In this document: one piece after another, positions 1-64,000 of the stretch | How positions within the stretch are numbered: the first letter of the stretch is position 1 | How the letters are laid out: each line of letters begins with the position of its first letter | From: a virus | Taxonomy: Duplodnaviria > Heunggongvirae > Uroviricota > Caudoviricetes | IMG/VR virus record: IMGVR_UViG_3300028805_000083 | Coordinates: 37,572 to 101,571 of that record | Reading direction: 5' to 3' (one strand) | Length of the DNA: 64,000 bases | The notes under the pieces: model-generated | What the model saw: only the letters and a program-made list of their open reading frames with translations | Database searches by the model: none | What the model was told of the DNA's origin: nothing | Position numbers and translations under genes: made by a program

Positions 1-655
1 AATTGTAGAGTTTTCTAATATTTCCTCTACCGCTATATTCCATTGTACAAATATGCTTAGTTGTGTTGTTGTTTGGATTTTTAGCTTTGGAAAAATTAAG
101 TTTCGTTTTTTTTAATTTTATTTCTTCTATTAAAAAATTTTGAAATGCTAAAACGAATTCTTCGTTTCCAGTGTATGTAAATTTCACATTATGTATGATT
201 TTTTCTCTTGTTTCGTTTATGGTTTTTTCTTTTTTAATTACCATTTTTTTACGTTTTCCATTCCAAATACACCCATCACCATCAAATAAACCCCTAATGA
301 AATGCGGCATTAATTTTTTTTCTATTGAATTAGGAAATTGTAAAATCAATGATTTATTAGGCGTAACTCCTAATTTAATTAAATCATCATACATTTTTTT
401 ACTAACAACACTAAAATAATAAAACATTTTACTGCCATTTAGTGTTGAGTGTATTTTAGATTCAGAACCTAAAATCTTGTGTAATTTATACACTAACTCT
501 TTTCTTTCCTCTTGCTGCCCAAAGGTAATATACCAACTGTACTTGTCACGATGAATATTACCATCTGAGTAAATTAATCCAAGCGCATAAGCTTTTTCTT
601 CACAATCAATGTTTTCAAAAAATGAATCTTTTAATTTATATTTCCTTGTACTCAT
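1..655 (-). mobile_element. LAGLIDADG homing endonuclease, 5' part. The ORF runs off the window start and was not in the ORF track because it has no in-window stop.
   Basis: Hand translation from the ATG at 655-653 gives MSTRKYKLKDSFFENIDCEEKAYALGLIYSDGNIHRDKYSWYITFGQQ...FIRGLFDGDGCIWNGKRKKM. It carries two LAGLIDADG-type motifs, LGLIYSDGN and GLFDGDGCI. Confidence 0.7.
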
Positions 656-710
656 AATATAATCGTTTTACATATTATAAATATATGGAAATCACCAAAA
701 GATTACCAAA

Positions 711-929
711 TCAGAAAAAATATTTATGATTTCCAGCAACGAATAAAACCTTTTCACAAGGTAAATTGGTACACCAAGGTATGAATACTGTTTTAAACCA
801 TTTCTCTGATGGCGTACTATAGCTTTGTATATTAAGCGGAACAATATCCCCACCAATCAAAACTATATCGCATGGCTCAACTTTAAAATCCAATTGCCCA
901 TGCATGTCTGAGAATGCACATATTTTCAT
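711..929 (-). CDS. Calcineurin-like metallophosphoesterase, N-terminal fragment. It ends right after the GNH motif and may be interrupted by the downstream homing endonuclease.
   Basis: CAFSDMHG (DxH motif), GGD and AGNH motifs are present. At 72 aa it is too short for a full phosphoesterase. A TGA stop sits 55 nt upstream of the LAGLIDADG start. Confidence 0.55.
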   Translation of the reverse strand: MKICAFSDMHGQLDFKVEPCDIVLIGGDIVPLNIQSYSTPSEKWFKTVFIPWCTNLPCEKVLFVAGNHKYFF

Positions 930-985
930 TTTTTTAAGCTTTTTGGCAAAGATATATAAAATATTTTAAAATTCCAAATTATTCT

Positions 986-1369
986 CTACATTCTAATATG
1001 TATGATATATGCTCTATTATCCTTCACGTCTATTGTTATTTTAGGAGAAACTTTAATTTCTGTCATTATTTTGGCATAAAATAAGTTCATAATATCTAGA
1101 ACAATATCAGACAGTATTGATATTGGATTCCACATAATTGGGTGAAATGAAACGAATCTTTTTGTCTTTCTACCAAACCAAAAATTAGCAGACCTTACTT
1201 CATACTGATAGAATCTAACTTGAAAACATCCAAGCAGATAGAATACAAACAGTACGAAACGATAGAACGTTTCCGTTTCTCCATACCATATTATCCTAAT
1301 GCAATCAGCAAATCTAGGCATTAAGAATCCTTCCTCCAATATGTTTTTATCTAAATCATCTATAAGCAT
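986..1369 (-). CDS. hypothetical protein
   Basis: ORF of 127 aa with a promoter motif upstream at 1386-1394. It ends with a TAG stop. Confidence 0.4.
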   Translation of the reverse strand: MLIDDLDKNILEEGFLMPRFADCIRIIWYGETETFYRFVLFVFYLLGCFQVRFYQYEVRSANFWFGRKTKRFVSFHPIMWNPISILSDIVLDIMNLFYAKIMTEIKVSPKITIDVKDNRAYIIHIRM

Positions 1370-1385
1370 AATACATAGTTTTTAT

Positions 1386-1430
1386 GCAAATATATAAAAA
1401 AAAATTCGAGAAGCAAAATACCTCTCGAAT
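1386..1430 (-). promoter_or_regulatory. Composite terminator-promoter cassette
   Basis: Minus strand reads ATTCGAGAGGTATTTTGCTTCTCGAAT, then a T9 tract, then ATATATTTGCA. Confidence 0.5.
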
Positions 1431-1443
1431 CTTTTAACATTTA

Positions 1444-1698
1444 TTAATCTTCTACTTCAATTATAATTCTACACTTTTTAGGCTTGTTCCTAAATGTTAT
1501 GTTTGGAAACTTCTCTGCTGGCACATAAATCTGATTTCTCTTAAATGCCTCATAGTCATCACTTGGCGGTACATACCCACCATGTGATTTCTTAATAGGA
1601 GGACTATGATAACCAGTCCAAACTATACATCCACGTTCAGCGAACCCATATTGTGCTGAATCCCTTGTTATATAACAATCTTCAATAACTTCTCTCAT
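1444..1698 (-). CDS. hypothetical protein
   Basis: ORF of 84 aa, tightly packed with the downstream ORF. Confidence 0.4.
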   Translation of the reverse strand: MREVIEDCYITRDSAQYGFAERGCIVWTGYHSPPIKKSHGGYVPPSDDYEAFKRNQIYVPAEKFPNITFRNKPKKCRIIIEVED

Positions 1699-1699
1699 A

Positions 1700-2281
1700 T
1701 TACTTAATTGTTATATATTTAGTTTTATAAAATTTCATTGCATCTTCTATTGGAATAGTTACCTTTGTTGGAATATCTACTTCTTTCAAGCACCAACAAG
1801 CACATTTTACTGGCTCCTTGTATGTCCAATGTTTGCATTGACATTCCCTACATTTTGGTGCTGGATGTCCTACCTTGCAAATATGGTTTTCTGCAACAAA
1901 AGGCTCATCATTATGGTATTTTTTCCAATTTTCTTCACATTCTTTTAAGCTACTTTCCTCATAATCTTCATGGCCGCAAGTAAAGTTAGATAGGAAAAAT
2001 AGATTACCAATTTTATTGTCTATTTTTTTCTTGATGCTAGACAATCTAAGGTTTTTTTTCTCGTCAGAAAGACCTTCCACCCATCCATTACGTATGTAGG
2101 CTTCCTCTTGATATGAATCATACCAAGATAAACATCTGTTATCGTGTGGTGCTCCAATAAGGAAAGCATATTCCACGTAATAACCGTTTTTATCTTTTCT
2201 TAAGTAGACATATTTATGTAAAGTATTGCTTAACATAGCAGCAAACTTTATCTTCTCTATTTCTATGTTTGTAAAATTCAT
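1700..2281 (-). CDS. hypothetical Cys-rich protein
   Basis: 193 aa with a C-terminal Cys/His cluster, CKVGHPAPKCRECQCKHW...CACWC. Confidence 0.45.
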   Translation of the reverse strand: MNFTNIEIEKIKFAAMLSNTLHKYVYLRKDKNGYYVEYAFLIGAPHDNRCLSWYDSYQEEAYIRNGWVEGLSDEKKNLRLSSIKKKIDNKIGNLFFLSNFTCGHEDYEESSLKECEENWKKYHNDEPFVAENHICKVGHPAPKCRECQCKHWTYKEPVKCACWCLKEVDIPTKVTIPIEDAMKFYKTKYITIK

Positions 2282-2440
2282 AACTTAATATTATTTTAAT
2301 TTCTTAGAATAATTTATACAGCCACGTTTACACACTATGTCTCTTTCGTCATAATAATATACGCAACCACAACATTCGTAACTACGGTTTAGTTCACACT
2401 CTTTATCAATTTTACCACTGTCAACATTATTTGTCATTTT

Positions 2441-2758
2441 TTATAACGTGCCATTATTTTTATCTTTTAATAGTTTGATTGATTTATTTATTTTTTCAAG
2501 AGCCCAGCTTATATTCAAATTTTGTTTATGACCTCTAAGCAAATATTTAGCAGTGTTTAACAGCTCAATTATTTCTTGGTTATCTTCAATTAGTTCCCAT
2601 TCGTCTTCTGCCTCAAATGGAAGAAGCCAATTTATTAGCTTACATTCTATTACATAAGAAGCGTCAAGAACATCTGTTATAAGATACACCGAACCATTAT
2701 ATTTGTTGCGAATGTGTTGCCCTTTTTTAAACTTTGCCATATTATTATATTTATTCAT
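2441..2758 (-). CDS. hypothetical protein
   Basis: ORF of 105 aa. Confidence 0.4.
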   Translation of the reverse strand: MNKYNNMAKFKKGQHIRNKYNGSVYLITDVLDASYVIECKLINWLLPFEAEDEWELIEDNQEIIELLNTAKYLLRGHKQNLNISWALEKINKSIKLLKDKNNGTL

Positions 2759-3128
2759 TTAACATTGCGATACAGAAATCCTTAACGGCTTGTTCATCAT
2801 CGAAATCAGACCATTCATCTGATTCATAATAATCTGTTAAGTGGTATTGAAGCCATCTACGAGCATCAGATAATTTAATGACAGCATCATTATGCAATGC
2901 ATTATATTCTTTTACTCTAATGTCATTATCATCAAGAAGGTCTTTTTCTGTTAGAACAAGATTATCCCAATATGATGGGTTAATCAATGTCTCTCCATCA
3001 ATTTCAACTAACTCTTTTATTCTATCTATTTGGAAAGAGCCGTGAAAATCAAAAAATATTAAATCGCCAACTTTTCTGTCCATTGTTTCTTTTTGATGCA
3101 AATATACGAAAAAAAGTTGAACTGACAA
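2751..3128 (-). CDS. hypothetical acidic protein
   Basis: ORF of 125 aa. A promoter and an operator-like palindrome lie at 3098-3150. Confidence 0.45.
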   Translation of the reverse strand: MSVQLFFVYLHQKETMDRKVGDLIFFDFHGSFQIDRIKELVEIDGETLINPSYWDNLVLTEKDLLDDNDIRVKEYNALHNDAVIKLSDARRWLQYHLTDYYESDEWSDFDDEQAVKDFCIAMLNE

Positions 3129-3322
3129 AACATCAATTCAACTTTTAATATTGTTTAACATTTTTATTGAGGCTCGTATTGGATTTGCACCAATGTAGAA
3201 CGTTTTTGCAGAACGACCGCTTACTACTCACGCAACGAGCCATTTAAAGAAGCCTAGTCTATTTTCACAAACGGAACTAGGCAATGTACCAATCAATATG
3301 AACAATTTTTTTTTTAAGATAA

Positions 3323-3997
3323 TTATTCGCTTTTAGGAGTTCTACGAACAAAACGTCCGTTCTTATCCCTACCCATCATTTTGGCATATTTGTTACCATT
3401 CTGATTGAGTTTCTGGGCGAGTTTACTTGAAATGTGAGTCATTGTTTCCTCATCATTTGAGGGAGTTGTCTCTTCAGCAGCTTTCTTAGCAGCCTTTTTT
3501 CTCACCGTCTTTTTCTTAGGTTTTTCAGTTGGTGCTGCCTCTTCCTTAATAGGCTCAATCACCTTTTTAGGAATCGTTACTGTAGCTGTCTTCAGAGTGC
3601 TGTTTGAAGTGAAGCTTACTTGCTCCAAGTCACAGTTAGTCGGAATAACTACAGAAGTCTTGTTGCTTCTTGTCTGTGATACGTCAGCATATGAAACCTC
3701 AATTTCTAGATTTCCGTCCTTTACCTCGTATGAAATCTTCTCACCGATGGACTCGTCAAAAGGAACTGTCACTGAGAAATCGGTAAGGCTTTCCTTAACT
3801 TGCTTCAAGAGTTCAGCGAAGTCACCAAAGAGTTCATTACCCCTCTTGATAAGCTCCTTCTTCTTCTCATTGAAGTACTCAATCTGTGCGTTCATGTCGA
3901 ATGAATCAACAACATCGTTAAAACTCTCGATAAGACTTTTAGCTTGTGACGCACCATTGTCAATAAGACCTAAAAGTTTGCTTTTGAAATCTTTCAT
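3323..3997 (-). CDS. hypothetical protein with a lysine-rich C-terminal tail
   Basis: 224 aa with C-terminal KKKTVRKKAAKKAAEE and KYAKMMGRDKNGRFVRR. Confidence 0.45.
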   Translation of the reverse strand: MKDFKSKLLGLIDNGASQAKSLIESFNDVVDSFDMNAQIEYFNEKKKELIKRGNELFGDFAELLKQVKESLTDFSVTVPFDESIGEKISYEVKDGNLEIEVSYADVSQTRSNKTSVVIPTNCDLEQVSFTSNSTLKTATVTIPKKVIEPIKEEAAPTEKPKKKTVRKKAAKKAAEETTPSNDEETMTHISSKLAQKLNQNGNKYAKMMGRDKNGRFVRRTPKSE

Positions 3998-4185
3998 AAA
4001 TTTAAATATAAATATAACGTTAGAATATGTTTGCTAATATCAGTACCACTAATACTATGAATGTGACCAATCCTATTAGGTCAAACGTGCGATATAGTAG
4101 TATAGAAAAATCATCTTTTACCATAACTGTTGCAAAGATATAACTATTTTTTATAAAAACCAAATATATTAAAACTTTTTAACAA

Positions 4186-4872
4186 TTATTCTAGTCTCTT
4201 ACATTCCTCTTCACTGAAATTAGCATGAAGTTTGTTAATCCACCAGTTTGTTTTAACTTTACACATAGGTAGCTTCTGCCCTTTCATCAGTGTTGAACGT
4301 TTGATTACAACACCCTCTTTCACATTAGGGTACTGACAACCTTCTTGTGTCCAATCATTGTTGACAATTGAATTAACAAAATCCATGTCAAGTTTACCAA
4401 CGTAGATAACATCTGGAGTTTCAATTCTTTCATCCTTACAGAAAATGTCAATGAAGTCGTTAGGCTCAATATAACCTTTTTTCTTCAAGAACATATCAGT
4501 CATTGCAAGGTGCATTTTATCGTCATGTTGATGAAAACCAGCGAAACTGTTATCTCCGTACCACTCAAAGAACAGCGTTAGTTCTTCAATACCTTTGAAA
4601 ATACCCTTCTTACTAGAGTTATTAATGATTATTTGTCTAAGAACGTCCTCATAGTTTTTCTTAAAGAATTTAACAGCATTGCCAAATCCCTCAGTATCTT
4701 CATCAACTAATGTGTGCCTAGAGCCAAACAATGTAAACTGGTTCTTATTAGCACCTTTAGTGTTATATTTAACCCTAAAGTTCTGACCATCTAGCTTATT
4801 GAAAGCTACCACTTGCTCACCATGTAGTGTTTGGTCATCAAAAAATCTTGGTATGCTGTTATACTCTTTCAT
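4186..4872 (-). CDS. Putative nucleotidyltransferase-superfamily protein, possibly an RNA ligase with a KxDG motif
   Basis: Motif I-like AFNKLDGQNFRV, motif III-like FFEWYGDNSFAGF and motif IV-like LAMTDMFL resemble Rnl2-type ligases. Confidence 0.4.
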   Translation of the reverse strand: MKEYNSIPRFFDDQTLHGEQVVAFNKLDGQNFRVKYNTKGANKNQFTLFGSRHTLVDEDTEGFGNAVKFFKKNYEDVLRQIIINNSSKKGIFKGIEELTLFFEWYGDNSFAGFHQHDDKMHLAMTDMFLKKKGYIEPNDFIDIFCKDERIETPDVIYVGKLDMDFVNSIVNNDWTQEGCQYPNVKEGVVIKRSTLMKGQKLPMCKVKTNWWINKLHANFSEEECKRLE

Positions 4873-4968
4873 AATAAATGCGCAAGGATACTCCCACCTT
4901 TAGGTGGGGGAGGAATTGCGTTTTCCTCTTTTTTTAATTTAATTTTTTTATTAAATATTTGATATTTT

Positions 4969-5613
4969 TCAAAATGGCAATCTTCCTACAAAAGCTCCCA
5001 TAGTCTCTATGTCGTAGATATATTGGCTATCTTCCATTAGGGTAGACCATCTATAATTGGTCTCAAGATTAATTTTAAATTTTTCTATATAAGCTTTCCT
5101 TAGTGCTATGTAGGCATTATGCAGCATTTCGTTTACTTGCCCCATCACGCCAATCAAAGATACCCATGTAGAGTGTTTACCATTCAATGTTATTTTCAAT
5201 ACCACCCTATTGTCACTAAGGAAATTAAACTGAAATGCCATTTTTCCAGAATTAATCTGTTTTTCCATGAATTTCTTTGAAATCTCATTCAGTCCAATCT
5301 CCACTTCTTCAAAACACTCAATTTCATTTCCATCAAGAGAGTACAAAGACCCCATGTCATCGTATAGTGCTGTCTTTGAAAATGCTTGATATATTCTACC
5401 AAGTGTGAATCTTTTGGAAGCCTCATACGGAGATACATTTGGAATTATCATATTACCATTGCTATCATATGTAGAAATAGTATATGAGCCATATCCATAC
5501 ATGTTGCTGTTTCCATAATAAGCTGCGCCATTATACCAACTAGGCATTTGAAATAGTTGCTTTACTGGTATTTCTTTCGTCAGTTTATAAAAATGATTCT
5601 CAATAAATTCCAT
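4969..5613 (-). CDS. hypothetical protein
   Basis: ORF of 214 aa. Confidence 0.4.
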   Translation of the reverse strand: MEFIENHFYKLTKEIPVKQLFQMPSWYNGAAYYGNSNMYGYGSYTISTYDSNGNMIIPNVSPYEASKRFTLGRIYQAFSKTALYDDMGSLYSLDGNEIECFEEVEIGLNEISKKFMEKQINSGKMAFQFNFLSDNRVVLKITLNGKHSTWVSLIGVMGQVNEMLHNAYIALRKAYIEKFKINLETNYRWSTLMEDSQYIYDIETMGAFVGRLPF

Positions 5614-6154
5614 AACCGTCTAATGATTTGTATAGTTTGGTTTTAGTTAGCAAATTTTTTCTAGCTTCTCTATACGCTAGTCTCAAGCCATTCATTTTAT
5701 TCTTTGCCATTGCTTCTCCAACACCAGTGTTTTTAAAACCAACTACTGTAACCTTACAGCTATATAGAATCATGCTACCAATTTTTACTGATGGGATGAC
5801 AGAAACAGAACAACGGCACTCTTCACGCAACTTAGTTGCAATTGGCTCGATGTCTGAATTGTCAAATGGCACTTCCTCGAATTCATATCCACTAGCATCA
5901 CTAATGAATACAAGAGTCTCCATAGCATCTATCAATGCGCCATCTGTAGAACAACGGTATATATGACCCTCGTAGAATAATCCAACACAAGAATCAGCAT
6001 ATTCGTCATAGTTGTAATACCTTGGAAACCTACCACCCCTTTTATACTCCCTACCATAACTGTTTCCAAATACGGTAGAAATAAAAGAATTGATAGATTC
6101 GCTTGATGTATCTTTTTTCTTTATGCAGAGATAAAATTTTCCAGCTTTAAACAT
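5600..6154 (-). CDS. hypothetical protein
   Basis: ORF of 184 aa. Confidence 0.4.
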   Translation of the reverse strand: MFKAGKFYLCIKKKDTSSESINSFISTVFGNSYGREYKRGGRFPRYYNYDEYADSCVGLFYEGHIYRCSTDGALIDAMETLVFISDASGYEFEEVPFDNSDIEPIATKLREECRCSVSVIPSVKIGSMILYSCKVTVVGFKNTGVGEAMAKNKMNGLRLAYREARKNLLTKTKLYKSLDGYGIY

Positions 6155-7412
6155 AATATCTTATCTTCTTAAACGTATCAACCAACGGAGTCAGTTTAGC
6201 GTTTATTTTTTCCAACAATCTTTCATAATCTTCTATTGATAGCGACCATTTAAAATTACCGTCAGACTTATATATGTTTTCATTAATATACTCATTACCA
6301 ATTAGGAATATAGATAACCCTATATCAAGTAATAGAATGATTATGAATAGCGCAACAGTCTGTCCGTCAGACATTTCCACATCTATATAGTCAAAGTCTT
6401 TAAACTCTTTACGTTTCCAGAGCTTAATATTTTGCTCCAACCATTTGCAGTACCCCATTAGGTTTAGGGTAGGATGCTCTCTGAAATATCTCTTAGTAGC
6501 CACCTCTAGTTTTGGTGAATCGCACCATGAGAAGGGATTGCACCAATCAACCTTATGCGTTTTAGTATTATATCCCAAGCACAGAACAAACTCATTTTTG
6601 TTACCACCTTGCCAATAGGATTTCTGCTGCTCGGATATTACCAATGGTTTATCTTTGAACACAAGAATGTACATTCTGAATTGGTATATACCACCAAACG
6701 TAGCATTCAAGTATTTTATTTTCTTCTCAGTTAATCTATCAAGTCTAACCCCAAGTAATGATTTTTGGTCGTAGTCTTGAATCTCTGGGTATTCAAACAA
6801 CCCAAGTTCTTTTGCTTTCTCTTTGTCAATGTCCTCAAACCTAAATATAGACCTAGAGGCAATGACCTTGTTAGTGTAAGTGTGCCATGTAGTAAGCGTT
6901 CTACTGTTTTCAAACGTACCATCCCAATAGTAATCTTGTGCATCACCATCCTTTGTATAGTAATGACGATGCATGTCAACGAATACCATTTTTGGATAGC
7001 CTAATTCAGCCATAGCACGGTCAAATTCTGCCTTGTCACAGAAGTAATGCTCGCTGCCATAGTTATCGGTATATGTCCACCTTTCTGGGTGGTAATCCCT
7101 ATATGAACAATCATATGTCTCAGTACGATAAATGGTGTTACCTTTACTATCTCTACCTGCAGGAACTCGTCTGGTGCATGTCTTATGAACCCATTCATCC
7201 CAATCGTCATAGTGGCGAATCTTTGTCATATAGCTGCCCCAATACTCTGTATCACTCTCATTGATGGATACAAATATCCCCCTAAACATTAAGGTGAATA
7301 ATATTGAAATAACTATCAATCCAATATACTCAAACCACGTCACTTGATTTCTAAAGAATATCAAAAGCAATACTGCAATGATAAATGGTAGTGAATAGAT
7401 AAGAATTAGCAT
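6147..7412 (-). CDS. hypothetical membrane protein
   Basis: 421 aa with hydrophobic N-terminal segments and a further transmembrane segment near residue 340. Confidence 0.45.
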   Translation of the reverse strand: MLILIYSLPFIIAVLLLIFFRNQVTWFEYIGLIVISILFTLMFRGIFVSINESDTEYWGSYMTKIRHYDDWDEWVHKTCTRRVPAGRDSKGNTIYRTETYDCSYRDYHPERWTYTDNYGSEHYFCDKAEFDRAMAELGYPKMVFVDMHRHYYTKDGDAQDYYWDGTFENSRTLTTWHTYTNKVIASRSIFRFEDIDKEKAKELGLFEYPEIQDYDQKSLLGVRLDRLTEKKIKYLNATFGGIYQFRMYILVFKDKPLVISEQQKSYWQGGNKNEFVLCLGYNTKTHKVDWCNPFSWCDSPKLEVATKRYFREHPTLNLMGYCKWLEQNIKLWKRKEFKDFDYIDVEMSDGQTVALFIIILLLDIGLSIFLIGNEYINENIYKSDGNFKWSLSIEDYERLLEKINAKLTPLVDTFKKIRYYV

Positions 7413-7834
7413 CTTTTTTTGTTAAATATTAATTGGGTTTTCTTTGTAATTGGGTCTATTATAATGTATCTAGACATTTCTTCATCGGTTCTGTCGGAAA
7501 GGTATTGCCTTGTGACTGGATGGATGTTATACCCCTCAAATCCCATTTTTTTAATCCAATAGGCAAACCGATAATATATAGGAACCCCCATATGATATGT
7601 TACACCGTCTCTCTTACTTAGCCTATCTGCTACAAATTGAGTAAAAGTGGTATTCCCTAACATATAGTCAACATGCCTCACATCAGACCAATGCTTTTTT
7701 GTGAATCTTCTACCTATTTTAATTTGTAGGTAAAAGTATTCTTGCCATAATGGTAATAGTCCTGTTTCCTTAAGGAATCTCAGGACTATTCTCATATTTT
7801 TTCTGTTTACTTTAAAGGTTTTCTTTTCCATCAC
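7406..7834 (-). CDS. hypothetical protein
   Basis: ORF of 142 aa. Confidence 0.4.
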   Translation of the reverse strand: MMEKKTFKVNRKNMRIVLRFLKETGLLPLWQEYFYLQIKIGRRFTKKHWSDVRHVDYMLGNTTFTQFVADRLSKRDGVTYHMGVPIYYRFAYWIKKMGFEGYNIHPVTRQYLSDRTDEEMSRYIIIDPITKKTQLIFNKKRC

Positions 7835-8385
7835 TTCTTGAACAAATCCACGTTATCATCAATACCAGTCTCCATTGTCTGTTTGCTCTTCGTTGATGAA
7901 ATAATCGTGTATTCAATCTCTGAAGTGTTACTGATGAACCAACATCCTGGATATGTCTTACACAGCGTACTATGCTCTCGTTTAATGTCAATCATGCGCT
8001 CTTGGGCTTTCATAAACTGTGTACGCTGCACCTCAATAGCATCCATCAAGTCTTTGTATAGACTAGTGTCAAAATTGGGGTTAGCCTCTGTAATCCATTT
8101 CATCAACGAACCATCACCTTGAGAGTAACGTCCACTTATGATGTGGGTATAGATGGAATCAAACCCAGCACGGTACTCGTTTGACACTTGAGCCTTCTGT
8201 GAGATAATCTTCCACATGGCATCATGGACACCTTCTACCTTGCCACGCTGTGCTTCAGCTTGCTCACGCAGACCAACTTCTTTGTTGTTGTAGGAGAAAT
8301 AACTTCCTACAGTGGTAATAACTGCCAAGCCAAAGATAACCACAATGGCAATAACCACAATTGTTTTAATACTTACGTTGCTCAT
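7831..8385 (-). CDS. LemA-like membrane protein
   Basis: N-terminal transmembrane segment followed by a coiled-coil region. Size and layout resemble the LemA family. Confidence 0.3.
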   Translation of the reverse strand: MSNVSIKTIVVIAIVVIFGLAVITTVGSYFSYNNKEVGLREQAEAQRGKVEGVHDAMWKIISQKAQVSNEYRAGFDSIYTHIISGRYSQGDGSLMKWITEANPNFDTSLYKDLMDAIEVQRTQFMKAQERMIDIKREHSTLCKTYPGCWFISNTSEIEYTIISSTKSKQTMETGIDDNVDLFKK

Positions 8386-8428
8386 TTACTTTTTTTTTCT
8401 AAAAATTAATTTTGCTTTGAATATAAAA

Positions 8429-8902
8429 CTAATAACCGCAACCATAAGACCTAACCTTTCTCCATGTATATTCTCCAAATGAATCTCTCAAGTAAAGCTC
8501 TGGAAACATAAACCTATCAATTTTAAACGCATAGGTACTACCATCCCTAGTGAACTTTATGTAGCCACCAACATACGAATATGTGTATGTGTCAGTAAAC
8601 CAATCTGGGTCTCTTCCCTCTGAATAGGTGATGTCACACAAACGATTGTTGAAGAACTTGATTTCCTTGATTGTTTTGCGACCAATGGTGGTGTTATACT
8701 CACACTGCCATGTTCCTAACAAAGTTTCAGCGCAGAAATAGTCACTACCATTGTATTTAACGTTGTTTCTATTACAAGTGCAATAGTAATCCAACTCGCC
8801 ACACACAGGACAATAGCAACAGTTACATGATGTAAGAGCTACGATTGCAATCAGCATTAAAATAACTTTCTTCATACTTTGATACATTTTATTGTAATGC
8901 AA
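8429..8902 (-). CDS. Cys-rich lipoprotein
   Basis: Lipoprotein signal MKKVILMLIAIVALTSC followed by many Cys residues. Confidence 0.5.
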   Translation of the reverse strand: MHYNKMYQSMKKVILMLIAIVALTSCNCCYCPVCGELDYYCTCNRNNVKYNGSDYFCAETLLGTWQCEYNTTIGRKTIKEIKFFNNRLCDITYSEGRDPDWFTDTYTYSYVGGYIKFTRDGSTYAFKIDRFMFPELYLRDSFGEYTWRKVRSYGCGY

Positions 8903-8970
8903 AGATACGAAATAAACTTGTAATAACCAAATATATTAAGAAAATTTAACTACAATACATTCTAGTTTCG

Positions 8971-9486
8971 TTAGCTTTCTGTATTTTCAGCAATTATTCT
9001 TTCTCTAACCTCGTCAAGAACCTTACCTAGCAAGTTCTGACCTCTCCAATTCTTTTCATCATCAATTAATTGGTTATTTTGATGTAACCCTACACCATAT
9101 ATACAATCCACTGGAGACGCTTCAACAAAACTCTTTCCCATGTATCTCTCACCTAGCAAAGCCTCTTGGAGTTTAGGACACTTGGTATATTTAAGATAGT
9201 TTGCATCAAGCATGACTTGATAACGTTTCTCATTCCAAACTTTATCATCATAGTTCTTAACCTCCCTACCCAATGCCTTTGCAACTTTGGGGTCTTTACC
9301 ATCTTTGATTATTCTCTCAGCTATTTCATCGTCACCAAATGTCTTGGCTTTAACGAACATGAAATACTGTTCCGCATTGTGGAACTCGTGCTCTTTACCC
9401 TCATACTCAGCAGTAAAAATTGAAGGATGCCAATTTGAAGGCCATCCACTCCAGAAAAATACGTGTTTGTCTGTAACTCTAATCAT
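8971..9486 (-). CDS. NADAR domain protein (YbiA/DUF1768 family)
   Basis: FFWSGWPSNW, AEQYFMFVKAKTFGD, AKALGREV, EASPVDCIYGVG match the conserved blocks of the NADAR family. Confidence 0.7.
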   Translation of the reverse strand: MIRVTDKHVFFWSGWPSNWHPSIFTAEYEGKEHEFHNAEQYFMFVKAKTFGDDEIAERIIKDGKDPKVAKALGREVKNYDDKVWNEKRYQVMLDANYLKYTKCPKLQEALLGERYMGKSFVEASPVDCIYGVGLHQNNQLIDDEKNWRGQNLLGKVLDEVRERIIAENTES

Positions 9487-9839
9487 AGTTTTTCGATATT
9501 TTTTGTTTTTTTATTATATTTGTAACCGTTTTCTTTTAGCCTATTAATTAATTCTGTCATTTCAGAAAAAGTTGGTTTTCTTATCGTACTTGTTTTATGT
9601 TTTTCTATTAAATCTATTAGGTAACCAATGGACAAATTAATTCCAACTTCAAGAGTATTTGAAAGGTCTATCGAAACCATAACTGGTATCGAATAGCAAA
9701 TATATCCATTACCGCTTGATATAGATGGGTTAGAACCACTAGCAATAAAAATTATATAATCCCTTTCAAATAGATACGGCTCAAGATTGTTACATTTTAT
9801 AACTAAAATATCACCACGTTTTATATCAAATATTTCCAT
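9483..9839 (-). CDS. hypothetical protein
   Basis: ORF of 118 aa. Confidence 0.4.
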   Translation of the reverse strand: MEIFDIKRGDILVIKCNNLEPYLFERDYIIFIASGSNPSISSGNGYICYSIPVMVSIDLSNTLEVGINLSIGYLIDLIEKHKTSTIRKPTFSEMTELINRLKENGYKYNKKTKNIEKL

Positions 9840-10183
9840 TTCTTTATTTTTTTAACTTTTCTAGCCCTTCTGTCGTAGTAGCAACCACTGTTTTTAAGTT
9901 TGCCTACTACAAACATTGTTTCTAGTGGAGAGGCTTTAATCAAATCAAGAACATCAAAATCAACTTCTAATTTAATATTTATTTCAATACCATTATGCGT
10001 AAAATTATATATAAAATGATATTCCACCTCCACAGCATAAGAATCGCTATCAATTGATTTAAAACAGCCAATAGCCAAAGTTTTGCCTTTATCAGCTACT
10101 TTGAAAAAGTCACCGTCTTTAAACTCTTTTTTTGCTTTAATGAACTTTTCTTTAGCTCTTCTGCTTATATCTTCTACAGTCAT
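9821..10183 (-). CDS. hypothetical protein
   Basis: ORF of 120 aa. Confidence 0.4.
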   Translation of the reverse strand: MTVEDISRRAKEKFIKAKKEFKDGDFFKVADKGKTLAIGCFKSIDSDSYAVEVEYHFIYNFTHNGIEINIKLEVDFDVLDLIKASPLETMFVVGKLKNSGCYYDRRARKVKKIKKWKYLI

Positions 10184-10204
10184 ATTGTATTATGTTTAGT
10201 TTGT

Positions 10205-10248
10205 GCAAATATATAGAAAAACGTGGAAGATTCCAAATCTCCCACGTT
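10205..10248 (-). promoter_or_regulatory. Composite terminator-promoter cassette
   Basis: Minus strand reads AACGTGGGAGATTTGGAATCTTCCACGTT, then TTTCTATATATTTGCAC. Confidence 0.5.
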
Positions 10249-10256
10249 AATCTATG

Positions 10257-10487
10257 TTAAAGAAAATATTTCTTGAAAGAATCAAAAACTTCTACCCACG
10301 AAATTATGAATAAGAGAAATGCTCTCCAACAATAAAGTAGAAAATGATATATGTTCACAATCGGAACAAATACTACTTTAACATTTTCCTTTGTGAAAGG
10401 ATTATAACCTTCAGATAGCATAAGTAGAATCAATGCTATCATTGGAACAATGTAAAACCAAAAAATCCAAATCATTAATGTATTCAT
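10257..10487 (-). CDS. small membrane protein with two transmembrane segments
   Basis: 76 aa, strongly hydrophobic. Confidence 0.4.
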   Translation of the reverse strand: MNTLMIWIFWFYIVPMIALILLMLSEGYNPFTKENVKVVFVPIVNIYHFLLYCWRAFLLFIISWVEVFDSFKKYFL

Positions 10488-10829
10488 AGATTTTAATTTA
10501 TTGATGACATATTAATCTCCGTCTTCTTCAAATAAGAATGCATTTCTTAATGGCACAACTTCTAAACCGCAGTAAGGGTCTTCACTTGCAAGACCTATGT
10601 CATATTTTTGGCATAATTTTCTATATTCTTCAATGAATGAATCATATCCACTATCAATTTGTTTAATCTCTTCATGTGTTAATGTATCCATATACTTTTT
10701 ATTGTTTAATATTACATTGCAAAGATATAAAAAAAAGATGAGATAAACAAATATCTATTGATAATTATTGTTAATTTGGTATTTTTTATATTAAGGAGAT
10801 ATTTATATTTAAATAAACGATTTTAAATT

Positions 10830-12176
10830 ATGGATTGGAAAGAGAATTTTATTAAGAAAGCGAATGAACGTCATAACAACAAATATGATTATTCAAAAGT
10901 AGAATATTTTAATGCAACAACTAAAGTATGCATCATATGTCCTATTCATGGAGAATTCTGGATGACACCGCAAAACCATTTAAAAAAACAAGGTTGCCCA
11001 CAATGTTCTTATGACGTTAATAGAAAAACAACTAGACAGTTTGTCATAGAATCACAAAAAGTTCATGGTGGCAAATATGATTATTCCAAAGTTAAGTATA
11101 AAAATGCAAATACAAAAGTTTGTATAATATGTCCAAAGCACGGTGAATTTTGGCAAAAACCTTCAGAGCATATCAATGGTCACGGATGTCCTAAATGTTC
11201 TCATAGAAGTTATATTTATACTAAGGATGAGTTTGTTAAAGAAGCACAGAAAGTTCATGGAAATAAATATGATTATTCTAAAGTAGACTATAAAGGCAAT
11301 AAAGTTAAAGCTTGTATAATATGTCCAGAACACGGAGAATTTTGGATGAAACCAAATAGTCATTTGCAAGGGCAATCATGCCCTAAATGTGTTCATAGAA
11401 GTTATGCATATACAAAAGAAGAATGGATTAAGGAGGCACAAAAGGTTCATGGTAACAAGTATGACTATTCTAAAGTAGAATATGTCAATAATGATACAAA
11501 AATTTGTATAATATGTCCAAAGCACGGTGAATTTTGGCAAAGACCAGCTAATCATTTAAACGGTAGTGGGTGTTGCAAATGCGGAAAAAATGACATGAAA
11601 GAAAAAACCAAAAAAAATAAAGAAGAATTTATTAAACAATCAAAATCATTTTTTGGTGATTGGTTTGATTATTCCAAAGTAAACTATGTTAACAATAAAA
11701 CAAAAGTCTGTTTAATATGTAAAAAACATGGTGAGTTTTATACAAGGCCAGATGGACATTTAACTTCTCATAGAGGATGCCCACAATGTGCCTCAGAAAA
11801 AAATATTCATGAGACTATACTTTTCGAGCATCTTAAAGCAAGATACAAAAGTGCAAATTTCTTTCACTCTAAAAGAGGTATAAAGAATCTAGGACTATTT
11901 GAAATAGATATATATGATGAGAAAAATAAAATAGCCATAGAATACCAAGGTGATGAACATTTTGAAGCAATAGATTTTTTTAATGGAGAAGATGGTTTAA
12001 ATGAAACTTTGGAAAGAGATAAAAGAAAAATTGAATTATGCGAAAATAATGGCATAAAACTATTTCACTTTACTTATAACAAGAATTATAAAAAAGATAA
12101 AATATCATATAAAGTATACACTGATGAAAATGAATTGTATAAAGAATTGGATATTATATATAAAGAAAAACTGTAA
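10830..12176 (+). mobile_element. Homing-endonuclease-like protein with repeated Zn-ribbon modules and a C-terminal PD-(D/E)XK/Vsr-like nuclease domain. It is the only long plus-strand gene.
   Basis: About six repeats of HG.KYDYSKV.Y....K.CIICP.HGEFW..P..HL.G.GCP.C, then a C-terminal FEIDIYDEKNKIAIEYQGDEHF block. Paralogs lie at 33459-34784, 14955-15392 and 52921-53901. It is on the opposite strand to its neighbours. Confidence 0.55.
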
Positions 12177-12180
12177 GCAA

Positions 12181-13422
12181 TCAATGCTTACAGTTTTTTA
12201 TTAAATTAAGTATATATTCACACTTTTCTTTGTTTCCTAACATTTTCCCTTTATCATTTGATAGTTTAACACAATCTTGCCACTCACGGCTTTCAGTAAT
12301 TCTAAATCCAGTGAGTTTTATTACAATATTGCTATATGGGAACTTCTCATTTGTTTCATAATTAGTTACGTCAGCGCATAAATGAGTTCCTATTCCCACT
12401 GAATCTTTCATACGCCCATTGAGCCAATTATGAAGTTCTATAGCCTTGTCAATTGTAAGAGCATTTGAATACACGATTGCCTTTGTCGATGGGTCAATAC
12501 CAAGAGAACGATACTTTTCAATAATCTTCTCAGTTTGTTCTTTCTCATCACCACTATCAACACGTAGGCCATCAAATGTTTTCGCAAGACGCTTAGACAA
12601 ATTAGGGAAGAACATAACATCTGAGAAATTATCATAAAGGAAAATTCCGACATCACCGTTAAAACAGCGACTCCACTTATCCATTACTTGATAGTTACAT
12701 TCAAACACGCCACTAACGCACTCTTCGGCAGATACAATCTGATGCGACATCGTGCCTATAACTCCAAGGTTAAATTCCTTTGCGAACCATACGTTAGATG
12801 TACCAACAAATTTACCCGTATAAATTTGAGGGCAATCCTTTTGACGATATTTCACAGCATCACAAAATGCTTTAAGTACATCGTGGTGGTTCTGGAAATC
12901 AAAGCGCCTGCGAGTTCCCATGTCAGAAATAGAAAGTCCACCTTTTAAAGCTTTTAATGCCTTGTCAAATGCCTTATTATATTCCACTTCACGGTCTACT
13001 TTTTCAATATCTCCATTAACAATATGCATCAACTCAGAAATGGTGGAGAGAATAGGCATTTCCCACATGATAGTTGAGTACCATTTACCCTCAATCATAA
13101 TTGAGAGATAACCCTCAAGGTCTTGGAAAATGTGTACCTCAGATGGGTTAAAACGATACCCACGAAGGAAATTGTAATACCAATCTGGAAGGAAATAAAT
13201 CTTGCTCTTCATGAAAGCAATCTCTTCCTCAGTGATAACGACATCTTTCATACCGTCAATCTGCTCTTGTAGAAGCTTACCAAACCCAGCTGGATACTTG
13301 GTGTGATTGCGGTCAAAGAAAGAATAACGTACCTCTGCACGAGGATAAGTGTGAAGAATGTAATACTGAACCGTATACGAATATAAATCGTTATCGGTAA
13401 AATGCGTAACAATTTGTTTCAT
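12181..13422 (-). CDS. pncB: nicotinate phosphoribosyltransferase
   Basis: SDMGTRRRF, FVGTSNVWFA and GLRVDSGD are signature NAPRTase motifs. 413 aa. Confidence 0.8.
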   Translation of the reverse strand: MKQIVTHFTDNDLYSYTVQYYILHTYPRAEVRYSFFDRNHTKYPAGFGKLLQEQIDGMKDVVITEEEIAFMKSKIYFLPDWYYNFLRGYRFNPSEVHIFQDLEGYLSIMIEGKWYSTIMWEMPILSTISELMHIVNGDIEKVDREVEYNKAFDKALKALKGGLSISDMGTRRRFDFQNHHDVLKAFCDAVKYRQKDCPQIYTGKFVGTSNVWFAKEFNLGVIGTMSHQIVSAEECVSGVFECNYQVMDKWSRCFNGDVGIFLYDNFSDVMFFPNLSKRLAKTFDGLRVDSGDEKEQTEKIIEKYRSLGIDPSTKAIVYSNALTIDKAIELHNWLNGRMKDSVGIGTHLCADVTNYETNEKFPYSNIVIKLTGFRITESREWQDCVKLSNDKGKMLGNKEKCEYILNLIKNCKH

Positions 13423-13426
13423 GCTT

Positions 13427-13864
13427 TTATGATTTTATTTTTTCTAGTTTTATTACTGTTTTCTCTCCAATGCGTAGTGGCAATTGCTTCACAAGTTCCA
13501 ACCCTTCTAAACCTATAACTTGACCACGACCAACTCTATCTTGAATATAGGCTAAAATGTAATGTTTATTCTGACCGTGTTCAGCAACACCAATTATTTT
13601 AAATTCTCCAGCGTTTTCTCTTGCATCCTTTTCGTCTTGCCAATGTAAGAAATTAGAATAGTATGGAGCTTGACACTTTCTAGTGAAATGGACAAATGCA
13701 TCCTTATAATATGAATAGGATTCACCCCAATCCTTAACCTTTACAATATCTCCCACACGAAATGGAAATAAAATTGAATACCCTTCACTATTGATATACT
13801 CAAATAGTTTAATATTCATATTCTTGTTGGGGATATGTCCTTGCAGTGTCTTGCTCATAATCAT
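13427..13864 (-). CDS. hypothetical protein
   Basis: ORF of 145 aa. Confidence 0.4.
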   Translation of the reverse strand: MIMSKTLQGHIPNKNMNIKLFEYINSEGYSILFPFRVGDIVKVKDWGESYSYYKDAFVHFTRKCQAPYYSNFLHWQDEKDARENAGEFKIIGVAEHGQNKHYILAYIQDRVGRGQVIGLEGLELVKQLPLRIGEKTVIKLEKIKS

Positions 13865-14063
13865 TAATATCTTCTACGGCATCAACTGTTTCAGTTGTAC
13901 TACTACTATTATAATAGTAAGTTCTATTGTTATGATAAGGATTATATCTATCATGGGAGTTATTAGAAAGTTCTCCCATGAAATAGAATGTTTCCGCACA
14001 AGAAACCATTAAGCAAATAACTAAGGCTACTCTAATTAACCCTCTAAATAAATCTCTTATCAT
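13809..14063 (-). CDS. hypothetical small secreted or membrane protein
   Basis: 84 aa with a hydrophobic N-terminus. Confidence 0.35.
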   Translation of the reverse strand: MIRDLFRGLIRVALVICLMVSCAETFYFMGELSNNSHDRYNPYHNNRTYYYNSSSTTETVDAVEDINDYEQDTARTYPQQEYEY

Positions 14064-14989
14064 TACCCAATTTTGATGTCTTCATAATTCTCATGATACC
14101 ATTTGTCGAATTCCTCAAACTCAGCGTCTGAGAACTCCTTACGTACTGCATCATACTCGATGTAATCGCAATACTTCACCTTAACGATGATACGATTACC
14201 ACTACCATCGCAAAGAGGAATGGTTGGACGTGCAACAATACCCTCTTCAAGCATGGTTGGGTCAGCAGCCCTATCAAACTGTGTGGTAAAACCAGCACGT
14301 ACCTTATCTTCAATCTCTTTAAGTGTCATAACACCCAAGAAAGGAACAGTGTTAAGATTCAAACCCTTACAAAGAGCGTCACGAACATCCTTTGGAGTCC
14401 ACCAACCTTGCTGCTTAATGTCGAATACAAGGAAATCATTACCATTCTGAATATAGCGAGAGCCACATTTCTGAATTCCACTTCCGAAATACTCGCCATA
14501 GATATAAATGGGAACTTCCTCTAGTTCCACACTGTAGAAACCTTTTGAGAGTGGTGTATCAATGCTATTGTAACCAATCATTTCATCTTCTCCAAGCTCT
14601 GGAGTATAGTACTGTACCTTGTTTGTATCCTTATTTTTCACAGGAGCAAATCTAGCACTCTCCTTGGGGAACATTGTACAAAGCTGTGGCTTAATTCTCT
14701 CACCAATTTTCTCAAGCATTTCAAACTGTCCATGCTGTGACTGTGCTTTCTCAGTTTTACCCTCAACACGAATCTCACCTGTTGAAGGGAAGAATGCAAT
14801 CTTGGAATTTGTACCATCTATTTTACTTGTAGCCTCCCAAGGACAATTGAACAAATGACCAGCCTCCTTAAATGAGAACTCACCAAGGATAATCTTGTTC
14901 TTGAATTTTGCCCATGCCTTATTAGGGCATTTGCTTGCGTCAAAGATATACCTTTTATACAATGTCTGTATTTTCTGGTAGGTTTCCAT
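14063..14989 (-). CDS. RNA ligase, Rnl2 family (T4 RnlB-like)
   Basis: EATSKIDGTNSKIAF is KxDG motif I (compare T4 Rnl2 EKIHGTNFS). GEYFGSGIQK matches motif IIIa (GEFAGPGIQK) and FLVFDI matches motif IV (FYVFDI). Confidence 0.8.
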   Translation of the reverse strand: METYQKIQTLYKRYIFDASKCPNKAWAKFKNKIILGEFSFKEAGHLFNCPWEATSKIDGTNSKIAFFPSTGEIRVEGKTEKAQSQHGQFEMLEKIGERIKPQLCTMFPKESARFAPVKNKDTNKVQYYTPELGEDEMIGYNSIDTPLSKGFYSVELEEVPIYIYGEYFGSGIQKCGSRYIQNGNDFLVFDIKQQGWWTPKDVRDALCKGLNLNTVPFLGVMTLKEIEDKVRAGFTTQFDRAADPTMLEEGIVARPTIPLCDGSGNRIIVKVKYCDYIEYDAVRKEFSDAEFEEFDKWYHENYEDIKIG

Positions 14990-15392
14990 ATATTTTTTCT
15001 TTTAATGTTATTAAATCAGTTACTAATTCACATTCGTACTCAATTTCATAATGAGTATAATATATTATTTTTATGTTATGTAGTTCACAATTATTTCGTT
15101 TATTCCTATCTAATTCTACTGTTTTTTTGTATCTTTCTTCTCCGCCAAAATAATCAGAAGCCTTAAAATGCTGTAAGCCTTGACATTCGATAGCAATTTT
15201 ATATTTTGGTAGATAAAAGTCTAATGATTGTTTACCTAGCCATTTACCCCTTTTTTGTGCCACATATTCTATATTTTCTTTTTCTAGAAATTCTCTCACT
15301 TCTTTTTCCAAAGATGTGCTACTAAAGTTTCTGTTGCCATTTTTTTTATTAATTAGTAGGACAATGTGGACTCGAACCACAGACCTCACCAT
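14955..15392 (-). CDS. Stand-alone PD-(D/E)XK/Vsr-like nuclease domain, homing-endonuclease-like paralog
   Basis: LDFYLPKYKIAIECQGLQHF is the same C-terminal domain found in 10830-12176 and 33459-34784. Confidence 0.5.
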   Translation of the reverse strand: MVRSVVRVHIVLLINKKNGNRNFSSTSLEKEVREFLEKENIEYVAQKRGKWLGKQSLDFYLPKYKIAIECQGLQHFKASDYFGGEERYKKTVELDRNKRNNCELHNIKIIYYTHYEIEYECELVTDLITLKEKIYGNLPENTDIV

Positions 15393-15440
15393 ACTAGTGT
15401 TTCCACGTTCTGCTGCGCTCTCCCAACTGAGCTATCGTCC
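15358..15440 (-). tRNA. tRNA-like gene with an unassigned anticodon and about 13 extra nt in the anticodon region
   Basis: Canonical acceptor GGACGAT/ATTGTCC, D arm AGCTCAGTTGGGAGAGC and T arm TGTGG-TTCGAGT-CCACA. No 5-bp/7-nt anticodon arm could be folded by eye. Confidence 0.5.
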
Positions 15441-15696
15441 TTAACGCAATCTTCATGCGGCTAGCGTTTCCTTCTTCCGCACTCATCTAAGTGATTGCTT
15501 GATAACCGACTGTTTTACAATCTCGGTCAAACTAACTCCATTGCAAGCATCAATCTGTTCCGAAGTCGAGACTGTTATATCTTAGCAATGTCGTGTGGCA
15601 GGACTGCCCTCACCACGTCTTTCAGTTACCGTTTTGAAGCTTCATGTTGCAAAGGTACGAAAAAAAATTCAAATACCAAAATATTTTATGTTAAAA

Positions 15697-16320
15697 TTAG
15701 TTAACATTACAAAGTTTATAAATTCCAATACATGAATAGATGAATATCATAATCAGAATTATACCCAAAACCAATCCACCCCAAAAGTAATAGATTAACC
15801 CAAATATCATAAATAAGCCAATTATAACGCTTGTTGTACCAAATACAAATTGATAATACAACAATGAATGTTTTATTGGATACTCTTTATCTTTGAAATA
15901 TTCTTTAGCGTAATACCCAAAGGCTTTAGGTAGATTCATTATAGACACCGATTTACTATGGTCATAGTTATTGTTGTGAATCATTCTACGTATAATCTGC
16001 ACCCTTTTTATAAAGTCACTCTCAAAAGGCCTTATGGCAATGTCACCTACATAAAATAACTCATGCGCTCTTAATGCTGATTTTTTTTCCTCTGTAGTTA
16101 AACCACATATCTTGAACAATGAACAAAACGAGCCAAATACCTTTTGATTTTTCAGTGCTTTATAAAAATCGAGAACAATGGGGTTATTGACCTCAACTCC
16201 TGAATTATGATAAACATTCAAAGTAGTCTCTCTAACTCCCAAAACCTCTTTTTCCGCTTTTACTTTCTTTAATGCGGTTTTCCTACGTTTTCTTAACTTA
16301 ACCTTTTTACTGTGTATCAT
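15697..16320 (-). CDS. hypothetical membrane protein
   Basis: 207 aa with a K-rich N-terminus and a C-terminal transmembrane helix. Confidence 0.4.
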   Translation of the reverse strand: MIHSKKVKLRKRRKTALKKVKAEKEVLGVRETTLNVYHNSGVEVNNPIVLDFYKALKNQKVFGSFCSLFKICGLTTEEKKSALRAHELFYVGDIAIRPFESDFIKRVQIIRRMIHNNNYDHSKSVSIMNLPKAFGYYAKEYFKDKEYPIKHSLLYYQFVFGTTSVIIGLFMIFGLIYYFWGGLVLGIILIMIFIYSCIGIYKLCNVN

Positions 16321-16543
16321 TCTTCTTGAATACGTCTTTGAAAGGCTTTACAATGCTTTTCCAACTGAATAGTCTATCAACTAATTTCTCACTGTCTAAG
16401 TCTATTACAAGACCCTCTAGTATTCCAAGTTTCTCTTTATATGTCGATGCTTCTTTTGAAACATCAACAAGGGTTGATTCCAACTGCTTGATTTTGTTTT
16501 TTAAGCCGTTGTACTCTGCCATCGGGACTTCTATCCTAGACAT
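16307..16543 (-). CDS. hypothetical coiled-coil protein
   Basis: ORF of 78 aa. Confidence 0.35.
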   Translation of the reverse strand: MSRIEVPMAEYNGLKNKIKQLESTLVDVSKEASTYKEKLGILEGLVIDLDSEKLVDRLFSWKSIVKPFKDVFKKNDTQ

Positions 16544-17112
16544 ACTCTTTCAGAATTTTCTATAAAATTAGTAAACTTGTCAGCAGTATCTTTAGAGATA
16601 GCTGGGCACAAATCCTTAATCACATGGAAGTTTACGTGAGGTAACCCCCTCAGTCCATCTTTTACAGAATCTTGGATGCAATAATCGTAGGCAATACCAG
16701 CGACATCTATGTCAGTCACTTTCAACTGCTCTTCACATATTGTAATAAGCTTGTCACAAGACTTACTATTCTTGAAGATAGAATACTCTTCGTGGTCTTC
16801 GTTCACGCCCTTTCTCAAAACAAGGTAATCTGCCTTAATCTTATTAAGTGCCTCAAGAATCGGCTCATAGATAGCTGCACCCTTTGAATGCTGAACACAG
16901 TGAACTGGCCACATACCACCATTATCCTTGAACGAACAGTGTGTGAACGGATGCCAATCAGTTGTAAGGATAATCTTATCATACGCTGGACCATTTTCTA
17001 TGATAAACTGAGCGAGTTTATCCATTGCTGCTGTTGCTCCATTAACAGCAAGCTTGCCGCCCTCCAAGAAATCATATTGTGGGTCCACTATCAACAAAAT
17101 TTTTGTATTCAT
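16531..17112 (-). CDS. pncA: nicotinamidase, isochorismatase family
   Basis: LLIVDPQYDFLEGGKLAV, TTDWHPFTHCSF and WPVHCVQHSKGA match PncA (ALLLVDLQNDF...DWHP..H.SF...HCV). Confidence 0.75.
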   Translation of the reverse strand: MNTKILLIVDPQYDFLEGGKLAVNGATAAMDKLAQFIIENGPAYDKIILTTDWHPFTHCSFKDNGGMWPVHCVQHSKGAAIYEPILEALNKIKADYLVLRKGVNEDHEEYSIFKNSKSCDKLITICEEQLKVTDIDVAGIAYDYCIQDSVKDGLRGLPHVNFHVIKDLCPAISKDTADKFTNFIENSERVCLG

Positions 17113-17138
17113 ATTTTTTTAATTTCTTTTAAAATTAT

Positions 17139-17507
17139 TTATTTAAAATACGCATGTTTACCTTCTGCACTTGAAATAAAAGCCATGCTATAAGATTTGG
17201 CTTCAGACTTATAATACCAAAGTTCGTTTTTTACACATATTTTTGCCCATTCATAACTTAAATCACACCACTTAATACCGTTTTCAGTGTAATAAGATGG
17301 CCAATGGCAAAAATAGGTAGATGATTGAATCAATTCAATTGGTTCTCGAATTACTCTAGATACTAAGTCAATAAAAGTTATCCTATCATCATTTAATGGA
17401 CTTGATAATTTTTTATATTCTTCCCAAAATTCTTTTTCCCTAGCAAATTTTTTGAAAAAATATATTGTTTTTTTGGCAATTTCTTGCTTCGTTGGTGCTT
17501 TATCCAT
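17139..17507 (-). CDS. hypothetical protein
   Basis: ORF of 122 aa. Confidence 0.4.
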   Translation of the reverse strand: MDKAPTKQEIAKKTIYFFKKFAREKEFWEEYKKLSSPLNDDRITFIDLVSRVIREPIELIQSSTYFCHWPSYYTENGIKWCDLSYEWAKICVKNELWYYKSEAKSYSMAFISSAEGKHAYFK

Positions 17508-17560
17508 TTTCTTCAGTTATTTCTTTTTCTACTTTTTTAGCTGTATTTTTTCTAACCCTC

Positions 17561-17791
17561 TTAGGTTTCTCTTCCTTGAGGGGGAACATCTTTCACATCT
17601 GAGGGAAGCTCTTGAAAGAACGTATCAGTTTTCATCTGTTTCTCGAATTCATTAAATTCTTTCAAGAACTGATGCTTCGATATATCATAGGTGACACAAC
17701 TATTATGGAATTTCTTCGCAAATAGCTCAGTGCAAGAACCTTCTGTTCTCTTTACGCCCTTAAATGGACAATTCTTACATAATGTACCCAT
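17561..17791 (-). CDS. hypothetical protein
   Basis: ORF of 76 aa. Confidence 0.35.
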   Translation of the reverse strand: MGTLCKNCPFKGVKRTEGSCTELFAKKFHNSCVTYDISKHQFLKEFNEFEKQMKTDTFFQELPSDVKDVPPQGRET

Positions 17792-17896
17792 AGTTTATTG
17801 TTTTTTATGCAAAGATACTAAAAATATTTTAAATATAAAAATATTATATAATATATTTATATATTTTAATATAAATTAATAATATTATATATTAGT

Positions 17897-17932
17897 TAAA
17901 GACCCTAATAAATTATATTGTTAGGGTCTTCA
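17897..17932 (-). terminator. Strong hairpin at the 3' end of the CCA-enzyme gene
   Basis: AAGACCCTAA...TTAGGGTCTT is a 10-bp stem flanked by A/T-rich sequence. Confidence 0.45.
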
Positions 17933-19319
17933 ATTTATTTTCAACAATTTCAAATGCTTCATCCTTGGTCATATTAGTATTCTCAAAGTAGGCATCTTTA
18001 ACTGCTTCTAGTAGTATACCAACAAGAGGTGAAGACTTGATACTAAACTCTTTCATAATGTCGTTTCCAGATATTGGAAGTTTGACATTTGCAGCTTTTT
18101 CAGCATCTTCCATTTCCTCAATCCTATTAAGAATATCAAGAACTTGTCTCTTTTTCTTACCATAGGTACAATGCAAGTTGTTGGCATTCATTAAGTCAAC
18201 TGTTGCACCAAGGTTTTCTCCAGTGGTATTAATAAATTTTCTAATCTTCTTATCTGGGGGCATTACACCATCAGCGTAAAGCGCAAATGCTCTATGATAC
18301 TTAATGGCTGTTTCTACCGTATTGATAACGTAGTTAGGGAACTTCATTTTCTTGAGGTCATCAGCAGCAACTTCAGCACTAAACTTATCAGGATTAACAT
18401 CCCTTCTACTATCAGTGATAACCTTACCAACATCATGGAACAATGCCGCTAGGCGATTATCAACATATGGCTGTACAGTATCTAACACATTCATGGTGTG
18501 GTCGAAAGTAGAAACCATTGGATTCTTTGACTCATAAGCATAAGTTGTGTCATATATGTCTGGCATTACCCTATGCAATATACCACAGTAGTACATCTTA
18601 CGAATACCGATACTAGGTTTCTCACAAAGCAGTATCTTTGATATTTCTTCACTGATACGCTCTTGAGATATAATGCTTATTCGATGCGCATTCTTAACCA
18701 TACCTAGCCATGTGTTTTTCTCAATTCCCCAACCGAATCTAGTTGAGAATCGAATAACACGCAATATACGCAATGGGTCATCATTGAATGTAACATCTGG
18801 GTCGGTTGGCGTTTTAATAACTTGATTAACAAGGTCATCCAATCCATTGTTGTAGTCATGAATCTTCTCCGTGCTAATGTTGTAATACAAAGAATTGATT
18901 GTAAGGTCACGCCTCTTAGCGTCCTCTTGAATCGTACCATACACGGTATCTGGATTTCTGCTCTCCTTATGATACTGCTCCTTACGAGTCTGAACACACT
19001 CAACCTCAATGTCTTTCAGCTCATCGTTTTTATAAAGCTGAAATTTAGCAGTTCCATAAGTTTCAAACAGAACAGGATTACTTCCTTGTACAAAACATTG
19101 ATGCTTCATTGTCATGTAGTTTGCAAATAGCATTCCTCCGTTTTTAATGTCTACACAAATATCGACATCTTTACAAGGTATTTTTAATAGAAGGTCTCTT
19201 ACACATCCACCAACTAGAAATACATGGTTTTCAAATGCAGTACCTTTGATTGATTCTTGTATTAGTTTAACTAATTTTTTAATCCTTTCGTCAGCGTTTT
19301 TAAACAATATTTCGTTCAT
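17913..19319 (-). CDS. cca: CCA-adding tRNA nucleotidyltransferase with an HD domain
   Basis: HVFLVGGCVRDLLLKIPCKDVDICVD is the pol-beta nucleotidyltransferase head (GGxVRD...DxD). LAALFHDVGK is an HD motif. 468 aa. Confidence 0.8.
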   Translation of the reverse strand: MNEILFKNADERIKKLVKLIQESIKGTAFENHVFLVGGCVRDLLLKIPCKDVDICVDIKNGGMLFANYMTMKHQCFVQGSNPVLFETYGTAKFQLYKNDELKDIEVECVQTRKEQYHKESRNPDTVYGTIQEDAKRRDLTINSLYYNISTEKIHDYNNGLDDLVNQVIKTPTDPDVTFNDDPLRILRVIRFSTRFGWGIEKNTWLGMVKNAHRISIISQERISEEISKILLCEKPSIGIRKMYYCGILHRVMPDIYDTTYAYESKNPMVSTFDHTMNVLDTVQPYVDNRLAALFHDVGKVITDSRRDVNPDKFSAEVAADDLKKMKFPNYVINTVETAIKYHRAFALYADGVMPPDKKIRKFINTTGENLGATVDLMNANNLHCTYGKKKRQVLDILNRIEEMEDAEKAANVKLPISGNDIMKEFSIKSSPLVGILLEAVKDAYFENTNMTKDEAFEIVENKLKTLTI

Positions 19320-19321
19320 TT

Positions 19322-20287
19322 TTATTTAATCAGTTCTAATGGATTTAAAAATTGGCATAACTCATGTTCATAATAGAAGATTAAATCGCTCTGAGGGTTT
19401 ATTTCCATTCCATTGAGTAGTTTATACACTTGTGGGTAATAAGTGGCAGGAACCCCCTTTAAAATGCTTTTATGGGCATTTAAATAGTCTTCTTTCTCAT
19501 ATACAGTTAATATTGAACTAGAAGTAGCTAATTTAAACTGCTTTGAATGAAGTTTAAACTTGCTTCCTTTATATTCTACTCCTTCAAAATTTTTTATTGG
19601 GTCAATTTCAAGTTTTTCAAATTCTTCCTCACTACCGTTAAATTTTAATATGATTTCGTCAGCATTAAGAGAAAAATATTCTAATTTTGTGTGGATAAGA
19701 AATGAATATAAACTGCCACAGAATTCATTGGTAATCCATTTTTCAAGATTCATTGTCCTTTTAGGATTGAGTTTACCAAAAATTACTTGCCTTGTGTATT
19801 TAGAATGCTTAATGTAATCAAGGTCAGTGAAGATACCGATAAATGTTTCATAAGTATCAGCATCATAAACTATAGCAGGATTTGCATATCTCAATGTTTG
19901 GAAATTTGCTTTCTTCATGTCATATGATATGAACATGCACCCATCTTGTTCGTTTGTGTATAGGTTTCTATTTGAACAAATTGGTTTTACGTTTTTAACA
20001 AACTTATCATTTGAAATGAATTCCTTATATGCTTCAGAATTGAGTATTGTTGTTATAATGGTATCTCTAACTTGATGATAGTATTCAAGAAATTTATTTG
20101 AATTTCCATCAAATCTGCTGTCTATTAGCTCCAATAAATTATCATATGAAGTTTTAGCCCCATACTCTTCTTCTAATAGTTCTAACCTATCTTCAAAATA
20201 AGGACTTTGTAAAATTTGTATTGGTAAGTTATAATCACTTACAAAACGAGTTCTTAATTGTTTCAGTAATAATGTGTTCTCTACCAT
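19322..20287 (-). CDS. hypothetical protein
   Basis: ORF of 321 aa. Confidence 0.4.
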   Translation of the reverse strand: MVENTLLLKQLRTRFVSDYNLPIQILQSPYFEDRLELLEEEYGAKTSYDNLLELIDSRFDGNSNKFLEYYHQVRDTIITTILNSEAYKEFISNDKFVKNVKPICSNRNLYTNEQDGCMFISYDMKKANFQTLRYANPAIVYDADTYETFIGIFTDLDYIKHSKYTRQVIFGKLNPKRTMNLEKWITNEFCGSLYSFLIHTKLEYFSLNADEIILKFNGSEEEFEKLEIDPIKNFEGVEYKGSKFKLHSKQFKLATSSSILTVYEKEDYLNAHKSILKGVPATYYPQVYKLLNGMEINPQSDLIFYYEHELCQFLNPLELIK

Positions 20288-20643
20288 ATATTGTATTTTT
20301 TATAATTTTTATAATTCTGATAGTAAATGTATCTCTCCCATTTCTGTTGTATATCTATCCAAAATTTAAATTTTTCATAACTAGTTAACCCTTTTGGATA
20401 GATTGCTGATGCGAAAAGAAAAAATTCATCAAATTTTAAATTGCATAATTCTGTTGTGTTGAGAATGTTATTCAGATATACGATTTTTTTACCCTTCTGA
20501 TTTAGCACATTCCCAATGAAATACCCATATATTTTCTTTTCCTTCAGAAACTTATTGAGTACGTTTTTCCTCATTTTACCCCAATCATTCAGTTTTTCCA
20601 TAATGCAAATATATGAAAAAAAGTTGAATTGACAAAATATCAA
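20281..20643 (-). CDS. hypothetical protein
   Basis: ORF of 120 aa. A promoter and an operator-like palindrome lie at 20605-20655. Confidence 0.4.
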   Translation of the reverse strand: MIFCQFNFFSYICIMEKLNDWGKMRKNVLNKFLKEKKIYGYFIGNVLNQKGKKIVYLNNILNTTELCNLKFDEFFLFASAIYPKGLTSYEKFKFWIDIQQKWERYIYYQNYKNYKKYNIW

Positions 20644-20778
20644 TCCAACTTTTAACTTTTTTTATGGTTCTTTATACTCTTAAAAGAACCAATACCCAAT
20701 AATGCAAATAAGGCATAAATACCTCCAATTGTCCAACAAATTGGGCATAGTATCAAATTAACCATAATGTATTATTTT

Positions 20779-21561
20779 TTAGCCATTATTGATTGAGCAT
20801 TCAAAAATGGATACAAGGTCATTTGGCTTCAGTTTTTCAACGAATCGTGGGAAAAAGTCATTTATCCATCTTTCCTCGTTTCCATCATCATCAACATCAA
20901 CCCATCCATTCTTATCAGCATAGGCATAGTTCCAGTATGCTGTGCTATAGATAACGTAAGCCTCCTTTGACTTGAAGTTCTCAAAATATGCTTCCCTATC
21001 TTTCATTGATTCGTAAATGGTATTCTCTTGGTCATTCTGTGGTTCTCTACCATCTACTACAAGTTCCCAAGCAGCTTCATATACCTCTTTGTTAGCACCA
21101 TTCATTGAATTCCAATCAACGTCTTTAGCTAGTGCGCTATAAGATTCTGACCCATCTTTCAATTTCAATGGTATACAGAAATTACGTCCTATCCTACAAG
21201 TATTATACTTAACATTTGGATTGTCCTCTGATAATGCATCGCCATCTTCATTGTAATACATTCCGTCTGTAAGCTCTCTGTAGTACTCGAATGGTGTCAG
21301 CTTGCTAAGATTGTCTAAACGTGCTTGTAAGGCTTCTTTAAGAGTTGGTTGAAGCCCAATCGTATCTACGTTATCAAGCATCGTCTGAATGGCTTTAATT
21401 GCCGTATCTTGGTATTTCTTAGCGTTAAGGTATTTGTATTTGACGTATGGCTCTGACTTGTAATCAGAACCATACTTTTCTACTATTTGTTGTGGGTTTT
21501 CACCCACAACCATCAATGAATAAAATTTACTAGGAGTGAAATTATTTTTTAAATCTTTCAT
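20779..21561 (-). CDS. hypothetical protein
   Basis: ORF of 260 aa. Confidence 0.4.
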   Translation of the reverse strand: MKDLKNNFTPSKFYSLMVVGENPQQIVEKYGSDYKSEPYVKYKYLNAKKYQDTAIKAIQTMLDNVDTIGLQPTLKEALQARLDNLSKLTPFEYYRELTDGMYYNEDGDALSEDNPNVKYNTCRIGRNFCIPLKLKDGSESYSALAKDVDWNSMNGANKEVYEAAWELVVDGREPQNDQENTIYESMKDREAYFENFKSKEAYVIYSTAYWNYAYADKNGWVDVDDDGNEERWINDFFPRFVEKLKPNDLVSIFECSINNG

Positions 21562-21733
21562 TTTTTTAATAATTTTTCCATTTATTGCAATATGATTTCA
21601 TACAAATATAAACTATACAGAACAAAGAACACAAGTCACTTGGACAATATGTTGTCTGAGGCTTGCTTTGTGAGTGGTCAAGAATCTCCTTGCTTTAGCT
21701 AGGAGAGTATGTCAATATTCGTTTGTGCCATAA

Positions 21734-23155
21734 TTATCCATGTTCTTCTCCATCGTCAGTATCTATAGCACCTCTTGTTACATCTGCTAAAGCACCTCTT
21801 AGTGTTGCTTGGTCGTGATATACCATGTTATTTGTGTTGTCAACAGTGAAGGGGTTGGCAAACTCAGCAGTAAGTCTATCAATCTCGTCTCTTATGCCAT
21901 GAACTGTTTCATCGTCATATAGTCCTTGCCACATACCGACTCCAACATCTACACCTTCAGCATTATCTCTTCCATTGTTATCTTCCTCTGCTGCATGCAT
22001 TTCATCAATGAAATCTATTTCTGCTTCATTATTACCCTCTTCCGCTGGAATGTTCTCTTCGTCTATCATTTCTCCATCTTCCATTGGCTCACCAATATCT
22101 TCATCGGCAAATGGGTCATTATATGTGAATGCATGTGCTGTCATTTTTTTCTTAAACGAGTCAGCCACGTATTCATTTTCTTTAAGCATCTTCGAAAAAT
22201 CAACTTTGAAAAAGGAAGAGGCTGTATCATTAAAGTGGAAAAACTGAAAGGAATTCAATGATTGGAAAAGAATATCATTAATGAAATTCTGATTAGAATT
22301 CTTAAATCTGCTGTATGTCCAAATATAAGGTTTCTTGTTATTCTCTACAATTTTATTATAGATTTTATCCATAAACATTCTCTCTTCTGTTATGTCTTTA
22401 ATAACAGTCTTATCATTGGAAGCCCAAGTAGAATGTTTGAATGAGTTCATTCCAGGATATGCGAATGATGGACAGCTAGCAGTTACGACACAAGCGATAT
22501 TATATTTTTTTAGAATCTTATCTATATTTTCTTCATTGTATTGCATTCTCTCATTTTCCCAATACATCTTTCTACCAATACGTTTCTCTTGCTCCATTCT
22601 CCATGTTCTATCAAGAGATACGCAACCGCCAATGCAAAGACAGTTAAACTTGCTCAGTTTGATAACTGAATAATCTTGAATTGTTTTGATGTTACTGAGG
22701 TCAATAAGAGCATCCTCAAAATACTTAGGGTCATCATTACCCCTAACAAACAATACATGTGTATTATTATCAGCTAGAACCTTATTGAACATTTCTAGTT
22801 TATCGTGATAGTATTTTAAATCTCTTTCACCAAATCCATTGCAACCATCTACAATGATAACTGTTTCTGTAAGGTTGTAACCACAATTCGTCATCTTTTT
22901 TTTCAGCCTAATAGGTCTAGGCGCATAGTGCGGTGCTGGACCGCCAAATATTCCGCCTCCACCATTATGGCTCTCTTCTTCCCTTTTCCTAGCCAATCTC
23001 TCTTGTCTTTCAATCTCTTTGGGGTGTGTCCCAACCACATAACTTTTTAAGTTGCGTAGACTACTGACTACTGTTTTGATAAATCTATCAAAGTTTCCGT
23101 CAATGTTACCGCAAATTACACAGTTTTTTGTTTTACCATAATCGTAAACTTTCAT
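21734..23155 (-). CDS. Metallophosphoesterase-like protein with degenerate motifs and an acidic C-terminal tail
   Basis: ICGNIDGNFD (compare SDIHGN), IVDGCNGFGERD (compare GD..DRG) and FVRGNDD (compare GNHE). The catalytic His residues are replaced. The C-terminal region is D/E-rich. Confidence 0.3.
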   Translation of the reverse strand: MKVYDYGKTKNCVICGNIDGNFDRFIKTVVSSLRNLKSYVVGTHPKEIERQERLARKREEESHNGGGGIFGGPAPHYAPRPIRLKKKMTNCGYNLTETVIIVDGCNGFGERDLKYYHDKLEMFNKVLADNNTHVLFVRGNDDPKYFEDALIDLSNIKTIQDYSVIKLSKFNCLCIGGCVSLDRTWRMEQEKRIGRKMYWENERMQYNEENIDKILKKYNIACVVTASCPSFAYPGMNSFKHSTWASNDKTVIKDITEERMFMDKIYNKIVENNKKPYIWTYSRFKNSNQNFINDILFQSLNSFQFFHFNDTASSFFKVDFSKMLKENEYVADSFKKKMTAHAFTYNDPFADEDIGEPMEDGEMIDEENIPAEEGNNEAEIDFIDEMHAAEEDNNGRDNAEGVDVGVGMWQGLYDDETVHGIRDEIDRLTAEFANPFTVDNTNNMVYHDQATLRGALADVTRGAIDTDDGEEHG

Positions 23156-23242
23156 ATCAAATAGTTAGGTTTAAAATGTTTAACATAAAATTTCTTTTTG
23201 CAAAGATATGTTTTTTTTCCTTAAAAAACAAATAAAAAAGTA

Positions 23243-23290
23243 AAAAAAATAAGTGATGAATTAATTTTTTTTTTTATTCATCACTCATTG
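23243..23290 (-). terminator. Rho-independent terminator after 23299..25356
   Basis: Minus-strand stem GTGATGAAT...ATTCATCAC followed by a U-rich run. Confidence 0.5.
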
Positions 23291-23298
23291 GCGGTTAT

Positions 23299-25356
23299 TT
23301 AAGCTCTAGTAAGCTCGTATTCAAGGGCATCTTCTGTCTTGGCTACATCGCTTTTAACTACATACTTTCCGAAGATAGACTCTGTAGGCTTGATGTACTC
23401 GTCCAACTTGATGCCGCACTCTTTAGCAAGGTCTTTAGCTTGCTTTCTAATCTTCAAGTCAGGTCTCTGACCAAGCAACTTGAGTGCTTCTATGTTCTTA
23501 TTGCGGATGCAATTCTCAACAGCCGAACAATCAAAGTCGTTAACGACATTGACATCAATGTTCTTCTTAGAGACAAGTGCCTCTACAACCCATACCTCGC
23601 TAGGATATTCACAAGCTACGTTAATAGCTGTATCGTTATTGAGGTCTTTAGCGTTGAAGTCGAAAGTCTTACTTGACAGTATAGACTTAAGCATACTCTT
23701 CAACAAAGTCTTGTCCTCATTAGAGGTGTTAACCTCTTCACTACCACTCAGATAAAGCAGTGACTCAAGAAGTGTCTCACCGAAACCATCCTCAATCTTA
23801 GAGTCGAAACCCTCGCAATTAACGATAGTATCGAAAAGCTTGAACATCTTATTGTTGATAGCTGAGAAGATAGGAACTCTCTGGTTGAATTCGTAATTAA
23901 CGTTAATCTTACCACGCTCATTTTCAATCAGCTTGATTGCGCCAATCTCATCGTTCTCATCAATGAGTTTATGGAGAAGAATAGATGGGTCAATTGCCTC
24001 ACGATTAAGGAAGTCATTACTTGTCATTCCAATCTTAGAGAAATAGCCATCCCTTGTGATGTCAGCACCGAAGATGTCTTGCATTCTCACAAGAGACAGT
24101 GTACCATATTGGTCTTTGCGGTACTGCATTGCAATCAATGACTTGTCGTTATTGATTGGGAGGTTGAAATCCATAAACAAGTAAATCTTGTTGTTGTTAT
24201 CAACACCATTGAAGTTACCAGTCTTAATGAAGGTCTTCTGAACGAAGTGTTGGAATGCTCTAGTGTTCAGAATGTTAAGAACCAAACGACCATCGTTCTC
24301 GTATGCCACTGCATATGATTCTGGCTGTTTCTTAGCCATTTCCAATATGTCAGTGATATTCCACTTGAAGCCCAAATCCTTTGGCAAACGCATGAACATA
24401 CTCATCTTGATGCCGAAATTATCAAAGACGTTATAAATGCTCAGTTTCTCGTTGCCTTGCGTATAAGGACTAAGCATACCATAGTTATGACAAGTCTGTG
24501 CTTCAACGATACCATTACCACCCTCTACAGTGAAACCGATATGTGCGAATGCATCAGTTTCCTTACGGCTGAAGTCGAACAAGAAGTATTGGTCACGATT
24601 TGATTTACTTGTGACATAGTTCTTGAAGTAACTTTCCTCACGAGAGATACACCATCCTGTACGTCCGTTACCACAAAGCTTGTGGCTAGATTCAAATGAT
24701 GGTACGTGAACAATCACACAAGGACCTTCGTTGAAAACAACATCACAGTCTTTAGTATTATGTTCAATATAAGCAAGAAGGTCATCCTTACCCTCTTTCC
24801 AATCGTATGATTTGTTCAAACAATCTAAAATTGCTTGATGGAGAGAGTCAGCAGACTTAAGGGCAGAACAAGTGCTATAGAACTTGTTCTTGATTCCCAT
24901 AGGCTTCTTGTTGAACGACTTAAATACATCGTACCATTTTTTAATATTGGCATCATTATATGCCTCAATAGGTGTATACTCCTTACCTAAGATAGACTCT
25001 GTTAAAATCTTTCTCTGGTCGGTGTTGAAGCGTGAAATGATATTCTTAATAAACGCAATACGGTCAACACCTTCAATCTCTTTAAGTAACTGCGCAATAC
25101 CACTTTTATTAGAGTATGATACCACGTTCTTCTTTTCGAGCTTACTAATCAGATTGCTGTTACCAACAATCCAATTGTGGATATGCTCAAGCTCTTCAAA
25201 CGTCATAGACTGAGAGAAAATCATTCTAACAGCCCAAATCTGATAGTTTGACTGACCATCGAACATTTCACATACCTTAATAAACAATTTGTTAGTCTCT
25301 GGATTGATGCCATACTTATCAATCAAAGGCTGCATCTGTTTTTTGTTATAAGTCAT
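23299..25356 (-). CDS. Large hypothetical protein with C-terminal ankyrin-like repeats, paralogous to 25691-28153
   Basis: 685 aa. The block TGWCISREESYFKNYV is shared with TNWCISKNKTYWNNYI in the neighbouring gene. Confidence 0.5.
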   Translation of the reverse strand: MTYNKKQMQPLIDKYGINPETNKLFIKVCEMFDGQSNYQIWAVRMIFSQSMTFEELEHIHNWIVGNSNLISKLEKKNVVSYSNKSGIAQLLKEIEGVDRIAFIKNIISRFNTDQRKILTESILGKEYTPIEAYNDANIKKWYDVFKSFNKKPMGIKNKFYSTCSALKSADSLHQAILDCLNKSYDWKEGKDDLLAYIEHNTKDCDVVFNEGPCVIVHVPSFESSHKLCGNGRTGWCISREESYFKNYVTSKSNRDQYFLFDFSRKETDAFAHIGFTVEGGNGIVEAQTCHNYGMLSPYTQGNEKLSIYNVFDNFGIKMSMFMRLPKDLGFKWNITDILEMAKKQPESYAVAYENDGRLVLNILNTRAFQHFVQKTFIKTGNFNGVDNNNKIYLFMDFNLPINNDKSLIAMQYRKDQYGTLSLVRMQDIFGADITRDGYFSKIGMTSNDFLNREAIDPSILLHKLIDENDEIGAIKLIENERGKINVNYEFNQRVPIFSAINNKMFKLFDTIVNCEGFDSKIEDGFGETLLESLLYLSGSEEVNTSNEDKTLLKSMLKSILSSKTFDFNAKDLNNDTAINVACEYPSEVWVVEALVSKKNIDVNVVNDFDCSAVENCIRNKNIEALKLLGQRPDLKIRKQAKDLAKECGIKLDEYIKPTESIFGKYVVKSDVAKTEDALEYELTRA

Positions 25357-25449
25357 TGTTTATGAAATAATTTAAATTTGTTTCTTGTTTGTTTTGTGCA
25401 AATATATATCTATTTTTTCAATCTACCAAATTTTTTTGGTTAACAAAAC

Positions 25450-25632
25450 TTAAAAGCATGAAAAAAATATCGTCCATGCGACAATAATCACTATCATCAT
25501 AAGGAAAGATATAATTGCACCATTCTTGGATTCATCCTCATTAAATGCAATAACCCTAACCGCCTTACTGAACTTATCATTAATGAAAAACACTGTAAAG
25601 GCAATCGCAATAAATAATACAAATGTTTTCAT
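25450..25632 (-). CDS. small membrane protein
   Basis: 60 aa with two hydrophobic segments. Confidence 0.3.
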   Translation of the reverse strand: MKTFVLFIAIAFTVFFINDKFSKAVRVIAFNEDESKNGAIISFLMMIVIIVAWTIFFSCF

Positions 25633-25690
25633 TTCTTAAATTTTAAAGTGTGGTGTGCTGTTGCACACACCACTTATTTTAGAATGGAGG

Positions 25691-28153
25691 CTATGCCAAA
25701 TCTACTGTATATATACTATTGTTAACAGTAACGTGAACTGAAGAAAAAGTCTCTTGTTCTTTTTTGAACTTTATATCTGATTCATATATAGGAGTAATCC
25801 AAGAATATTTCTCAGCTAGACCCTTAATAGTATCTTGCATTTCCTCGTCACCGAATCGAGCAAAGTAAGACACAATATAAAAAGAAAAATCTCTCTTTTC
25901 TGACATATTAACATTATTAAGCATCAGATACATGAGTTCCTTGATAAGAGGACCAGTTAATCCAGAGTTGTATATGTTACTGAGAATTTTACAGTATATT
26001 CTACCGAAGTCCGAATCTTTTTTGTTCTCGTGTGTAATAATCTCCTTAACAATAAGGTAATTACCAACATACAAAACATCGTTGCGGTTTTTCAATGACT
26101 CATTATAAAAAGCCTCGATGCGTTCTTCATTCGGCTTTTCCATCACTGAATTACGATACAATTGTCTACTAGCAGATTTAAGGTTATTAAATGTTCCTTT
26201 CAAAATTTCTGCTATGTAACTAGAATCTATATACTCACTAAGATAATGACCATTATCGTAGATAATATTAAGATAATCAAATGATAAGAAGTCTACAACT
26301 GACAGATATACCGTGTGATAGATTGTTTCTTGCTCAAAGTATTCCATCATTGCCTTATGCAAGCAATTTTTTTCTTTCTTGATGCAATCCTTTATCATGC
26401 TTACATTGAAACTAGTGAAAGCATTTCTAACTTTCTTATTGATGTCATCAGTTCTCTTGATAATATCATAAGGTACGCCAAACTCAATTAACTTAGAATC
26501 AAAGTTCGCATTAATATGCATTGAGGATTCATTATACATGTAACTGCAATAATCCTCTTCTGAACCGCCACCATCATATATGATGCCAAAAATCAGTTTA
26601 TTTGGGTCATACTGACTCATGGTGAAATCAGCGAATATAATGTGCTGCTCTTCATAATCATCAGATGAAATATTATCCATGTAAGCATCGCCTAGGAAAT
26701 ATTTGATGTTCTCGTCACGAATTGACAATACAAGTTTGTCACCATCGTATTTAATAACATCTACATTATTTTTGTCAACGCACTCATAAAGATAAGACAT
26801 TAAATCCTCATAGTTCCACTTGTATTGTGGCTTATCATAATGCGCAACTAGAGTAATGTCAATACCACAATTCTGGAGTATCTTGTAGATACTATTGCTA
26901 CCATTAAATCTAGCAATGTATGACTTTAGCATAAGTGTGTTTATATTGTTACCATCATCCATCAAATTGTCATTGATGAAGTTGTGTGCCGAAGTAATAC
27001 CCTTGTTGTATGTGGTAGTAAAACCTACAATAGAGAGTTTATCATCCTCAAGTTTTGAGAAGTCAAAAATCATATATTGTATTGCCTTACCATGATTGTT
27101 CTCAATATAGTTATTCCAATATGTTTTATTTTTGGAAATACACCAGTTGGTTGTTTTACCTAACTGCTTAATGGTTTCGTAGTCTGTTACCTTAACAAGA
27201 ACAACAAAATCATTTTCATAGATAACCTCATAGTTAATGCCCTCTACATTCTTTATAAAATCCATGAATGACTCCTTACTCCAATCAAAATGAACACTTG
27301 TGACGTGCCTCATTTGACGCATAAGCTCTTGGTAGTCATCAATTGTTGATACTTTTCTGATGAAGTTAGTCTTTTTTGTCTCAGAAAGTTTAGAGAATCT
27401 TGCCAATGTGTTCTTATCAGTGCTTGATAATTCATTGGTTTTCAACAGCTTTTTCTGGGTTGTGTTAAATGAGTTTATGGCATCGTTAACTCTTTTCTCA
27501 TTTCTGAGAATTGCAAGTTCTTCCATAAGGCTATTTATACTTTCTTGGCTTGTATAAGCCGTAATAGTGCCTTTTGATAGATTCTTTGTTAACTGCTTAT
27601 AGTGTTCATTCCAAGTGAGGATATTAAGAATGGTACGCATAGAGCACCCAGCCTTGAAGTATAAATCCATAGCCCATTGAAAGAAGTATTTAGAACCCTC
27701 AGTATAGATGTAAATTCTTTTGAGTTTAATATCATTAGTATTTACACCATACTTATCAACAAGGCTATTTATCATTTTAGAATTTCCCTTCAAAAATGCT
27801 GCATAGTCTTTGTCAAACGAATTAGGAAGAAGTGTTATTTCACTGAATAAGCTATCATATCCACTAAATCCATCACCGTCTTTTGTTACCTCTAACACCC
27901 TACTATGAGTAACCCCACCCAATTCTTCATGCATTTCTTTGGATAAACCACATAGGGTAGAAATGCCATAATGGTTTTGATTATAGCAAGGATTAAAGAT
28001 ATACAATCGCTCTCCTATCTTTGAGTCAGGTTTTGTCTTTATAACCTCACAGATGTCAAAGCCGTGCTCTCCACATCTGATTAAGACTTTTCTAAGAGAG
28101 CAATCAGACACCCTCCATAGATGTCTGATTCCTCTTATATTAGTACCTATCAT
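25691..28153 (-). CDS. Large hypothetical protein, paralogous to 23299-25356
   Basis: 820 aa with a shared internal domain. Confidence 0.5.
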   Translation of the reverse strand: MIGTNIRGIRHLWRVSDCSLRKVLIRCGEHGFDICEVIKTKPDSKIGERLYIFNPCYNQNHYGISTLCGLSKEMHEELGGVTHSRVLEVTKDGDGFSGYDSLFSEITLLPNSFDKDYAAFLKGNSKMINSLVDKYGVNTNDIKLKRIYIYTEGSKYFFQWAMDLYFKAGCSMRTILNILTWNEHYKQLTKNLSKGTITAYTSQESINSLMEELAILRNEKRVNDAINSFNTTQKKLLKTNELSSTDKNTLARFSKLSETKKTNFIRKVSTIDDYQELMRQMRHVTSVHFDWSKESFMDFIKNVEGINYEVIYENDFVVLVKVTDYETIKQLGKTTNWCISKNKTYWNNYIENNHGKAIQYMIFDFSKLEDDKLSIVGFTTTYNKGITSAHNFINDNLMDDGNNINTLMLKSYIARFNGSNSIYKILQNCGIDITLVAHYDKPQYKWNYEDLMSYLYECVDKNNVDVIKYDGDKLVLSIRDENIKYFLGDAYMDNISSDDYEEQHIIFADFTMSQYDPNKLIFGIIYDGGGSEEDYCSYMYNESSMHINANFDSKLIEFGVPYDIIKRTDDINKKVRNAFTSFNVSMIKDCIKKEKNCLHKAMMEYFEQETIYHTVYLSVVDFLSFDYLNIIYDNGHYLSEYIDSSYIAEILKGTFNNLKSASRQLYRNSVMEKPNEERIEAFYNESLKNRNDVLYVGNYLIVKEIITHENKKDSDFGRIYCKILSNIYNSGLTGPLIKELMYLMLNNVNMSEKRDFSFYIVSYFARFGDEEMQDTIKGLAEKYSWITPIYESDIKFKKEQETFSSVHVTVNNSIYTVDLA

Positions 28154-28162
28154 AAAGTATTG

Positions 28163-29608
28163 TTAGAATTTAATTTCGTTACTAAATTTCTCTGTGATAG
28201 CCTTTTCAAATTCATCGAACTTGATGTTAGACTTTTCACACAGACCCTTTACAGCCTCAAGAACCTCTTCTTTGATTGCAAGTATATGAGAATCATAACG
28301 ATTAACAATATACTTGACAGACTCAAATTTGAGTTCATCCTCTTTCTTGGTTGTGGTAGTTGTGGTACGTGTCTGCTGACCGTATCCATAATAGCTTCTA
28401 CGACTATTGTCACCAAGGTCTTGGAGCATTTCTGTATCGTCAACAACGACACGCTCGTATGTACCGTTATTGTTACGTCTGAACGAGTTCTCGGTACGAG
28501 TAGTCCAGCTACTTCCAACGTGCTTCAACTTATGCTCTGTGCAACCAATATTGTCAATAAGGTCAATACCCATACCGCAAGCTTGGTCCATATCCTCAAT
28601 AATGATATACTCACTTGGACAGTGTGCATTATATCCACCATTACCAAAGTTCATACAGATAATATCTGTCTTCTCACGAATGTTCTTAACATCGGTGTAA
28701 GGCTCTGAGAAGAAGCAACCCTTGGTAAGACCCCAACGGTCACACACCTCTTTCATGTGCTTTGTATAGAACTCGTAACTAAACAGCTTAACGCCACTAC
28801 AAGACCATGCAGCACGATAAAGGTCTGGAGAGTCATAACCGATTACATAACCAACGTCCTTGAACCAATCCAAGTCAAGTGCGTCAGAACCATGACAACC
28901 AGTTTCCTCATCCAAGAAGAAACAAGCCTTGAGTTTATCAAGATGGTCAAACATTGACAGACAGATGCAGACACCACTTTTATCGTCAGCACCGATACCT
29001 ATTGCTGCACCACCGTTTGCATCCACACTTACCTTGTGGTAGCCCTCCTTGGTTCTCTCAGTCTTGAGGTCAAGAGGTACACCAGCGTAGATGTATGGGT
29101 CTTGTTTGTCTTGCACTGTGTCCAAGTGTGACGTTACACAAGGATAGAACTCACCTTCTGCAAGCTCACCCTTTGTGAGATATACGTTTCCGAAATCGTC
29201 AAACTCGTATTTGACACCATTTCTTCTCGCCCACAAAATGATAAACGTAACCATGCGATACTCTTTCTTTGAATGAGTTGGCACGGACATACAATCATAC
29301 ACGAAGTCCTTGTTCAAATAGAGCAACTGCATATCATCATCCTTTGGGTCTTCAGGCAGTTCCACTTTCTTTTTCTCTTCGCTGGGCTTTGACTCATTTG
29401 AGTTATTAGCATTTGTTGCTGCATTTGCTTCAGCATTTTCAGCACCCTTATTCTCTACATTCTCATTAGAGTCATTTTTCTGTTCTTTCTCAGCCTCATT
29501 AGGAATGTTTACATTTTCCTCATAAGGTGTGTTGGCAACAACATTGCCATTCTCATTTAATTTACTTGAGTCAGCCATTTCTATTATATATTTAATAAGT
29601 TTTTGCAA
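28163..29608 (-). CDS. M20/M28/M42-family metallopeptidase-like protein with an acidic low-complexity N-terminus
   Basis: TSHLDTV (H-x-D), GIGADDKSGV (D-D-K), FFLDEETGCHGS (E-E) and a C-terminal NAHCP His. Confidence 0.45.
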   Translation of the reverse strand: MQKLIKYIIEMADSSKLNENGNVVANTPYEENVNIPNEAEKEQKNDSNENVENKGAENAEANAATNANNSNESKPSEEKKKVELPEDPKDDDMQLLYLNKDFVYDCMSVPTHSKKEYRMVTFIILWARRNGVKYEFDDFGNVYLTKGELAEGEFYPCVTSHLDTVQDKQDPYIYAGVPLDLKTERTKEGYHKVSVDANGGAAIGIGADDKSGVCICLSMFDHLDKLKACFFLDEETGCHGSDALDLDWFKDVGYVIGYDSPDLYRAAWSCSGVKLFSYEFYTKHMKEVCDRWGLTKGCFFSEPYTDVKNIREKTDIICMNFGNGGYNAHCPSEYIIIEDMDQACGMGIDLIDNIGCTEHKLKHVGSSWTTRTENSFRRNNNGTYERVVVDDTEMLQDLGDNSRRSYYGYGQQTRTTTTTTKKEDELKFESVKYIVNRYDSHILAIKEEVLEAVKGLCEKSNIKFDEFEKAITEKFSNEIKF

Positions 29609-29671
29609 AGATATAAATTTTTATTGGTTAAACAAATTATTGATAAAAACTTTAACATTTTTTAACTCAAA

Positions 29672-29917
29672 TCACTCGATGATTGCACAAGCCACAAGTG
29701 GCGAGTGCTTTTCTTTCGGTGCTATCTGAATTCGTGTTTCTTTCCTTTTCCCTATTGTAATATCTTTCTCACAACAATTTTTAGTGGCAACATTCACTCC
29801 AATCTTATAACCAAGTTCCTTGATGAGACTAATTCTAAAATTAATTTCTTTAACATGGTCTATGAAGTAATTTATGTCCCTAATATCCCTAGATATGTCC
29901 TTGACTTTCTTACCCAT
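29672..29917 (-). CDS. hypothetical protein
   Basis: ORF of 81 aa. Confidence 0.35.
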   Translation of the reverse strand: MGKKVKDISRDIRDINYFIDHVKEINFRISLIKELGYKIGVNVATKNCCEKDITIGKRKETRIQIAPKEKHSPLVACAIIE

Positions 29918-30272
29918 TGTGTAATACTGAGTTTAGAAGTGTTTTTTTGTCTTGGGGTGAGAGTTTAAACCATTTACTTGAAAAATGAGACAAACCAAAC
30001 TGATTCTTAATCTTAGTTTTGTCTATATTCGCCAATGCGTCATAAGTCCTAATTAATTCACCTTTAAGTAATATATTCCTTTGATGAGAAGTCAAATCAT
30101 TGAATATGTTTGACCAATCATTTGTTGGTAAATGATACTTTGCAAATATGTGCTTATATTTGGAACTTGTACGTAGCCTTTCTGTAACGGTTTTTTTGTT
30201 CCATCTGTCACTCGCTCTTTTTTCTATTGAGGTATGTGATAAAAGATTACTGATGTTTTCATTATCGTTCAT
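29910..30272 (-). CDS. hypothetical protein
   Basis: ORF of 120 aa. Confidence 0.4.
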   Translation of the reverse strand: MNDNENISNLLSHTSIEKRASDRWNKKTVTERLRTSSKYKHIFAKYHLPTNDWSNIFNDLTSHQRNILLKGELIRTYDALANIDKTKIKNQFGLSHFSSKWFKLSPQDKKTLLNSVLHNG

Positions 30273-30274
30273 TA

Positions 30275-30799
30275 TTATTTCTTCCTCTTTAAAATGTGGA
30301 AATAGAATGATTTATCAACACCTTCCCATGAACTCACTTGAGCCATAGACTTATAATAGGTGCTCCACTCGTCTTCATTGAACTCTGGGAAAGTTACATC
30401 ACCTTCCTTGTCATCTTTTACTACGGTAAGCCTCAACTCGTCAACTAAGTCACCATCCATAAACTGGCGATATAATGTCTCACCACCAATTACGAAAAGC
30501 TCTTTATCTGAGAAGAAAGCTTCACACAACTCAATTACGTCTTTAACGGAATGGACGATGTAAACATTATCAAAGTCTTTACTTACACCGTATTCCTCGT
30601 TAGAGGTGAGGATTATGTTAATCCTATCCTTCAAAGGTTCACCGTTGGGCAGAGATTCAAACGTCTTACGACCCATAATCACAACATTTCCAAGAGTCTG
30701 ACGCTTGAAATTTAAAAGGTCATTCTTAATGGTATAAAGCAGTTTGCCATCCTTACCCAATGCCCTCTTTTGGTTAATACATGCGATAATCTTAAACAT
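30275..30799 (-). CDS. folA: dihydrofolate reductase
   Basis: MFKIIACINQKRALGKDGKLLYTIKNDLLNFKRQTLGNVVIMGRKTFESLP...INIILTS and GGETLYRQF match the DHFR family. Confidence 0.85.
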   Translation of the reverse strand: MFKIIACINQKRALGKDGKLLYTIKNDLLNFKRQTLGNVVIMGRKTFESLPNGEPLKDRINIILTSNEEYGVSKDFDNVYIVHSVKDVIELCEAFFSDKELFVIGGETLYRQFMDGDLVDELRLTVVKDDKEGDVTFPEFNEDEWSTYYKSMAQVSSWEGVDKSFYFHILKRKK

Positions 30800-30826
30800 A
30801 AATTAAAAAAATTGATTACTTTTGCT

Positions 30827-30869
30827 GCAAAGATATAAAAAAACATGGAGAATCCAAAATCCTCCATGT
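30827..30869 (-). promoter_or_regulatory. Composite terminator-promoter cassette
   Basis: Minus strand reads ACATGGAGGATTTTGGATTCTCCATGT, then a T7 tract, then ATATCTTTGCA. The hairpin loop carries the -33 TTTG and the U-run doubles as the spacer before the -7 box. Confidence 0.5.
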
Positions 30870-30878
30870 TAATTTATG

Positions 30879-31187
30879 TTAATTATGTTCACAAGAAAAT
30901 GGGTTATGTTGTAATATCATATTAAAAAAACAATTGCTAACAATTTCTTGAACTACATTATGATATAAATATTTCCTACACTCATCAAGAAAAGGCTTTT
31001 CTTTACACAATTCTTGCGGTTTTTCACCTTTATAGATTACTTTCCACTCATTTCCATAAAGTTCTTTGTATTTTCCATATGGGTCAATATCTTTATAACA
31101 GTAAAGTGTTATAGTTTCTATTTTATAACCAAGTCTAGAAAGTAATTCATTACATTGGTCATCTGAAAGTTTTAAATTTATATACAT
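30879..31187 (-). CDS. hypothetical protein
   Basis: ORF of 102 aa. Confidence 0.4.
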   Translation of the reverse strand: MYINLKLSDDQCNELLSRLGYKIETITLYCYKDIDPYGKYKELYGNEWKVIYKGEKPQELCKEKPFLDECRKYLYHNVVQEIVSNCFFNMILQHNPFSCEHN

Positions 31188-31189
31188 AA

Positions 31190-31951
31190 TTAATCACGCC
31201 AATAACAGTACAAACATTTATTATCACATCTATGAGGTTTCACCCTCAATAATTCAGATTTATTAGCTAGGCATCCACAGCTTTTTCTCTGTTCAGCAGA
31301 CCCTTCTAATAAAATTTCATCAGTTAAGCCTAAAATATCAATGTCCTTTTGAGAGAGGCAAGGAATAGAATCAATTCCTGGTTCGCCGCAAGCCTCTACA
31401 GTTTCATAACCACATTCTTCAGCACAATACTTGATGGCGGCTAAATATTTAAGTCTTTCTTTCAATGGGGCATGAAACTCGCCATTATATAGTTCAACCC
31501 CAATTTCTTTAAAACGCTCTCTGACGTGTTTATAATTGTCCAAGAAGGAAATCCTTACCCTTTTAATCCCAAGACCTCTGAAAAGCCTTAAAACACTTGT
31601 AGCAGTGTTTAACCCTTTAATAGTTGGAACTATTGGGTCAACCCTTAATACTATATGGTCTGTTGGAAAACCACCATTAATCAACTTTTGTAACTTTTCT
31701 AGAGTTGTTTGCGGATTAGGAACAAACGGCTCAATACGAGTTGACCCCATGCCAGTTACGGTAAGATGTAATATTATCTTATCTTTATGCTCGATAAGTT
31801 TTTCTATCAATTTATCGGTTAACCTTTTTGTAATGATTATATTACCTTTATACAATCTATCAAAAGCATCTAGGTTATAAGCGATTTCACCTGATTCCGT
31901 GGTTCCGATTCTATTTTCTATGTCTGAAACTGATTTTTTTGTCGAAGCCAT
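31190..31951 (-). CDS. hypothetical protein with a C-terminal Cys cluster
   Basis: 253 aa with a CGC...C..C.YCY tail. Confidence 0.4.
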   Translation of the reverse strand: MASTKKSVSDIENRIGTTESGEIAYNLDAFDRLYKGNIIITKRLTDKLIEKLIEHKDKIILHLTVTGMGSTRIEPFVPNPQTTLEKLQKLINGGFPTDHIVLRVDPIVPTIKGLNTATSVLRLFRGLGIKRVRISFLDNYKHVRERFKEIGVELYNGEFHAPLKERLKYLAAIKYCAEECGYETVEACGEPGIDSIPCLSQKDIDILGLTDEILLEGSAEQRKSCGCLANKSELLRVKPHRCDNKCLYCYWRD

Positions 31952-32555
31952 GTGATTCTATATGTTGGTCGTTGGTTCTAGTGTCTTCAAATTCTTTATC
32001 TCTTAGAGAAGATATGTATTCATAAAGATTATTCCACATTTCTTTTGCATCAATGAATTTAGGAATATATGTGTTTTTTAATATCGGATTTTCAACAATA
32101 TTTCCTGAGTTTTTACTAATAGAAACCTCACCTCTATATCTAGTATATACCACGTCAGTGCAAATAGACAAAGGGCAATCACTTAATCTCTGCTCTTTAC
32201 CAATTTTCTTTTTCTCGATTAGTTGCGGCTCTAAAATCACTTTATCGTTATCATCAAGATACCTCTCAACTTTAAAAAAATAATGATAATATCCGCTTTC
32301 CACAACAAAATAGAAGAATCTACCTTCCATGACTGGTACTTTAATTCCGTATCCTTTAACTAGTCTACGTTTTATATCATATGTTTTATCTTTTTCCTTT
32401 TTAAAAATATTATCAAGACCATAACCGATATAACAATTGTTTATGTCAATTGGGTATGATTTCCTTCTGTCATATACAACTAATTCATCAATACCAAAAT
32501 AATTTTGGAGATAATCATAATAATCTTTTTCTCCACGTTTACAAATAATCTTCAT
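31911..32555 (-). CDS. hypothetical protein
   Basis: ORF of 214 aa. Confidence 0.4.
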   Translation of the reverse strand: MKIICKRGEKDYYDYLQNYFGIDELVVYDRRKSYPIDINNCYIGYGLDNIFKKEKDKTYDIKRRLVKGYGIKVPVMEGRFFYFVVESGYYHYFFKVERYLDDNDKVILEPQLIEKKKIGKEQRLSDCPLSICTDVVYTRYRGEVSISKNSGNIVENPILKNTYIPKFIDAKEMWNNLYEYISSLRDKEFEDTRTNDQHIESHGFDKKISFRHRK

Positions 32556-32635
32556 AACAAAAAAAAAATAAACGCTAGATAATAATATTTGTAATTATCA
32601 TCTAGCGTTGTTACTTACTAAACTGTTTCTTAGTT

Positions 32636-32812
32636 TACTCTGCAACTGCACTGTCAAGTACAAGTGAATCAACTACAAGGCTGTCACCAGCAAGTGAGTC
32701 AACTACTGCAACACTGTCAGAGTCATTTGCATTTTTTTCTGATGCAGTCTGACCACCGCAAGCTGCAAATGTCATAGCAACGCTAGCTATGAACATGAAT
32801 ACTAACTTTTTC
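32636..32812 (-). CDS. Small acidic lipoprotein of about 58 aa (not in the ORF track)
   Basis: Hand translation gives MKKLVFMFIASVAMTFAACGG followed by a D/S-rich tail. Confidence 0.35.
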
Positions 32813-32929
32813 ATTTCTTTCTTTTACTTTTTAAAAATGTTATTTTATCTTTAATAAATATCATATTCTCGAAATTTGTGCAAAGATATAAATATTTTTT
32901 TTATTTTCCAAATTTTTATTATAGAAATT

Positions 32930-33496
32930 TTATTTTATCATTTGATTGAAAATTTCTACTATACGATTCTTATGATTAAAAGCCCATTCATAATTATCAA
33001 TGTCTTTGACCTTAACCCAAGCAATCTTGCCAACCTCTTTGCCCTCATTATGCTCTTTAGAGAACTTAAAATCAGATGTAATGCGGTCTTCTATTTTGGC
33101 AGCAAAACGGAAAGTAACGTTCTGCCTATTTGCTTTAACTGGGTCATCCTCATATCCAATGAAAATCAAACTTTCAATAGGAATCTTAACTCCAGTTTCC
33201 TCAAAACACTCACGCACAGCACATTCTTTGGCGGTCTCGTTCCTAGAAAGATAGCCGCATGGACAATTCCACATGCCTCTGAAATCTGCTGCCTCTTCTC
33301 CGCGCTCACATGCTAAAACACACCAATCACCATTTTCGTCTTTAGAAAATACGAATAATGCAGTAGCCATAGAACGGCTAAACCACCCTAAAAAACGCCC
33401 ATATCTATCATAGCAAGGCTGATTTTCCAATGTTAACTCTGGGGCATTTTCTACCCATTTAAGGAGTTTTGTCAATAATTTCTTTAAATAATTCAT
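32930..33496 (-). CDS. Nudix hydrolase
   Basis: Nudix box GYLSRNETAKECAVRECFEETGV (G.5E.7REx2EExG). Confidence 0.8.
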   Translation of the reverse strand: MNYLKKLLTKLLKWVENAPELTLENQPCYDRYGRFLGWFSRSMATALFVFSKDENGDWCVLACERGEEAADFRGMWNCPCGYLSRNETAKECAVRECFEETGVKIPIESLIFIGYEDDPVKANRQNVTFRFAAKIEDRITSDFKFSKEHNEGKEVGKIAWVKVKDIDNYEWAFNHKNRIVEIFNQMIK

Positions 33497-34784
33497 CTAA
33501 ATTAAAATAAATTTTATCATAATATGTATCTGGAATATATCTTTTATCATTTTTTGCATAATAAAAAATTTTTATTCCGTTTTGTTTACATAGAGTATAT
33601 TTTCTTAAATCATTACATTTTATTTTTTCAAAACCTTCTTCTGTATTATAAAATTTGGCAAAATGCTGTTTACCTTGACATTCTATTGCCACATTATATT
33701 GTGGTAAATAAAAATCTAAACGTTGAAGTCCAAGCCACTTATCTTTATGCTCTTTTATGTATTCAACTCCTTTTTCTTCCAAAAAATTTTTGGTTTCTTT
33801 TTCTAAAGCTGAACTTTTGCAATAAGGACAGCCTTCGCCACTTAAATGTTTATTAGGAGTTTGGCTAAAATATTCTCCGCATTTTTTACATTTTATCTTA
33901 ATTTTAGTTTTTGCCCCTTTATATATAACAGAACTATAATCATAATCGTCACCATGAATTTTTTTGAACTCTTCAATAATGGTTTCAGTTGTTTTGTTTC
34001 TTCCTGCACATTTAGGGCAACCTTTACCTCTAAGGTGATTGTTTGGGGTGACTAAAAAATCACCGTGTACAAGGCACGTAACAATAATTTTTCCGTTTTC
34101 ATTCTTATTATTTAAATCAGTTCTATGATATGCATATTTATTTTGATGCCTTTTTGAGGCTAATTCTATGAATTCAGATGTTGTCATTCTTTTGGATTCA
34201 TTGTTACACAATGGGCATTCATCGCCTCCCTTATGGGAATGTGGGTTTTGCCAAAATTCACCATGTTTAGGGCAAATTATGCACACTTTACCGTCTTCTC
34301 TAGGGGCATCTAAATTCAACTTATCATAATTGTATTTTATTTTATGATTCGCTAAACAATAGTTAACATATTCTTTATATTTCTTTTCTGATTCGCAAAT
34401 AGGGCATTTTCCTCTTTTTCCGTTATAATACTTATGTACGCAAGGCTTTACTAGAAAATCCCCATGTTTTTTACAAGTGACTAAAACCTCAGTTCGTTCA
34501 TTTTTATAATCCACATGGTCATAACCAAACTCTCCATTATGAACCTTTATTGATTTTTCAATAAACTCTTTTTTTAGATTTTCTTGCTGTTTTTCTAATC
34601 TACATACATCACATATTTGATTTGCGTTTAGAAAATGGTCAGCAGTGGTTTTAAAATATTTTTTATGCTTTTTACAATAAGGATATATAAAATGTTTTGC
34701 ATCAACATATTCTATAGACGAAAAATCATATATATTGCCATATTTTTCTATTGCTTTGTTAATAAAAATTTCTTTTTTACCCAT
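33459..34784 (-). mobile_element. Homing-endonuclease-like protein with Zn-ribbon repeats and a PD-(D/E)XK/Vsr-like nuclease
   Basis: Repeated HG(D/E)F...P..H..G.GCP.C modules, then a C-terminal LDFYLPQYNVAIECQGKQHF block. Confidence 0.55.
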
Positions 34785-34888
34785 AACTTATGATATTACT
34801 ATTATAAATATCTATAAAGTTATAAAATCACTAGTTTCTCATTCTTTTTTTGCCTCACCTAAATCTTTTGGTAAAACATAAGGATTTG

Positions 34889-35362
34889 TCATTTTCTCCA
34901 TGCTTTTTTATCATATTTATTTTTTTCGTAACTTTTATTATACCAAGGTTGTTCTTCTTTTTCTCTTAGGTGATAGCAACTGCTTATTTTGTTGTTAGAC
35001 CTATAAAGTTTTTTGGATAACTTTCTAGATAAAATGATTGGTGGATGCCTTAAAGTATAAAATTCTTCATATATTTGAATCCAATTTATTTTTGATGAAC
35101 TATAATAAGCAAAAGTCCAATTTAAATTATGAACGATACTAATTATTATATCTCTAATACCTTTATCGTTTGTTACGCCAAATGAATTAATAATTCTGTC
35201 TATGTAGTTAGATTTTCCGCCTATACCAAAAATCTTGCGCCTTGGTGAAATATTTTTAAATGCATAGGCGCATAACGATAAATCGTTTTTCCATGCTCCA
35301 TATATTTTTTTCTCATGTAGATAATCTATCCAATCTAGATATAATTCTGGATATTCCATCAT
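34889..35362 (-). CDS. hypothetical protein
   Basis: ORF of 157 aa. Confidence 0.4.
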   Translation of the reverse strand: MMEYPELYLDWIDYLHEKKIYGAWKNDLSLCAYAFKNISPRRKIFGIGGKSNYIDRIINSFGVTNDKGIRDIIISIVHNLNWTFAYYSSSKINWIQIYEEFYTLRHPPIILSRKLSKKLYRSNNKISSCYHLREKEEQPWYNKSYEKNKYDKKAWRK

Positions 35363-35770
35363 TTCGTAAATAACTTAAAAAAACCGTCCACTAATATATC
35401 ATATATACTTTTCTCTAGTTTACTGCTTCCGATGTATGTAGAATGACGTTCCTCTTTTTTATCAGTCATATACAGTCTAGCACTCATAATATGGTTAATG
35501 CTTGCTTTATTCTCTTCAAACATAAAGTCATCATATACGTTTTGCCATATAATGCAAAGATACTAAAAAAAAATTGAATATCCAAGATAAAACCGTTAAA
35601 AAAACAAAAAGTTGATGCAGATGCACCAACTTTTATTCAACTTTTTTTAATAATGCCTATATGAATATTTATAATATTTCTCATTATAGCACTGTGCATA
35701 CTGGTTAAAATACCATTTAATTGCTTTCTTAGCTAAATTACCAATTGTCTTCATATTTATTTCCCTTTCT

Positions 35771-36166
35771 TCACTTAATTAAAAATTTGTTTAACTCATA
35801 AACATCAAATCCCCTATTAGTTAGGGTAATGTTAAGAAGCGTCAAATACTTACGATATTGTTTATCGTTCAAGATATAAGACATATATTTGATATTCTTC
35901 TTAACAGCGTTTGCAACGATTTTCTCGCTGCTCTCTTCTGTATCCATGCAAGATGCAAAAACCAAATCTCTCTCAAGTTCTGAGATTATTTCATCCGACA
36001 TTTCCGTCTGGTCTTTTGACATATTCAACGCACATGCCAATTTACGATGATTTACTTTCAACTCATACTTTTCAGTATTTGCCAACTTAGTTGCATTGTT
36101 ATCCTCTGCAAATGAATACACACTCATGGTGAGCATCATCACCATCATTAAAAAAAACTTCTTCAT
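35771..36166 (-). CDS. secreted hypothetical protein
   Basis: Signal peptide MKKFFLMMVMMLTMSVYSFA. Confidence 0.45.
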   Translation of the reverse strand: MKKFFLMMVMMLTMSVYSFAEDNNATKLANTEKYELKVNHRKLACALNMSKDQTEMSDEIISELERDLVFASCMDTEESSEKIVANAVKKNIKYMSYILNDKQYRKYLTLLNITLTNRGFDVYELNKFLIK

Positions 36167-36983
36167 AATTATTTCCCTTTTTACACTTACTTATTTACTT
36201 ACTTTTTTTTTTTTAAGGAACTGTTAAAGGGTCTAAACCCCCAACAATTCCGCTGCACTTACTGTTCTTTTCGTTTGGCTAGGGCAAAACTTCCCAAGCT
36301 GTCATTACACCAATGGAATCATTCCAGTGGGAGTCATGCTAGCATAGTTGTTAAGCCAAGCATGTAAAAAATTTGCTATCTTCTTCATAATTATTTCCCT
36401 TTCAATTTAAATTTAACAATCTGATACAGTTTTGAAAAATAACCATATAGGTCTGTGTAGTACTCATCAGCCAACTTTAGTTTAGACCAATTATAATACC
36501 CTAGCTTTATAAAGCCTACAGTTGCGAACTCTTTAATTGCACTTCTTCCTATTTTTTTCAAGTTCGGTGGCTGAACCACGCCTCTTAGCTACCACATAGC
36601 CAAGATTAGATTTCAAATTAACTGCATCCATTATTCACTCACTTCGTATAATATATATTATGCTATTTCAGTTTATCAACTAAAATTTATCACAATTTTC
36701 GAAAACCAATCCTAATTTTGATTTACGTCAAGTTTGGAATGTGTGCGAACACATCAGTTATTTACAACAGTGCAAAGATATGAAAAATATATTTGATGCA
36801 CAAAAAATGGGCAATAAAAATTCGATTTACCAACTTAAAATTGATATATGTCAGTTGAAATGATTTATATCAAGATAAGAAAAATAGATGGCTTGAAGGT
36901 TAGAAAGATAATGGGATTTATTCTTTATTGACGAAAATGAAAATGAGCAACTGTTTAGCTGCTCATTTGTTCTTTACTGTAAG

Positions 36984-38744
36984 TTATTGTTCTACCTTTG
37001 TCCAATTATATAATCCTAAGTAGTAATTACCTATACCCATCCATACATTATAACCACTACTACCACTTGGGACTGTTAATGTACCTCCTGTTTTTACCTT
37101 ATTGAATGTATAATTTTTTATTGTAGGAGCTGTTATGGCATTTGACACTATACTTGTTAGACTGCTACATTCATAGAAAACATTATCACCAATAGTTGTA
37201 ACACCACTACCTATGGTTATACTTGTTAGACTGCTACAGTCACGGAAAGCCTCACCGCTAATACTTGTAACACTATTAGGTATGACTATATTTGATAGTT
37301 TCCTACAGTTTTGGAAAGCACCAAAACCAATACTTGTAACACTATTACCTATGGTTATACTTATAAGACTACTACAATTATTGAAAGCACCAAAACCAAT
37401 ACTTGTAACACTATCTGGTATTGTTATATTTGTTAAACTACTACAGTTTTGGAAAGCATAATTACCAATACTTGTGACACTATCTGGTATAATTGTTGTT
37501 TTACAACCTACAATTAAGGTATTTGTCGATGTTTCAATTATTGCATTACAATTATTACGTGAGTCATATACAGTATTGCCACTATTAACATTTATACTTG
37601 TTAAACTACTACAGTTTTGGAAAGCACCACCACCAATACTTGTAACACTGTTTGGTATTGTTACACTTGTAAGACTTGTACAGCCACCAAAAGCACCACT
37701 ACCTATGCTTGTAACGCCACTACCTATGGTTACACTTGTTAAACCACTACAATAGTTGAAAGCAGCATCACCTATGCTTGGAGTTGAATCACCTATAACA
37801 ACGGTTTCAAGATTCGGCCAACTAGACCTAAAGGAAGAACTTAACTCACACTTTGCATTATAATTTAGAACCTTTAATGCATTAGTACTTTCAAAAGCAC
37901 CACTACCTATGCTTGTAACGCCACTACCTATGGTTACACTTGTAAGACTTGTACAGCCACCAAAAGCACCACTACCTATGCTTGGAGTTGAATCACCTAT
38001 AACAACGGTTTCAAGATTCGGCCAACTAGACCTAAAGGAAGAACTTAACTCACACTTTGCATTATAATTTAGAACCTTTAATGCATTAGTACTTTCAAAA
38101 GCACCACTACCTATGCTTGTAACACTATCTGGTATGGTTACACTTGTTAAACTACTACAGTTTTGGAAAGCACCACCACCAATAGTTGTAACACTATCTG
38201 GTATATCTATACTTGTTAAACTACTACAATTATTGAAAGCAGCAATGTCAATACTTGCAACACTGTTTGGTATGGTTATACTTGTTAAACTCTCACAACT
38301 TAAGAAAGTATTAATACTAATATTTGTAACACTATCTGGTATAATAGCTTCTATCAAATTACCATTATAAAATGTAGGAGCATTATTACCACCCAATTTC
38401 GTCTTATCATATAACTCATATTTAACTGTGTGAACACCTGTCGTGTCAAATGTGTACGCAGTCACAAGTTCGTCAAGCATCACACCATCAATCTCCATTG
38501 ACTTAAATATGTTCTGCTCATAATTTGTTCTTAACGCTGTTGGCTCAGATGTACTTGTTACATTATACTTGCATATAAGCCTTGTCTCTACATAAGGATT
38601 ATAATGCACCTCATTCTCTTGTACACAGAGACTTACATTAGGCAAAATTAAATTTTGCCTAGCTTCTTCATACTCAGTATGATTATTAAATTTCTTTAAA
38701 TATTTTCCCATAATTCTTAAATGTATTTTTCTAATAAATATCAT
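36984..38744 (-). CDS. BspA-type leucine-rich repeat surface protein
   Basis: About 15 repeats of IPDSVTSIGSGAF.NC.SLTSI.IG. A near-perfect tandem duplication of 204 bp lies inside the gene. Confidence 0.8.
   Translation of the reverse strand: MIFIRKIHLRIMGKYLKKFNNHTEYEEARQNLILPNVSLCVQENEVHYNPYVETRLICKYNVTSTSEPTALRTNYEQNIFKSMEIDGVMLDELVTAYTFDTTGVHTVKYELYDKTKLGGNNAPTFYNGNLIEAIIPDSVTNISINTFLSCESLTSITIPNSVASIDIAAFNNCSSLTSIDIPDSVTTIGGGAFQNCSSLTSVTIPDSVTSIGSGAFESTNALKVLNYNAKCELSSSFRSSWPNLETVVIGDSTPSIGSGAFGGCTSLTSVTIGSGVTSIGSGAFESTNALKVLNYNAKCELSSSFRSSWPNLETVVIGDSTPSIGDAAFNYCSGLTSVTIGSGVTSIGSGAFGGCTSLTSVTIPNSVTSIGGGAFQNCSSLTSINVNSGNTVYDSRNNCNAIIETSTNTLIVGCKTTIIPDSVTSIGNYAFQNCSSLTNITIPDSVTSIGFGAFNNCSSLISITIGNSVTSIGFGAFQNCRKLSNIVIPNSVTSISGEAFRDCSSLTSITIGSGVTTIGDNVFYECSSLTSIVSNAITAPTIKNYTFNKVKTGGTLTVPSGSSGYNVWMGIGNYYLGLYNWTKVEQ
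37797..38204. repeat. Near-perfect tandem duplication (2 x 204 bp) inside the LRR gene
   Basis: Blocks 37797-38000 and 38001-38204 are identical over more than 150 bp. They encode the duplicated peptide GAFESTNALKVLNYNAKCELSSSFRSSWPNLETVVIGDSTPSIG. Confidence 0.7.
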
Positions 38745-38887
38745 TAAGATTTTGTTTCACTTAATTAAAAAAAAACAAGACATTAATAAAGGCAATGATA
38801 TAGAAGTTGGCACAAAGTACTGTTGGGGCACAAGAAAAAATGGGCGAATCAAAAAGATTCGCCCAAATTAATTACAAAAACAAGAAG

Positions 38888-38957
38888 CATTAAAGGTGGG
38901 ATTCGAACCCACAAAAATAGTGTTGCAAACTATTGAGTATACCATTCCTCCACAGAG
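38888..38957 (-). tRNA. tRNA-Cys(GCA)-like gene. The anticodon and T arms are canonical. The acceptor pairing could not be resolved.
   Basis: Anticodon arm ATAGT-TTGCAAC-ACTAT and T arm GTGGG-TTCGAAT-CCCAC. Confidence 0.45.
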
Positions 38958-38979
38958 ATACTTGCTGTATGCTTCTTTG

Positions 38980-39062
38980 TAGTGGTAGCTGAATTCGAAT
39001 CAGCGATAGGTTTCCCAACTTCCTTATGAGAGAAGCGCAATTGACCACTCTGCCATACCACT
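38980..39062 (-). tRNA. Type-II tRNA with a long variable arm and a CUCAUAA loop, anticodon CAU
   Basis: Acceptor AGTGGTA/TACCACT, D stem GCA/TGC, anticodon arm CTTCT-CTCATAA-GGAAG, 14-nt variable region, T arm GCTGA-TTCGAAT-TCAGC. Confidence 0.55.
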
Positions 39063-39303
39063 ATTTATGAGTTTCGCTATGTGGCGAGATTTTATGAATA
39101 ACTTTGCGAGAATACTCCCACTTTCAAGTGGGGGATGAATCGCAAAAAAATATTTTTTAATTTTTAATATAAAAAGCCTAGACCACCACGAGGATGGTCT
39201 AAGGTATGTTAGAAAATTATTACTTCCAATTAGCATCTTACTTTCACTATTTATTACATATTATTTATAATAAATAAATATAGTGTAATTTTAAATAGTT
39301 ATC

Positions 39304-40680
39304 TTACTTTTTCCACCATTCTATTGTAGGGTCGATAATCCAATTTACAAATTTATCATATACTTTGCTGATTAAAATACGTTCATCGACCCACTCTGTT
39401 TCTACTGGAGCAACAATCATCTTTGGTGCGTTAGAGTAATTTTCATAAGAAGCTTTTGGAGTAAGGTGTACAGTGTTATTACCAATCTTCACAGTAATAT
39501 TCAAAGCATCAACAGCATCTTCTGCCTTCATTGCTGCATAGTCCTTACCAGCAGGTAATATTACTGTAAATGGAACTGGTTTTAAACCGCTTCTACCCTT
39601 TAGACCTCTTTCTTCTGCATGTGTGTTAACCATTACATCAGTATTAACGCCAAATAAAGCATGTACCTCATAAGTGTTACCTTCTCCTTCACCAATATAT
39701 AATGGAAGAGTGCCACCTGCTGCTTGCAATAAGATGTCAGCCTTATAAGTATCGCCATCCTTGACAAACAAAATGTCAAACACAATATCATTATAGTCAA
39801 AGTCTGAACTCATTGTACCAAGGTCTTCAGCCATAACACGTACACGGCTTACTGGCATAGATTCACCCTTTCCTGGAACTATTTTAACAATCCAATCATC
39901 ATAAACAAAGTCTCTTGCAACTTGTTCATTTTTATTTTGTCCAGTTGCTTCAAAATCGAAACCAACATAGTAATAATCACCAATTTTTTCCATTCTCCAA
40001 TTTTCATGGAATATACCACCATCTTGTGATGACTTACATTTCCAACCAAGTGTAGATGACTTTAGCATGAGGGTACATCCATTATAATTACCCATCCAAC
40101 TTGCGCCACCATTATTTGTGTTGTTAATATAATCCCACTCATAATTCGTTAGCTCTTCAAATTCTAATGGCCAATCACTTGTTTTTTTATGCTTTGTCCA
40201 ACAATACATTTCATTCATTTTTGCTGAACCTTTTCCTATACTCTGACCATTTCCGTCTGTATAAATAGAATCTCCGCAATAAACTTGTTGAACGAAGAAA
40301 TTTCTAAAATCAACATCTGTTGTATACTTTTCTTCACCTTTTTTACTAAATACTGCTAATACGGCAGCAAGTTCATCCTCGGTAATAGGTGCAGGTGTAG
40401 GATAATCTAAATAGCCCAAGCCATTAGAAGTACCCCATTCATTTCCATTAACATTTGCAACTCTCATTGCTCTAGATGCAGATGTGCTTGTAACAACCAA
40501 TGGTACAGTATTCATACCCCATCTGTGATTAGCATACTGCGCTTCAGTTACGCCAAATGTGGTGTTGAAGTTGTCAGTCAACACTTGTTCTTTTGTTTGT
40601 TCGTAGCTTGTTGGGTCAACATCTTTCACGCAAGATGAAATTGTAAATGCTGCCAACATAAATAAAAAAATCTTTTTCAT
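39304..40680 (-). CDS. large lipoprotein of unknown function
   Basis: Lipoprotein signal MKKIFLFMLAAFTISSC. 458 aa. Confidence 0.5.
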   Translation of the reverse strand: MKKIFLFMLAAFTISSCVKDVDPTSYEQTKEQVLTDNFNTTFGVTEAQYANHRWGMNTVPLVVTSTSASRAMRVANVNGNEWGTSNGLGYLDYPTPAPITEDELAAVLAVFSKKGEEKYTTDVDFRNFFVQQVYCGDSIYTDGNGQSIGKGSAKMNEMYCWTKHKKTSDWPLEFEELTNYEWDYINNTNNGGASWMGNYNGCTLMLKSSTLGWKCKSSQDGGIFHENWRMEKIGDYYYVGFDFEATGQNKNEQVARDFVYDDWIVKIVPGKGESMPVSRVRVMAEDLGTMSSDFDYNDIVFDILFVKDGDTYKADILLQAAGGTLPLYIGEGEGNTYEVHALFGVNTDVMVNTHAEERGLKGRSGLKPVPFTVILPAGKDYAAMKAEDAVDALNITVKIGNNTVHLTPKASYENYSNAPKMIVAPVETEWVDERILISKVYDKFVNWIIDPTIEWWKK

Positions 40681-40686
40681 TTTTGT

Positions 40687-40917
40687 TTATTTAAGTTTAT
40701 TATTTAATAACTTCCACACACTAACACTAGTATTTTTATAGAAATTAAGGTCAGTTACCTTATCCGTTACAAAGGCAATAACCATGTCTATAAAAAATAC
40801 AAGAATTGTAAAGAAAAGCAATAGATAACTTGGAGTACCAATTCCTATTGTATACCCAAACAATGCCGATAGAACTAATGCAATTGGCATTAATAATTTA
40901 ACTATGATTTTTAGCAT
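40687..40917 (-). CDS. small membrane protein
   Basis: 76 aa with two transmembrane segments. Confidence 0.35.
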   Translation of the reverse strand: MLKIIVKLLMPIALVLSALFGYTIGIGTPSYLLLFFTILVFFIDMVIAFVTDKVTDLNFYKNTSVSVWKLLNNKLK

Positions 40918-41204
40918 ACTCTATACCGTATTCAAAAAAATTTTTACACAACTCTGACACTCTAGATTGTGACATTAATGATGACTCACCAAGCAAAGCT
41001 ATTGTTAGCTTTCTACGGAAGTATTCTTGTTTCTCTTTATCTGTTGCCACCATGTCTGTACTCCTTATATTTAATAGGTTAGTTTCTCTAAGAACTCATC
41101 GTCCTCTTCCTCCTTCACATATATCCCCATGTCAAAGATGCATTGTTTCCTAAGTCCTCTTAAATCGCATCTATTATAAAGTTGGCATCTTTCATTACAC
41201 GGAA

Positions 41205-41504
41205 TCATTGTATATCTCCTTTTAATGTGTTATTTTCTAAGTCTCTGGATTCTTTTCGTGTTTTTTTAACCTTTTGGTGTGATTCTATTTTCTTCCACAT
41301 TTCACGCCAATGTTTAGAGGTTTTTTTATATAATTTTACTTTAGATTCTGGGTCTGCATCTAATTCTTTCCAATTTTTTGCATCCCTATATCCCATAGGA
41401 GAATTTTCGTCTTTAATTTTCCAATAATAAAGATTTCGATTTATCCTAGAAACATACTTTAAGTAAGCAGTCCAAAGTCTATAAGCCTTTCCTCTTTTAT
41501 CCAT
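41205..41504 (-). CDS. hypothetical basic protein
   Basis: ORF of 99 aa. Confidence 0.35.
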   Translation of the reverse strand: MDKRGKAYRLWTAYLKYVSRINRNLYYWKIKDENSPMGYRDAKNWKELDADPESKVKLYKKTSKHWREMWKKIESHQKVKKTRKESRDLENNTLKGDIQ

Positions 41505-41574
41505 AAATATAGGTAATTATATATTATTTGTCCCCAATGGTCAAAATTATTAATTTTTTTCAGTGAAAAATAAG

Positions 41575-41648
41575 TACCCCATACTGGGCTCGAACCAGTG
41601 ACAGTTTGTTTAGGAAACAAATGCTCTATCCATCTGAACTAATGGGGC
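41575..41648 (-). tRNA. tRNA-Arg(CCU)
   Basis: Full cloverleaf drawn by hand: GCCCCAT / D stem GTTC-GAGC / anticodon arm TTTGT-TTCCTAA-ACAAA / T arm ACTGG-TTCGAGC-CCAGT / ATGGGGT. Confidence 0.75.
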
Positions 41649-41707
41649 AATTAAATAAAAAAGGCTTATCAACCATTCTCCTAATTGATAAGCCTATTAA
41701 ATGCGTC

Positions 41708-42286
41708 TTAGTGTTTGCCAAGTCTGAATCTGCGATTCATAACTGTGCTAGCACCATCATCAGTTGGAATGTTCTTCCAAGGTTCATCGTTAGGAACCTG
41801 TTCTGTCTTGCGAACAAAACGTCCATTAGCATCACGTCTTGCCACCTCTTTCTCGAACTGCTGCATTGCACGATAGTTGTTCTCTGCAACTTGCTCAAGG
41901 CTTGGACGTGGAGCGAAGCGAACCTCTGGTCTACCACACTGAGACTGTCTTGGCTGTACACAACCGTTAAGCAGTTCAGTAACCACACAAAGCAAAACTG
42001 CTGAAGCAATCTGAAGCTCTGGAGTACTGTCAATCAAGTAGACATCCTTAGTTCTTACGTCAAACGCAAGTACTGCGTGTGCGCCATTACGTGCATCACG
42101 ACTGATGGCACGAGCCTCATCGCTAGTGAGTTTGTACTCACGGTCAGCGTTAGGAGTGGTTGCGCACTCTACATGATTCTCAGAGAGGTGATAGATTACG
42201 AGACGGAGATTCGACTTATCGCTGCACTGTGACAGAATTTCAGCCATAGGGCTGTTGTCAGAATGAAGTCTTACGTAATTCCACAT
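41708..42286 (-). CDS. Hypothetical protein lying in a GC-richer island
   Basis: 192 aa. Local GC content is clearly higher than the flanks. Confidence 0.45.
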   Translation of the reverse strand: MWNYVRLHSDNSPMAEILSQCSDKSNLRLVIYHLSENHVECATTPNADREYKLTSDEARAISRDARNGAHAVLAFDVRTKDVYLIDSTPELQIASAVLLCVVTELLNGCVQPRQSQCGRPEVRFAPRPSLEQVAENNYRAMQQFEKEVARRDANGRFVRKTEQVPNDEPWKNIPTDDGASTVMNRRFRLGKH

Positions 42287-42384
42287 AAAGTCTCTTGTTT
42301 TTAGATTAATACTGTTAAGAAATTAGGTGGGCAGTCGTTTGGCGGCTACCCACCTTTAGATTAGAGGTTTGCTACGAGCAATGA

Positions 42385-42732
42385 TTACTTACCGTCAGCA
42401 ACATCCTCGTCATCACCACCGAAGAACTCATCATAGGTTGCCTGAGCAATCTTCAGCTCTACACCAAGCTCGTAAAGACGAGTCTTAGCATCCTGCAAGT
42501 CAGCAGCCCACTTGTTAGGATTCCAACCCTTCACACCAGGACGCAGACTATCTGTGGTGTCTGGAGCGAAGTCAGTCAGACCCTGAATCTGCATTTCCAC
42601 GTTGGTCTTCTCAATCTTGAGCTTGTGGATGATTTCCTCTTGGGCAATCTTTGCCTGAGTGTTAATCTGTGAAGCACGTGCTACAAGAGCCTTAGAGTCA
42701 TTCTGACTCATCATCTGTAAAAACTTTCCCAT
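42385..42732 (-). CDS. Hypothetical coiled-coil protein in the same GC-richer island
   Basis: ORF of 115 aa. Confidence 0.45.
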   Translation of the reverse strand: MGKFLQMMSQNDSKALVARASQINTQAKIAQEEIIHKLKIEKTNVEMQIQGLTDFAPDTTDSLRPGVKGWNPNKWAADLQDAKTRLYELGVELKIAQATYDEFFGGDDEDVADGK

Positions 42733-42990
42733 TGTTGTTTAAGTTTAAAGGTTTATAAAAAAAGTAAATTGTGAATATTGTTTTGCAACTTGCGTTGCCT
42801 TGTTTGTTTCTCAATCACAGTGCAAAGATATATAAAATTTTTGAGATTTCCAAATTTTTAAGAGTTAAAAACTTTTAAAAAAATATCTTTGTTTTTGTGT
42901 TTCATTCTTCTTTCTTAATTACAGTGCAAAGATATATAAAATTTTCGATACTTCCAATTTTTTGCGCGTTAAAAACTGTTAATATTTTAA

Positions 42991-43608
42991 CTACTTCTTT
43001 AAAATCAAAAGGTTACGTTTGTAATCAATGGAAATATCGTCACCTAGTTTTTTTAAAACACTCATACCTAATAGTAAAGGAGCGTCTTGCTGTTCCATAA
43101 CAACGCAAGGTATATTATTAACCTTTATACCTCCCACTTCTACCTCATTTATAATGATTGTATAAGACTTTACAGTATCTCCATTGGCAATTCTACATTG
43201 ACCACTCTCTAGAGTTGAATCATTGAGTAATTTTTGCTTTTTCAAGAACATATACTCAACAACAGAAATAGAAATGTCGGTAGCACCAGTATCCAATGTC
43301 ATCATCATCGATATTCCGTTGATTTTAGTGGGAACAAGGTAGCAATTATCCTCATGCTGTAGTTTGACCGCTAATTTAAAGTCATTTGGAACTTGTTTCA
43401 AAACCTTTGTGGTTTCAGTCTTCGGTATTGTGTCAGATTTGGTAATCTGAATCACTGTGGCTGTGTCCTTTTCGATTCCTAACGCCTTGGCTTCTAATGT
43501 ATCATATGCTCTAGGAAATAGTTTAGAGAACACCCAAATAAATCCCATCACTATTACAACCCCTAAAAAGAGTTTGGTGATACAACTTGATAATGTTATC
43601 TTCTTCAT
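42991..43608 (-). CDS. Membrane-anchored retropepsin-like (clan AA) aspartyl protease
   Basis: N-terminal transmembrane segment. MMMTLDTGATDISIS contains the D-T-G-A catalytic motif. Confidence 0.65.
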   Translation of the reverse strand: MKKITLSSCITKLFLGVVIVMGFIWVFSKLFPRAYDTLEAKALGIEKDTATVIQITKSDTIPKTETTKVLKQVPNDFKLAVKLQHEDNCYLVPTKINGISMMMTLDTGATDISISVVEYMFLKKQKLLNDSTLESGQCRIANGDTVKSYTIIINEVEVGGIKVNNIPCVVMEQQDAPLLLGMSVLKKLGDDISIDYKRNLLILKK

Positions 43609-43611
43609 ATT

Positions 43612-44598
43612 TTATTTACTAAAAATTTCAAAAGCATCATCTACTAGTTTGTCAACCATATCTATTTGATAAGTTGCTAACGCACTCCTAAACATTTTAC
43701 CACTCATTGTACGTCTGCCTTTCCTCTTCTTTCCACCACTAGAAACTGTTTTAACAACCTCTTTCTTTTTTGGCGGCTTCAAGTGTTCAGCTTCAGTTGC
43801 ATATCCAATGTGTGTAAATCCTAGGAATGAGCCGTTCTTCTCAATCTTACAAATCTCAACATGATTAGCACCATACTTGAATTCACCAGTACGAACTTTA
43901 ATCTGCTTAACGTATCTCAATGTTTGGTCTTTAAGACTCATTCCAACTGCAAACATCGCATCAAAGAAATTAGTAAGCTTTTTGCTTCCACTAAGACTGT
44001 TCTGTGTGAGGGGTGAACCTAAGTTTCGTTTTGGGGTATGAGATAGAACTAGTATGCTAGCCCCATACTTCTTTTTAATTTCACATAGATTTTTCATTAG
44101 TTTACCAGCAGTAGTTGCTGTGTCTTTCATATTAACAAGCCAACTCAAGTTATCTACAATTAATATCTTGGAGTTATACTTTATAATATTAGCTTCAATA
44201 GCCTCTATGATGACTTCATCAAATGCTTTCTTAGAATACTCGCAATAATCCCTTACTTTATCACTATCAAGCTCGACCCTAATAAACTTATCGTTAAAGT
44301 TAAACGTTTTCTTGGTTTTTTCATCTGTGTACCTAAGTTCAAATTGCTTCTTACTTAACTCAAAGTCATAATAAAGAATGGTGTCATCACCCTTTAGTCT
44401 TTCAGCAATAGAATTACCAATTTGTACGGCAAGAATACTCTTACCAACATTAGCATCTGCAAAAAGGCAGCAAACTTCATTCTCAAACCAAAACTCTTTC
44501 CAGAGCTTATTTGGATTCTTCTGTGCCTTTGCTTCCTCAATTGCTTGATTAGCAGTCATTGCGCTGAAGATGTCTGTTAAAGTTGGTTTATTTGCCAT
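43612..44598 (-). CDS. RecA-like/AAA_25 P-loop ATPase, RepA-like replicative helicase or primase-associated
   Basis: Walker A ADANVGKS. ASILVLSHTPK resembles RepA/DnaB-like proteins. The start is probably MANKPTLTD near 44598, because the longer ORF would overlap a tRNA-like gene. Confidence 0.55.
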   Translation of the reverse strand: MANKPTLTDIFSAMTANQAIEEAKAQKNPNKLWKEFWFENEVCCLFADANVGKSILAVQIGNSIAERLKGDDTILYYDFELSKKQFELRYTDEKTKKTFNFNDKFIRVELDSDKVRDYCEYSKKAFDEVIIEAIEANIIKYNSKILIVDNLSWLVNMKDTATTAGKLMKNLCEIKKKYGASILVLSHTPKRNLGSPLTQNSLSGSKKLTNFFDAMFAVGMSLKDQTLRYVKQIKVRTGEFKYGANHVEICKIEKNGSFLGFTHIGYATEAEHLKPPKKKEVVKTVSSGGKKRKGRRTMSGKMFRSALATYQIDMVDKLVDDAFEIFSK

Positions 44599-44619
44599 TA
44601 TGTAAAAATTAATGATTAG

Positions 44620-44694
44620 TGTACGGTAGAGGAATCGAACCTCTCTTCTTCTCAGGAAAACTCCTCGACATCCTAACCGATAGACGAACCGCAC
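44620..44694 (-). tRNA. tRNA-like gene with a non-canonical anticodon arm
   Basis: Acceptor GTGCGGT/ACCGTAC, D arm GTCT..GGAT, T arm AGAGG-TTCGATT-CCTCT. The anticodon region folds only as AGGA-GTTT-TCCT. Confidence 0.45.
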
Positions 44695-44865
44695 ATGATG
44701 CTTTTTTAAAATTAACTGCTAGGGGCAGGCTACGTTCTAACGATTATCCCCTCTTAACTGAGTACGCCCATAGGTCTTATTGCGCAATTATCTCCTACTG
44801 CTTTCTCTGCCTTGTGGTAGACCTTTATCAAATTACGTCCGCAGCAGCTAATTATGTTGTTTGTG

Positions 44866-44939
44866 AACCCCCTAGAGGAATCGAACCTCTTTTTCTAGCG
44901 TCACGCTATTGTTGTCCTAGCCATTAGACGAAGAGGGTA
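44866..44939 (-). tRNA. tRNA-like gene with a non-canonical anticodon arm, paralog of 44620-44694
   Basis: Acceptor ACCCTCT/AGGGGGT, D arm GTCT-AATGGCTA-GGAC, T arm AGAGG-TTCGATT-CCTCT. The anticodon region is TAGCG-TGA-CGCTA with a 3-nt loop. Confidence 0.45.
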
Positions 44940-45135
44940 TAGACGAGAAATGATTTTGCTAGCGTTGCTCACTTCTCGCAAAAGCAACAGTTGTACTCAA
45001 CCAACGAGACGGTTTATTTACCCACCAGCTCTAAATCCGACAACCCAGCTAGCTGTTTTAAGACCAGCCAATCTACAAGTTTATGCGCTAATCCTCACGC
45101 AAAAAGGGAAACTTGTTCACCCTTAATTTTTCAAC

Positions 45136-45960
45136 TTATCGTCTAACGTTCCACATACTAGTTGGACTTCCTCCAACTAGAACATCGATATTAGCACCTT
45201 GCTTTGCAGCAATAGTTTCAATCCACTTAAGACTGATAAAATCTTGTGTGCTCAAGCCAAGTTCCTCACGATATGCCTTATCAGCCTTTGCCCTTTGGCG
45301 TTCAGCTTTTTCACGAGCCAACTGTACCTCTGCCTCACGTTCTTGAGTCTGCTTTGCTTGCACAGCCTTTGCTGTGTTGTTCATTTCAGCCAACTGCTCC
45401 TTATTAGGCATAGCCTTACCAATGGTAACTTGTTTTACAACAACTGGAAACTCTTTCTCCTTGGACAACTTTGCCACATAATCTTGCATCTGCTTAAGTA
45501 CCTTTGCATCAATTTCATTTAGAATTGCACGATTACTCATAAGGTCAAAAGGACTATGCTGAGAAATATGGTCACGTACCAAATTACAGTAATAGTTATA
45601 CAAGTTAGTATTGAACCAATCTACACCATAATTCTGCAACAGAATAGGAGACTTACCCTTCTCAATCTGTGTGATAATAATGGTATGGAAATCCAACGGT
45701 GTGTTGTCATCAGAGAACAAATCGTCCATATCCACTTGATGTTTGAACGGAACAATCTTAAATTTCTCAGAAGACGTGCTCCACCAAACCCATGTCAAAC
45801 CTGTCTGTACTGGAGTCATGTCAATGCCACCATGCCCAAAAAACCAAGGCTTGTCAATGAGAACTGACTCTTCATCAGCACCAGGACGCACACCATGACA
45901 AGAACTCATGCTCAACATTGCTACGAGAGCAATAGAAAACATTGCTAAAAATTTCTTCAT
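45136..45960 (-). CDS. SPFH/band-7 domain lipoprotein
   Basis: Signal MKKFLAMFSIALVAMLSMSSC. C-terminal coiled coil AKAVQAKQTQEREAEVQLAREKAERQRAKADKAYRE is typical of HflC/K and stomatin. Confidence 0.5.
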   Translation of the reverse strand: MKKFLAMFSIALVAMLSMSSCHGVRPGADEESVLIDKPWFFGHGGIDMTPVQTGLTWVWWSTSSEKFKIVPFKHQVDMDDLFSDDNTPLDFHTIIITQIEKGKSPILLQNYGVDWFNTNLYNYYCNLVRDHISQHSPFDLMSNRAILNEIDAKVLKQMQDYVAKLSKEKEFPVVVKQVTIGKAMPNKEQLAEMNNTAKAVQAKQTQEREAEVQLAREKAERQRAKADKAYREELGLSTQDFISLKWIETIAAKQGANIDVLVGGSPTSMWNVRR

Positions 45961-46058
45961 AATTCTTTAATTAAAAGTTAAACAAATATGTTAATTCAAA
46001 TTCGATGCAAAGATATGAAAAATAATTGAAATGCCCAAATTATTTTCGTTAATTCTTG

Positions 46059-46442
46059 CTAATCCTTTGCAATTGTCTTGACAATCCAATCAATGAAACC
46101 ATTCTGTATCTTAGATGCCTTATCAATTGGTAGAGCCAAAGCTCCAACACCAGTTAACTCTCCCCATCCACGAACAAGGATGAAATTACCTTTGATATAA
46201 AGCTCGGCTTTGTCAACCACAACGTCTTTCTTGTCATATTTTTCACCACCCTCACCATTCAAGAGTTTGATTATATTGGCAAGTTCATCTTGTGCCTTAT
46301 AAGTGAAAGCACTTAAGCACTTCATACCATTCGAACTGAAACCGTAAATAGGGCAGAATGAATCTTGGTTGTAAGGCGCTTTGTAAAACTCCTCAAACGT
46401 AATGTCCTTACCCTTTAATCTGTCAATTTCTGCGAAATTCAT
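46059..46442 (-). CDS. hypothetical protein
   Basis: ORF of 127 aa. Confidence 0.4.
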   Translation of the reverse strand: MNFAEIDRLKGKDITFEEFYKAPYNQDSFCPIYGFSSNGMKCLSAFTYKAQDELANIIKLLNGEGGEKYDKKDVVVDKAELYIKGNFILVRGWGELTGVGALALPIDKASKIQNGFIDWIVKTIAKD

Positions 46443-46462
46443 AATTACCTATTTTATATTAG

Positions 46463-46539
46463 TTGCAGAGGATGGATTCGAACCAATCGACCTCCTAGGG
46501 ATGAGCCTAGGCGAGCTGACCAAACTGCTCTACTCTGCG
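46463..46539 (-). tRNA. tRNA-like gene with a CUCAU-containing anticodon loop of 6 or 8 nt and a bulged T stem
   Basis: Acceptor (C)GCAGAG/CTCTGCA, D stem GAGC/GCTC, palindromic anticodon stem CCTAGG around CTCATC. Confidence 0.4.
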
Positions 46540-46645
46540 GTGCTATCTGTTTATATCGTCTGTTATAGCAAAGACCTAAGTACTTAGAATGAAATCGAAC
46601 TTTCAAAAGGTAATGGCCTGTCACCTAATGACTCAGATTCCATCG

Positions 46646-46725
46646 TGGACCAGGTAGGGCTTGAACCTACGTGTAACCAACTACGGTTTCAACTGCTTAT
46701 GAGGCAGAGCCGATACAAGTCCAAA
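46646..46725 (-). tRNA. tRNA-like gene with a Met-like anticodon loop CUCAUAA
   Basis: T arm GTAGG-TTCAAGC-CCTAC and anticodon stem-loop CTGC-CTCATAA-GCAG. The 5' end is poorly defined. Confidence 0.4.
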
Positions 46726-47068
46726 TCGCCAAAGGAACTTTCAAATTAATTCTATCGCACATGCCGTGTTTTACGCCTAGACTCTAACACGTTTAAGCCA
46801 ATATCCTTCCGTTTCAGCGCATATACGAATCCTATGTTAGACTCTCTTTGGCTATATCTTTATTTAATAATTCCAATCATCATCAAACTCGTCATCAAAG
46901 ATGGAGTAATCGTCATAGTCTTCATCGTAATCCTCTTCATGAACCTCATCGTAGTCATCGTAAAGGGATTCATCTAAATAATCGTTATATTCGTCAATCA
47001 TAGTTTATAATGTTTTTTTTTGTTTCACAATGCAAAGATACAAAAAAAAATTGGAATAGCCAAATTTA

Positions 47069-47461
47069 TTAACTTTTTTTAAATATTGTACTAACCCCAA
47101 CTATTATCCAAATTATACCGTATAAAACATAAAAAATAAGGGCAATAATTATCATTCCAAAAAAGGTGATAGATAGTTTCAAAAAATTGTTTACAAAGTT
47201 TTGGATATTTGTAGTTTTCTTTTTTCCTTCATCTATTTTTTTCTGTTTCGCTATGAAGTCGGTTTTAGGTATCATAGGAACTAACTGCAACTTGTCATTT
47301 TCATCTATCTTGAGACCAATATCAACTCGTCCATCGTTAAAAATAAGATATTCTTTGCCATTTGCATCTTTTTCCTTTACACCTTGGAAATAATAGGTAT
47401 CAGCATATACAGATGATGAAAATATTAATGCCGCTAAAAAAAATAATATTCTACTAATCAT
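47069..47461 (-). CDS. hypothetical secreted or membrane protein
   Basis: N-terminal signal plus a C-terminal transmembrane segment. Confidence 0.4.
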   Translation of the reverse strand: MISRILFFLAALIFSSSVYADTYYFQGVKEKDANGKEYLIFNDGRVDIGLKIDENDKLQLVPMIPKTDFIAKQKKIDEGKKKTTNIQNFVNNFLKLSITFFGMIIIALIFYVLYGIIWIIVGVSTIFKKS

Positions 47462-47479
47462 ATCAACATTAAAAAATAT

Positions 47480-47851
47480 TCAGTAGGACATACGTGATGG
47501 GATACACCCCCTCACACCCCCTCTTGGGTCTTCACAATCACCGTTATATCTAGGTATAATGTGTATATGGCAATGCATAACGGTTTGTCCAGCAGCCTCG
47601 CCACAATTCATCCCTATATTATACCCATTAGGTTTGTATTTATCATCAAGTATTTCTTTAACGTGGTCAACTGCGCAAACAAGAGCACCCAATTCCACTT
47701 GGTTTAAATCAAAATAGGTTTTACAATGTCTTTTTGGAATTAATAGGGTATGCCCTTCCGAGACTGGATAACCATCTAAAATAGCCACCCATAAAGAATC
47801 TTGATATATTATTCTATCTTCTTTAACGCCACAAAATACACAATCTTCCAT
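47480..47851 (-). CDS. HIT-family nucleotide hydrolase
   Basis: HTLLIPKRH and the histidine triad HCHIHIIPR. Confidence 0.85.
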   Translation of the reverse strand: MEDCVFCGVKEDRIIYQDSLWVAILDGYPVSEGHTLLIPKRHCKTYFDLNQVELGALVCAVDHVKEILDDKYKPNGYNIGMNCGEAAGQTVMHCHIHIIPRYNGDCEDPRGGVRGCIPSRMSY

Positions 47852-48351
47852 TATTCTTCTACGGCTATACGTTTTATCTCACCAATTACAACATCCAAAG
47901 CCTCATTAATGGCTGCTTCTATGTTCTTGCCTCTCAACCCATCAACATTGATTTTGCTGTATTTGAAATCTACTTTCTTGTCAGTAAGGGTAGCCACACA
48001 AATCCAAACCGTATTATCTGAGTCTTCATCAGCCGCCATAGGTGGAACTACGTTACCCACAACAGCCACACAAACGTCCACATTAAGTTTATAAATGCCG
48101 TTGAGAGCCATTTGGCAAGCTGCTTGGGAACTAACAAGCCCATTGTTTTTAAACACGTTGTGAGAGACTTCTAGCATTTTCTCCATGTGGTCTTCATCGA
48201 CTGTAACAATTGTACCGCCATAAACGGTTGAAAGTCCACACATGCTTGAGATTGATGCGCCAAGCAAACCACTAGTGCAATGCTCAACAGTTCCGATGGT
48301 TAGACCAGCGTTCAGAAGCTCTAACCCTAATACTCTTAATTTATCCCTCAT
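47851..48351 (-). CDS. pncC: CinA C-terminal domain protein / NMN deamidase
   Basis: TVEHCTSGLLGASIS matches the CinA-C ESCTGG motif. 166 aa. Confidence 0.7.
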   Translation of the reverse strand: MRDKLRVLGLELLNAGLTIGTVEHCTSGLLGASISSMCGLSTVYGGTIVTVDEDHMEKMLEVSHNVFKNNGLVSSQAACQMALNGIYKLNVDVCVAVVGNVVPPMAADEDSDNTVWICVATLTDKKVDFKYSKINVDGLRGKNIEAAINEALDVVIGEIKRIAVEE

Positions 48352-48352
48352 T

Positions 48353-48718
48353 CTATATTACTATTTTTTTACCATACAGTTCCATCTGTAGTTTCAGCAT
48401 TTTTTTGTTAATGTTTTGACGCTGTTTTCTAAGATTCTCTATTACATAGTTATATGCCTCTTCTTTATCAAGGTATAACTTGGCATAACCGTAATCATAT
48501 ACACTAGATTTGGTTATATAAAACCCTCCATAATGTATTGTATGATACACATGTTCTTGGCATCTTCCTAATTTGTCAACTAGTTTAAGTTCTATGGTGT
48601 TATTACCATAAAATCTGCCTTTCTTTATTTTACCTTTTTTAGCTTTTATGGAATTACCTTTAACTTCATAGTAGTCTATGATTTGTCCTTCCATTTGTTT
48701 TAAATCATCAAATGTCAT
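48353..48718 (-). CDS. hypothetical protein
   Basis: ORF of 121 aa. Confidence 0.4.
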   Translation of the reverse strand: MTFDDLKQMEGQIIDYYEVKGNSIKAKKGKIKKGRFYGNNTIELKLVDKLGRCQEHVYHTIHYGGFYITKSSVYDYGYAKLYLDKEEAYNYVIENLRKQRQNINKKMLKLQMELYGKKIVI

Positions 48719-48792
48719 TGCATAATAATTTTACTTTGTGCAAATGTATAAAAAAAAATTGAGAAAGACAACCATCTTCCTCAACTTTAAGC

Positions 48793-49200
48793 TTATTTAA
48801 CAGTTAGTGCTTTTATTTTTATCTGCCTAGCAACTTCCATCATCGTTTCGCTTGTGATGCTGTTCTCGAAATAAGTATATATCTCTTCTTTATTTTTTAA
48901 TACAGCACCCTCTTTGTGGTAGACTGTTTTCATGAGAAACCTTTCTCCATATTTCTCATATAATGGGTCAAAACTTTTACGAACAACCAATTTTGAAGCC
49001 ACCTCAATAGAATCACGCAGTTCATCGGCATCAACTGAATAATACCCCTCAGTATTGTGTGCTTTCAAGGTGTATTCTAGTTTAACGCTATCTTTAAGTG
49101 CCTCATAAGTTGTAAATGCACACTGAATGTCTAAACCAGGGGTTTCATTACATGATGCGAGACATACAATCGCTAAAATTGCTAATAAAATCTTTTTCAT
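48793..49200 (-). CDS. lipoprotein
   Basis: Signal MKKILLAILAIVCLASC. A promoter and an operator-like palindrome lie at 49231-49285. Confidence 0.45.
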   Translation of the reverse strand: MKKILLAILAIVCLASCNETPGLDIQCAFTTYEALKDSVKLEYTLKAHNTEGYYSVDADELRDSIEVASKLVVRKSFDPLYEKYGERFLMKTVYHKEGAVLKNKEEIYTYFENSITSETMMEVARQIKIKALTVK

Positions 49201-49277
49201 ACTGTTTGTTATTAATTGGTTTAATTTGGTGCAAAGGTACGAAAAAAAGTTGAACTAACCAAACAATCAGTTCAACT

Positions 49278-49508
49278 TTAACAATCTTTAACTTTACATT
49301 TGTTTTGTGCTCTGTTTATCTTGTTGTAAAAGTTAATCCTTTTCAGTTTATCAGTAGACTTATTGGCTGTAGCCAAATAAGAGTTCTTAGCTTTTTTCTT
49401 TTTATTCTCGCTTGCCATATCAATAAGGGTCAACATTAACTCTTTTAACTTCTCCACACTTTTTACAACGATACATCTTAACGAAAGGATTACCAACTTC
49501 ATAACCAT
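49278..49508 (-). CDS. hypothetical basic protein
   Basis: ORF of 76 aa. Confidence 0.3.
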   Translation of the reverse strand: MVMKLVILSLRCIVVKSVEKLKELMLTLIDMASENKKKKAKNSYLATANKSTDKLKRINFYNKINRAQNKCKVKDC

Positions 49509-49727
49509 AATCCTCCCATTTATGCTTGCACATCGTTGCTTCTAATTTTTTGAGATATTCTATCATAATAGTAAATTAGGTTTACTTGTACCAACCTTAA
49601 AGGTATCCTTTTATCCATCAAGGAACTAGGGCAAGGGGCTAATCCTCGCACCGCATTACTGCTTGCCTACCATTTATTACGTGGTTTGCGCTTGTCTAAC
49701 TATTTCAGCACCCAACGTGGGAGCACC

Positions 49728-49812
49728 AAGCCGTAGTGAGCGTAGTGGGATTCGAACCCACGTAGCTTATTGCCATAATAGTTTTAGAGACTATCCCAAT
49801 CGACCTCTCTGG
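49728..49812 (-). tRNA. Type-II suppressor tRNA with anticodon CUA (reads UAG), tRNA-Tyr-like and supF-like
   Basis: Acceptor GAGCGTA/TACGCTC is a 7/7 match. D stem CCA/TGG with an 11-nt loop. Anticodon arm ATAGT-CTCTAAA-ACTAT gives C34-U35-A36. The variable arm is 16 nt. T arm GTGGG-TTCGAAT-CCCAC. The bacterial tRNA-Tyr loop CUGUAAA differs by a single G-to-C change. Confidence 0.7.
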
Positions 49813-49829
49813 CATACGCTCATTATCTC

Positions 49830-50216
49830 TTATTCTGAAAGCCTTTTTAACTTATTATTCAGAACAAGCAGCATACCTTCAGCAAGAAGCTTTTCATCGG
49901 TATGCTTCTTGATTGCTTCTTTCAGCCTCTCTATTGCCACTTTCTTGGCTTCTTCTGCGCTATCATACACAAGCTGTCCATTAACGAGATAATCACCATT
50001 CTCAAGGTCAGTTCTACCGATTTTGAACTTGGGTCTAGTTTTACCATCGTTAATAGGTTCTTTGACTACTTTTGATTCTATTACATCGTAGCCATTTATG
50101 TATATGGCAGTATCGCCAATATTTAAACTTGCTGCTTTTTTCATATTGCAAAGATACGAAAAAAAAATTGAATTATCCAAATTTTTTAAGAATTTTTTAT
50201 AAAAAAAAAACACCAT
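49830..50216 (-). CDS. hypothetical protein
   Basis: ORF of 128 aa. Confidence 0.4.
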   Translation of the reverse strand: MVFFFYKKFLKNLDNSIFFSYLCNMKKAASLNIGDTAIYINGYDVIESKVVKEPINDGKTRPKFKIGRTDLENGDYLVNGQLVYDSAEEAKKVAIERLKEAIKKHTDEKLLAEGMLLVLNNKLKRLSE

Positions 50217-50247
50217 AAGCTAAAGCCTATAGTGCTTTTATATCGCA

Positions 50248-50613
50248 TCAGTCTTCGGTTACTGTTTTCAAATTTTTAAATAGCTCTTCGTGTCCGAAAA
50301 CCGCCAAGGCTGTTGTTTTATAGTTTAAATCTGGTTCTTTAAACTCGGTATAGTCAATGCCATACCCTTCAAGCTTTCTTTTCCACTTATCTACGTCAGC
50401 GTATAGATAAATCAAATAATCGTTACTCCATTCAAGACTATTGGGATGCTCAATCATCCATTGAGCCACTGCATGACCGCCTTGAACACAACCATATACT
50501 GGTTTTAACGCTCTATCTACGAGTATGTATAACTTCTTTTTAATCATTGCCTTCTGCGGATGCAAATTTGTTATACTCCTCGATAACGTAATTTTTAAAA
50601 AGTGGAATTGCAT
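50248..50613 (-). CDS. Peptidyl-tRNA hydrolase, PTH2-like
   Basis: KKLYILVDRALKPVYGCVQGGHAVAQW resembles the PTH2 core (K..lVvR.DL.M..GK.aAQ..HA). 121 aa. Confidence 0.5.
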   Translation of the reverse strand: MQFHFLKITLSRSITNLHPQKAMIKKKLYILVDRALKPVYGCVQGGHAVAQWMIEHPNSLEWSNDYLIYLYADVDKWKRKLEGYGIDYTEFKEPDLNYKTTALAVFGHEELFKNLKTVTED

Positions 50614-50854
50614 AATTCTCAGTCATATCACCACCACTACCAACTAGTCTACCACTGTAGAGACCTTTATAACAACGGTTTCTTACTTCTTCCTCAAGAT
50701 ACTTGTCACGCTCTTCACCCTCAATACGATGCTTAAAAATGTAATAAGCAACATAATCTTCGTGAGAATGTACGCAATCAGCTTTAATGTACTCCTTAAA
50801 CTTAAGATACTGTTCTCTAGTGGTGGCTTCGTTTGTAAAAATTTTCTTTTCCAT
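50540..50854 (-). CDS. hypothetical protein
   Basis: ORF of 104 aa. Confidence 0.35.
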   Translation of the reverse strand: MEKKIFTNEATTREQYLKFKEYIKADCVHSHEDYVAYYIFKHRIEGEERDKYLEEEVRNRCYKGLYSGRLVGSGGDMTENYAIPLFKNYVIEEYNKFASAEGND

Positions 50855-51139
50855 ATGATATATTTTTTAATTTGTTTGTTATTATTAATGAATTTAAAAT
50901 ACTTCACTTATATTCCCCATCCAAACTAAAATATATCAGGACCACGAATCAGTTTCAGCTACCAAAACTCGCTAGAAACCTACCAAAAACTGTTTTTTCT
51001 CATAATGATAATTAATTTAAATTTGTTATTAAAAAACGGAAGCTTTTTTTCTAGAATAAATGATTTCAAGTCAAGTCCTATAGAAATTTGCTGTTAGCTT
51101 CCTTGATATATCCGCTTGTTTAGCAGAAAGGATTAGTTG

Positions 51140-51263
51140 CAGGGACTGACGGACTCGAACCGCCATCTTTTATTAACAGTTAAAGGTACAATCTGTTCCG
51201 AAGTCGAGACTGTGTGATTCCTTAAATCGCAACAAACCACTCTTACCATTGAGCTAAATCCCT
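51140..51263 (-). tRNA. tRNA gene carrying an intervening sequence of about 50 nt
   Basis: 5' half AGGGATT-TA-GCTC-AATGGTAA-GAGT and 3' half GGCGG-TTCGAGT-CCGTC-AGTCCCT have complementary acceptors but lie 124 nt apart. The insert contains a 25-nt element that also occurs at 15551-15575. Confidence 0.5.
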
Positions 51264-51610
51264 ATATAAATACAAAAGGCTGAGAATTTGACCTTATTGT
51301 TGATGCCTTTATGCAAGCGTTGGAACTTGTTCTTCACACGCCACCTTACGATGGACGTAGACACCATGCACGATGATTTTGTGAAAACCACCTAAACTCT
51401 TACTGATTTAAACCTTTCGGTACAGAATCATAACATTCATTTCACCACCAAGCTGTTGCGCATTTTGACTAGATGCCTCCAGTCCACTCAGATGACTACT
51501 TTTACTAGTTTGTTGGATTCCTTGCGAGTCACCAACCACTTCATATTACAGAAGTATAAGTGCATTTTATCTGCTCAGTGTCGCACACTTTCGCTTTTAA
51601 TCTTTATTTT

Positions 51611-51688
51611 AAAAGACGACAGGATTCGAACCTGTAACACTCGGCTCCTCAAGCTGATGCTCTACCGTTGAGTTACACTTTCACAACT
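51611..51688 (-). tRNA. tRNA-like gene, anticodon possibly GAG, with mismatched stems
   Basis: T arm ACAGG-TTCGAAT-CCTGT and D arm ACTC-AACGGTA-GAGC. The anticodon arm is imperfect. Confidence 0.4.
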
Positions 51689-52400
51689 AATGGAAGACGA
51701 GGTGCGACTCTTAGAATCTGTGTCTTTTGGACACAGCCCACTAAATCGCCTTCCTATGCCAAACCCACCACAAGTTTGTAGCACTAATAAACACTCTCAG
51801 CCTTACGGTTCTTAACGCTTATAACATTCATCATGCCTTTCACGTTAAGACAAATGTGTATTTGAACCCAACACGCCAACTGGTGATTATTGTATCAAGT
51901 CCCACAAGGTAATCTATTGTATCACTACTCAACCCAAGCTGTTAACCTAGGTAGCATACTACACGATTTTACCTACCGAACAGTATACCGTACCTTGTGC
52001 TTTTCAGTGAAATGCCCTAGTTTCCTAGAACATCTGAGTCGGCTTAGTTGTCAATATCCGTCTCATTTATCCCATCACTGGATTATCCTTCCATCTGGCC
52101 ACGAAAGCTGACCATTAGCCTATGCCTTTTGCAAGACATTTCCTCTTGGAATCGGCTTATTCTTTTGGGTATTATTTCCATTTTGGTTTATTATAATCGG
52201 TAAACTGCTTCCTCTTACGAGGTGGGTCTATATCCCAAGCTCCGATTTTTTACACCATTATAGAATACCTTCCCCAATGCATTGTTTTCTAGTACACGTT
52301 CTCTAGAATTATGGCTTCCGAAGTCACCATAGTCATGGATTGTTTAACCACATAAAACCCACTTTTACCGTTGTCTACAGCACGAAAAGGCATATCTCGT

Positions 52401-52542
52401 TGGTTAGAGCAGATTTGCACTGCTGAAGCTTCCGAAGAAACACATCAAGCACGAACTTGATGTCCATTTGTCTACATCGTCATTACTGACGTTCTCCTCT
52501 GGTACTAACCAAAAGGTGGTTTTTTAACTTGTCCACCACAAG
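52401..52542 (-). ncRNA. Candidate structured ncRNA, copy 1 of 2
   Basis: A paralog of about 142 nt of 52702-52843. It has a terminal 8-bp closing helix, an internal C(UUCG)G hairpin and a CATCAAG...CTTGATG hairpin. A GGTGG...CCACC hairpin plus a U-run lies at its minus-strand 5' side. Confidence 0.4.
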
Positions 52543-52701
52543 GTATAGTGTGTAGTATTGTAAAGGCTAATTCATTTTACAGAACTAATTTAATGGTAAA
52601 GGACATCTGCTATGTTTCATACAGTTGTGTGTTTGTCGCAACCTCACTTTCCTCGCCAACCTTTACTGCCGATTGCACCTGAGCGTTTATACTACATTTG
52701 T

Positions 52702-52843
52702 TGGTAGAGCTAGATTTGCACTAGCGAAGACTCCGAAGAGCCACATCAAGCACGAACTTGATGCCCATTTGTCTACATCGTCATTGCTGACGTTCTCCTC
52801 TGGTATCTACCAAAAGGTGGTTTTTTAACTTGTCCACCACAAG
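52702..52843 (-). ncRNA. Candidate structured ncRNA, copy 2 of 2
   Basis: About 85% identical to copy 1. The terminal helix shows compensatory changes (TTGGTAGA/TCTACCAA against TTGGTTAG/CTAACCAA). Confidence 0.4.
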
Positions 52844-52861
52844 AATAGTTGCGGGAGTCAG

Positions 52862-52936
52862 GCTCGAACTGACACGATGCGTTTCTAGCGTAGAAGGCTT
52901 ATGAGACCCACATGTTACCATTACATTATCCCGCTA
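52862..52936 (-). tRNA. tRNA-like gene with a CUCAUAA loop (CAU) and an extended variable region
   Basis: Acceptor AGCGGGA/TCCCGCA is a 6/7 match. D arm ATGT-AATGGTA-ACAT. T arm GTCAG-TTCGAGC-CTGAC. Confidence 0.45.
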
Positions 52937-53901
52937 TTTATAAATTTATTGAATTCATCTTCAACAAACTGTGGTTTATATTTACCCATATCTTTTATAA
53001 TATAAGGTATATAGCCACAATTCTTAATCTCTTTAATCTTTATTTTATCTCTATTTTGAACTTGTTCAACAGAATGGTCTTCTTTTATCTTTTGATAATG
53101 CCATTTCCCATTCCATAAAACAGCCACTTTAATGTCTTCTATAATAACATCAGCGTCCCAACCATTAAATATTGGCTCATTATGTTTTACATTATTGAAA
53201 TGTTTTTCACATAATTCACAGAAATATTTTTCATTTTTAGAACGTCTATTTTCTCCTTGAACTTTGGCAGAATTCTTTCCAGCAGTACTAAGTTTTTTTA
53301 TTGCGTCCTCAGAAAGATATTTCTTCCTATTAATTCGATATTCATTCAAGCATTCTCTAGAACAGAACATTCTAGTTGCACCACTTTCATTTAAATGGTA
53401 TTTTCTACCACATATACGGCATATATATTCTTTTCGTGGAGCTATAGTATTAGCAATGTTTTTCTTCTTTAGCTCATAAGATTCGCCAAATTTAGAGCGA
53501 TAATATTTTAATATTGATTCACTAGTTTTCCTTTTAGTTTCTTCACTTGGTTTTTCTCTTAACCTATTGTTGTATTTAGCTGCACAACTTTTAGAGCAGA
53601 AAAAATGTTTTGTTTTAGATGCTTTATAAGCACTAGCAGTAACTTCTACATTCTTACCACAATTTTCACAATGGAAATGATTCTTTTTTCTATGTGAAAA
53701 AGCAGAACAATCAATTGAACAGTATTTTAATCTTCCTCTGTTATTTTTTAACTCGAATGTTATCTGTTTTTTTTCGCCATAAAATATTTTTCCGCAATGT
53801 TCGCATTCTAATGCTAATTTATCTGTGCTTTTTGCATTTTTATATTCTTCATCTGTATATCTAACTATCATAATACATATTCTTATATATATAAATATCA
53901 C
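52921..53901 (-). mobile_element. Zn-ribbon repeat protein with a C-terminal Vsr/PD-(D/E)XK-like nuclease domain, probably a homing endonuclease
   Basis: Several CxxC...CxxC modules. GWDADVIIEDIKVAVLWNGKWHY resembles the Vsr core (D.vf...k.avFvdGcFWH). It sits inside the tRNA array. Confidence 0.5.
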
Positions 53902-54036
53902 GATGGTTGCGAAAATACGATTCGAACATATGTTTTTTAGGCTAAAATTCGGAAACTATATTTTTTCACATCTTAAATTTGCAGTTTAATGTTAAAAAAT
54001 TAATTGCTGTAAGTTTCCTTGATTAATTTCAACTTT

Positions 54037-54072
54037 GCAAAGATATAAAAAATTTTTTTAATATCCAAATTT
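54037..54072 (-). promoter_or_regulatory. Representative Bacteroidetes sigma-A promoter (-33 TTTG, 19-nt spacer, -7 TATCTTTG) driving 53901..52921
   Basis: Minus strand reads ATTTGGATATTAAAAAATTTTTTATATCTTTGCAAAG. The plus-strand motif gcaaagata...ccaaat recurs about 28 times in the window. Confidence 0.65.
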
Positions 54073-54073
54073 T

Positions 54074-54343
54074 TTAAGAACTTTTTTCAAGTTTTTTGAA
54101 AAATTCATTCAACTTGGTCAATTCTGACAATCCATTTGCAAGTTCTTCTGCGTTGACAATCAACTCATTCTTACCTTCTTCAATACTATTTATCTGAGTA
54201 TGAAGAGATTCCATGAGCTTACCCTTTAGGGTGTCACGATATTTTACGCTAACAATCTTCTGAGCTTCTTGCTTCTCATAGCCAGCTTCACAAAGATTTT
54301 TATATAACTCGTTTCTAAATTCTTTTTCTAAAATCTTACTCAT
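54074..54343 (-). CDS. hypothetical coiled-coil protein
   Basis: ORF of 89 aa with a promoter at 54367-54410. Confidence 0.4.
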   Translation of the reverse strand: MSKILEKEFRNELYKNLCEAGYEKQEAQKIVSVKYRDTLKGKLMESLHTQINSIEEGKNELIVNAEELANGLSELTKLNEFFKKLEKSS

Positions 54344-54403
54344 TGCTTATATTTTCGTTTAACAATGCAAAGATATAGAAAATAATTGAGACTTCCAAAT
54401 TTT

Positions 54404-54985
54404 TTAACGAATATTAACAAAATCAATTAATAAAATATCTTTGTCAGTTCCATTTTTAATAATTTCTTTATTTTTCCTCTTAGCATATAGCCAAGGCCAC
54501 CAATCATCTATTAATTTAGGGGCTTTCACTGAAGAATAATTTTCTTCGCAAGAAGGCTCATCCTTAAATTTGTAATCATATTCCCAATTATAAAGATTTC
54601 TTCCGCACCAAAATGTGATGTTTTTATATTCATCAGAAATATGTTTACAAAAATCTACAAAGTTTTCTTTTGAGAAAGTTGTATATTGGTTTTTATTTCT
54701 AACCTCATGCAAAACTCTAATATAGCAGTCCTTTTTGGAATTAATATATTCTAAATCATTTACCAAATCAAACCAGCGATATTTATATTCCATTATACCG
54801 TGCGCTAAAACCAAACCTTCAGTTTTGTCAAATCTTACTCTTAAATCGAAACACCTAACACCATATTTCTCATATTGAGTTTTAATATCAACGCTTTGGC
54901 ATTTTGACATGAATTTTAACGGATATTGCCACCATTTTTTAGGTTTTAAATATGTCCAAGAATTATGTGAACCTAATATGCTCAT
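54404..54985 (-). CDS. hypothetical protein
   Basis: ORF of 193 aa. Confidence 0.4.
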   Translation of the reverse strand: MSILGSHNSWTYLKPKKWWQYPLKFMSKCQSVDIKTQYEKYGVRCFDLRVRFDKTEGLVLAHGIMEYKYRWFDLVNDLEYINSKKDCYIRVLHEVRNKNQYTTFSKENFVDFCKHISDEYKNITFWCGRNLYNWEYDYKFKDEPSCEENYSSVKAPKLIDDWWPWLYAKRKNKEIIKNGTDKDILLIDFVNIR

Positions 54986-55392
54986 TGATTTTCAGATATT
55001 TTAATGTGGACCTAGAGGGATTCGAACCCTCGTTCCAGAAATTCGCCTCATAAGAAATTATACAAGCTTCCCCAAAGTGTCCGAAAACACCGCCTTTGAG
55101 ACCACCTCATTTTGAGAAAACGAGGAAAACTAGGGGTGGATGACTAGAGTCACCGATTCCACCATCTTTTAAATAAAAAATATTAAAAAGAATAATGCTA
55201 GGATGTTCTGTTCCTAAGAGCCTAGCCTCTCGGCTCACATTACGCAGCTATAGCGTACTCGTAAGCAGGAGAATTAACATTCTCGCCAGTTATATTTTTT
55301 GCTATTTCAAGTGTATGCCCACTGCTTGTTTCTTACCAAACTCAACTCATAACGGTCAAAACCAAATAGGCCCAAATTATTTGTATTTTTGG

Positions 55393-55466
55393 TGTTGAAG
55401 GGGTGACTCGAACACCCAACCTATTGAATATCAGTCAATTGCGCTAACCAATTGCGCCACTCCAAC
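55393..55466 (-). tRNA. tRNA-Ile(GAU)
   Basis: Acceptor GTTGGAG/CTTCAAC, D arm GCGC-AATTGGTTA-GCGC, anticodon arm ATTGA-CTGATAT-TCAAT, T arm GGGTG-TTCGAGT-CACCC. Confidence 0.7.
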
Positions 55467-55634
55467 ATTAATAATGCTCTAACCTACTGAGCTACCACTC
55501 GATTATATAACTAGTTTGTGGAATTCCGATTCTTCACCACACAAGTTTCACTAGACCTCCTAATGTTATATGCGTCCGTTATAGGATACCAACGTTATAC
55601 GCTTGCCAATTTATTTATCGTACTGCGGAACTAG

Positions 55635-55859
55635 TTATAGACTTACCGTTTCGCAACTTTTTTTAAACTCTTCTAGAGTGCCATCAAAAATCCAATCTGA
55701 CACCCTATCATCTTTTACATTCTTTACTACAATTGTAACACGAGATTTGCCATCTTTCTCTTCCTCTTTGATGAGCCTAATATCTTCATATCTAAATATT
55801 GCAACTTTTACGCTTCTTGTCGGAAATCTCACTTGCAAGAATAGTTTACCATTTGCCAT
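55635..55859 (-). CDS. hypothetical protein
   Basis: ORF of 74 aa. Confidence 0.35.
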   Translation of the reverse strand: MANGKLFLQVRFPTRSVKVAIFRYEDIRLIKEEEKDGKSRVTIVVKNVKDDRVSDWIFDGTLEEFKKSCETVSL

Positions 55860-55934
55860 TATAAATATTGTTTTATGTTCAAAAAGTACGGAAACGTTTT
55901 AATACATTAAGTTGCTCTACCTAACTGAGCTACA

Positions 55935-56000
55935 AGGAGTATAAACCCCTCGATGGGATTCGAACCCATGACCTACTGCTTACAAGGCTTATTAAAAAAC
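55935..56000 (-). other. Juxtaposed tRNA halves in permuted order, a 3' half then a 5' half. See findings.
   Basis: On the minus strand the sequence reads ...ATGGG-TTCGAAT-CCCAT-CGAGGGG-T-TTATA-CTCCTTG-TA-GCTC-AGTTAGGTA-GAGC-A-ACTTA.... The strands CGAGGGG and CTCCTTG are complementary, with two G-U pairs. Confidence 0.4.
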
Positions 56001-56313
56001 TATTGCTGTCTGTTTCCTTAGCGCTTGAGGTCGGATTTGCACCTTCTGTCTCTGTCTCCATCTTTCGACTTTGTACCAGCGTTTATACTACTTAACACTT
56101 CTCAAGCATGTTTCGCCTACTGTACCCATGTGATAACTTGAACGATGTATCACATCAAGCCATCGCAGACTTGTCTTACATTAACGTAGTTAAGACCAAT
56201 ATACGGCATTCTTAACCTAAAGTATGCTTACGAGCACGTTACAGATATTCATTGTTTTGTATGTCTTGCAGATAAGCCTTTAACGTGCAAAAGGCTATTT
56301 TTCAGTATATCTA

Positions 56314-56421
56314 AAATGAAAACCACAATGAGGACATAAAAACACCTCACCATTCTCGTCAATTGCTTTGGAAATGTCAATTTTGACATTATTTCCACAT
56401 CTTACACATTTTACCTCCATA
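56314..56421 (-). CDS. Zn-ribbon mini-protein of about 35 aa (not in the ORF track)
   Basis: Hand translation gives MEVKCVRCGNNVKIDISKAIDENGEVFLCPHCGFHF, with CxxC...CxxC. Confidence 0.3.
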
Positions 56422-56498
56422 ACATTTATTTTTGTAATGCAAAGATATGAAAAAAAAATTGGAATAACCAAATATTTTAACGTTTTTTTAGAAAAGTG

Positions 56499-56573
56499 TT
56501 GGACTGGTGGGAGTCGAACCCACGATTTTCACCTTGTAAGGGTGCTGTCCTAAACCACTAGACGACAGTCCAG
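56499..56573 (-). tRNA. tRNA-Val(UAC)
   Basis: Acceptor TGGACTG/CAGTCCA, D arm GTCT-AGTGGTTTA-GGAC, anticodon arm CACC-CTTACAA-GGTG, T arm GTGGG-TTCGACT-CCCAC. Confidence 0.65.
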
Positions 56574-56896
56574 TTTGGCACGAACATTTTGTCATATATA
56601 CGTGTAGAATCTTTATGTTAAGCGAAACAATACAAAATTGTCAAGGGGTTTGCACCCTTATCGTTCTATTCAGAATAGAGTGCTTTGTTCTCTACCTCGT
56701 CTATTGCTAGACAAACTCAGTGCCTTTGTATCAGTCATGGTCTATTACAGACCAACCTTGCCTTTGTATTTGTAAGCAAACCAACCGATAACCCCACCCA
56801 AAATGAATTCAATCATAGTTGTAATATTTTTAAAAGATTAGACAATTAATTTGATGTTGCAAAGATATAAAAAATATTTTTAATTTCCAAATAAAA

Positions 56897-57562
56897 TTAC
56901 CATTTTTCTAACTTTTTAACAATCTTTTCTTTTTCCATTTGAGCATTGAATTTGTCTTGAATCAATTCAGCTTGAATCTCATTCTCAAGTTCATCATAGT
57001 CATCTTCGTTATATTGCTCATGTAAGCCATACTTTTTCTTACGAGGTCTCTTACATGCTAGTTCGTCACACTTTACAGCGTTTTTACCATCACCCCAGCG
57101 GAACTGTAGCCAACCCTCGTATTCTCCATAATCGAATACATAGCCTTTTGGAATTTCATCGTCACCCCTAAAGTATTCATCAAGCATTCTCAGTGATACC
57201 TCTTGTGTTCTCCAAGGATAATACATATTGGAGTGACCATATACTCCGTCATGTCCAATTTTAATGATTCTACTTCTTTCAAAATCTAAAACCATGTATC
57301 CCCAGAACCTATCTTGGACATCAAATTTCCATTCTTTAGTGTGCCACTTATCCCTTGGAATTTCTTCTTGATGTGGTCTTGGAGTATCAGCGTAAACCTC
57401 TTCAATCAGTTTAACCTCTTTCTTCCACTCTTCCTCAGTATCAAACTCAGTCTCAGTATGGATATACTCATGTAGGTTATACAAGCCAGTCATTTTTCTA
57501 TCTGACAATGATTTACCCCACATTGAGAATATGACCATATATCGTTTTGTATGTTTCTTCAT
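56897..57562 (-). CDS. hypothetical protein
   Basis: ORF of 221 aa. Confidence 0.4.
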   Translation of the reverse strand: MKKHTKRYMVIFSMWGKSLSDRKMTGLYNLHEYIHTETEFDTEEEWKKEVKLIEEVYADTPRPHQEEIPRDKWHTKEWKFDVQDRFWGYMVLDFERSRIIKIGHDGVYGHSNMYYPWRTQEVSLRMLDEYFRGDDEIPKGYVFDYGEYEGWLQFRWGDGKNAVKCDELACKRPRKKKYGLHEQYNEDDYDELENEIQAELIQDKFNAQMEKEKIVKKLEKW

Positions 57563-58176
57563 GTTTCTTTTCTTTTTCTGAAAGATGCCTTTAAATCAAA
57601 TCCATGAGACAATATCTTGCCCTCATTGGTTTGCGTCTTAATACCATCAACCGAACCAAACAAGTCTATGAAAAGAGTATTCTTAAACTCTTTCAAGTAA
57701 TCTTTCTTATAGCCATAATCCTCTAAAGATTCGATAAGGTTTGAAAGCAACCCCTCAAGGTCTTTAACAAGATGGTCTTCAATACCATTACCAATCAAAT
57801 CCCAAGGTCTTGTTTCGTGTCCAATTGATGTGCCATTAAGTTGGGCTAAATATGTAATCTCATAATAACCACCAGTAATGCCAATGATATGTTTGCACCT
57901 TATACCGACTTCATCATGTACCTTTTTAGCTTTTATTTTACTTACGTCTTTATAGTAATAGAATCCAAGAGGTGAAATACATTTAGCATCACGCCCACCT
58001 TTACCAGTGTAGCATACTACTCTAGAATCGTCCTTAATAACTTTCTCACCTTTGGTGAAAGATGTTCTTGTAGTATTAATTCCGATTCCTATACAGTCCT
58101 TATCCTCAACTTTAGCAACAATCACGTCACATTTGCTGAATAGGATTTTCCGCTTTTCTCTTATTTTAACAGCCAT
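57559..58176 (-). CDS. hypothetical protein
   Basis: ORF of 205 aa. Confidence 0.4.
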   Translation of the reverse strand: MAVKIREKRKILFSKCDVIVAKVEDKDCIGIGINTTRTSFTKGEKVIKDDSRVVCYTGKGGRDAKCISPLGFYYYKDVSKIKAKKVHDEVGIRCKHIIGITGGYYEITYLAQLNGTSIGHETRPWDLIGNGIEDHLVKDLEGLLSNLIESLEDYGYKKDYLKEFKNTLFIDLFGSVDGIKTQTNEGKILSHGFDLKASFRKRKET

Positions 58177-58391
58177 TAGTCAACAAAACCTTCAAAATAA
58201 TTTTTTACAACTTTAAACGGCCAGAAGAATACCAAACCTAATAAAAACAAAACTGCCATTGGTTCTTCACTGCCTTCGTTTAGCTCTTTCACTAATTTAT
58301 ATTCTAGTTCATATTCGTCTTTCCACCAAATATATACCAAAATAATACCAACAAGGAAATATCCAATTATAATATATTCCCAAATCGTCAT
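58176..58391 (-). CDS. small membrane protein
   Basis: 71 aa with two transmembrane segments. Confidence 0.35.
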   Translation of the reverse strand: MTIWEYIIIGYFLVGIILVYIWWKDEYELEYKLVKELNEGSEEPMAVLFLLGLVFFWPFKVVKNYFEGFVD

Positions 58392-58508
58392 AATAGTAAA
58401 GTAGGCTTCCTCGACCTACCACGACAGTTAACGGTTTTTGTTAGTTCAAGGTACTAATAGACCAAGCGCAGTGCTCTGTTACACCGTAAACACCGATAAG
58501 GATTATCG

Positions 58509-58580
58509 CAGGCACAGCAGGAATCGGACCCACATCTGAGGTTTTGGAGACCCCCATTCTAACCATTAAACTATGCGCCT
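58509..58580 (-). tRNA. tRNA-Trp(CCA)
   Basis: Acceptor AGGCGCA/TGTGCCT. Anticodon arm GGGGT-CTCCAAA-ACCTC. The T arm has wobble pairs. Confidence 0.55.
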
Positions 58581-58590
58581 ATATATACGG

Positions 58591-59094
58591 CTAGATAACC
58601 CAGCCGCTACTTTCTGTAAACAGTATTTCTTTTCCTTTATAAAGTATAAAGCCTTTCCCCTTTTTATAAACAATTGGGCAAATTTTTGGCATGGAAATAG
58701 AACACTTTTCGTTGTTTCTCCAACCAACCAAGGCTTTTTTCTTACCGAAGAAATCAACAATACATAAAGTTTTGTCCTTATTCTTCATCACCTCAATAGG
58801 CTTCCTCTTCTGTAGGATAAGATAAGCATCAATACCTTCCTTACCCTTTTTATGGGCTTGTTTAGATAGAGCCTTATAATCAGCTTTTACCTCTTCATCG
58901 GATGGCATTTTCTCCCCAAAACCAGCCCACCTCTCAGCAAGCTCCTTACGCATCTGTCTGTACTCAGCCAAAGTCATTTTCTTATCTGACTTAGGTGTTT
59001 CATGCTGACCATCAATGCTAGTCAAATATTTGTAAGGTACATTGAGATACCTAGTATCTACTGACCTATTCTTACCAAACTTATTTACTGACAT
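58591..59094 (-). CDS. hypothetical basic protein
   Basis: ORF of 167 aa. Confidence 0.4.
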   Translation of the reverse strand: MSVNKFGKNRSVDTRYLNVPYKYLTSIDGQHETPKSDKKMTLAEYRQMRKELAERWAGFGEKMPSDEEVKADYKALSKQAHKKGKEGIDAYLILQKRKPIEVMKNKDKTLCIVDFFGKKKALVGWRNNEKCSISMPKICPIVYKKGKGFILYKGKEILFTESSGWVI

Positions 59095-59095
59095 A

Positions 59096-59806
59096 TTATT
59101 TATCTTCTACATACACACCGCAATATTGAGGTTTACCCAATTCAACCCACTCATCGTGAGTCATAATGTGATATGTTTTGTGTTTTGGTTGTTTCTTATT
59201 ACCGACACTACTAATATCCCTTGTCTTCGAATCAACAGACTTTATGATGTCTGGTATTCTATAGCTTCCCACCATCTGTTTAATCAAAGACGCATAGTTC
59301 TTTGCTAAATAATACTCAGAGCATGTTATCCACAATGGAGTTTTAGACTCACCACGTAGAATCTCTACACAATCTGGAATATTACAATGGTATGGATTCT
59401 TAGCAATACCAACAATTGATATGTCTGGTCTGTTGTATTCTGTCATCAGAGCGTTTGCTAGACGCATACCAATTCCAGGAGTTCTGTCTTTTCCATTTTC
59501 AGATAACCAAACAAATCCGTCAACAATGATTGTATCAACGTCATCTAAATCTAGCATCTTCAAACATTGCATAATACATGGTAATTCACGTTTATACAAC
59601 TCTCCAGGTTTATACTCTGCATCAATGGTTTCCCTTTTACTTGTGACGAAATATTTTACTTTCGTGTCTGTCCAACTTTCAAATACACCGCCAACAGTAT
59701 ATGAATATCCATCGTAATAGTATGTATCAAATGCAACAATCATCCTAATATTTTTTCTATATCTTTTTTTAACCCATAAAAATTCCTTTTTAATGGTAAT
59801 GGACAA
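59096..59806 (-). CDS. nfi: endonuclease V (Nfi) homolog
   Basis: IVAFDTYY, EYKPGELYKRELPCIMQCLKML, IIVDGFVWLSENGKDRTPGIGMRLANAL and ISIVGIAKNPY line up with the E. coli EndoV blocks (ADVGF; [41 protein letters not shown]). Confidence 0.65.
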   Translation of the reverse strand: MSITIKKEFLWVKKRYRKNIRMIVAFDTYYYDGYSYTVGGVFESWTDTKVKYFVTSKRETIDAEYKPGELYKRELPCIMQCLKMLDLDDVDTIIVDGFVWLSENGKDRTPGIGMRLANALMTEYNRPDISIVGIAKNPYHCNIPDCVEILRGESKTPLWITCSEYYLAKNYASLIKQMVGSYRIPDIIKSVDSKTRDISSVGNKKQPKHKTYHIMTHDEWVELGKPQYCGVYVEDK

Positions 59807-59906
59807 TAGTCAATAATTTCACCAATTCCCAAAAGTTCTTCTTTTGTGAGTTCGATGATGTCGTATTTATCGTTTAAAGTATCATGAGCAATAGACATAA
59901 TTACGT

Positions 59907-60170
59907 TTATTGAAGGTATCCGTGTTCAATTAAATATATCTCACCCTTTTTAGTACAGCGATAAACAGTCCTAACGACTTCACCAACTCTACATTTTCTC
60001 AAGGGTTTCTTAAATTTCTCTATTATGTAATCATCTTTAATCAATCTCTCAATTGAATAAGAAATACCATAATCAGAGATAGTTTTTAAACAAGGTAATG
60101 CACTTATCTCACCATACGACATTGGAGCAGCATGAATACTAGCTAATATTTTTTCAGTAACTTCTAACAT
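59907..60170 (-). CDS. hypothetical protein
   Basis: ORF of 87 aa. Confidence 0.35.
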   Translation of the reverse strand: MLEVTEKILASIHAAPMSYGEISALPCLKTISDYGISYSIERLIKDDYIIEKFKKPLRKCRVGEVVRTVYRCTKKGEIYLIEHGYLQ

Positions 60171-60174
60171 ACTA

Positions 60175-60528
60175 TTAATACCAAGTAATTATTACTTTGT
60201 AACCACCACTATTGCAAAGCCAATCAAGTATACACCCACAAGTGATATGTAAAGTTATACAAAAACCAAGCACATTGAACTCTTCTTTAATCATAGATTC
60301 AATAATTTTAGCTTGTTTTTCTCCATAAACTCTAAGATGCCATGGTATTACAATCTCAACTTTTCGCTCATTATAATTTTTGGATAATACTTTTTTTATC
60401 TCATCCTCATACGTTTTTCGCAAAAAGTCAATAATTAAATTGCCTTTGTTGTGTAATTTTTTTTCTTCTTCGATTCGATTTAATTCAGCCCAATATATAG
60501 CTGAGTTCTTATCAAATTTTTTTTCCAT
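60175..60528 (-). CDS. hypothetical protein
   Basis: ORF of 117 aa. Confidence 0.4.
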   Translation of the reverse strand: MEKKFDKNSAIYWAELNRIEEEKKLHNKGNLIIDFLRKTYEDEIKKVLSKNYNERKVEIVIPWHLRVYGEKQAKIIESMIKEEFNVLGFCITLHITCGCILDWLCNSGGYKVIITWY

Positions 60529-60546
60529 ATGAAACCTATCTTGTGA

Positions 60547-61077
60547 TTATTGGTAGTTACTATCTTGTATAATTCCATATTTATGAAAATATCGCAATGG
60601 TCTCCACTTGTGTCCATTAACATAAAAACCCCACTTATGCTTTGGTCTGCCCTCAAACATTAAAGTCCATGCGCCCCCTTTAGGTATTTTGAGATAGTGT
60701 CTGTCTTCTGCTTTAGAAAACCAGATAGACTTATTCATATGTAAAAAGTTATGCCATGAATTGAAAATTCCTTCTACATAGCAACATTTTTCGTTTGGCT
60801 TAACTCCCAAAGAACTCTTTCCCCAATCTGGATTTTCATTCTCATTTTCTGGTTTAACGTTCCAATATTCACCCTTTAAGACAATACTTAATAAATCAGC
60901 ACTATGGTCGTGAAAAAATCTATTGTCATCAGATTTAATCCAATGATGTATTCTTATAGAGAAACCAAATATAATGAATGTCCACCTTATAAGATATGGG
61001 TCATTCTCATATCCCAACTTCTCTTTCCATCTTATCTGGAAATTTTTAAACCTAGATGTATTAGTACTACCTTTCAT
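60547..61077 (-). CDS. hypothetical protein
   Basis: ORF of 176 aa. Confidence 0.4.
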   Translation of the reverse strand: MKGSTNTSRFKNFQIRWKEKLGYENDPYLIRWTFIIFGFSIRIHHWIKSDDNRFFHDHSADLLSIVLKGEYWNVKPENENENPDWGKSSLGVKPNEKCCYVEGIFNSWHNFLHMNKSIWFSKAEDRHYLKIPKGGAWTLMFEGRPKHKWGFYVNGHKWRPLRYFHKYGIIQDSNYQ

Positions 61078-61082
61078 AACAA

Positions 61083-61296
61083 TTTATTATTGTCAGTGGG
61101 GAAGGATTCGAACCCCCAATACCTTACTGCTTCTCTCGTAACTACTTCCTAATGCATTCTAGACTACACTTCGGTTTCATTTTAGTACATAACAGTTCAG
61201 TGACTTTCTTAAGCCCTTAGTCATGTTCAGAAACGCTACCCATCGTCATGGGCACTCCCTCGACTACGCTCTGCTCCAAATTGAGCTATCCCACCG
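61083..61296 (-). tRNA. tRNA gene split by an intervening sequence of about 130 nt
   Basis: 5' exon CGGTGGG-AT-AGCTCAATTTGGAGCAGAGC-G-TAGTC... and 3' exon ...GGGGG-TTCGAAT-CCTTC-CCCACTG have complementary acceptors across 214 nt. The internal hairpin CCCAT-GACG-ATGGG and a GACTA segment complementary to TAGTC are present. Confidence 0.5.
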
Positions 61297-61344
61297 TTTT
61301 TGAATTACGCTGCAAATATACGAAAAAAAATTGAAACAACCAAA

Positions 61345-61545
61345 TCAATTAACATTATTTAGGAAAATATTGGAAACAGAGTCATAAATCCTATAATCCA
61401 ATCTCCTACGATGCCTACCTCTCTTTTGTCTTAATATTTCATCTTTAGCTTCATCCAATGTGTAAGCACCTTTTCGCTGCCCTATCTCTACATCTTCACG
61501 TCCTTTTACGTAGCAGCATACGTAATATATTCTATTCTCATTCAT
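61345..61545 (-). CDS. hypothetical protein
   Basis: ORF of 66 aa. Confidence 0.3.
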   Translation of the reverse strand: MNENRIYYVCCYVKGREDVEIGQRKGAYTLDEAKDEILRQKRGRHRRRLDYRIYDSVSNIFLNNVN

Positions 61546-61550
61546 GTTAG

Positions 61551-61618
61551 AGCCTCGTGGGTGAATCGAACACCCCTCTCAAGATTACAAATCATGCATA
61601 ATAACCGATATACTAACG
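61551..61618 (-). tRNA. tRNA-Thr(UGU)-like
   Basis: Perfect acceptor GCCTCGT/ACGAGGC. Anticodon arm CATGA-TTTGTAA-TCTTG has one mismatch. T arm GGGTG-TTCGATT-CACCC. Confidence 0.55.
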
Positions 61619-61658
61619 AGGCATTACCTTATTTTTGTACACCGTGTAGGACTCGAAC

Positions 61659-62534
61659 CTACGTTGCGTCTCCGCACAGTATTCCGTAACCCTTACACCA
61701 TTTTCTTATTGCAGTATCAGACACCCCAAAAATACGTCCGACTTTAGAAAAATTATTTTTTTCAAGTAAAGATATTAATTCTTCTTTGGATGGTCTGCTA
61801 ACTTTCCTTCTTGTTTCATGATAACATTTAGAGCACAGTTTAATTTTTGGGCTTGATGTACTGCACCCACATTTCTCACAAGTTCCTTTTTTGTGTTTTC
61901 TTTTTATTAAAGATTCTATTTTTCTTATTGTGTCTTTTTTATTCCTTTTTACAAACCCAAACTCTACTATTCCTTCAGATAATTTATCATAACATTCGTC
62001 ACATAATAAACTTGGGGTTTTATCTATTTCTTTACCACACATCCTACAATAATAATGTTTTTGAAAATTTTTATTTTCGATGTTGTGAGTTCCGCAGAAG
62101 TTATCAGTTTGTGAATGACAATTGGGGCATAATATTTGTAAGTTCTCTAGCCTATTGTCTGTATTATCACCATTGATGTGGTGCAACTGTAGACTAATTT
62201 GCTCTCCATTCCATCGAGTACATCCACATTTTTCACATTTGTGCTGCTTCAACCCAGATGAAAATAATTTCCATTTAAGATATGATGGCTTAATGAATGA
62301 GTCCTTTGTGAGATACTCATTTATATCTTTTTCATTGTTACCAAGTCTATTGCCAATGTTGGTTTTTTTACCAGTAAAATGCGAAATATCCAAACCAAGT
62401 TCTTTAATATATCTTTTTACATAACGATAATTTCCACCAGTTGGTTTCCAACCAATCTTTCGGCATACATCAGCATATGTGGTGCTTTCTTCTACATATT
62501 TTTTAAATTTTTCTAAATCCATAACACAAATCAT
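61659..62534 (-). mobile_element. HNH homing endonuclease
   Basis: LQLHHINGDNTDNRLENLQILCPNCHS is the HNH motif. Extra CxxC Zn-ribbons are present. It is embedded between tRNA genes. Confidence 0.8.
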
Positions 62535-62594
62535 TTACTATATAATAAATAGCATTTGACTCGCAAAAGTAAACATTTAGGTTTGATTTTTTTG

Positions 62595-62666
62595 TTCCCC
62601 CAGAGAATTTTGCAATCTCGACCACATGTTTAAGAGACACGTGCTCTACTTCTGAGCTATGAGGGA
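62595..62666 (-). tRNA. tRNA-Lys(CUU) variant with a non-canonical T loop
   Basis: Acceptor TCCCTCA/TGGGGGA, D arm GCTC-AGAAGTA-GAGC, anticodon arm CGTGT-CTCTTAA-ACATG. The T loop reads TGCAAAA rather than TTCGAAT. Confidence 0.5.
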
Positions 62667-62675
62667 ATATTCTTG

Positions 62676-62766
62676 TGCTTCCACAGGGAGTCGAACCCTG
62701 CTTTTCGGTTTAAAAGACCGAAGTAATCCGTCTGTCTCCAGGCACTTACCGATATACGATGGAAGC
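62676..62766 (-). tRNA. tRNA-Lys(UUU) variant with about 19 extra nt in the D region
   Basis: Perfect 7/7 acceptor GCTTCCA/TGGAAGC across 91 nt. Anticodon arm TCGGT-CTTTTAA-ACCGA. T arm CAGGG-TTCGACT-CCCTG. Confidence 0.5.
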
Positions 62767-62772
62767 GTATCG

Positions 62773-62845
62773 TGCGCCCAGAGGGACTCGAACCCTCGAC
62801 CCCAGCATTAAAAGTGCCGTGCTCTACCAACTGAGCTATGAGCGC
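62773..62845 (-). tRNA. tRNA-Lys(UUU), canonical
   Basis: GCGCTCA-TA-GCTC-AGTTGGTA-GAGC-A-CGGCA-CTTTTAA-TGCTG-GGGTC-GAGGG-TTCGAGT-CCCTC-TGGGCGC. Confidence 0.75.
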
Positions 62846-62857
62846 ATTAAACCTAAG

Positions 62858-62929
62858 TACTCCTAAAGGGATTCGAACCCTTAACCCTCGGCTTAAGAGG
62901 CCGCAGCTCTACCGTTAAGCTATAGGAGC
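62858..62929 (-). tRNA. tRNA-Lys(CUU)
   Basis: GCTCCTA-TA-GCTT-AACGGTA-GAGC-T-GCGGC-CTCTTAA-GCCGA-GGGTT-AAGGG-TTCGAAT-CCCTT-TAGGAGT. Confidence 0.7.
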
Positions 62930-63101
62930 ATTTCTATATCTTATCCATAACGCTCCTAGCCCAACTGTGTTGGTTGCTAACAGAGCGTTACATCTGTTTA
63001 CGTTTTATGCACTTTATCTTTCTCATATGCTTATTCTTTTTTATTTTGTTTGTTACTTATTTCAATTATTTTTTGTTTAAATTCTATGCCCATCTTCTCC
63101 A

Positions 63102-63347
63102 TTAAGCAATCTTGATTAGGGTGTCGTTATCATTTGCCCTCCTAATCCACCTCATAAGAAGCAGACCCTTTTCTGTAGGCTTAAATGCAGCAGTCTCTCC
63201 GACATCTTTCTTGTCGCTCAAGTCAATCTCAATCTGATACTTGTTTCCATCGACACTAGTGATGTGGTATACTGCAATTCCTCCAGCCATGATGTACTGC
63301 AACTGAGCAATACCCTTTACCAATGGTTTAATATCTTGTACTATCAT
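63102..63347 (-). CDS. hypothetical protein
   Basis: ORF of 81 aa. Confidence 0.4.
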   Translation of the reverse strand: MIVQDIKPLVKGIAQLQYIMAGGIAVYHITSVDGNKYQIEIDLSDKKDVGETAAFKPTEKGLLLMRWIRRANDNDTLIKIA

Positions 63348-63727
63348 ACTATCTTATGGTTTTTTCTGTCTAATTTAAATTTATAATTGCTCAAGTCTCT
63401 AAGGAATTTTTCTTTTATCCCTAGTTCCTTTATGTCGAATTCTTTCTGCTTTCTTTTGAACACTCTATAATCTACATAAGCCATTCCAAAGCTAATTATA
63501 GCCATGATAATATCAAATGTATTATCAATGTCTGCCAAGCAAGCGAAACCATTGAATATCAATCCAATTGCCATCAGCATCCATCCCATTAGGACTTTCT
63601 TTTTGTCTGACTTAAAACTAAATGTAAACCCTATGTAGATGCCAATAATTCCAATTGTCCAAAGAATCCACCAAATCGTACTCATAACATTAAACTTATT
63701 AAATATGTTAGAATTCCACTCTCCCAA
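63344..63727 (-). CDS. membrane protein
   Basis: 127 aa with several transmembrane segments. Confidence 0.4.
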   Translation of the reverse strand: MGEWNSNIFNKFNVMSTIWWILWTIGIIGIYIGFTFSFKSDKKKVLMGWMLMAIGLIFNGFACLADIDNTFDIIMAIISFGMAYVDYRVFKRKQKEFDIKELGIKEKFLRDLSNYKFKLDRKNHKIV

Positions 63728-63877
63728 ATGATTGACATATATTTCTTATGCCAAGTTACACTCCGTCAAGTTTATCCAATTTATTTTCTACTCTCCTATA
63801 TACGCAGAAGAGAAGCCCAGTCAATAATACCTCTGTCATACTCTATCCTCCAACGTTTTAATGAAATTAGTCTAATG

Positions 63878-63963
63878 CGGAGGGGCAGGAATTCGAATCC
63901 TATACCCTAATGGGTACGTTCTGATTAGCAGTCAGACCCAGTTCCTTTCTGGTTGCGCCCTCC
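63878..63963 (-). tRNA. tRNA-Ser(GCU), type II
   Basis: Anticodon arm TCTGA-CTGCTAA-TCAGA. Variable-arm hairpin GTACCC-ATTA-GGGTAT. T arm TAGGA-TTCGAAT-TCCTG. D arm CCAG-AAAGGAA-CTGG. Confidence 0.55.
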
Positions 63964-63971
63964 TTTTAAAG

Positions 63972-64000
63972 TCGAGGTGGTAGGATTTGAACCTACGTGT
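63972..64000 (-). tRNA. 3' part of another tRNA, truncated by the window end
   Basis: T-arm signature GGTAGG-ATTTGAA-CCTAC read on the minus strand. Confidence 0.35.

Follow-up and report, generated by a model that had tools for sequence, protein, structure and literature searches.

In the window, that is, the whole 64,000-nt stretch of viral DNA analysed here, two similar RNA elements, copy A and copy B, lie on the minus strand between a tRNA-Met gene and a tRNA-Leu gene. The preliminary description had called the region 51690-52860 tRNA-flanked and free of credible ORFs; both flanking tRNAs were recovered on the minus strand, and the longest ORF within the region reaches 73 aa from a TTG start. 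The 326-aa ORF upstream of tRNA-Met gave weak zinc-finger matches only.

52848..52935, minus: tRNA-Met (CAU), first gene of the unit (ARAGORN; Rfam tRNA, 42.2 bits)
52700-52843, minus: copy B, pseudoknot plus core, at a spacing of 301 nt to copy A
52543..52699, minus: spacer between the copies, spacer RNA S1, conserved in loci L009, L013, L015 and L018
52399-52542, minus: copy A, pseudoknot plus core, 85% identical to copy B
51754-51277: GOLLD-like match, 645 nt downstream of copy A
51611-51682, minus: tRNA-Leu (ARAGORN)
17913-19319: ORF for a CCA-adding enzyme, with PolyA_pol head and RNA-binding domains

A repeat search of the window returned the copies at an ungapped identity of 91% over 132 nt with a spacing of 301 nt, and an alignment that counts in the pseudoknot hairpin gave 127 identical positions of 149 (85%), in keeping with the values of about 85% and about 300 bp given beforehand. 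The unit of about 142 nt described at that stage is indeed structured, but it is composed of two modules, a predicted 28-nt pseudoknot and a 114-nt core. The cores were placed by nhmmer at 52814-52700 (copy B) and 52513-52399 (copy A), and the covariance model R1 scores them at 147 bits (E 3e-45) and 142.4 bits, respectively, with E about 1e-44.

The helices noticed earlier are all present on the minus strand. The closing helix, reported to carry compensating changes, reads UUGGUAGA/UCUACCAA in one copy and UUGGUUAG/CUAACCAA in the other, the stem of the covarying C(UUCG)G hairpin reads GGCUC/GAGUC and, as P4 of copy A, GUUUC/GAAGC, and the CATCAAG-N6-CTTGATG hairpin is found as CAUCAAG-UUCGUG-CUUGAUG. 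Two further helices had been overlooked: CGUCA-G(C/U)AA-UGACG, and a T-arm reading GCUAG-UGCAAAU-CUAGC or, in copy A, AGCAG-UGCAAAU-CUGCU. Copy A also has the acceptor stem UGGUUAG/CUAACCA, the P2 loop GUAA, and an A26-U44 pair replacing G.U. Between the 114-nt cores, 18 positions differ; 16 of these form eight double compensatory changes, one converts G.U to A-U, and one falls in the GNRA loop, with no pair broken. The minimum-free-energy fold of each core, folded by itself, is this same structure with two or three additional pairs. The layout of the core is as follows.

52700..52813, minus: copy B tRNA-like core, 114 nt (placed by R1, nhmmer and covariation of every helix)
52813, minus: U(-1)
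52812-52806, minus: acceptor 5' strand
52805-52804, minus: U8 and A9
52803-52801, minus: D-stem CCA
52800-52793, minus: conserved GAGGAGAA
52792-52779, minus: P2, inserted hairpin with GCAA loop
52778-52768, minus: conserved AUGUAGACAAA
52767-52765, minus: D-stem UGG
52764-52743, minus: P3, 'anticodon' helix, with UUCGUG cap at 52756-52751
52742-52729, minus: P4, variable arm with UUCG loop
52728-52726, minus: UUC
52725-52709, minus: T-arm, with T-loop UGCAAAU at 52720-52714
52708-52702, minus: acceptor 3' strand
52701 and 52700, minus: A73 and C74
52399..52512, minus: copy A tRNA-like core, 114 nt, with the copy B layout shifted by 301 nt

A conserved family with a tRNA fold

At least 84 distinct full-length homologues, a lower bound for the metagenomes, were identified in huge-phage and metagenome contigs, and orthologous subtypes of the element reappear across different contigs. 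All six helices covary, with 99% of cells paired compared with about 40% in slid controls. In the MAFFT alignment A1, 95.6% of cells are paired (34-44% in slid controls) and double changes occur at 22 of 34 pairs; in the model-based alignment A3 of 36 distinct homologues the values are 99.1% and 23 of 34 pairs, and although a model-fitted alignment tilts these counts towards structure, A1 agrees with them. The D-stem covaries in A3 (C-G in 28 sequences, G-C in 8), and none of 500 shuffles attained the observed pairing and covariation values for the 36 homologues. The larger alignment called for in the preliminary description thus upholds the helices. One near-invariant pair is G.U in 35 of the 36 sequences and A-U in the remaining one, and many other cells are also G.U; since these would read A.C on the opposite strand, the minus strand is the functional one. 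GNRA and UUCG loops likewise occur on the minus strand only.

The suggestion that the two paralogous structured RNAs represent a functional fold rather than a recent duplication is borne out by covariation across the homologues, and a selected RNA fold, with helices maintained by compensatory change, is supported at the level of sequence. That the copies are functionless, as decaying tRNA pseudogenes or a recent tandem duplication, might be suggested by their invisibility to tRNA finders and by the presence of two similar copies 301 nt apart. This covariation already contradicts such an origin; moreover, all 18 inter-copy differences keep the structure, the 84 distinct members preserve six helices by compensation together with long invariant single-stranded stretches, and orthologous subtypes recur on different contigs, leaving almost no likelihood to this explanation.

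The fold is that of a class-II tRNA cloverleaf, with a 7-bp acceptor stem, a 3-bp D-stem plus G13.A22, a long variable arm, a 5-bp T-stem, and a 7-nt T-loop of sequence U-G-C-A-A-A-U closed by G53-C61. Because of this cloverleaf the elements are taken to be tRNA derivatives. The acceptor stem comprises seven pairs plus U(-1):A73, five of them covarying, and all five pairs of the T-stem covary; G13 changes to A together with A22 to C in four sequences. In all 84 distinct members, U8, A9, A14, G15, A21, C48, C56, A58, A73, and C74 are invariant, while G53 is retained in 79, U54 in 79, and C61 in 80. The elements therefore keep the core and elbow nucleotides of tRNA (U8, A14, G15, A21, C48, G53-C61, U54, C56, and A58), by which they qualify as tRNA-like in their tertiary positions, and the elbow contacts are predicted to form. 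Most tRNAs of the window, like the elements, end in N73 followed by C.

The relationship to tRNA is also evident from the matches of R1. Weak matches, at 17-37 bits over the full model, were tRNA genes in all of the 18 cases, of 20, that were checked against gene calls, and include the tRNA-Cys of the window, the tRNA-Met of L014 (37 bits, with each arm matched to its counterpart), and T4 tRNA-Ser (31 bits). An unusual elbow is held in common as well. Among the genuine tRNAs of these loci, the nine with G55 (T-loop UGCAAAU or UGCAAUC) all have the D-loop GUAGU, not GG, while GG is found in 134 of the 137 with U55. The elements carry G55 in 83 of 84 members and UAG in the D-loop, and this rare A18/G55 variant is common to them and the tRNA-Met genes of the same phages. 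Taken together, the elements very probably encode a tRNA-derived, L-shaped RNA.

The departures from tRNA are equally consistent across the family. A hairpin is inserted in the D-loop, bordered by the invariant GAGGAGAAC and GAUGUAGACAAA, and the acceptor end is unusual, with U1-A72 and G2-C71 invariant and U(-1) able to pair with A73. In 70 of 84 members, both window copies included, the place of the 7-nt anticodon loop is taken by a 10-nt NN-UUCGUG-NN segment. Its NN positions form two further, covarying pairs below the UUCGUG cap, so that a helix of 7 bp capped by 6 nt stands where a tRNA has a stem of 5 bp and a loop of 7 nt. A canonical anticodon arm (5-bp stem, 7-nt loop, U33, anticodon) is thus lacking in the window copies. 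The other 14 members have a 7-nt loop with GUA at positions 34-36 in every case. In 12 of these, position 33 is G and positions 32/38 covary as U-A or C-G around GGUAA, which points to a closed pentaloop; the remaining two, in L196, have the loop CUGUAAA, the anticodon loop of E. coli tRNA-Tyr, and with such loops part of the family might still decode.

These short loops bear on the alternative that the elements are working tRNAs of unusual shape, such as a six-armed tRNA-Tyr or a suppressor or frameshifting tRNA. Bacterial tRNA-Tyr has a class II body with A73, as the elements do; GUA occupies positions 34-36 in all 14 short-loop members, two of which have CUGUAAA, and tRNA-Tyr was called neither in the window nor at any other locus in the parts of the genomes examined. 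However, in 70 of 84 members, including the window copies, the tip would lie two base pairs too far out, and it lacks U33 and anticodon geometry, and 12 of the 14 short-loop members show G33 and Watson-Crick covariation at 32/38, which makes a decoding role highly improbable.

Standard tools do not recognise the family. ARAGORN made no call on the window copies or on the members from L002, L152, and L196, and the Rfam tRNA model (RF00005) did not match these elements at its gathering score of 29 bits or at E up to 10. The Rfam search that had been proposed for the copies was run, and no family matched them either at gathering scores or at E up to 10. A blastn search of one copy against GenBank phages gave chance-level matches only, megablast of 24 kb of the window gave no match, R1 detected no element at the Lak phage and FpV4 loci, and literature searches found no description of this element family. 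A pattern scan of genome contigs matched at least 120 loci, and the 120 listed were all chance matches, the pattern being loose and the result not implying absence from cultured genomes. On sequence grounds, the elements form a hitherto undescribed and well-conserved family of RNAs with the shape of a tRNA. The idea that UUCGUG is a motif common to the entire ncRNA island was rejected, because it is not enriched outside the elements (108 distinct occurrences compared with about 126 expected).

Genomic setting and a predicted upstream pseudoknot

The elements follow tRNA genes closely. All 118 nhmmer matches share the strand of the tRNAs and the tmRNA, and the order tRNA-Met followed by one or more elements recurs at many loci. 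An element begins 0-4 nt past a tRNA, with one exception at 9 nt past the tRNA-Phe of L152, or else 2-5 nt past another copy or directly past a pseudoknot. Runs of up to four copies spaced 2 nt apart occur, and one cluster has five copies; the array of the window also includes a phage tmRNA gene at a distance of 2 kb, on the same strand as the elements. In the window, tRNA-Met is followed by a 33-nt spacer containing the pseudoknot and then by copy B, compared with a spacing of 0-4 nt at other loci, and the pseudoknot of copy B starts (52843) 4 nt past the end of tRNA-Met called by ARAGORN (52848).

52816..52843, minus: copy B predicted 5' pseudoknot, 28 nt (24 distinct sequences, pairing compared with slid controls)
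52843-52840 with 52832-52829, minus: pseudoknot stem S1, CUUG with CAAG
52838-52834 with 52820-52816, minus: pseudoknot stem S2, GGUGG with CCACC
52828-52821, minus: A-rich loop UUAAAAAA
52815-52814, minus: UU, joint between pseudoknot and core
52515..52542, minus: copy A 5' pseudoknot, identical in sequence to that of copy B

The GGTGG-N13-CCACC hairpin with a U-run, noted in the preliminary description beside each copy, is present 5' of each, with UUUU as its U-run, and is better explained, from its sequence conservation, as one predicted stem of an H-type pseudoknot. The module is conserved across 24 distinct sequences, both window copies included, with 95.8% of cells paired compared with 28-56% in slid controls. 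One pair varies in each helix, without exception among the 24 sequences: in stem S1, C-G (10), G-C (7), and U-A (7), and in stem S2, G-C (21), U-A (2), and A-U (1). The covariation is confined to these two positions, the remaining pairs being invariant. The pseudoknot is absent from many members of the family, and L014 and L195 carry it between one element and the next.

A cis-acting role for the elements, as a terminator or attenuator, a riboswitch, a self-cleaving ribozyme, or a replication or packaging signal, might be read from the hairpin and U-run beside each copy and from the compact multi-helix fold with its invariant loops. The hairpin, however, lies 5' of the element and does not have the properties of an intrinsic terminator: the terminator scan did not report it (5-bp stem, 13-nt loop), and promoter and terminator counts were at shuffle level. 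Furthermore, no Rfam riboswitch or ribozyme matched even at E up to 10, the arrays have no downstream gene to regulate, and the G.U-bearing covariation shows that selection acts on the RNA, read from the strand of the tRNAs. A cis-acting role is accordingly extremely improbable. A Bacteroidetes -7 promoter box as the cause of the invariant 5' UUUG was likewise rejected, because tandem and pseudoknot-preceded copies lack the TAnn part.

Downstream of the cluster, a GOLLD-like match (RF02032, 45-99 bits, E down to 2e-25) is present in the window and at all seven of the other loci tested, with the last element 354-645 nt ahead of the start of the GOLLD model; the model does not match the copies themselves. 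Elements also occur away from GOLLD, in the gap between tRNA-Ile and tmRNA and after tRNA-Phe, tRNA-Val, and tRNA-Cys, and solitary elements exist with neither tRNAs nor GOLLD nearby. In the solitary unit of L002, a pseudoknot, an element, and a second tRNA-like RNA lie between a promoter motif of Bacteroidetes type and a strong terminator hairpin followed by a U-run, an arrangement that fits a dedicated stable-RNA gene. The small ORFs around solitary elements are uninformative, with the exception of a GNAT acetyltransferase two genes downstream. Within the window, spacer RNA S1 is a separate conserved structured module outside the repeat, and an 84-nt stretch of the spacer has a counterpart of 76% identity in Flavobacterium phage FpV4 and its relatives, beside the tmRNA gene of FpV4.

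The recurrent GOLLD-like match, found at eight of eight loci tested, raises the question of whether the elements are partners or modules of a GOLLD-like nanocage RNA, either as the variable 5' part of its transcript or as a tRNA-shaped cargo or cofactor. GOLLD RNAs have been described with a poorly conserved 5' region, tRNAs in the linker, and tRNA-Met upstream, and the authors offer the speculation that tRNAs are held or exposed by the cages (PMC12286853), all of which would suit such a partnership. Elements are nevertheless found far from GOLLD, including as solitary units, and at Lak phage loci that have a GOLLD-like core the flanking 8 kb on each side contain no element, making this relationship distinctly unlikely.

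The elements could instead serve as processing punctuation, their folds acting as RNase P and RNase Z signals that free the tmRNA, spacer RNA S1, or the GOLLD-like RNA and leave the element as a by-product. Mitochondrial tRNA punctuation and mascRNA at the MALAT1 3' end are precedents. The elements sit at exact boundaries (tRNA-Ile/element/tmRNA, element/S1/element, and the last element 354-645 nt ahead of the GOLLD model), and an A-rich pseudoknot 5' of a cleavage site resembles the protective structure left on MALAT1. Against punctuation, up to four copies stand 2 nt apart with nothing between them to free, ordinary tRNAs, plentiful in the array, would do equally well, and solitary units carry their own promoter and terminator. 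The D-loop extension is also invariant in 84 members and the UUCGUG cap is present in 70, features that cleavage signals do not need. We therefore regard punctuation as unlikely, if less so than a partnership with GOLLD.

Maturation, possible role, and known relatives

Overall, we consider it reasonably probable that each copy encodes a stable RNA of tRNA origin and tRNA shape that is no longer able to decode, and the best reading is that the elements are non-decoding tRNA mimics cut out by tRNA-processing enzymes. Maturation by the tRNA-processing machinery is a likely component of this reading, to judge from sequence and position. The elements would be transcribed inside a polycistronic tRNA precursor and released in the same way as the tRNAs next to them, with RNase P cutting at the 5' end and RNase Z or exonucleases generating the 3' end behind A73. 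The CCA-adding enzyme, one of which the phage encodes, would then add CCA, and the product would build up as an L-shaped RNA of about 115 nt. The unusual acceptor end (U1-A72, G2-C71, U(-1):A73) makes the site of RNase P cleavage uncertain. The A-rich pseudoknot would represent a separate module occupying the place of an upstream tRNA, probably capping the 3' end of the upstream fragment or helping to set the 5' cleavage site.

With regard to function, we tentatively propose a tRNA mimic or decoy in preference to punctuation or a partnership with GOLLD, and give this proposal a little less than an even chance of being right. Because the elements have no anticodon loop, their most likely mode of action would be to occupy some protein or RNA for which the body, elbow, or acceptor end of a tRNA is the recognition feature; they would then be a decoy, a sponge, or a dedicated ligand, with the conserved D-loop extension and the UUCGUG tip as possible specific contact surfaces. 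The ORFs next to the elements offered no hint as to such a partner. A decoy for anticodon nucleases is unlikely, since the anticodon loop itself has been lost. A simple sponge would not obviously require the diverged paralogues kept across genomes and in tandem arrays, which argues against it.

The closest analogue, by organisation, is the pair of T4 RNAs encoded by rnaD and rnaC (species 2 and species 1 RNA). These small stable RNAs of 119 and 139 nt lie head to tail directly after a tRNA gene, on the tRNA strand and with spacers of 1 and 6 nt, matching the genomic logic and size class of the elements. At its 3' end, rnaC has a T-arm of tRNA type (CCGGG-UUCGAAU-CCCGG) followed by a strand resembling the 3' side of an acceptor stem. 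The T4 RNAs are single-copy, while the elements form arrays of diverged paralogues with a whole cloverleaf core, a D-loop hairpin, and a UUCGUG cap, and R1 found no match, and thus no detectable homology, in rnaC or rnaD at E up to 10. The function of the T4 RNAs is still unknown (PMC9697503).

In their body plan the elements resemble class II tRNAs, tRNA-Tyr, and phage tRNA-Met, sharing the 7-bp acceptor, 3-bp D-stem, long variable arm, 5-bp T-stem, A73, and core nucleotides, and with 82-83-nt tRNA-Met genes they share the A18/G55 elbow and the motifs UUC-G(T-stem) and UAG.CAAA. They differ from class II tRNAs in the D-loop hairpin of 12-36 nt, the mostly lost anticodon loop, and the invariant U1-A72.

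Other non-decoding tRNA-like RNAs offer partial parallels. mascRNA, at the MALAT1 3' end, and the TMERs of murid herpesvirus 68, which are multi-copy viral genes, have tRNA-like folds excised by RNase P and RNase Z, and in MALAT1 an A-rich triple-helical structure lies immediately 5' of the RNase P site. An A-rich structure likewise precedes the tRNA-like fold of the elements, here as a predicted pseudoknot. Those RNAs are eukaryotic and unrelated in sequence, the structure here is a 28-nt H-type knot rather than an ENE triple helix, and processing is predicted. tmRNA has no D-stem but an ORF and four pseudoknots, and the tRNA-like structures of plant RNA viruses are 3'-terminal, aminoacylated parts of the genome with an upstream pseudoknot domain; like the elements, both combine an acceptor/T-arm mimic with non-tRNA extensions and pseudoknots directly 5', and the Rfam tmRNA model did not match the elements.

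In YrlA RNAs, the bacterial and phage Y RNA-like tRNA mimics, the 5' and 3' ends form a Ro-binding stem and the 'acceptor' is closed, whereas the ends of the elements form the acceptor stem. Rfam YrlA (RF02553) matched no element, its sole match being a chance-level one of 18 bits elsewhere in L152. YrlA is described as a non-coding RNA with a tRNA-like domain that, like the elements, has a T-arm, a D-arm, and a Levitt pair, and RNase P reportedly cleaves one of these RNAs, to which CCA is added if the acceptor stem has 7 bp (PMC4201824). The tRNA-Other of Bacillus cereus is a chromosomally encoded tRNA-like RNA with a non-canonical mode of charging and no ordinary decoding role (PMC5389517); unlike the elements, it comes from a lone bacterial gene close to a tRNA in size and has no additional arm.

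A bolder reading, which we hold to be unlikely, sees in the family a new class of six-armed tRNA mimics that arose from a class-II tRNA of the tRNA-Tyr/tRNA-Met type, is matured by the tRNA machinery, and has a specific job, with the pseudoknot as a MALAT1/mascRNA-like cap. If so, the elements might titrate a host factor that binds the body or acceptor end of tRNA, for instance a tRNA-targeting defence nuclease, a synthetase, or a modification enzyme, or might be the tRNA-shaped cargo or cofactor of the neighbouring GOLLD-like nanocage, and the pseudoknot would be a protective 3' cap made by RNase P cleavage.

The tRNA arrays of large phages are usually viewed as a supply of codons; the present family indicates that they also carry conserved, multi-copy RNAs that are tRNA-shaped, have acquired an additional arm, and would no longer decode, the genes of which escape tRNA finders and Rfam. 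With 84 sequences and covariation in all helices, the family provides a route to the 50-year-old question of what stable RNAs of the T4 rnaC/rnaD type are for, and gives GOLLD-like RNAs a defined, testable neighbour. It also documents a natural elbow swap from G18.U55 to A18.G55 and the tolerance of a hairpin inserted in the D-loop, which may be useful for tRNA engineering and for the annotation of phage tRNAs.

Structure of the two window copies

ARAGORN called fifteen tRNAs and a tmRNA in the window, every one on the minus strand, and an Rfam search added further tRNAs. The stretch 51690-52860, flanked by two tRNAs, had been described as free of credible ORFs, and its longest frame is indeed a 73-aa ORF with a TTG start.

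Features in and around 51690-52860
51277-51754, minus: GOLLD-like RNA (Rfam RF02032, 73.4 bits, E 2e-18, gathering score of 150 not reached)
51611-51682, minus: tRNA-Leu, one flank, embedded in the linker of the GOLLD-like RNA
52399-52512, minus: core of copy A (5' module 52515-52542)
52543-52699, minus: spacer RNA S1 between the copies, a separate conserved structured RNA
52700-52813, minus: core of copy B (5' module 52816-52843)
52848-52935, minus: tRNA-Met, other flank

The copies form a direct repeat of 132 nt with 91% ungapped identity at a spacing of 301 nt; identity is 85% over 149 nt when the flanking hairpin is counted. On the minus strand, each runs from a GGUGG-N13-CCACC hairpin through UUUU into a 114-nt core, closed by the helix UUGGUAGA/UCUACCAA in copy B and UUGGUUAG/CUAACCAA in copy A, within which lie four hairpins.

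Hairpins of the core
Hairpin 1: CGUCA-G(C/U)AA-UGACG
Hairpin 2: GCAUCAAG-UUCGUG-CUUGAUGU
Hairpin 3: GGCUC-UUCG-GAGUC; GUUUC/GAAGC in copy A
Hairpin 4: GCUAG-UGCAAAU-CUAGC; AGCAG/CUGCU in copy A

The GNRA and UUCG loops exist on the minus strand only. Eighteen positions differ between the cores: 16 pair up as eight double compensatory changes, another replaces G.U by A-U, the last falls within the GNRA loop, and no pair is broken. That the elements are pseudogenes is hardly credible. Folded by itself, each core adopts this structure at minimum free energy, bar two or three extra pairs, and a covariance model of the element finds only these two copies in the window, at 147 and 142 bits. The preliminary description had reported two copies about 85% identical and some 300 bp apart, an end helix with compensating changes, a covarying C(UUCG)G stem, a CATCAAG-N6-CTTGATG hairpin (hairpin 2 on the minus strand) and a GGTGG-N13-CCACC hairpin with a U-run beside each copy; since the repeat, hairpins, compensatory differences and fold were all recovered, it was right in every detail.

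Covariation across the family

The Rfam search that had been proposed as a check found no family matching the copies, whether at gathering scores or with E relaxed to 10, and blastn of a copy against GenBank phages gave chance matches only. Pattern scans of IMG/VR yielded 27 loci, and a third scan two more, on about 22 contigs, the largest of 412 kb; at least 32 further loci with true copies came from a metagenome scan. An nhmmer census of the collected loci (numbered with L) comprised at least 118 matches and at least 84 distinct full-length sequences.

Pairing in two alignments of the element
A1 (MAFFT), 31 sequences: 95.6% of cells paired (slid controls 34-44%); both-side changes in 22/34 pairs; observed values attained by 0/500 shuffles
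A3 (model-based), 36 distinct sequences: 99.1% of cells paired (slid controls 33-45%); both-side changes in 23/34 pairs; observed values attained by 0/500 shuffles

Covariation, counted per sequence and not per evolutionary event, is strong on both alignments, which bears out the earlier claim that it signals a functional RNA fold. A three-pair stem in A3 is CCA/UGG in 28 sequences and CGA/UCG in 8. One near-invariant pair is G.U in 35 of the 36 distinct sequences and A-U in the other, and many further G.U cells occur in A3; the RNA strand is therefore the minus strand of the window. Selection on the element thus acts at the RNA level.

The motif NUUG-(U/C)-GGUGG-A-CAAN-(A-rich, 8-10 nt)-CCACC-UU precedes the element in 31 of 92 distinct contexts. 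Among 24 distinct sequences, 95.8% of the cells of the proposed pseudoknot are paired, against 28-56% when slid; the first stem has C-G (10), G-C (7) or U-A (7) as its outer pair and the second stem G-C (21), U-A (2) or A-U (1) as its last, without exception. The terminator scan did not report the GGUGG/CCACC hairpin, which in L014 and L195 sits between two elements. The hairpin is probably part of a pseudoknot, likely rather than proven because the support consists of two covarying positions.

The tRNA core and its departures

Genuine tRNA genes also score 17-37 bits against the full-length element model, and 18 of 20 weak matches coincide with called tRNAs. Weak matches include the window tRNA-Cys (3169-3241, minus strand), four tRNA-Met (CAU) genes of 82-83 nt, tRNA-Lys, Val, Trp, Ser, Ile and suppressor tRNAs, and the class-II tRNA-Ser of phage T4 (31 bits). 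The alignments correspond arm for arm, and the combination of a three-pair D-stem and a long variable arm characterises class-II tRNAs.

Correspondence of element and tRNA
P1: acceptor stem, 7 bp, plus U(-1) opposite A73
UA: U8 A9
CCA/UGG: D-stem 10-12/23-25
Long hairpin P3: anticodon arm
UUCG hairpin P4: long variable arm
Last hairpin P5: T-arm

U8, A9, A14, G15, A21, C48, C56, A58, A73 and C74 are invariant in 84 elements; G53 and U54 are each retained in 79/84 and C61 in 80/84, and in four elements G13 and A22 are jointly replaced by A and C. The element is a tRNA derivative. Its T-loop, UGCAAAU, has G at position 55, where tRNAs carry U (elbow variant ...GUAGACAAA...; G55 in 83/84). A G55 T-loop is also present in nine genuine tRNAs of the element loci, namely the window tRNA-Cys and eight tRNA-Met (L014, L015, L016, L018, L196, L211), one of the latter reading UGCAAUC instead. 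GUAGU replaces the D-loop GG in all nine, whereas GG is found in 134 of 137 U55 tRNAs of these loci. The shift from G18.U55 to A18.G55 amounts to a tertiary covariation that has arisen naturally in the elbow of the tRNA, and the elements, carrying this variant of the local tRNAs, therefore descend from that local lineage.

The 5' part of the D-loop receives the P2 hairpin, of 12-36 nt and mostly GNRA-capped, between flanks invariant in the 84 elements (A14-G-G-A-G-A-A-C and G-A-U-G-U-A18-G19-A-C-A-A-A). In 70 of the 84, both window copies among them, two additional covarying pairs extend the five-pair anticodon stem, and the cap is UUCGUG, invariant but for one AUCGUG. ARAGORN and the Rfam tRNA model made no call on any copy, and the window copies cannot have a decoding role. 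The remaining 14 carry loops of seven nucleotides in which positions 34-36 read GUA; for 12 of them G33 and the covariation of positions 32/38 (U-A or C-G) suggest a closed GGUAA pentaloop.

Short-loop elements with a 5-bp stem
L196 1918-2032 and 3505-3616, minus: 7-nt loop CUGUAAA
L152 25-140, 528-643 and 2027-2142, minus: 7-nt loop YGGUAAR

CUGUAAA is the anticodon loop of bacterial tRNA-Tyr, and the GUA, A73 and class-II body hint at a tRNA-Tyr-like ancestor. No tRNA-Tyr was called in any element locus, so some elements might be, or descend from, an extra-armed tRNA-Tyr. For the family at large, odd but still-decoding tRNAs are a very improbable reading.

Array context and proposed role

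All copies lie on the same strand as the tRNAs and tmRNA.

Arrangements of elements
tRNA-Ile, element after 0-1 nt, tmRNA
tRNA-Met, one to five elements (2-nt gaps in runs of as many as four; any fifth copy usually beyond a spacer)
Element after tRNA-Phe, tRNA-Val or tRNA-Cys

In the window tRNA-Met is followed by the probable pseudoknot and copy B, then by copy A after a 186-nt spacer (measured from one nhmmer match to the other, including the copy A pseudoknot). S1 in this spacer, for which Rfam gave no match, is kept in L009, L013, L015 and L018. Flavobacterium phage FpV4 and its relatives share 84 nt of it at 76% identity, some 420 nt upstream of their tmRNA gene, and one helix is fully compensated between the two lineages (GCAAUC/GGUUGC versus CUGUGG/CCACAG). 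Another spacer module, S2 (about 190 nt), is present in L012, L013 and L211.

In L003, L004, L009, L012, L014, L028 and L196, too, the element cluster has a GOLLD-like match (45-99 bits) downstream of it, and the 354-645 nt from the last element to the GOLLD model start could represent the variable 5' region of GOLLD. That the elements are partners of this RNA is rather improbable.

Other tRNA-like genes were observed. Directly 3' of the GOLLD-like RNA is a tRNA gene with a ~50-nt insertion (51140-51263, minus; Rfam tRNA 41 bits, no ARAGORN call), and tRNA matches of 121-126 nt likewise follow GOLLD in L003, L009, L014, L028 and L196. A CUA-anticodon tRNA (amber suppressor, labelled tRNA-Pyl by ARAGORN; 49736-49821, minus), found also in many related loci, suggests that this phage clade recodes TAG, something already described for Lak phages. 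T-loop-like motifs GTTCGANTC or GTGCAAATC outside called tRNAs point to likely additional uncalled or unusual tRNA-like genes.

T-loop-like motif sites
55910-56050, 63992, 61658, 61113, 53927, 44886, 44640 and 15377, minus
55910-55975, minus: T-arm and acceptor 3' strand, followed 5 nt on by an apparent acceptor 5' strand and D-arm

Solitary units exist elsewhere in the same genomes, and pure processing punctuation is an unlikely role for the elements. IMG/VR contig 3300021256_000001 holds both a window-like locus, L022, and, far from the tRNA array, a solitary unit in L002 (L002 positions 5200-5950, minus), which runs from a promoter motif TTTG-N20-TATCTTTG (Bacteroidetes-type, judged by eye against the consensus) through a ~135-nt leader, pseudoknot and element to a second non-canonical tRNA-like RNA (5444-5520, minus; tRNA-Sec 17.7 bits, not significant; 3' end CUAUCAAC) and a strong hairpin with U-run, read by eye as a putative terminator. 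The sequence downstream of this element also follows solitary elements of L007, L008, L010, L019 and L251. A cis-regulatory element is scarcely conceivable. Likeness to Prevotella Lak phages and Flavobacterium phages, with the promoter motif, points to Bacteroidota hosts.

Architectural parallels are offered by mascRNA/MALAT1, herpesvirus TMERs, the tRNA-like domain of tmRNA, and plant-virus tRNA-like structures with upstream pseudoknots. The closest analogue is the pair of T4 stable RNAs rnaD and rnaC, which follow tRNA-Arg with spacers of 1 and 6 nt, rnaC ending, like the elements, in a tRNA-type T-arm; their function is still unknown (PMC9697503). No homology of the elements to them is detectable. 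YrlA is permuted in topology, and the elements do not match its model. YrlA is another bacterial and phage tRNA mimic (PMC4201824). The elements are filed with phage tRNA-cluster stable RNAs and tRNA mimics.

The analysis demonstrates the fold, tRNA core, anticodon-loop loss and array context of the elements. By established tRNA biology, they would be co-transcribed with tRNAs and cut at the 5' end by RNase P, whose main determinants are the acceptor/T-arm helix and an intact elbow; the 3' end would be cut after A73 and CCA added. Most window tRNAs end in N73 and C, as the elements do (A73-C74), and the absence of an encoded CCA from most tRNA genes here fits a putative phage enzyme.

Candidate CCA-adding enzyme
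17913-19319, minus: CCA-adding enzyme or poly(A) polymerase homologue, 468 aa, with PolyA_pol head, RNA-binding domain and faint HD match

The mature element would accumulate as a stable L-shaped RNA and may act as a tRNA mimic engaging a factor that reads the tRNA body, elbow or acceptor end; the UUCGUG tip, together with the D-loop extension and the U1-A72/G2-C71/A73/C74 end, both invariant, may provide its specific contact surfaces.

Follow-up and report, generated by a model that had tools for sequence, protein, structure and literature searches.

The locus and its elements

The DNA analysed here, called the window, is a 64,000-nucleotide (64 kb) stretch of a megaphage-type genome. According to ARAGORN it carries 15 tRNA and tmRNA genes, a standard tmRNA at 55006-55373 being one of them, and it also encodes a CCA-adding enzyme (17913-19319) and an RNA ligase (14063-14989). 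A cloverleaf-like element (GCUUGAG...CUCAAGC, 56107-56023), for which ARAGORN makes no tRNA call, ends 2-3 nt ahead of the RNA that is the subject of this report. Direct reading of the minus strand from 56021 to 55884 reveals every part that an earlier note had named, namely a T arm, a 3′ acceptor strand, a linker, a 5′ acceptor strand and a D arm, and bears out the pairing of CTCCTTG with CGAGGGG at 7 of 7 positions with two G-U pairs. The span assigned to them in that note (55935-56000) contains real elements but stops short of the D arm and of the outer parts on either side of the RNA. The region from 55969 to 55914 comprises, in this order, the T arm, the closed acceptor hairpin of 7 bp and the D arm, and the complete RNA folds as follows.

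55884-56021, minus strand: the whole Y-RNA-like RNA, about 135 nt, with limits set by covariance model R1 (model positions 1-131, 122 bits, a score obtained with the window sequence itself in the training set)
56012-56017, minus strand: 5′ strand GGAAAC of the terminal 'handle' stem P1, pairing with 55895-55890
56002-56009, minus strand: single-stranded motif ACAGCAAU, 2 nt past P1, with CAGCA invariant in alignment A2
55978-55988, minus strand: V hairpin GC-CUUGUAA-GC, an anticodon-loop look-alike (tRNA positions 30-40), its inner two pairs formed in 17 of 17 sequences
55975-55977, minus strand: 5′ strand AGU of P3 (tRNA positions 41-43), pairing with ACU at 55912-55910
55970-55974, minus strand: variable loop AGGUC by direct reading, with C48 as partner of G15; GGUC is the consensus in alignment A2
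55969-55953, minus strand: T arm ATGGG-TTCGAAT-CCCAT (RNA AUGGG-UUCGAAU-CCCAU), 100% paired in 17 sequences, three pairs changed on both sides
55952-55946, minus strand: 3′-type acceptor strand CGAGGGG, by direct reading
55945-55940, minus strand: 6-nt linker TTTATA (UUUAUA), by direct reading
55939-55933, minus strand: 5′-type acceptor strand CTCCTTG (CUCCUUG), partner of CGAGGGG
55933-55952, minus strand: the closed acceptor-like hairpin formed by CGAGGGG, loop UUUAUA and CUCCUUG, 95% paired, 6 of 7 pairs changed on both sides
55932-55931, minus strand: TA (U8 A9), preceding the D arm
55930-55914, minus strand: D arm GCTC-AGTTAGGTA-GAGC (RNA GCUC-AGUUAGGUA-GAGC), its stem invariant in all members, as forced by the search pattern; the D-loop sequences vary and retain GG
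55910-55912, minus strand: 3′ strand ACU of P3 (tRNA positions 27-29), partner of AGU
55890-55895, minus strand: 3′ strand GUUUCC of P1, partner of GGAAAC, then GUACUUUUU

From 5′ to 3′, the outer leader thus reads AAGGAAAC-AG-ACAGCAAU-AGUUUUUUAAUAA before the V hairpin, and the outer trailer after the D arm reads A-ACU, UAAUGUAUUAAAAC-GUUUCC-GUACUUUUU. Positions that serve tertiary contacts in tRNA are legible throughout the RNA: U8, A14, G15 with C48, G18 and G19, and T54-T55-C56. The window has a single instance of the pattern T loop-N16-34-D arm (GGTTCGAATCC-N16-34-GTAGCTCAG) and 100 shuffles yield none; the layout of T arm, acceptor and D arm is not a product of chance. Folding z-scores based on minimum free energy (-1.25 and -0.53) are uninformative.

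Circularly permuted order of the tRNA-like elements

In topology, the element corresponds to a tRNA-like sequence that is circularly permuted. Its break points fit together, the 3′ piece starting at tRNA position 30 and the 5′ piece running up to position 29. ARAGORN calls no tRNA or tmRNA at the unjoined locus; joined in silico at 29/30, the pieces form a perfect tRNA-Thr(UGU) cloverleaf, which the same program reports as a tRNA-Thr(tgt) of canonical form, 76 nt long, its anticodon stem having 5 perfect pairs and its loop the canonical 7 nt.

These properties bear directly on the proposal of the earlier note that the locus is a permuted tRNA gene of the kind found in algae and archaea. In its functional form, this proposal would require that the ends be trimmed and joined at 29/30 to give a circle, that the acceptor loop be opened by RNase P and RNase Z, and that a decoding tRNA result, as in Cyanidioschyzon or Thermofilum. 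The quality of the rejoined tRNA-Thr, the exact coincidence of the break points at 29/30, the 7-bp acceptor stem and the RNA ligase and CCA-adding enzyme encoded by the phage all speak for it, and the possibility has been raised in the YrlA literature (bioRxiv 10.1101/312249). The surroundings of the break do not fit. On the 5′ side lie two unpaired nucleotides (AA), on the 3′ side six (UAAUGU), followed by an A/U stem, so that the loop between P2 and the body sets 2 nt opposite 6 nt; neither a bulge-helix-bulge nor any 3-nt/4-bp/3-nt arrangement is found there, and the flanks are the P1 stem and the ACAGCAAU motif of a whole class, common to 56 distinct relatives. To our knowledge, no splicing-type endonuclease is known in bacteria, which also counts against such a gene. 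The identity pairs of bacterial tRNA-Thr are G1-C72 and C2-G71, and C1-G72 and U2-G71 of this RNA mismatch them; moreover, the window already holds an ordinary tRNA-Thr(UGU) at 61550-61622. What stands of the earlier proposal is the topology, with a closed acceptor stem and a break in the anticodon stem at 29/30; the assignment as a tRNA gene does not.

Descent from the phage's own tRNA-Thr(UGU) was also considered and set aside, 49 of 74 positions being identical, which is no closer than to other tRNAs. A permuted, two-piece tmRNA was likewise discarded: RF04321 scores 13.9 bits against a threshold of 47, and the only tmRNA found by ARAGORN is the standard one.

The alternative offered in the earlier note, two tandem intron-split copies of one tRNA with the upstream ORF-free region as the intron, finds no counterpart in the sequence. 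That note was right that no further tRNA halves lie nearby: ARAGORN detects none, and local alignment of the rejoined tRNA to the ORF-free region gives weak matches only. No group I or group II intron family of Rfam matches 55300-56700 at E ≤10, and the ORF-free region is kept in sister phages with or without the tRNA-like core. Neither GOLLD, ROOL nor any other large RNA was detected in this region with Rfam, at gathering thresholds over the whole window or at E ≤10 over 55300-56700. A tandem array of decayed tRNA units was rejected as well, Tandem Repeats Finder returning nothing and local alignment scores to the rejoined tRNA being weak.

Relationship to YrlA and the ACAGCAA-handle class

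The sole relevant Rfam match in a permissive scan of 55300-56700 is to YrlA (RF02553), at 55908-55977 on the minus strand, with 39.7 bits (E 6.5e-7) over model positions 23-87, the tRNA-like part only, against a gathering threshold of 69 bits. The layout described in the earlier note is a known architecture, since the papers on YrlA describe it. YrlA RNAs are defined by T and D stem-loops with a closed acceptor-like stem-loop between them, by a GNCGAAN0-1G motif near the 5′ end and by a Ro60 gene within 4 kb (Chen et al. 2014, PMC4201824). Bacterial Y RNAs of this type have been likened to circularly permuted tRNAs with closed acceptor stems (bioRxiv 10.1101/312249; PMC4201824), and Wang et al. 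discuss an origin of Y RNAs from dimeric tRNA transcripts and their likeness to algal permuted pre-tRNAs (10.1101/312249).

The succession of T arm, closed hairpin and D arm is common, as is seen from pattern scans of viral, metagenome and genome collections: 6-7 acceptor pairs are formed in 32 of 125 pattern hits on viral contigs and in 63 of 119 on metagenome contigs. Two flavours can be distinguished. Flavour A consists of GGUUACUUCG, a 5-bp hairpin with an anticodon-like loop, the core and CUACGU; it adjoins ORFs of about 500 aa that Pfam identifies as TROVE in two cases (L124 and L105), and eleven further flavour-A ORFs match that of L124 by BLASTP. These TROVE-adjacent phage YrlAs score 32-53 bits on the Rfam model and fall short of the gathering threshold like the window RNA, so that the threshold is a weak test of YrlA membership and the 39.7 bits of the window RNA are typical. 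The window RNA is a member of flavour B, in which a terminal stem, P1, stops 1-3 nt short of a conserved ACAGCAA(U) and the anticodon-like hairpin is short, with 2-3 bp.

The flavour-B class was delimited by a 6-8-bp P1 with 1-3 nt between the end of its 5′ strand and ACAGCAA, and by a core of P3, a 5-nt variable loop, T arm, closed acceptor hairpin and D arm. The window RNA has both handle and core, with GGAAAC/GUUUCC 2 nt before the motif and the permuted core within. Altogether 56 distinct relatives were recovered from phage, metagenome and bacterial contigs, and homologues at 16 other loci score 92-120 bits on model R1. ACAGCAAU was the anchor used to recover the class, and within this set the conservation of the D arm, the T loop and, in the metagenome set, the CUUGUAA loop is partly by construction, these having been fixed by the search patterns.

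Compensatory changes lend support to P1, to P3 (the 3-bp remnant of the anticodon stem), to the T arm and to the acceptor hairpin. For 17 sequences aligned with the model, covariation scores 0.50 as compared with 0.16 in shuffles, none of 500 shuffles reaching the observed value, and 82.6% of cells are paired as compared with 33-53% when the partner strand is slid. Helix 1 scores low in this 17-sequence test owing to a 1-nt register problem, which a direct search for P1 resolves: 55 of 61 pattern hits possess such a stem of 6-8 bp, and its sequence takes more than 20 different forms (AGGAUAC/GUAUCCU, AAGACUCA/UGAGUCUU, ACGGUAUA/UGUACCGU and UGGACUCA/UGAGUCCA are examples). For P3 (tRNA 27-29:41-43), 90% of cells are paired among the 56 distinct members, as compared with 30-48% in shifted registers; all 3 bp are complete in 41 of the 56, and the pair types are many, including CGU/ACG, GAG/CUU and UAG/CUA. 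The inner two pairs of the V hairpin also change on both sides, and the hairpin as a whole is missing from some class members.

This last point weighs on the permuted tRNA-Thr gene discussed above. Three members that lie beside the partner gene described below (L292, L293 and L304) are devoid of any anticodon-like hairpin, which disfavours a decoding role for the class, and the V loops of both flavours carry many different 'anticodons'. A functional permuted tRNA-Thr gene at this locus is therefore considered extremely improbable. The element is a Y-RNA-type tRNA mimic, and not a permuted or an intron-split tRNA gene. The ACAGCAA class to which it belongs is a widespread sub-class of Y-RNA-like RNAs that no Rfam family catches.

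Exchange of the inner module in sister phages and within the window

An INPHARED search returned no DNA match to the window, and a search of IMG/VR with the exact module pattern found nothing. The 74-aa protein encoded next to the RNA led to related contigs of up to 413 kb, and a conserved upstream 19-mer to five IMG/VR contigs of 95-295 kb. At this locus, the window and seven relatives (L007, L009, L015, L250, L254, L262 and L275) carry the tRNA-like core, which is replaced by an AT-rich sequence of about 45-60 nt with a short hairpin in seven others (L004-L006, L016, L017, L013 and L014). The core is thus dispensable in sister phages, as the AT-rich hairpin stands in its place. Core-less phages keep AAGGAAAC-nn-ACAGCAA upstream and GUUUCC downstream, and one of them (L014) shows a compensatory P1 pair, GGAAGC/GCTTCC (GCUUCC). 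Across seven sequences of the core-bearing clade, paired positions show just three substitutions, C40→U, G71→A (in L015) and C3→U (in L275), all of which keep pairing, and every other change falls in loops, linker or spacers. The spacers might form a further stem with each other (UUUUAAU/AUUAAAA), but L275 does not preserve it, and no claim is made for it.

These comparisons also bear on the view that the locus is non-functional debris, the junction of two decayed tandem tRNA genes with the 3′ part left by one and the 5′ part by the next. Tandem tRNAs with 5-11-nt spacers do exist in the window (62675-62929), model R1 gives a local match of 52.6 bits at the junction of two tRNA-Lys genes (62808-62904), Y RNAs are thought to derive from dimeric tRNA transcripts (10.1101/312249), and the core is missing from sister phages. 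Independent decay, however, would not leave break points that meet exactly at 29/30, nor is it compatible with covarying P1 and P3 stems and a conserved ACAGCAAU, the anchor of the search, in 56 distinct relatives on unrelated contigs, or with a clade whose substitutions at paired positions all preserve pairing. Debris is accordingly judged very improbable.

The window contains three more RNAs with the same handle and different inner modules. AAGGAANCNNACAGCAA has three exact matches in the window and five with ≤2 mismatches, as compared with 0.65 expected. The additional RNAs are the following.

53945-54022, minus strand: handle RNA devoid of a tRNA-like core, P1 GGAAACU/AGUUUCC with ACAGCAAU, kept in five relatives (L215, L004, L007, L008 and L259)
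51032-51106, minus strand: handle RNA devoid of a tRNA-like core, P1 GGAAGCU/AGCUUCC with ACAGCAAA, resembling units of L275 and L014
38882-38977, minus strand: handle RNA with P1 AAGAAGCAU/AUGCUUCUU and ACAGCAAG, enclosing a non-permuted tRNA-like body that has no acceptor stem

The first two, at 54022-53945 and 51106-51032, contain a short AT-rich inner hairpin and are both conserved in relatives; the L259 counterpart of the former has a compensatory pair, AGGGAACUA/UAGUUCCCU. The third begins 2 nt past a tRNA-Met (38979-39062) and includes an Rfam tRNA match of 41.6 bits at 38888-38959. All four handle RNAs share the strand of the genes, are situated where the window is rich in tRNAs, and have a U-run after P1. 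One permuted tRNA-like core, one non-permuted tRNA-like core and two short hairpins are thus found under one handle, the inner domain being exchanged in a modular manner.

A probable partner protein of the DUF2828/DUF7788 clade

Among the 54 flavour-B copies with flanking sequence, 22 have a DUF2828/DUF7788 gene on the same strand, usually 30-600 nt away, and none has a TROVE gene beside it. On contigs of bacterial metagenome-assembled genomes, 16 of 21 copies adjoin such a gene. Conversely, 13 of 80 DUF2828 loci in IMG/VR have a match to the model within 1.5 kb, all on the strand of the gene. The RNAs adjacent to DUF2828 genes score 37-47 bits on the Rfam YrlA model, and Rfam holds no family for them apart from this sub-threshold match.

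Comparison of a DUF2828 profile with a phage TROVE profile by hhalign gives a probability of 98.1% (E 1.3e-13, 378 columns). A PDB sequence search with the DUF2828 profile yielded a weak Ro60 match only (E 0.17), and for this reason a structure was predicted and searched by fold. In the AlphaFold model (pLDDT 78.6, pTM 0.73), the top 13 PDB fold matches are all Ro60 and align over the full length; they comprise the proteins of Thermus phage phiLo (9KOP, the best at E 4.8e-9, and 9L5Y), Deinococcus (2NVO), Xenopus and human, 1YVR being listed too. Profile comparison and predicted fold mark the DUF2828 family as a distant relative of Ro60. At least 6,490 clusters make up this family, and for the 120 of them that were listed the source names all read 'hypothetical protein'; a full-text literature search for DUF2828 retrieved no paper about RNA.

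The 64 kb of the window contain no gene for a TROVE or DUF2828-like protein: Pfam was applied to 15 of the larger ORFs, 18 Ro60-like proteins served as queries in tblastn and blastp, and a six-frame translation with TAG read as Gln was searched by hmmsearch with both profiles, the best E-value being 0.3. In megaphage relatives, no TROVE/DUF2828-like gene lies within 2-8 kb of their copies. Two ORFs examined as partner candidates were discarded: 39304-40680 starts, by eye, with a lipoprotein-type signal peptide, and 21734-23155 reads, by eye, like a metallophosphatase, neither having a Pfam or PHROG match.

The lack of a Ro60-like gene in the window or near the megaphage copies lends weight to a role independent of Ro60. 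The RNA would then be an element of phage tRNA arrays, acting either as a decoy for host nucleases that target tRNA or for factors that bind it, or as a punctuation mark for processing or termination, with the handle serving folding or termination. Flavour-B copies do abut tRNAs: in phages, 10 of 44 start ≤40 nt from a tRNA end (eight of these ≤~4 nt), and 9 of 44 have a tRNA ≤40 nt downstream. Their V loops mimic anticodon loops with diverse triplets, and the U-run after P1 recurs in all four RNAs of the window. This reading leaves several facts aside. The same handle and core occur beside same-strand DUF2828/Ro60-like genes in 22 of 54 copies, which makes a protein partner the simplest reading of the handle. 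Termination leaves the conservation of ACAGCAAU unexplained, and a decoy function is not the common denominator, since handle RNAs exist that have no tRNA-like part at all. A Ro60-independent element is thus regarded as unlikely.

Proposed mode of action and implications

The preferred reading, to which a probability of about three in four is given, is that 56021-55884 on the minus strand encodes one small structured RNA of Y-RNA type, composed of a handle and a permuted tRNA-like core, and acting as outlined here. The handle consists of P1, which pairs the ends, and of the adjoining ACAGCAAU motif; the centre comprises the anticodon-loop-like hairpin, the 3-bp anticodon-stem remnant, the variable loop, the T arm, the 7-bp acceptor hairpin and the D arm. 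By analogy with Ro60/Y RNA particles (PMC4201824; PMC12135203), and in view of the gene neighbourhood in relatives, the handle would dock a Ro60-fold protein of the DUF2828/DUF7788 clade. For the window copy, the gene of this protein would have to lie in another part of the megaphage genome or in the host, and this is the weakest link of the proposal. The sub-threshold Rfam score, the missing GNCGAAN0-1G motif and the replacement of the core in sister phages also count against the preferred reading, whereas the tRNA genes that flank phage copies count in its favour. The tRNA-like centre may be an exchangeable effector module that could recruit tRNA-recognising enzymes or exonucleases, or protect the RNA. 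Transcription would occur together with the surrounding tRNA genes, followed by excision by tRNA-processing enzymes. With its 7 bp, the acceptor hairpin may be a substrate for opening by RNase P and subsequent CCA-tailing, as reported for Mycobacterium smegmatis YrlA.

A broader proposal is put forward tentatively, the odds being somewhat against it. The ACAGCAA RNAs would be the cognate Y RNAs of the large DUF2828/DUF7788 clade, expanded in megaphages with interchangeable modules so as to load a host or distant Ro60-like protein; the window copy, opened by RNase P and CCA-tailed, would become a two-piece mimic of tRNA-Thr.

The exotic reading of the locus as a permuted tRNA gene in a phage is replaced by a documented kind of RNA, the Y-RNA-type tRNA mimic, in a variant that lies below Rfam 15 thresholds, with a different handle motif (ACAGCAAU and P1) and a partner annotated only as DUF2828/DUF7788. 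Confirmation would assign thousands of phage and bacterial proteins now called 'hypothetical' to a function class, that of an RNA-chaperone or quality-control ring, and would provide them with a cognate RNA. The occurrence of one handle with varied inner modules in a single megaphage constitutes a natural test of the model of Y RNAs as a tether plus an effector module. Annotation pipelines should label such loci neither as tRNA pseudogenes nor as split tRNAs.

Comparison with known systems

Several features are shared with YrlA. The elements follow the same order (T arm, closed acceptor-like hairpin, UA, D arm), and the T-like and D-like stem-loops carry invariant tRNA nucleotides (the UUCGAAU T loop, the GG of the D loop, U8 A9 and G15-C48). 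The acceptor-like stem is closed, here with 7 bp and a 6-nt loop, 6 of the 7 pairs covarying among relatives. The 5′ and 3′ ends are paired in a stem that extends from the anticodon-stem position (here P3 and P1), an optional hairpin lies upstream of the T arm, and both occur in phages. The modular plan, with a protein-binding stem and a tRNA-like effector, is also shared, as far as analogy suggests for the window RNA. Differences concern the handle and the partner. Instead of GNCGAAN0-1G, the proposed Ro60 contact of YrlA, the window RNA has ACAGCAAU beside a 6-8-bp stem; nowhere between its P1 and T arm does GNCGAAN0-1G occur, the single match (GTCGAAAG) being located beyond the RNA at 56069-56062 and retained by neither L007 nor L004. 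The protein encoded next to the relatives is DUF2828/DUF7788 and not Pfam TROVE, and no TROVE/Ro60 gene lies by the window RNA or anywhere in the 64 kb. Finally, the window copy keeps a full mimic of the anticodon arm, whereas YrlA of S. Typhimurium has no anticodon loop. The YrlA of M. smegmatis shares the 7-bp acceptor-like stem, for which RNase P cleavage and CCA addition have been reported (PMC4201824); the linker of the window RNA is UUUAUA, of 6 nt.

With the permuted tRNA genes of Cyanidioschyzon merolae and Thermofilum pendens, the element has in common the order of 3′ half, short linker and 5′ half, and the ability to rejoin into a full cloverleaf. It differs from them in having no bulge-helix-bulge at the junction, in its setting in a bacterial phage, and in its flanks, which form a conserved handle that is also found in RNAs devoid of an anticodon hairpin or of any tRNA part.

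Thermus phage phiLo offers the precedent of a phage Ro60-fold protein with phage-encoded Y-like RNAs, Yrl1 and Yrl2, which were identified by a CGAA motif in a bulge and adjoin the Ro60 gene (PMC12135203). Motif and protein clade differ in the present case, and no protein gene of this kind lies near the window RNA. YrlB, a Y RNA that has no tRNA-like domain, differs from the window RNAs in handle sequence, and the docking role of the window handle is a prediction; in architecture, it resembles the short handle RNAs at 54022-53945 and 51106-51032 and the L004-type version of the locus.

Structured elements beside the Y-like RNA

Two elements accompany the Y-like RNA, a ~135-nt RNA that combines a handle (terminal stem P1 and the adjoining ACAGCAA motif) with a permuted tRNA-like core.

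56110-56240 (-), strongly conserved ORF-free segment, kept in all relatives
56023-56107 (-), cloverleaf-like element, acceptor strands GCTTGAG/CTCAAGC

The ORF-free segment is retained even in relatives that lack the tRNA-like core. Its helix GTCTGC/GTAGGC shows compensatory changes to GTGCTC/GAGTGC (L013, L014) and to GTCAGC/GTTGGC (L250), and an extra hairpin is inserted in the window, L007 and L015. The segment forms a structured RNA to which no Rfam family matches. The cloverleaf-like element, which ends 2-3 nt short of the start of the Y-like RNA, is called neither by ARAGORN nor by Rfam; its variant in relatives carries a T arm TAGG-TTCAAAT-CCTA and an ‘anticodon’ hairpin of 7 bp and 6 nt. 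It may act as a tRNA-like processing signal.

Further handle RNAs

The handle, AAGGAAnC-nn-ACAGCAA ... GnUUCC followed by a U-run, is common to three additional RNAs of the window, where the pattern has 5 matches with at most two mismatches, versus 0.65 expected.

53945-54022 (-), handle and short AT-rich inner hairpin only
51032-51106 (-), handle and short AT-rich inner hairpin only
38882-38977 (-), handle enclosing a tRNA-like body that is not permuted and lacks an acceptor stem (41.6 bits against Rfam tRNA)

Other genomes often contain several copies of such ACAGCAA-handle RNAs (flavour B), or tandem arrangements with more ACAGCAA units (L138, L139, L168, L289 and megaphage contigs, namely L267 with L013 and L282 with L015). 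In the megaphage clade there is also another type of paralogue, GUGGAAACGU-ACAGCAA...ACGUUUCC, located directly 3′ of tRNA-Gly.

Protein genes

14063-14989 (-), RNA ligase (PF09414)
17913-19319 (-), HD-domain protein, a CCA-adding enzyme or member of the poly(A) polymerase family
12181-13422 (-), nicotinate phosphoribosyltransferase
10830-12176 (+), 33459-34784 (-), 52921-53901 (-), ORFs carrying either a zinc-finger domain (DUF4379 or DUF723) or a PHROG match to HNH endonuclease

The first two genes constitute an RNA-repair and tRNA-maintenance set and share the strand of the tRNA-rich region. The last three ORFs, scattered across the region, are possible homing-endonuclease-like genes. In relatives L004-L009, a 186-aa CTP_transf_like (nucleotidyltransferase) gene lies between the Y-like RNA and a 78-aa ORF; compared with them, the window has no such gene at 55860-55905. 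Since the first ~33 nt of gene and ORF are similar, recombination between repeated ORF starts is suggested as the route by which the window would have lost it.

tRNA calls and tmRNA

49736-49821 (-), suppressor-type tRNA, anticodon CUA (ARAGORN ‘Pyl’)
46462-46539 (-), tRNA with a 2-nt anticodon according to ARAGORN
51140-51263 (-), 124-nt sequence scoring 41 bits as tRNA, with a long internal insertion
55004-55373 (-), standard phage-encoded tmRNA, tag GENVNSPAYEYAIAA (Rfam, 55.2 bits)
62675-62766 (-), 92-nt ‘tRNA-Val(gac)’ with an insertion

The calls at 46462-46539, 51140-51263 and 62675-62766 are unusual. The CUA suppressor-type tRNA, which has a counterpart in relative L014, is a hint that the lineage of this phage has reassigned TAG, and TAG was therefore translated as Gln in six-frame protein searches. 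The tmRNA is kept in all relatives, immediately 3′ of tRNA-Ile. In ‘tRNA-Val(gac)’, the insertion contains GGATTACTTCGG-TCTTTTAAA-CCGAA and is similar to the hairpin region of flavour-A Y RNA, the YrlA-like type found beside TROVE/Ro60 genes.

Follow-up and report, generated by a model that had tools for sequence, protein, structure and literature searches.

Host nucleases attack tRNA-Lys, and phages are known to supply nuclease-resistant tRNA variants; both points had been raised in a first-pass annotation of the DNA described here, and both agree with the literature. The tRNA-Lys(UUU) is the prime target of the PARIS nuclease AriB, PrrC targets tRNA-Lys too, and the tRNA-Lys variants of phage T5 defeat AriB (PMC12409363). 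[quoted passage not shown] The tRNA-Lys cleaved by PrrC is repaired by Pnk and Rnl1 of phage T4 (PMC12409363, PMC2610378). In van den Berg et al. 2023 (PMC10264068), mutations in the anticodon loops of phage tRNAs were proposed as an evasion of tRNases, namely VapC, PrrC and the colicins D and E5.

The locus compared here with these systems belongs to a rumen huge phage, the contigs related to which reach 295 kb; it lies in the tRNA island and constitutes a diversified cassette of tRNA-Lys genes. The window, i.e. the whole stretch of DNA that was analysed, was 64,000 nt long. Four tRNA-Lys genes, (a) to (d), were found on its minus strand at 62595-62929, with the anticodons (CUU, UUU, UUU, CUU) and all the coordinates as first annotated, and they were separated by spacers of 12, 6 and 9 nt. 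A run of four Lys anticodons inside 335 nt is not attributable to chance. [quoted passage not shown] A scan for promoters and terminators around the array returned sites no commoner than in shuffled sequence. Another tRNA of the island was observed to carry an insert of ~50-60 nt in its anticodon region.

The two upstream genes, (a), a tRNA-Lys(CUU) of 72 nt (62858..62929, minus strand), and (b), a tRNA-Lys(UUU) of 73 nt (62773..62845, minus strand), were ordinary Lys genes, as had been proposed. Both were called by ARAGORN and scored 67.3 and 72.3 bits, respectively, against the Rfam tRNA model RF00005, the gathering threshold of which is 29 bits. An identical copy of (a), which has A73, was present in the related contig L004 (8389-8460). 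The minimum free energy fold of (b) was a cloverleaf with an A31-U39 pair and the D loop AGUUGGUA, containing U16 U17. The Rfam threshold was also passed by (d) and was failed by (c) at 21.9 bits. The Lys anticodons of the first-pass annotation were thus returned by ARAGORN for (a) and (b) and not for the other two genes, (c) being called Val(GAC) and (d) receiving no call.

In bacteria, the identity of a LysRS substrate is set by the anticodon UUU or CUU (U35, U36) and the discriminator A73. These elements were present in all four genes, and all four anticodon loops were standard (CU[C/U]UUAA). Since the anticodon and A73 are kept, (c) and (d) should be charged by LysRS and should read AAA and AAG.

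The gene (c), a variant tRNA-Lys(UUU) of 91 nt (62676..62766, minus strand), had an additional hairpin within the D loop, on its 3' side. The perfect 7-bp acceptor and a D region longer by ~19 nt, both reported in the first pass, were recovered, and the T arm was normal. The anticodon arm read UCGGU-CUUUUAA-ACCGA, with the anticodon UUU at 62712..62714 (minus strand; RNA positions 53-55), the T arm read CAGGG-UUCGACU-CCCUG, and the discriminator was A73; the D-loop GG and the T loop UUCGACU were retained. The homologue set of (c) comprised 18 distinct sequence variants from ~40 rumen phage contigs. The CUUUUAA loop and A73 were unchanged in 18/18 variants, and 96.8% of the helix cells were paired overall (acceptor 100%, anticodon stem 100%, T stem 98.9%), with double changes at 11 pairs, i.e. 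four in the acceptor, four of the five in the anticodon stem, one in the T stem and two in the inserted hairpin. The 3' CCA was encoded in two copies, and the copy in L004 had an A.C mismatch in the T stem. In L070/L111, L098, L119 and L120, (c) was the only Lys gene with a UUU anticodon within 900 nt, and a Lys(CUU) gene adjoined it. A covariance model of (c) scored seven copies at 111-117 bits and ordinary tRNAs at 54 bits or less; applied to 88 sources (the window and viral loci, 0.85 Mb), it revealed no 91-nt members beyond the seven known. An exact 32-mer of (c) had no match in IMG/VR because the relatives carried differences of 1-2 bases. As judged from these comparative data, which settled the assignment, (c) is a real tRNA-Lys(UUU).

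The ARAGORN reading of (c) as a Val(GAC) with a long variable arm was rejected, as the proposed anticodon stem was 60% paired, showed no covariation and left no U33, and the proposed anticodon drifted between GAC, GGC and AGG among close homologues. The 5' half of (c) was misaligned by Rfam and its score fell below the threshold because of the insertion; when nt 26-44, 22-40 or 23-38 were deleted in silico, ARAGORN called Lys(UUU). Class II tRNAs (Ser, Leu, Tyr) and allo-tRNAs likewise have an extra helical arm off the tRNA core (PMC5389517, PMC7609411). However, the class II arm is at positions 44-48, whereas the arm of (c) was in the D loop, 5' of the anticodon arm and not in the variable region, and was combined with a 7-bp acceptor, a 5-bp T stem and a Lys anticodon; (c) is not a class II tRNA, since only 4 nt lay between its anticodon and T arms. 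Many class I isoacceptors of the rumen phage clade bore class II-like long variable arms.

The inserted hairpin of (c) (62729..62744, minus strand; RNA positions 23-38) was UGCCUG-GAGA-CAGACG, with a GNRA loop and a C25.A36 mismatch. Across the variants, the extra 16-19 nt formed a covarying and mostly GNRA-capped hairpin, in which G28-C33 was replaced by A-U in L099 and U27-A34 by A-U in L101, the pair 25:36 was C.A, U.G or C-G, and the loop was GAGA, GAAA, GAAG or UAAA. The insertion was far better conserved than the acceptor stem, the anticodon stem and the flanks. Analogous 8-nt GNRA mini-hairpins occurred in the D loops of the Lys(UUU) genes of L056 and L075. For the D stem of (c), the columns of both candidate pairings, G10-C25 and G10-C44, were invariant and partly fixed by the search pattern, so covariation was uninformative; G10-C44 was preferred in view of the analogous genes of L056 and L075 and of the Gly variants of L062. 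A long irregular D hairpin (10-44) returned by RNAalifold was rejected, as it left the double changes at 27:34 and 28:33 unexplained; its lower part is possible.

The gene (d), a tRNA-Lys(CUU) of 72 nt (62595..62666, minus strand; A73, U31-A39), scored 49.8 bits against the Rfam model. Its anticodon loop was CUCUUAA, and its non-canonical T loop was UGCAAAA (62608..62614, minus strand), just as first annotated, flanked by U53.U61. The D loop AGAAGUA (62647..62653, minus strand) was 7 nt long and lacked G18 G19. The canonical elbow (G18 G19, T54-Psi55-C56, G53-C61) was absent from (d), while C56, A58 and a full-size cloverleaf were retained. Weak-elbow tRNAs, such as the mitochondrial ones and tRNA-Pyl, also lack G18 G19 and T-Psi-C (PMC7609411, PMC4810234); unlike them, (d) combines a full cloverleaf, C56 and A58 with a D/T-loop pattern that is fixed across phages and Patescibacteria. 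The D arm of (d) was found in 48 viral and 37 genome contigs. Among 48 distinct tRNAs, the D loop AGAAGUA was always accompanied by N-G-C at 54-56 (48/48) and never by UUCGAAU (0/48). The T-stem pairs 49-52 were paired in 48/48, each with 2-5 pair types, the acceptor in 47-48/48 and the anticodon stem in 36-48/48, and the discriminators fitted the isotype, e.g. A73 in 8/8 Lys and G73 in Asn. Many phages had the variant elbow in tRNAs for Thr, Val, Asn, Met, Ile and Phe, and Patescibacteria genome bins also contained it. Copies of (d) itself in L005 and L006 had one base changed, and those in L046 and L029 had acceptor and T-stem changes that preserved pairing, partly via G.U. By this shared pattern, (d) is a member of a widespread variant-elbow class spanning many isoacceptors, many phages and Patescibacteria.

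Non-standard genes among true tRNA genes are also known in T5, namely the tRNA-like stable RNAs RNA1, RNA2 and RNA3, the role of which is unknown. In contrast to these, (c) and (d) had complete tRNA features and a clear anticodon, and no sequence similarity of (c) or (d) to RNA1, RNA2 or RNA3 was found. It was concluded from the alignments that (c) and (d) are selected variants and not decayed copies, because they are conserved, covary and keep the Lys identity elements. The strict 48/48 co-change of the D and T loops, the covarying GNRA-capped arms and the conserved insertion together argue for selection for the odd shape rather than drift. Both genes probably encode working tRNAs, the shapes of which are kept in related phages.

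Lys clusters recurred in the relatives with 2-6 genes, typically 3-5, and the order CUU, UUU, (c), variant Lys was repeated in many of them. The fourth gene usually had a CUU anticodon (UUU in L004) and was represented by (d) or by a form in which the variable arm was long, covaried and, in most copies, was GNRA-capped. Other isoacceptors were likewise duplicated in the clade. Hairpins in the D loop were also found in Gly(GCC) and Gly(UCC) tRNAs, long-arm twins in Thr, Asn, Trp, Gln, Asp, Arg and Met tRNAs, and pairs of a canonical and an expanded twin in Gly, Thr, Asn, Trp and Gln besides Lys, the extra arms differing in site (D loop or variable region) and in sequence. Variable-region arms, often with a GNRA cap, were observed on Lys CUU, Thr UGU, Asn, Trp, Gln, Arg, Asp and Met tRNAs. 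No close relatives were found among GenBank phages, and the flanking HNH ORF, used as a search handle for relatives, returned a weak match and two 1-kb contigs only. A literature search, which was not exhaustive, revealed no phage tRNAs with a D-loop hairpin or an AGAAGUA-type elbow.

Further, the variant genes were compared with the determinants of AriB. The anticodon of (c) matches a tRNA targeted by a defence nuclease, Lys(UUU) being an AriB target, and (c) reads U36AAACC41 with C16, as does the resistant T5 tRNA-Lys, with which it has the core GGUCUUUUAAACC in common. The gene (d) has A39 and no U16/U17, and the canonical (b), which keeps U39 as well as U16 U17, differs only partly from the E. 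coli AriB determinants. Gauged by the mapping in E. coli, (c) and (d) are without the three AriB determinants, and they may differ likewise from the tRNA of the phage's own host. U39 occurred in 0/18 variants of (c) versus 22/27 canonical Lys(UUU) genes of the clade, the lack of U39 in (c) amounting to only 3-4 independent changes. Avoidance of U39 applies to (c) and (d), but the long-arm Lys genes retain U39, so it was rejected as a feature common to all the variants. The hairpin of (c) was positioned in the D loop, the region modelled as an AriB contact. An anti-nuclease reading of (c) and (d) is plausible, and the odd copies may keep translation going when the host attacks the normal tRNAs.

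The two systems also differ. T5 uses point substitutions on a normal cloverleaf, whereas here the scaffold itself is altered, canonical copies are kept and resistance is a prediction only; the host of T5 and PARIS is E. coli, whereas the host of the rumen phage is not and has no known PARIS. The idea of phage tRNAs insensitive to host tRNases is common to this locus and to the loop mutants of PMC10264068, but it is the D loop, T loop and anticodon stem in which the present genes deviate. As the anticodon loops were standard in 4/4 genes, a PrrC-type loop nuclease is not obviously evaded and the route of loop mutation is unused. Moreover, the odd scaffolds were not specific to Lys, and the elbow occurred also in Patescibacteria bins, where no phage arms race is needed.

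A comparison with the T4 repair was made for the other genes of the window. The first-pass annotation had recorded Rnl2-type RNA ligases and a CCA-adding enzyme there, and two Rnl2-like genes and one CCA-adding enzyme were indeed identified: an RNA ligase of 308 aa (14063..14989, minus strand; Pfam PF09414 1e-16, PHROG 548 and 968 'RNA ligase', motif KIDG), a second RNA-ligase-family protein of 228 aa (4186..4872, minus strand; PF09414, 36.3 bits against a cut-off of 27) and a CCA-adding enzyme of 468 aa (17913..19319, minus strand; Pfam PolyA_pol head, RNA-binding, HD and tRNA_NucTran2_2 domains). The suggested repair strategy, taken as a T4-type module, stood for its ligase part and not for its polynucleotide kinase-phosphatase, as none was found by Pfam or PHROGs among the ~80 window ORFs scanned; it might be encoded outside, and the only trace in the window was a weak Metallophos match (E = 2e-4). 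The two PF09414 genes and the HD-domain CCA-adding enzyme constitute a likeness to the T4 system, whereas the ligases are Rnl2-like and not Rnl1, and any link between the ligases and the Lys genes would be conjectural. The CCA end was encoded by 0/4 genes of the array, and this alone explains a CCA-adding enzyme in the phage. No phage tRNA nuclease (PIN, HEPN, Toprim) was found among the window ORFs scanned. Genes of the NAD+-salvage type were present in the window, and a GOLLD-like RNA was encoded 11 kb from the Lys array.

The following explanation is offered tentatively: the locus is quite possibly a diversified Lys cassette, in which a variant pair serves as a nuclease-resistant backup. 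The canonical pair, (a) CUU and (b) UUU, is accompanied by a second, non-standard Lys pair, (c) UUU and (d) CUU; all four genes could be read as a single transcript, as the short spacers suggest, and matured by the CCA-adding enzyme that the phage itself supplies. The altered scaffolds would be retained as poor substrates for enzymes that recognize the normal tRNA-Lys body. Such enzymes would be the tRNA-targeting nucleases of host defence that resemble PARIS AriB in touching the D loop and the 3' strand of the anticodon stem. Under attack, Lys codons would still be decoded, with the canonical pair providing efficiency and the variant pair insurance, and the same logic may extend to the canonical and expanded twins of other anticodons in the clade.

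In a broader reading, which we regard as conceivable and rather doubtful, the clade maintains a second, parallel set of structurally marked tRNAs for the same codons as the canonical copies, i.e. an insulated pool, either protected against enzymes that read the standard tRNA body or addressed by phage factors, e.g. the CCA-adding enzyme or the GOLLD cage RNA. The marks would be a D-loop hairpin, usually with a GNRA cap (Lys UUU, Gly GCC, Gly UCC), a variable-region arm or a re-engineered elbow.

It is unlikely that codon supply alone accounts for the array, with several Lys genes kept for dosage in an AT-rich, Lys-rich phage and the odd shapes being tolerated drift. Supply does account for part of the multiplicity of Lys genes, since Lys accounted for 9.9% of codons, more than any other amino acid, and AAA ranked first among the tabulated codons (62 per 1000; AAG 37 per 1000), and the duplication of other isoacceptors in the clade points the same way. 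However, Ile, Leu and Glu were frequent too and had no comparable clusters in the window, and drift does not fit an insertion conserved above the stems and flanks, extra arms that covary and mostly keep their GNRA caps, or the strict 48/48 co-change in the class of (d).

GNRA loops are classic RNA docking modules. The hairpin or the elbow could be a handle, a mark read by a phage factor that insulates the tRNA pool from that of the host, which we consider decidedly unlikely; the CCA-adding enzyme, a modification enzyme, a synthetase, a phage nuclease sparing marked tRNAs or a GOLLD cage RNA would be the reader. The nearly invariant insertion of (c) and the expanded twins for many anticodons are in line with this, as are the CCA-adding enzyme and the GOLLD-like RNA of the phage. 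Cages of GOLLD were proposed to hold phage tRNAs (PMC12286853). However, a protein that might bind the mark was not identified, cellular genomes without this phage context also had the variant elbow, and arms of differing sequence at different sites speak against a single specific reader.

A very unlikely role for (c) and (d) is that of decoys, which would stay outside translation and titrate a nuclease or toxin of tRNA-Lys as mimics. A decoy would also require the anticodon loop and arm, which are perfectly kept, phage tRNAs have been discussed as partners of immune effectors in non-productive complexes (PMC12409363), and tRNA-like stable RNAs without a known role lie among the tRNA genes of T5 and other phages. 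Against it, the features needed for charging, EF-Tu and the ribosome were conserved (7-bp acceptor, A73, 5-bp T stem, CCA in some copies), and (c) was the sole local UUU decoder in some arrays.

Excision of the 16-19 nt of (c) as an intervening sequence, with the ends rejoined by, e.g., the phage RNA ligases to give a 72-75-nt tRNA-Lys, appears highly improbable. Removal in silico does yield a textbook tRNA-Lys(UUU), the window contains two RNA ligase genes, and the anticodon-region insert in another tRNA of the island offers a parallel. However, the insert falls far short of the 200 nt or more that a group I intron core requires, no bulge-helix-bulge could be drawn by eye in what is a simple covarying hairpin, and none of the ORFs scanned was recognized as a splicing endonuclease; the related D-loop inserts of 8 nt were closed by an unambiguous D stem, which fits retained arms. 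That (c) and (d) are decaying leftovers of a tandem duplication is scarcely credible: ARAGORN failed on both, Rfam failed on (c) and a T-stem pair was broken in the L004 copy, but compensatory double changes occurred in every helix of (c) with invariant functional loops over 18 variants, covariation and isotype-consistent discriminators extended over 48 variant-elbow tRNAs, and the homologues, with their independent substitutions, were not recent copies.

The explanation by a nuclease-resistant backup, together with the unusual shapes themselves, bears on several questions. Since tRNA finders miss or mislabel such genes, (c) being called Val, Ala or Pro and (d) receiving no ARAGORN call, the tRNA inventories of large phages are probably incomplete. 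If the odd copies translate, they would provide ready scaffolds for orthogonal or tagged tRNAs and a test set for the parts of a tRNA read by defence nucleases, and the natural tRNA shapes accepted by synthetase, EF-Tu and ribosome would be wider. A tRNA-Lys(UUU) with a D-loop arm, which is absent from the non-canonical tRNA types reviewed in PMC7609411, would, if true, be a new natural tRNA architecture in translation. For the phage, the cassette suggests a structural route to defeating tRNA-cleaving immunity, distinct from the point changes of known phage tRNAs.

Fifteen RNA genes were called by ARAGORN on the minus strand of the window, including Lys(CUU) at 62857-62929 and Lys(UUU) at 62772-62845. 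The same two canonical genes were recovered with the Rfam tRNA model (threshold of 29 bits), which gave 67.3 bits at 62858-62929 for gene (a), Lys(CUU), and 72.3 bits at 62773-62845 for gene (b), Lys(UUU). The first-pass annotation had claimed two more Lys genes on this strand, and here ARAGORN did not follow it: 62675-62766 was labeled "Val(GAC)" and 62595-62666 received no call. The latter, gene (d), Lys(CUU), scored 49.8 bits with Rfam. Gene (c), a 91-nt Lys(UUU) at 62676-62766, reached just 21.9 bits over 62676-62743, below the threshold, and was assigned from comparative data. The features that the annotation had described were found in the sequence, namely a perfect 7-bp acceptor in (c), with roughly 19 nt added after its D region, and the T loop UGCAAAA of the Lys(CUU) gene (d), whose anticodon loop is CUCUUAA. 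Additionally, (c) has a normal T arm and the arm UCGGU-CUUUUAA-ACCGA, and in (d) position 53:61 is U.U and the 7-nt D loop, AGAAGUA, lacks GG. The genes are separated by 12, 6 and 9 nt, and none of the four encodes CCA.

No close relative of the window was found among GenBank phages. The EndoV-like protein encoded 3 kb away (59096-59806) matched three IMG/VR contigs (91-93% identity), of which one spans 295 kb, and DNA-pattern searches yielded further viral and metagenome contigs, the names of which suggested rumen-type samples. A dense tRNA island was present in every related contig, accompanied by a tmRNA in most longer loci; therefore, the window is part of a huge-phage tRNA island. The tmRNA and a bacterial-type CCA-adding enzyme indicate a bacterial host. 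The window tmRNA (55004-55373, minus strand) carries the tag GENVNSPAYEYAIAA, and the tags of relatives read GENVDSPAYEYAIAA and GEIDFSPAYEYAVAA. The island is adjoined by genes of a large BspA-type leucine-rich-repeat protein (36984-38744) and an ankyrin-repeat protein (23299-25356), both on the minus strand. The same strand holds NAD-related genes at 12181-13422, 16531-17112, 32930-33496, 47851-48351 and 8971-9486, comprising NAPRTase, an isochorismatase-family protein, NUDIX, CinA and NADAR, with a HIT protein among the small ORFs. This set is reminiscent of NAD+ salvage against NAD-depleting defences.

Forty copies of (c) represented 18 distinct 91-nt variants without indels. Under the Lys reading with an insertion hairpin, 96.8% of cells in these variants were paired, and 11 pairs had both sides changed. 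The acceptor stem and the anticodon stem (five pairs) account for four each, the inserted hairpin for two (G28-C33 became A-U in contig L099, and U27-A34 became A-U in L101) and the T stem for one. Neither shuffles nor slid registers of the alignment came near these values. The loop CUUUUAA and A73 were invariant, and CCA was encoded by two copies. The anticodon stem preferred by ARAGORN was only 60% paired with no covariation, and its "anticodon" shifted from GAC to GGC or AGG among close homologues.

The insertion is a hairpin, UGCCUG-GAGA-CAGACG, whose loop is GAGA, GAAA, GAAG or UAAA across the variants and whose pair 25:36 is C.A, U.G or C-G. From the analogy with the shorter tRNAs described next, we infer that it sits within the D loop, with G10-C44, U11-A43 and A12-U42 as the closing pairs, columns that are invariant and so show no covariation. 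The long irregular D hairpin preferred by RNAalifold left the two double changes of the inserted hairpin unexplained. Searching 0.85 Mb of window and viral loci with a covariance model of the (c) family added no 91-nt member, but it drew attention to 81-84-nt tRNAs of the same design, all on the minus strand. In the Lys(UUU) genes of L056 (1435-1518) and L075 (1199-1282), the D stem is unambiguous and the 3' portion of its loop holds a GNRA mini-hairpin of 8 nt (GCGAAAGC or GCGCAAGC). The 5' part (UCGUAUAACGGU) of Gly(UCC) and Gly(GCC) genes in L062 (12813-12893 and 13311-13391) resembles that of (c), and canonical Gly(GCC) and Gly(UCC) were also called by ARAGORN in the same 13.9-kb locus.

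Gene (d) was present in L005 and L006 with one base different, and in L046 and L029 with acceptor and T-stem changes that kept pairing, partly via G.U. Its D arm (UAGCUCAGAAGUAGAGCA) was found in 48 viral and 37 genome contigs, which yielded 48 distinct, well-formed 72-nt tRNAs with this variant elbow. All 48 had N-G-C at T-loop positions 54-56 and none had UUCGAAU; 53:61 was U.U in 29 and G-C in 17, and the T-stem pairs 49-52 were formed in every one with 2-5 pair types each. The isotypes were Lys (CUU and UUU), Thr, Val, Asn, Met, Ile and Phe, with matching discriminators (A for Lys, Val, Phe and Ile; G for Asn; U or A for Thr). Phage contigs carried Thr, Val, Asn, Met, Ile and Lys, and many Patescibacteria/Saccharibacteria and some gammaproteobacterial genome bins carried Thr(UGU) and Phe(GAA). 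Where ARAGORN was run (window, L005, L006), all copies were missed. Thus, (d) belongs to a tRNA design that recurs and is evidently functional. The design is neither Lys-specific nor confined to phages.

The order near (c) in relatives was Lys(CUU), Lys(UUU) (sometimes twice), (c) and a fourth Lys gene. In most relatives the fourth gene is 81-87 nt long, usually CUU (UUU in L004), with a three-pair D stem and a short covarying variable arm (CUG/CGG, GUGA/UCAC, GCG/CGC, CGA/UCG), capped by GAAA, GUAA or GAGA in most copies and by a seven-base loop in L004. In the window this place is taken by (d), and thus the Lys set comprises two CUU/UUU pairs, one canonical and the other non-canonical. In L070/L111, L098, L119 and L120, (c) was the sole UUU-anticodon Lys gene within 900 nt. 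Pairs of canonical and expanded tRNAs with the same anticodon were also found for Thr(UGU), Asn, Trp, Gln(UUG), Asp, Arg, Met and Gly.

Class-II-like long variable arms occurred on many tRNAs with non-Ser/Leu/Tyr anticodons, by which they are named. The window holds Met(CAU) tRNAs of 84-88 nt, and long-arm sites were noted on its minus strand at 38979-39062, 52848-52935 and 49736-49821; relatives (L004, L005, L055, L062, L068, L080) have long-arm Lys, Thr(UGU), Asn, Trp, Gln, Asp and Arg. Such tRNAs often adjoin a canonical same-anticodon copy, and the extra arms are often GNRA-capped. The tRNA at 49736-49821 (86 nt) is of the amber-suppressor type with anticodon CUA and is kept in L004 and L006, even though TAG terminates 10 of the 61 ORFs predicted under the standard code.

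Other unusual RNAs were observed in the island. A GOLLD-like RNA (Rfam RF02032) was located at 51277-51754 (minus strand), at 16623-17061 in L004 and at 16891-17312 in L006, covering the entire model at 73-86 bits (E = 1e-17 to 1e-20), short of the gathering score of 150. It contains a 72-nt "tRNA-Leu(GAG)" (51611-51682), and fits published GOLLD RNAs that lie near phage tRNA islands and hold tRNAs in their linker (PMC12286853). Directly 3' of it lies a 124-nt tRNA-like gene (51140-51263, minus strand; L004 17075-17198; L006 17326-17448), 96% conserved among the three, with normal acceptor, D and T arms (Rfam 41 bits) and an anticodon region enlarged by about 50-60 nt. Two minus-strand elements, 44866-44938 and 44620-44694, have good acceptor and T arms and no anticodon, since the loop of the "anticodon" arm is merely 3-4 nt (UAGCG-UGA-CGCUA and AGGA-GUUU-UCCU, respectively); the second overlaps the start of an ORF called at 43612-44694. 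For the tRNA at 46462-46539 (minus strand, Rfam 40 bits), the anticodon loop reported by ARAGORN is 6 nt long and its "anticodon" (ca) has two bases. At about 63878-63963 (minus strand), neither ARAGORN nor Rfam detected what is probably a long-arm tRNA-Ser(GCU), and the window edge cuts another tRNA at 63970-64000 (minus strand), of which the 3' end is visible. In L005, Ile(GAU) and then Ser(GCU) lie about 1.4 kb upstream of the Lys cluster.

The structures and Lys identity elements of the four genes are established, and the odd features of (c) and (d) are under selection. We infer that all four tRNAs are charged with Lys and used in translation. The first-pass annotation had proposed evasion of host defence. 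In favor of this, phage T5 can overcome PARIS, whose nuclease is AriB, only if it supplies tRNA-Lys(UUU), Thr(UGU) and Asn(GUU) itself (PMC12409363). AriB cuts between positions 40 and 41; its determinants U39, A41 and U16/U17 were mapped in E. coli and may not fit the host of this phage, and resistant T5 tRNA-Lys has A39, C41 and C16 (PMC12409363). The core GGUCUUUUAAACC is common to T5 tRNA-Lys and (c), which reads U36AAACC41 with C16. Gene (d) has A39 and lacks U16/U17, whereas canonical (b) retains U39, U16 and U17; U39 occurred in 0 of 18 (c) variants versus 22 of 27 canonical Lys(UUU) genes. The D-loop place of the (c) hairpin also favors evasion, since the second AriB subunit is modelled to contact this loop (PMC12409363). 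The RNA ligases and CCA-adding enzyme noticed earlier were located as two PF09414 genes (14063-14989, 4186-4872) and one CCA-adding gene (17913-19319), and were counted in favor, although the latter is already explained by the genes lacking CCA.

Against evasion, the anticodon loops of all four genes are standard, long-arm Lys variants retain U39, the odd designs are not specific to Lys, and no polynucleotide kinase was found among about 80 window ORFs scanned (Pfam or PHROGs). Lysine use, the highest of all amino acids (9.9%; AAA, 62 per 1000 codons), also counts against it, and the genes may serve supply only. Alternatively, the odd features could be a phage-specific handle, or (c) and (d) could be decoys. 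The (c) insert might also be excised; with nt 26-44, 22-40 or 23-38 removed, ARAGORN called Lys(UUU). That (c) and (d) are pseudogenes is contradicted by the covariation. On balance, therefore, the variant tRNA-Lys genes are very likely functional, and defence evasion is the best, though tentative, reading.

Evasion of tRNA-directed immunity by phage tRNAs is an established concept (PMC10264068, PMC11555353, PMC12409363). What appears to be new is the means, a conserved, usually GNRA-capped D-loop hairpin in tRNA-Lys with a canonical copy alongside, together with the set of expanded twins across the clade. No account of tRNAs of this kind was found in a review of non-canonical tRNAs (PMC7609411) or a huge-phage survey (PMC7162821), and full-text searches, whose incomplete coverage makes this absence of evidence only, returned none. 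Since standard finders mislabel (c) as Val, Ala or Pro and (d) goes unseen by ARAGORN, the tRNAs of phages like this one are probably undercounted.
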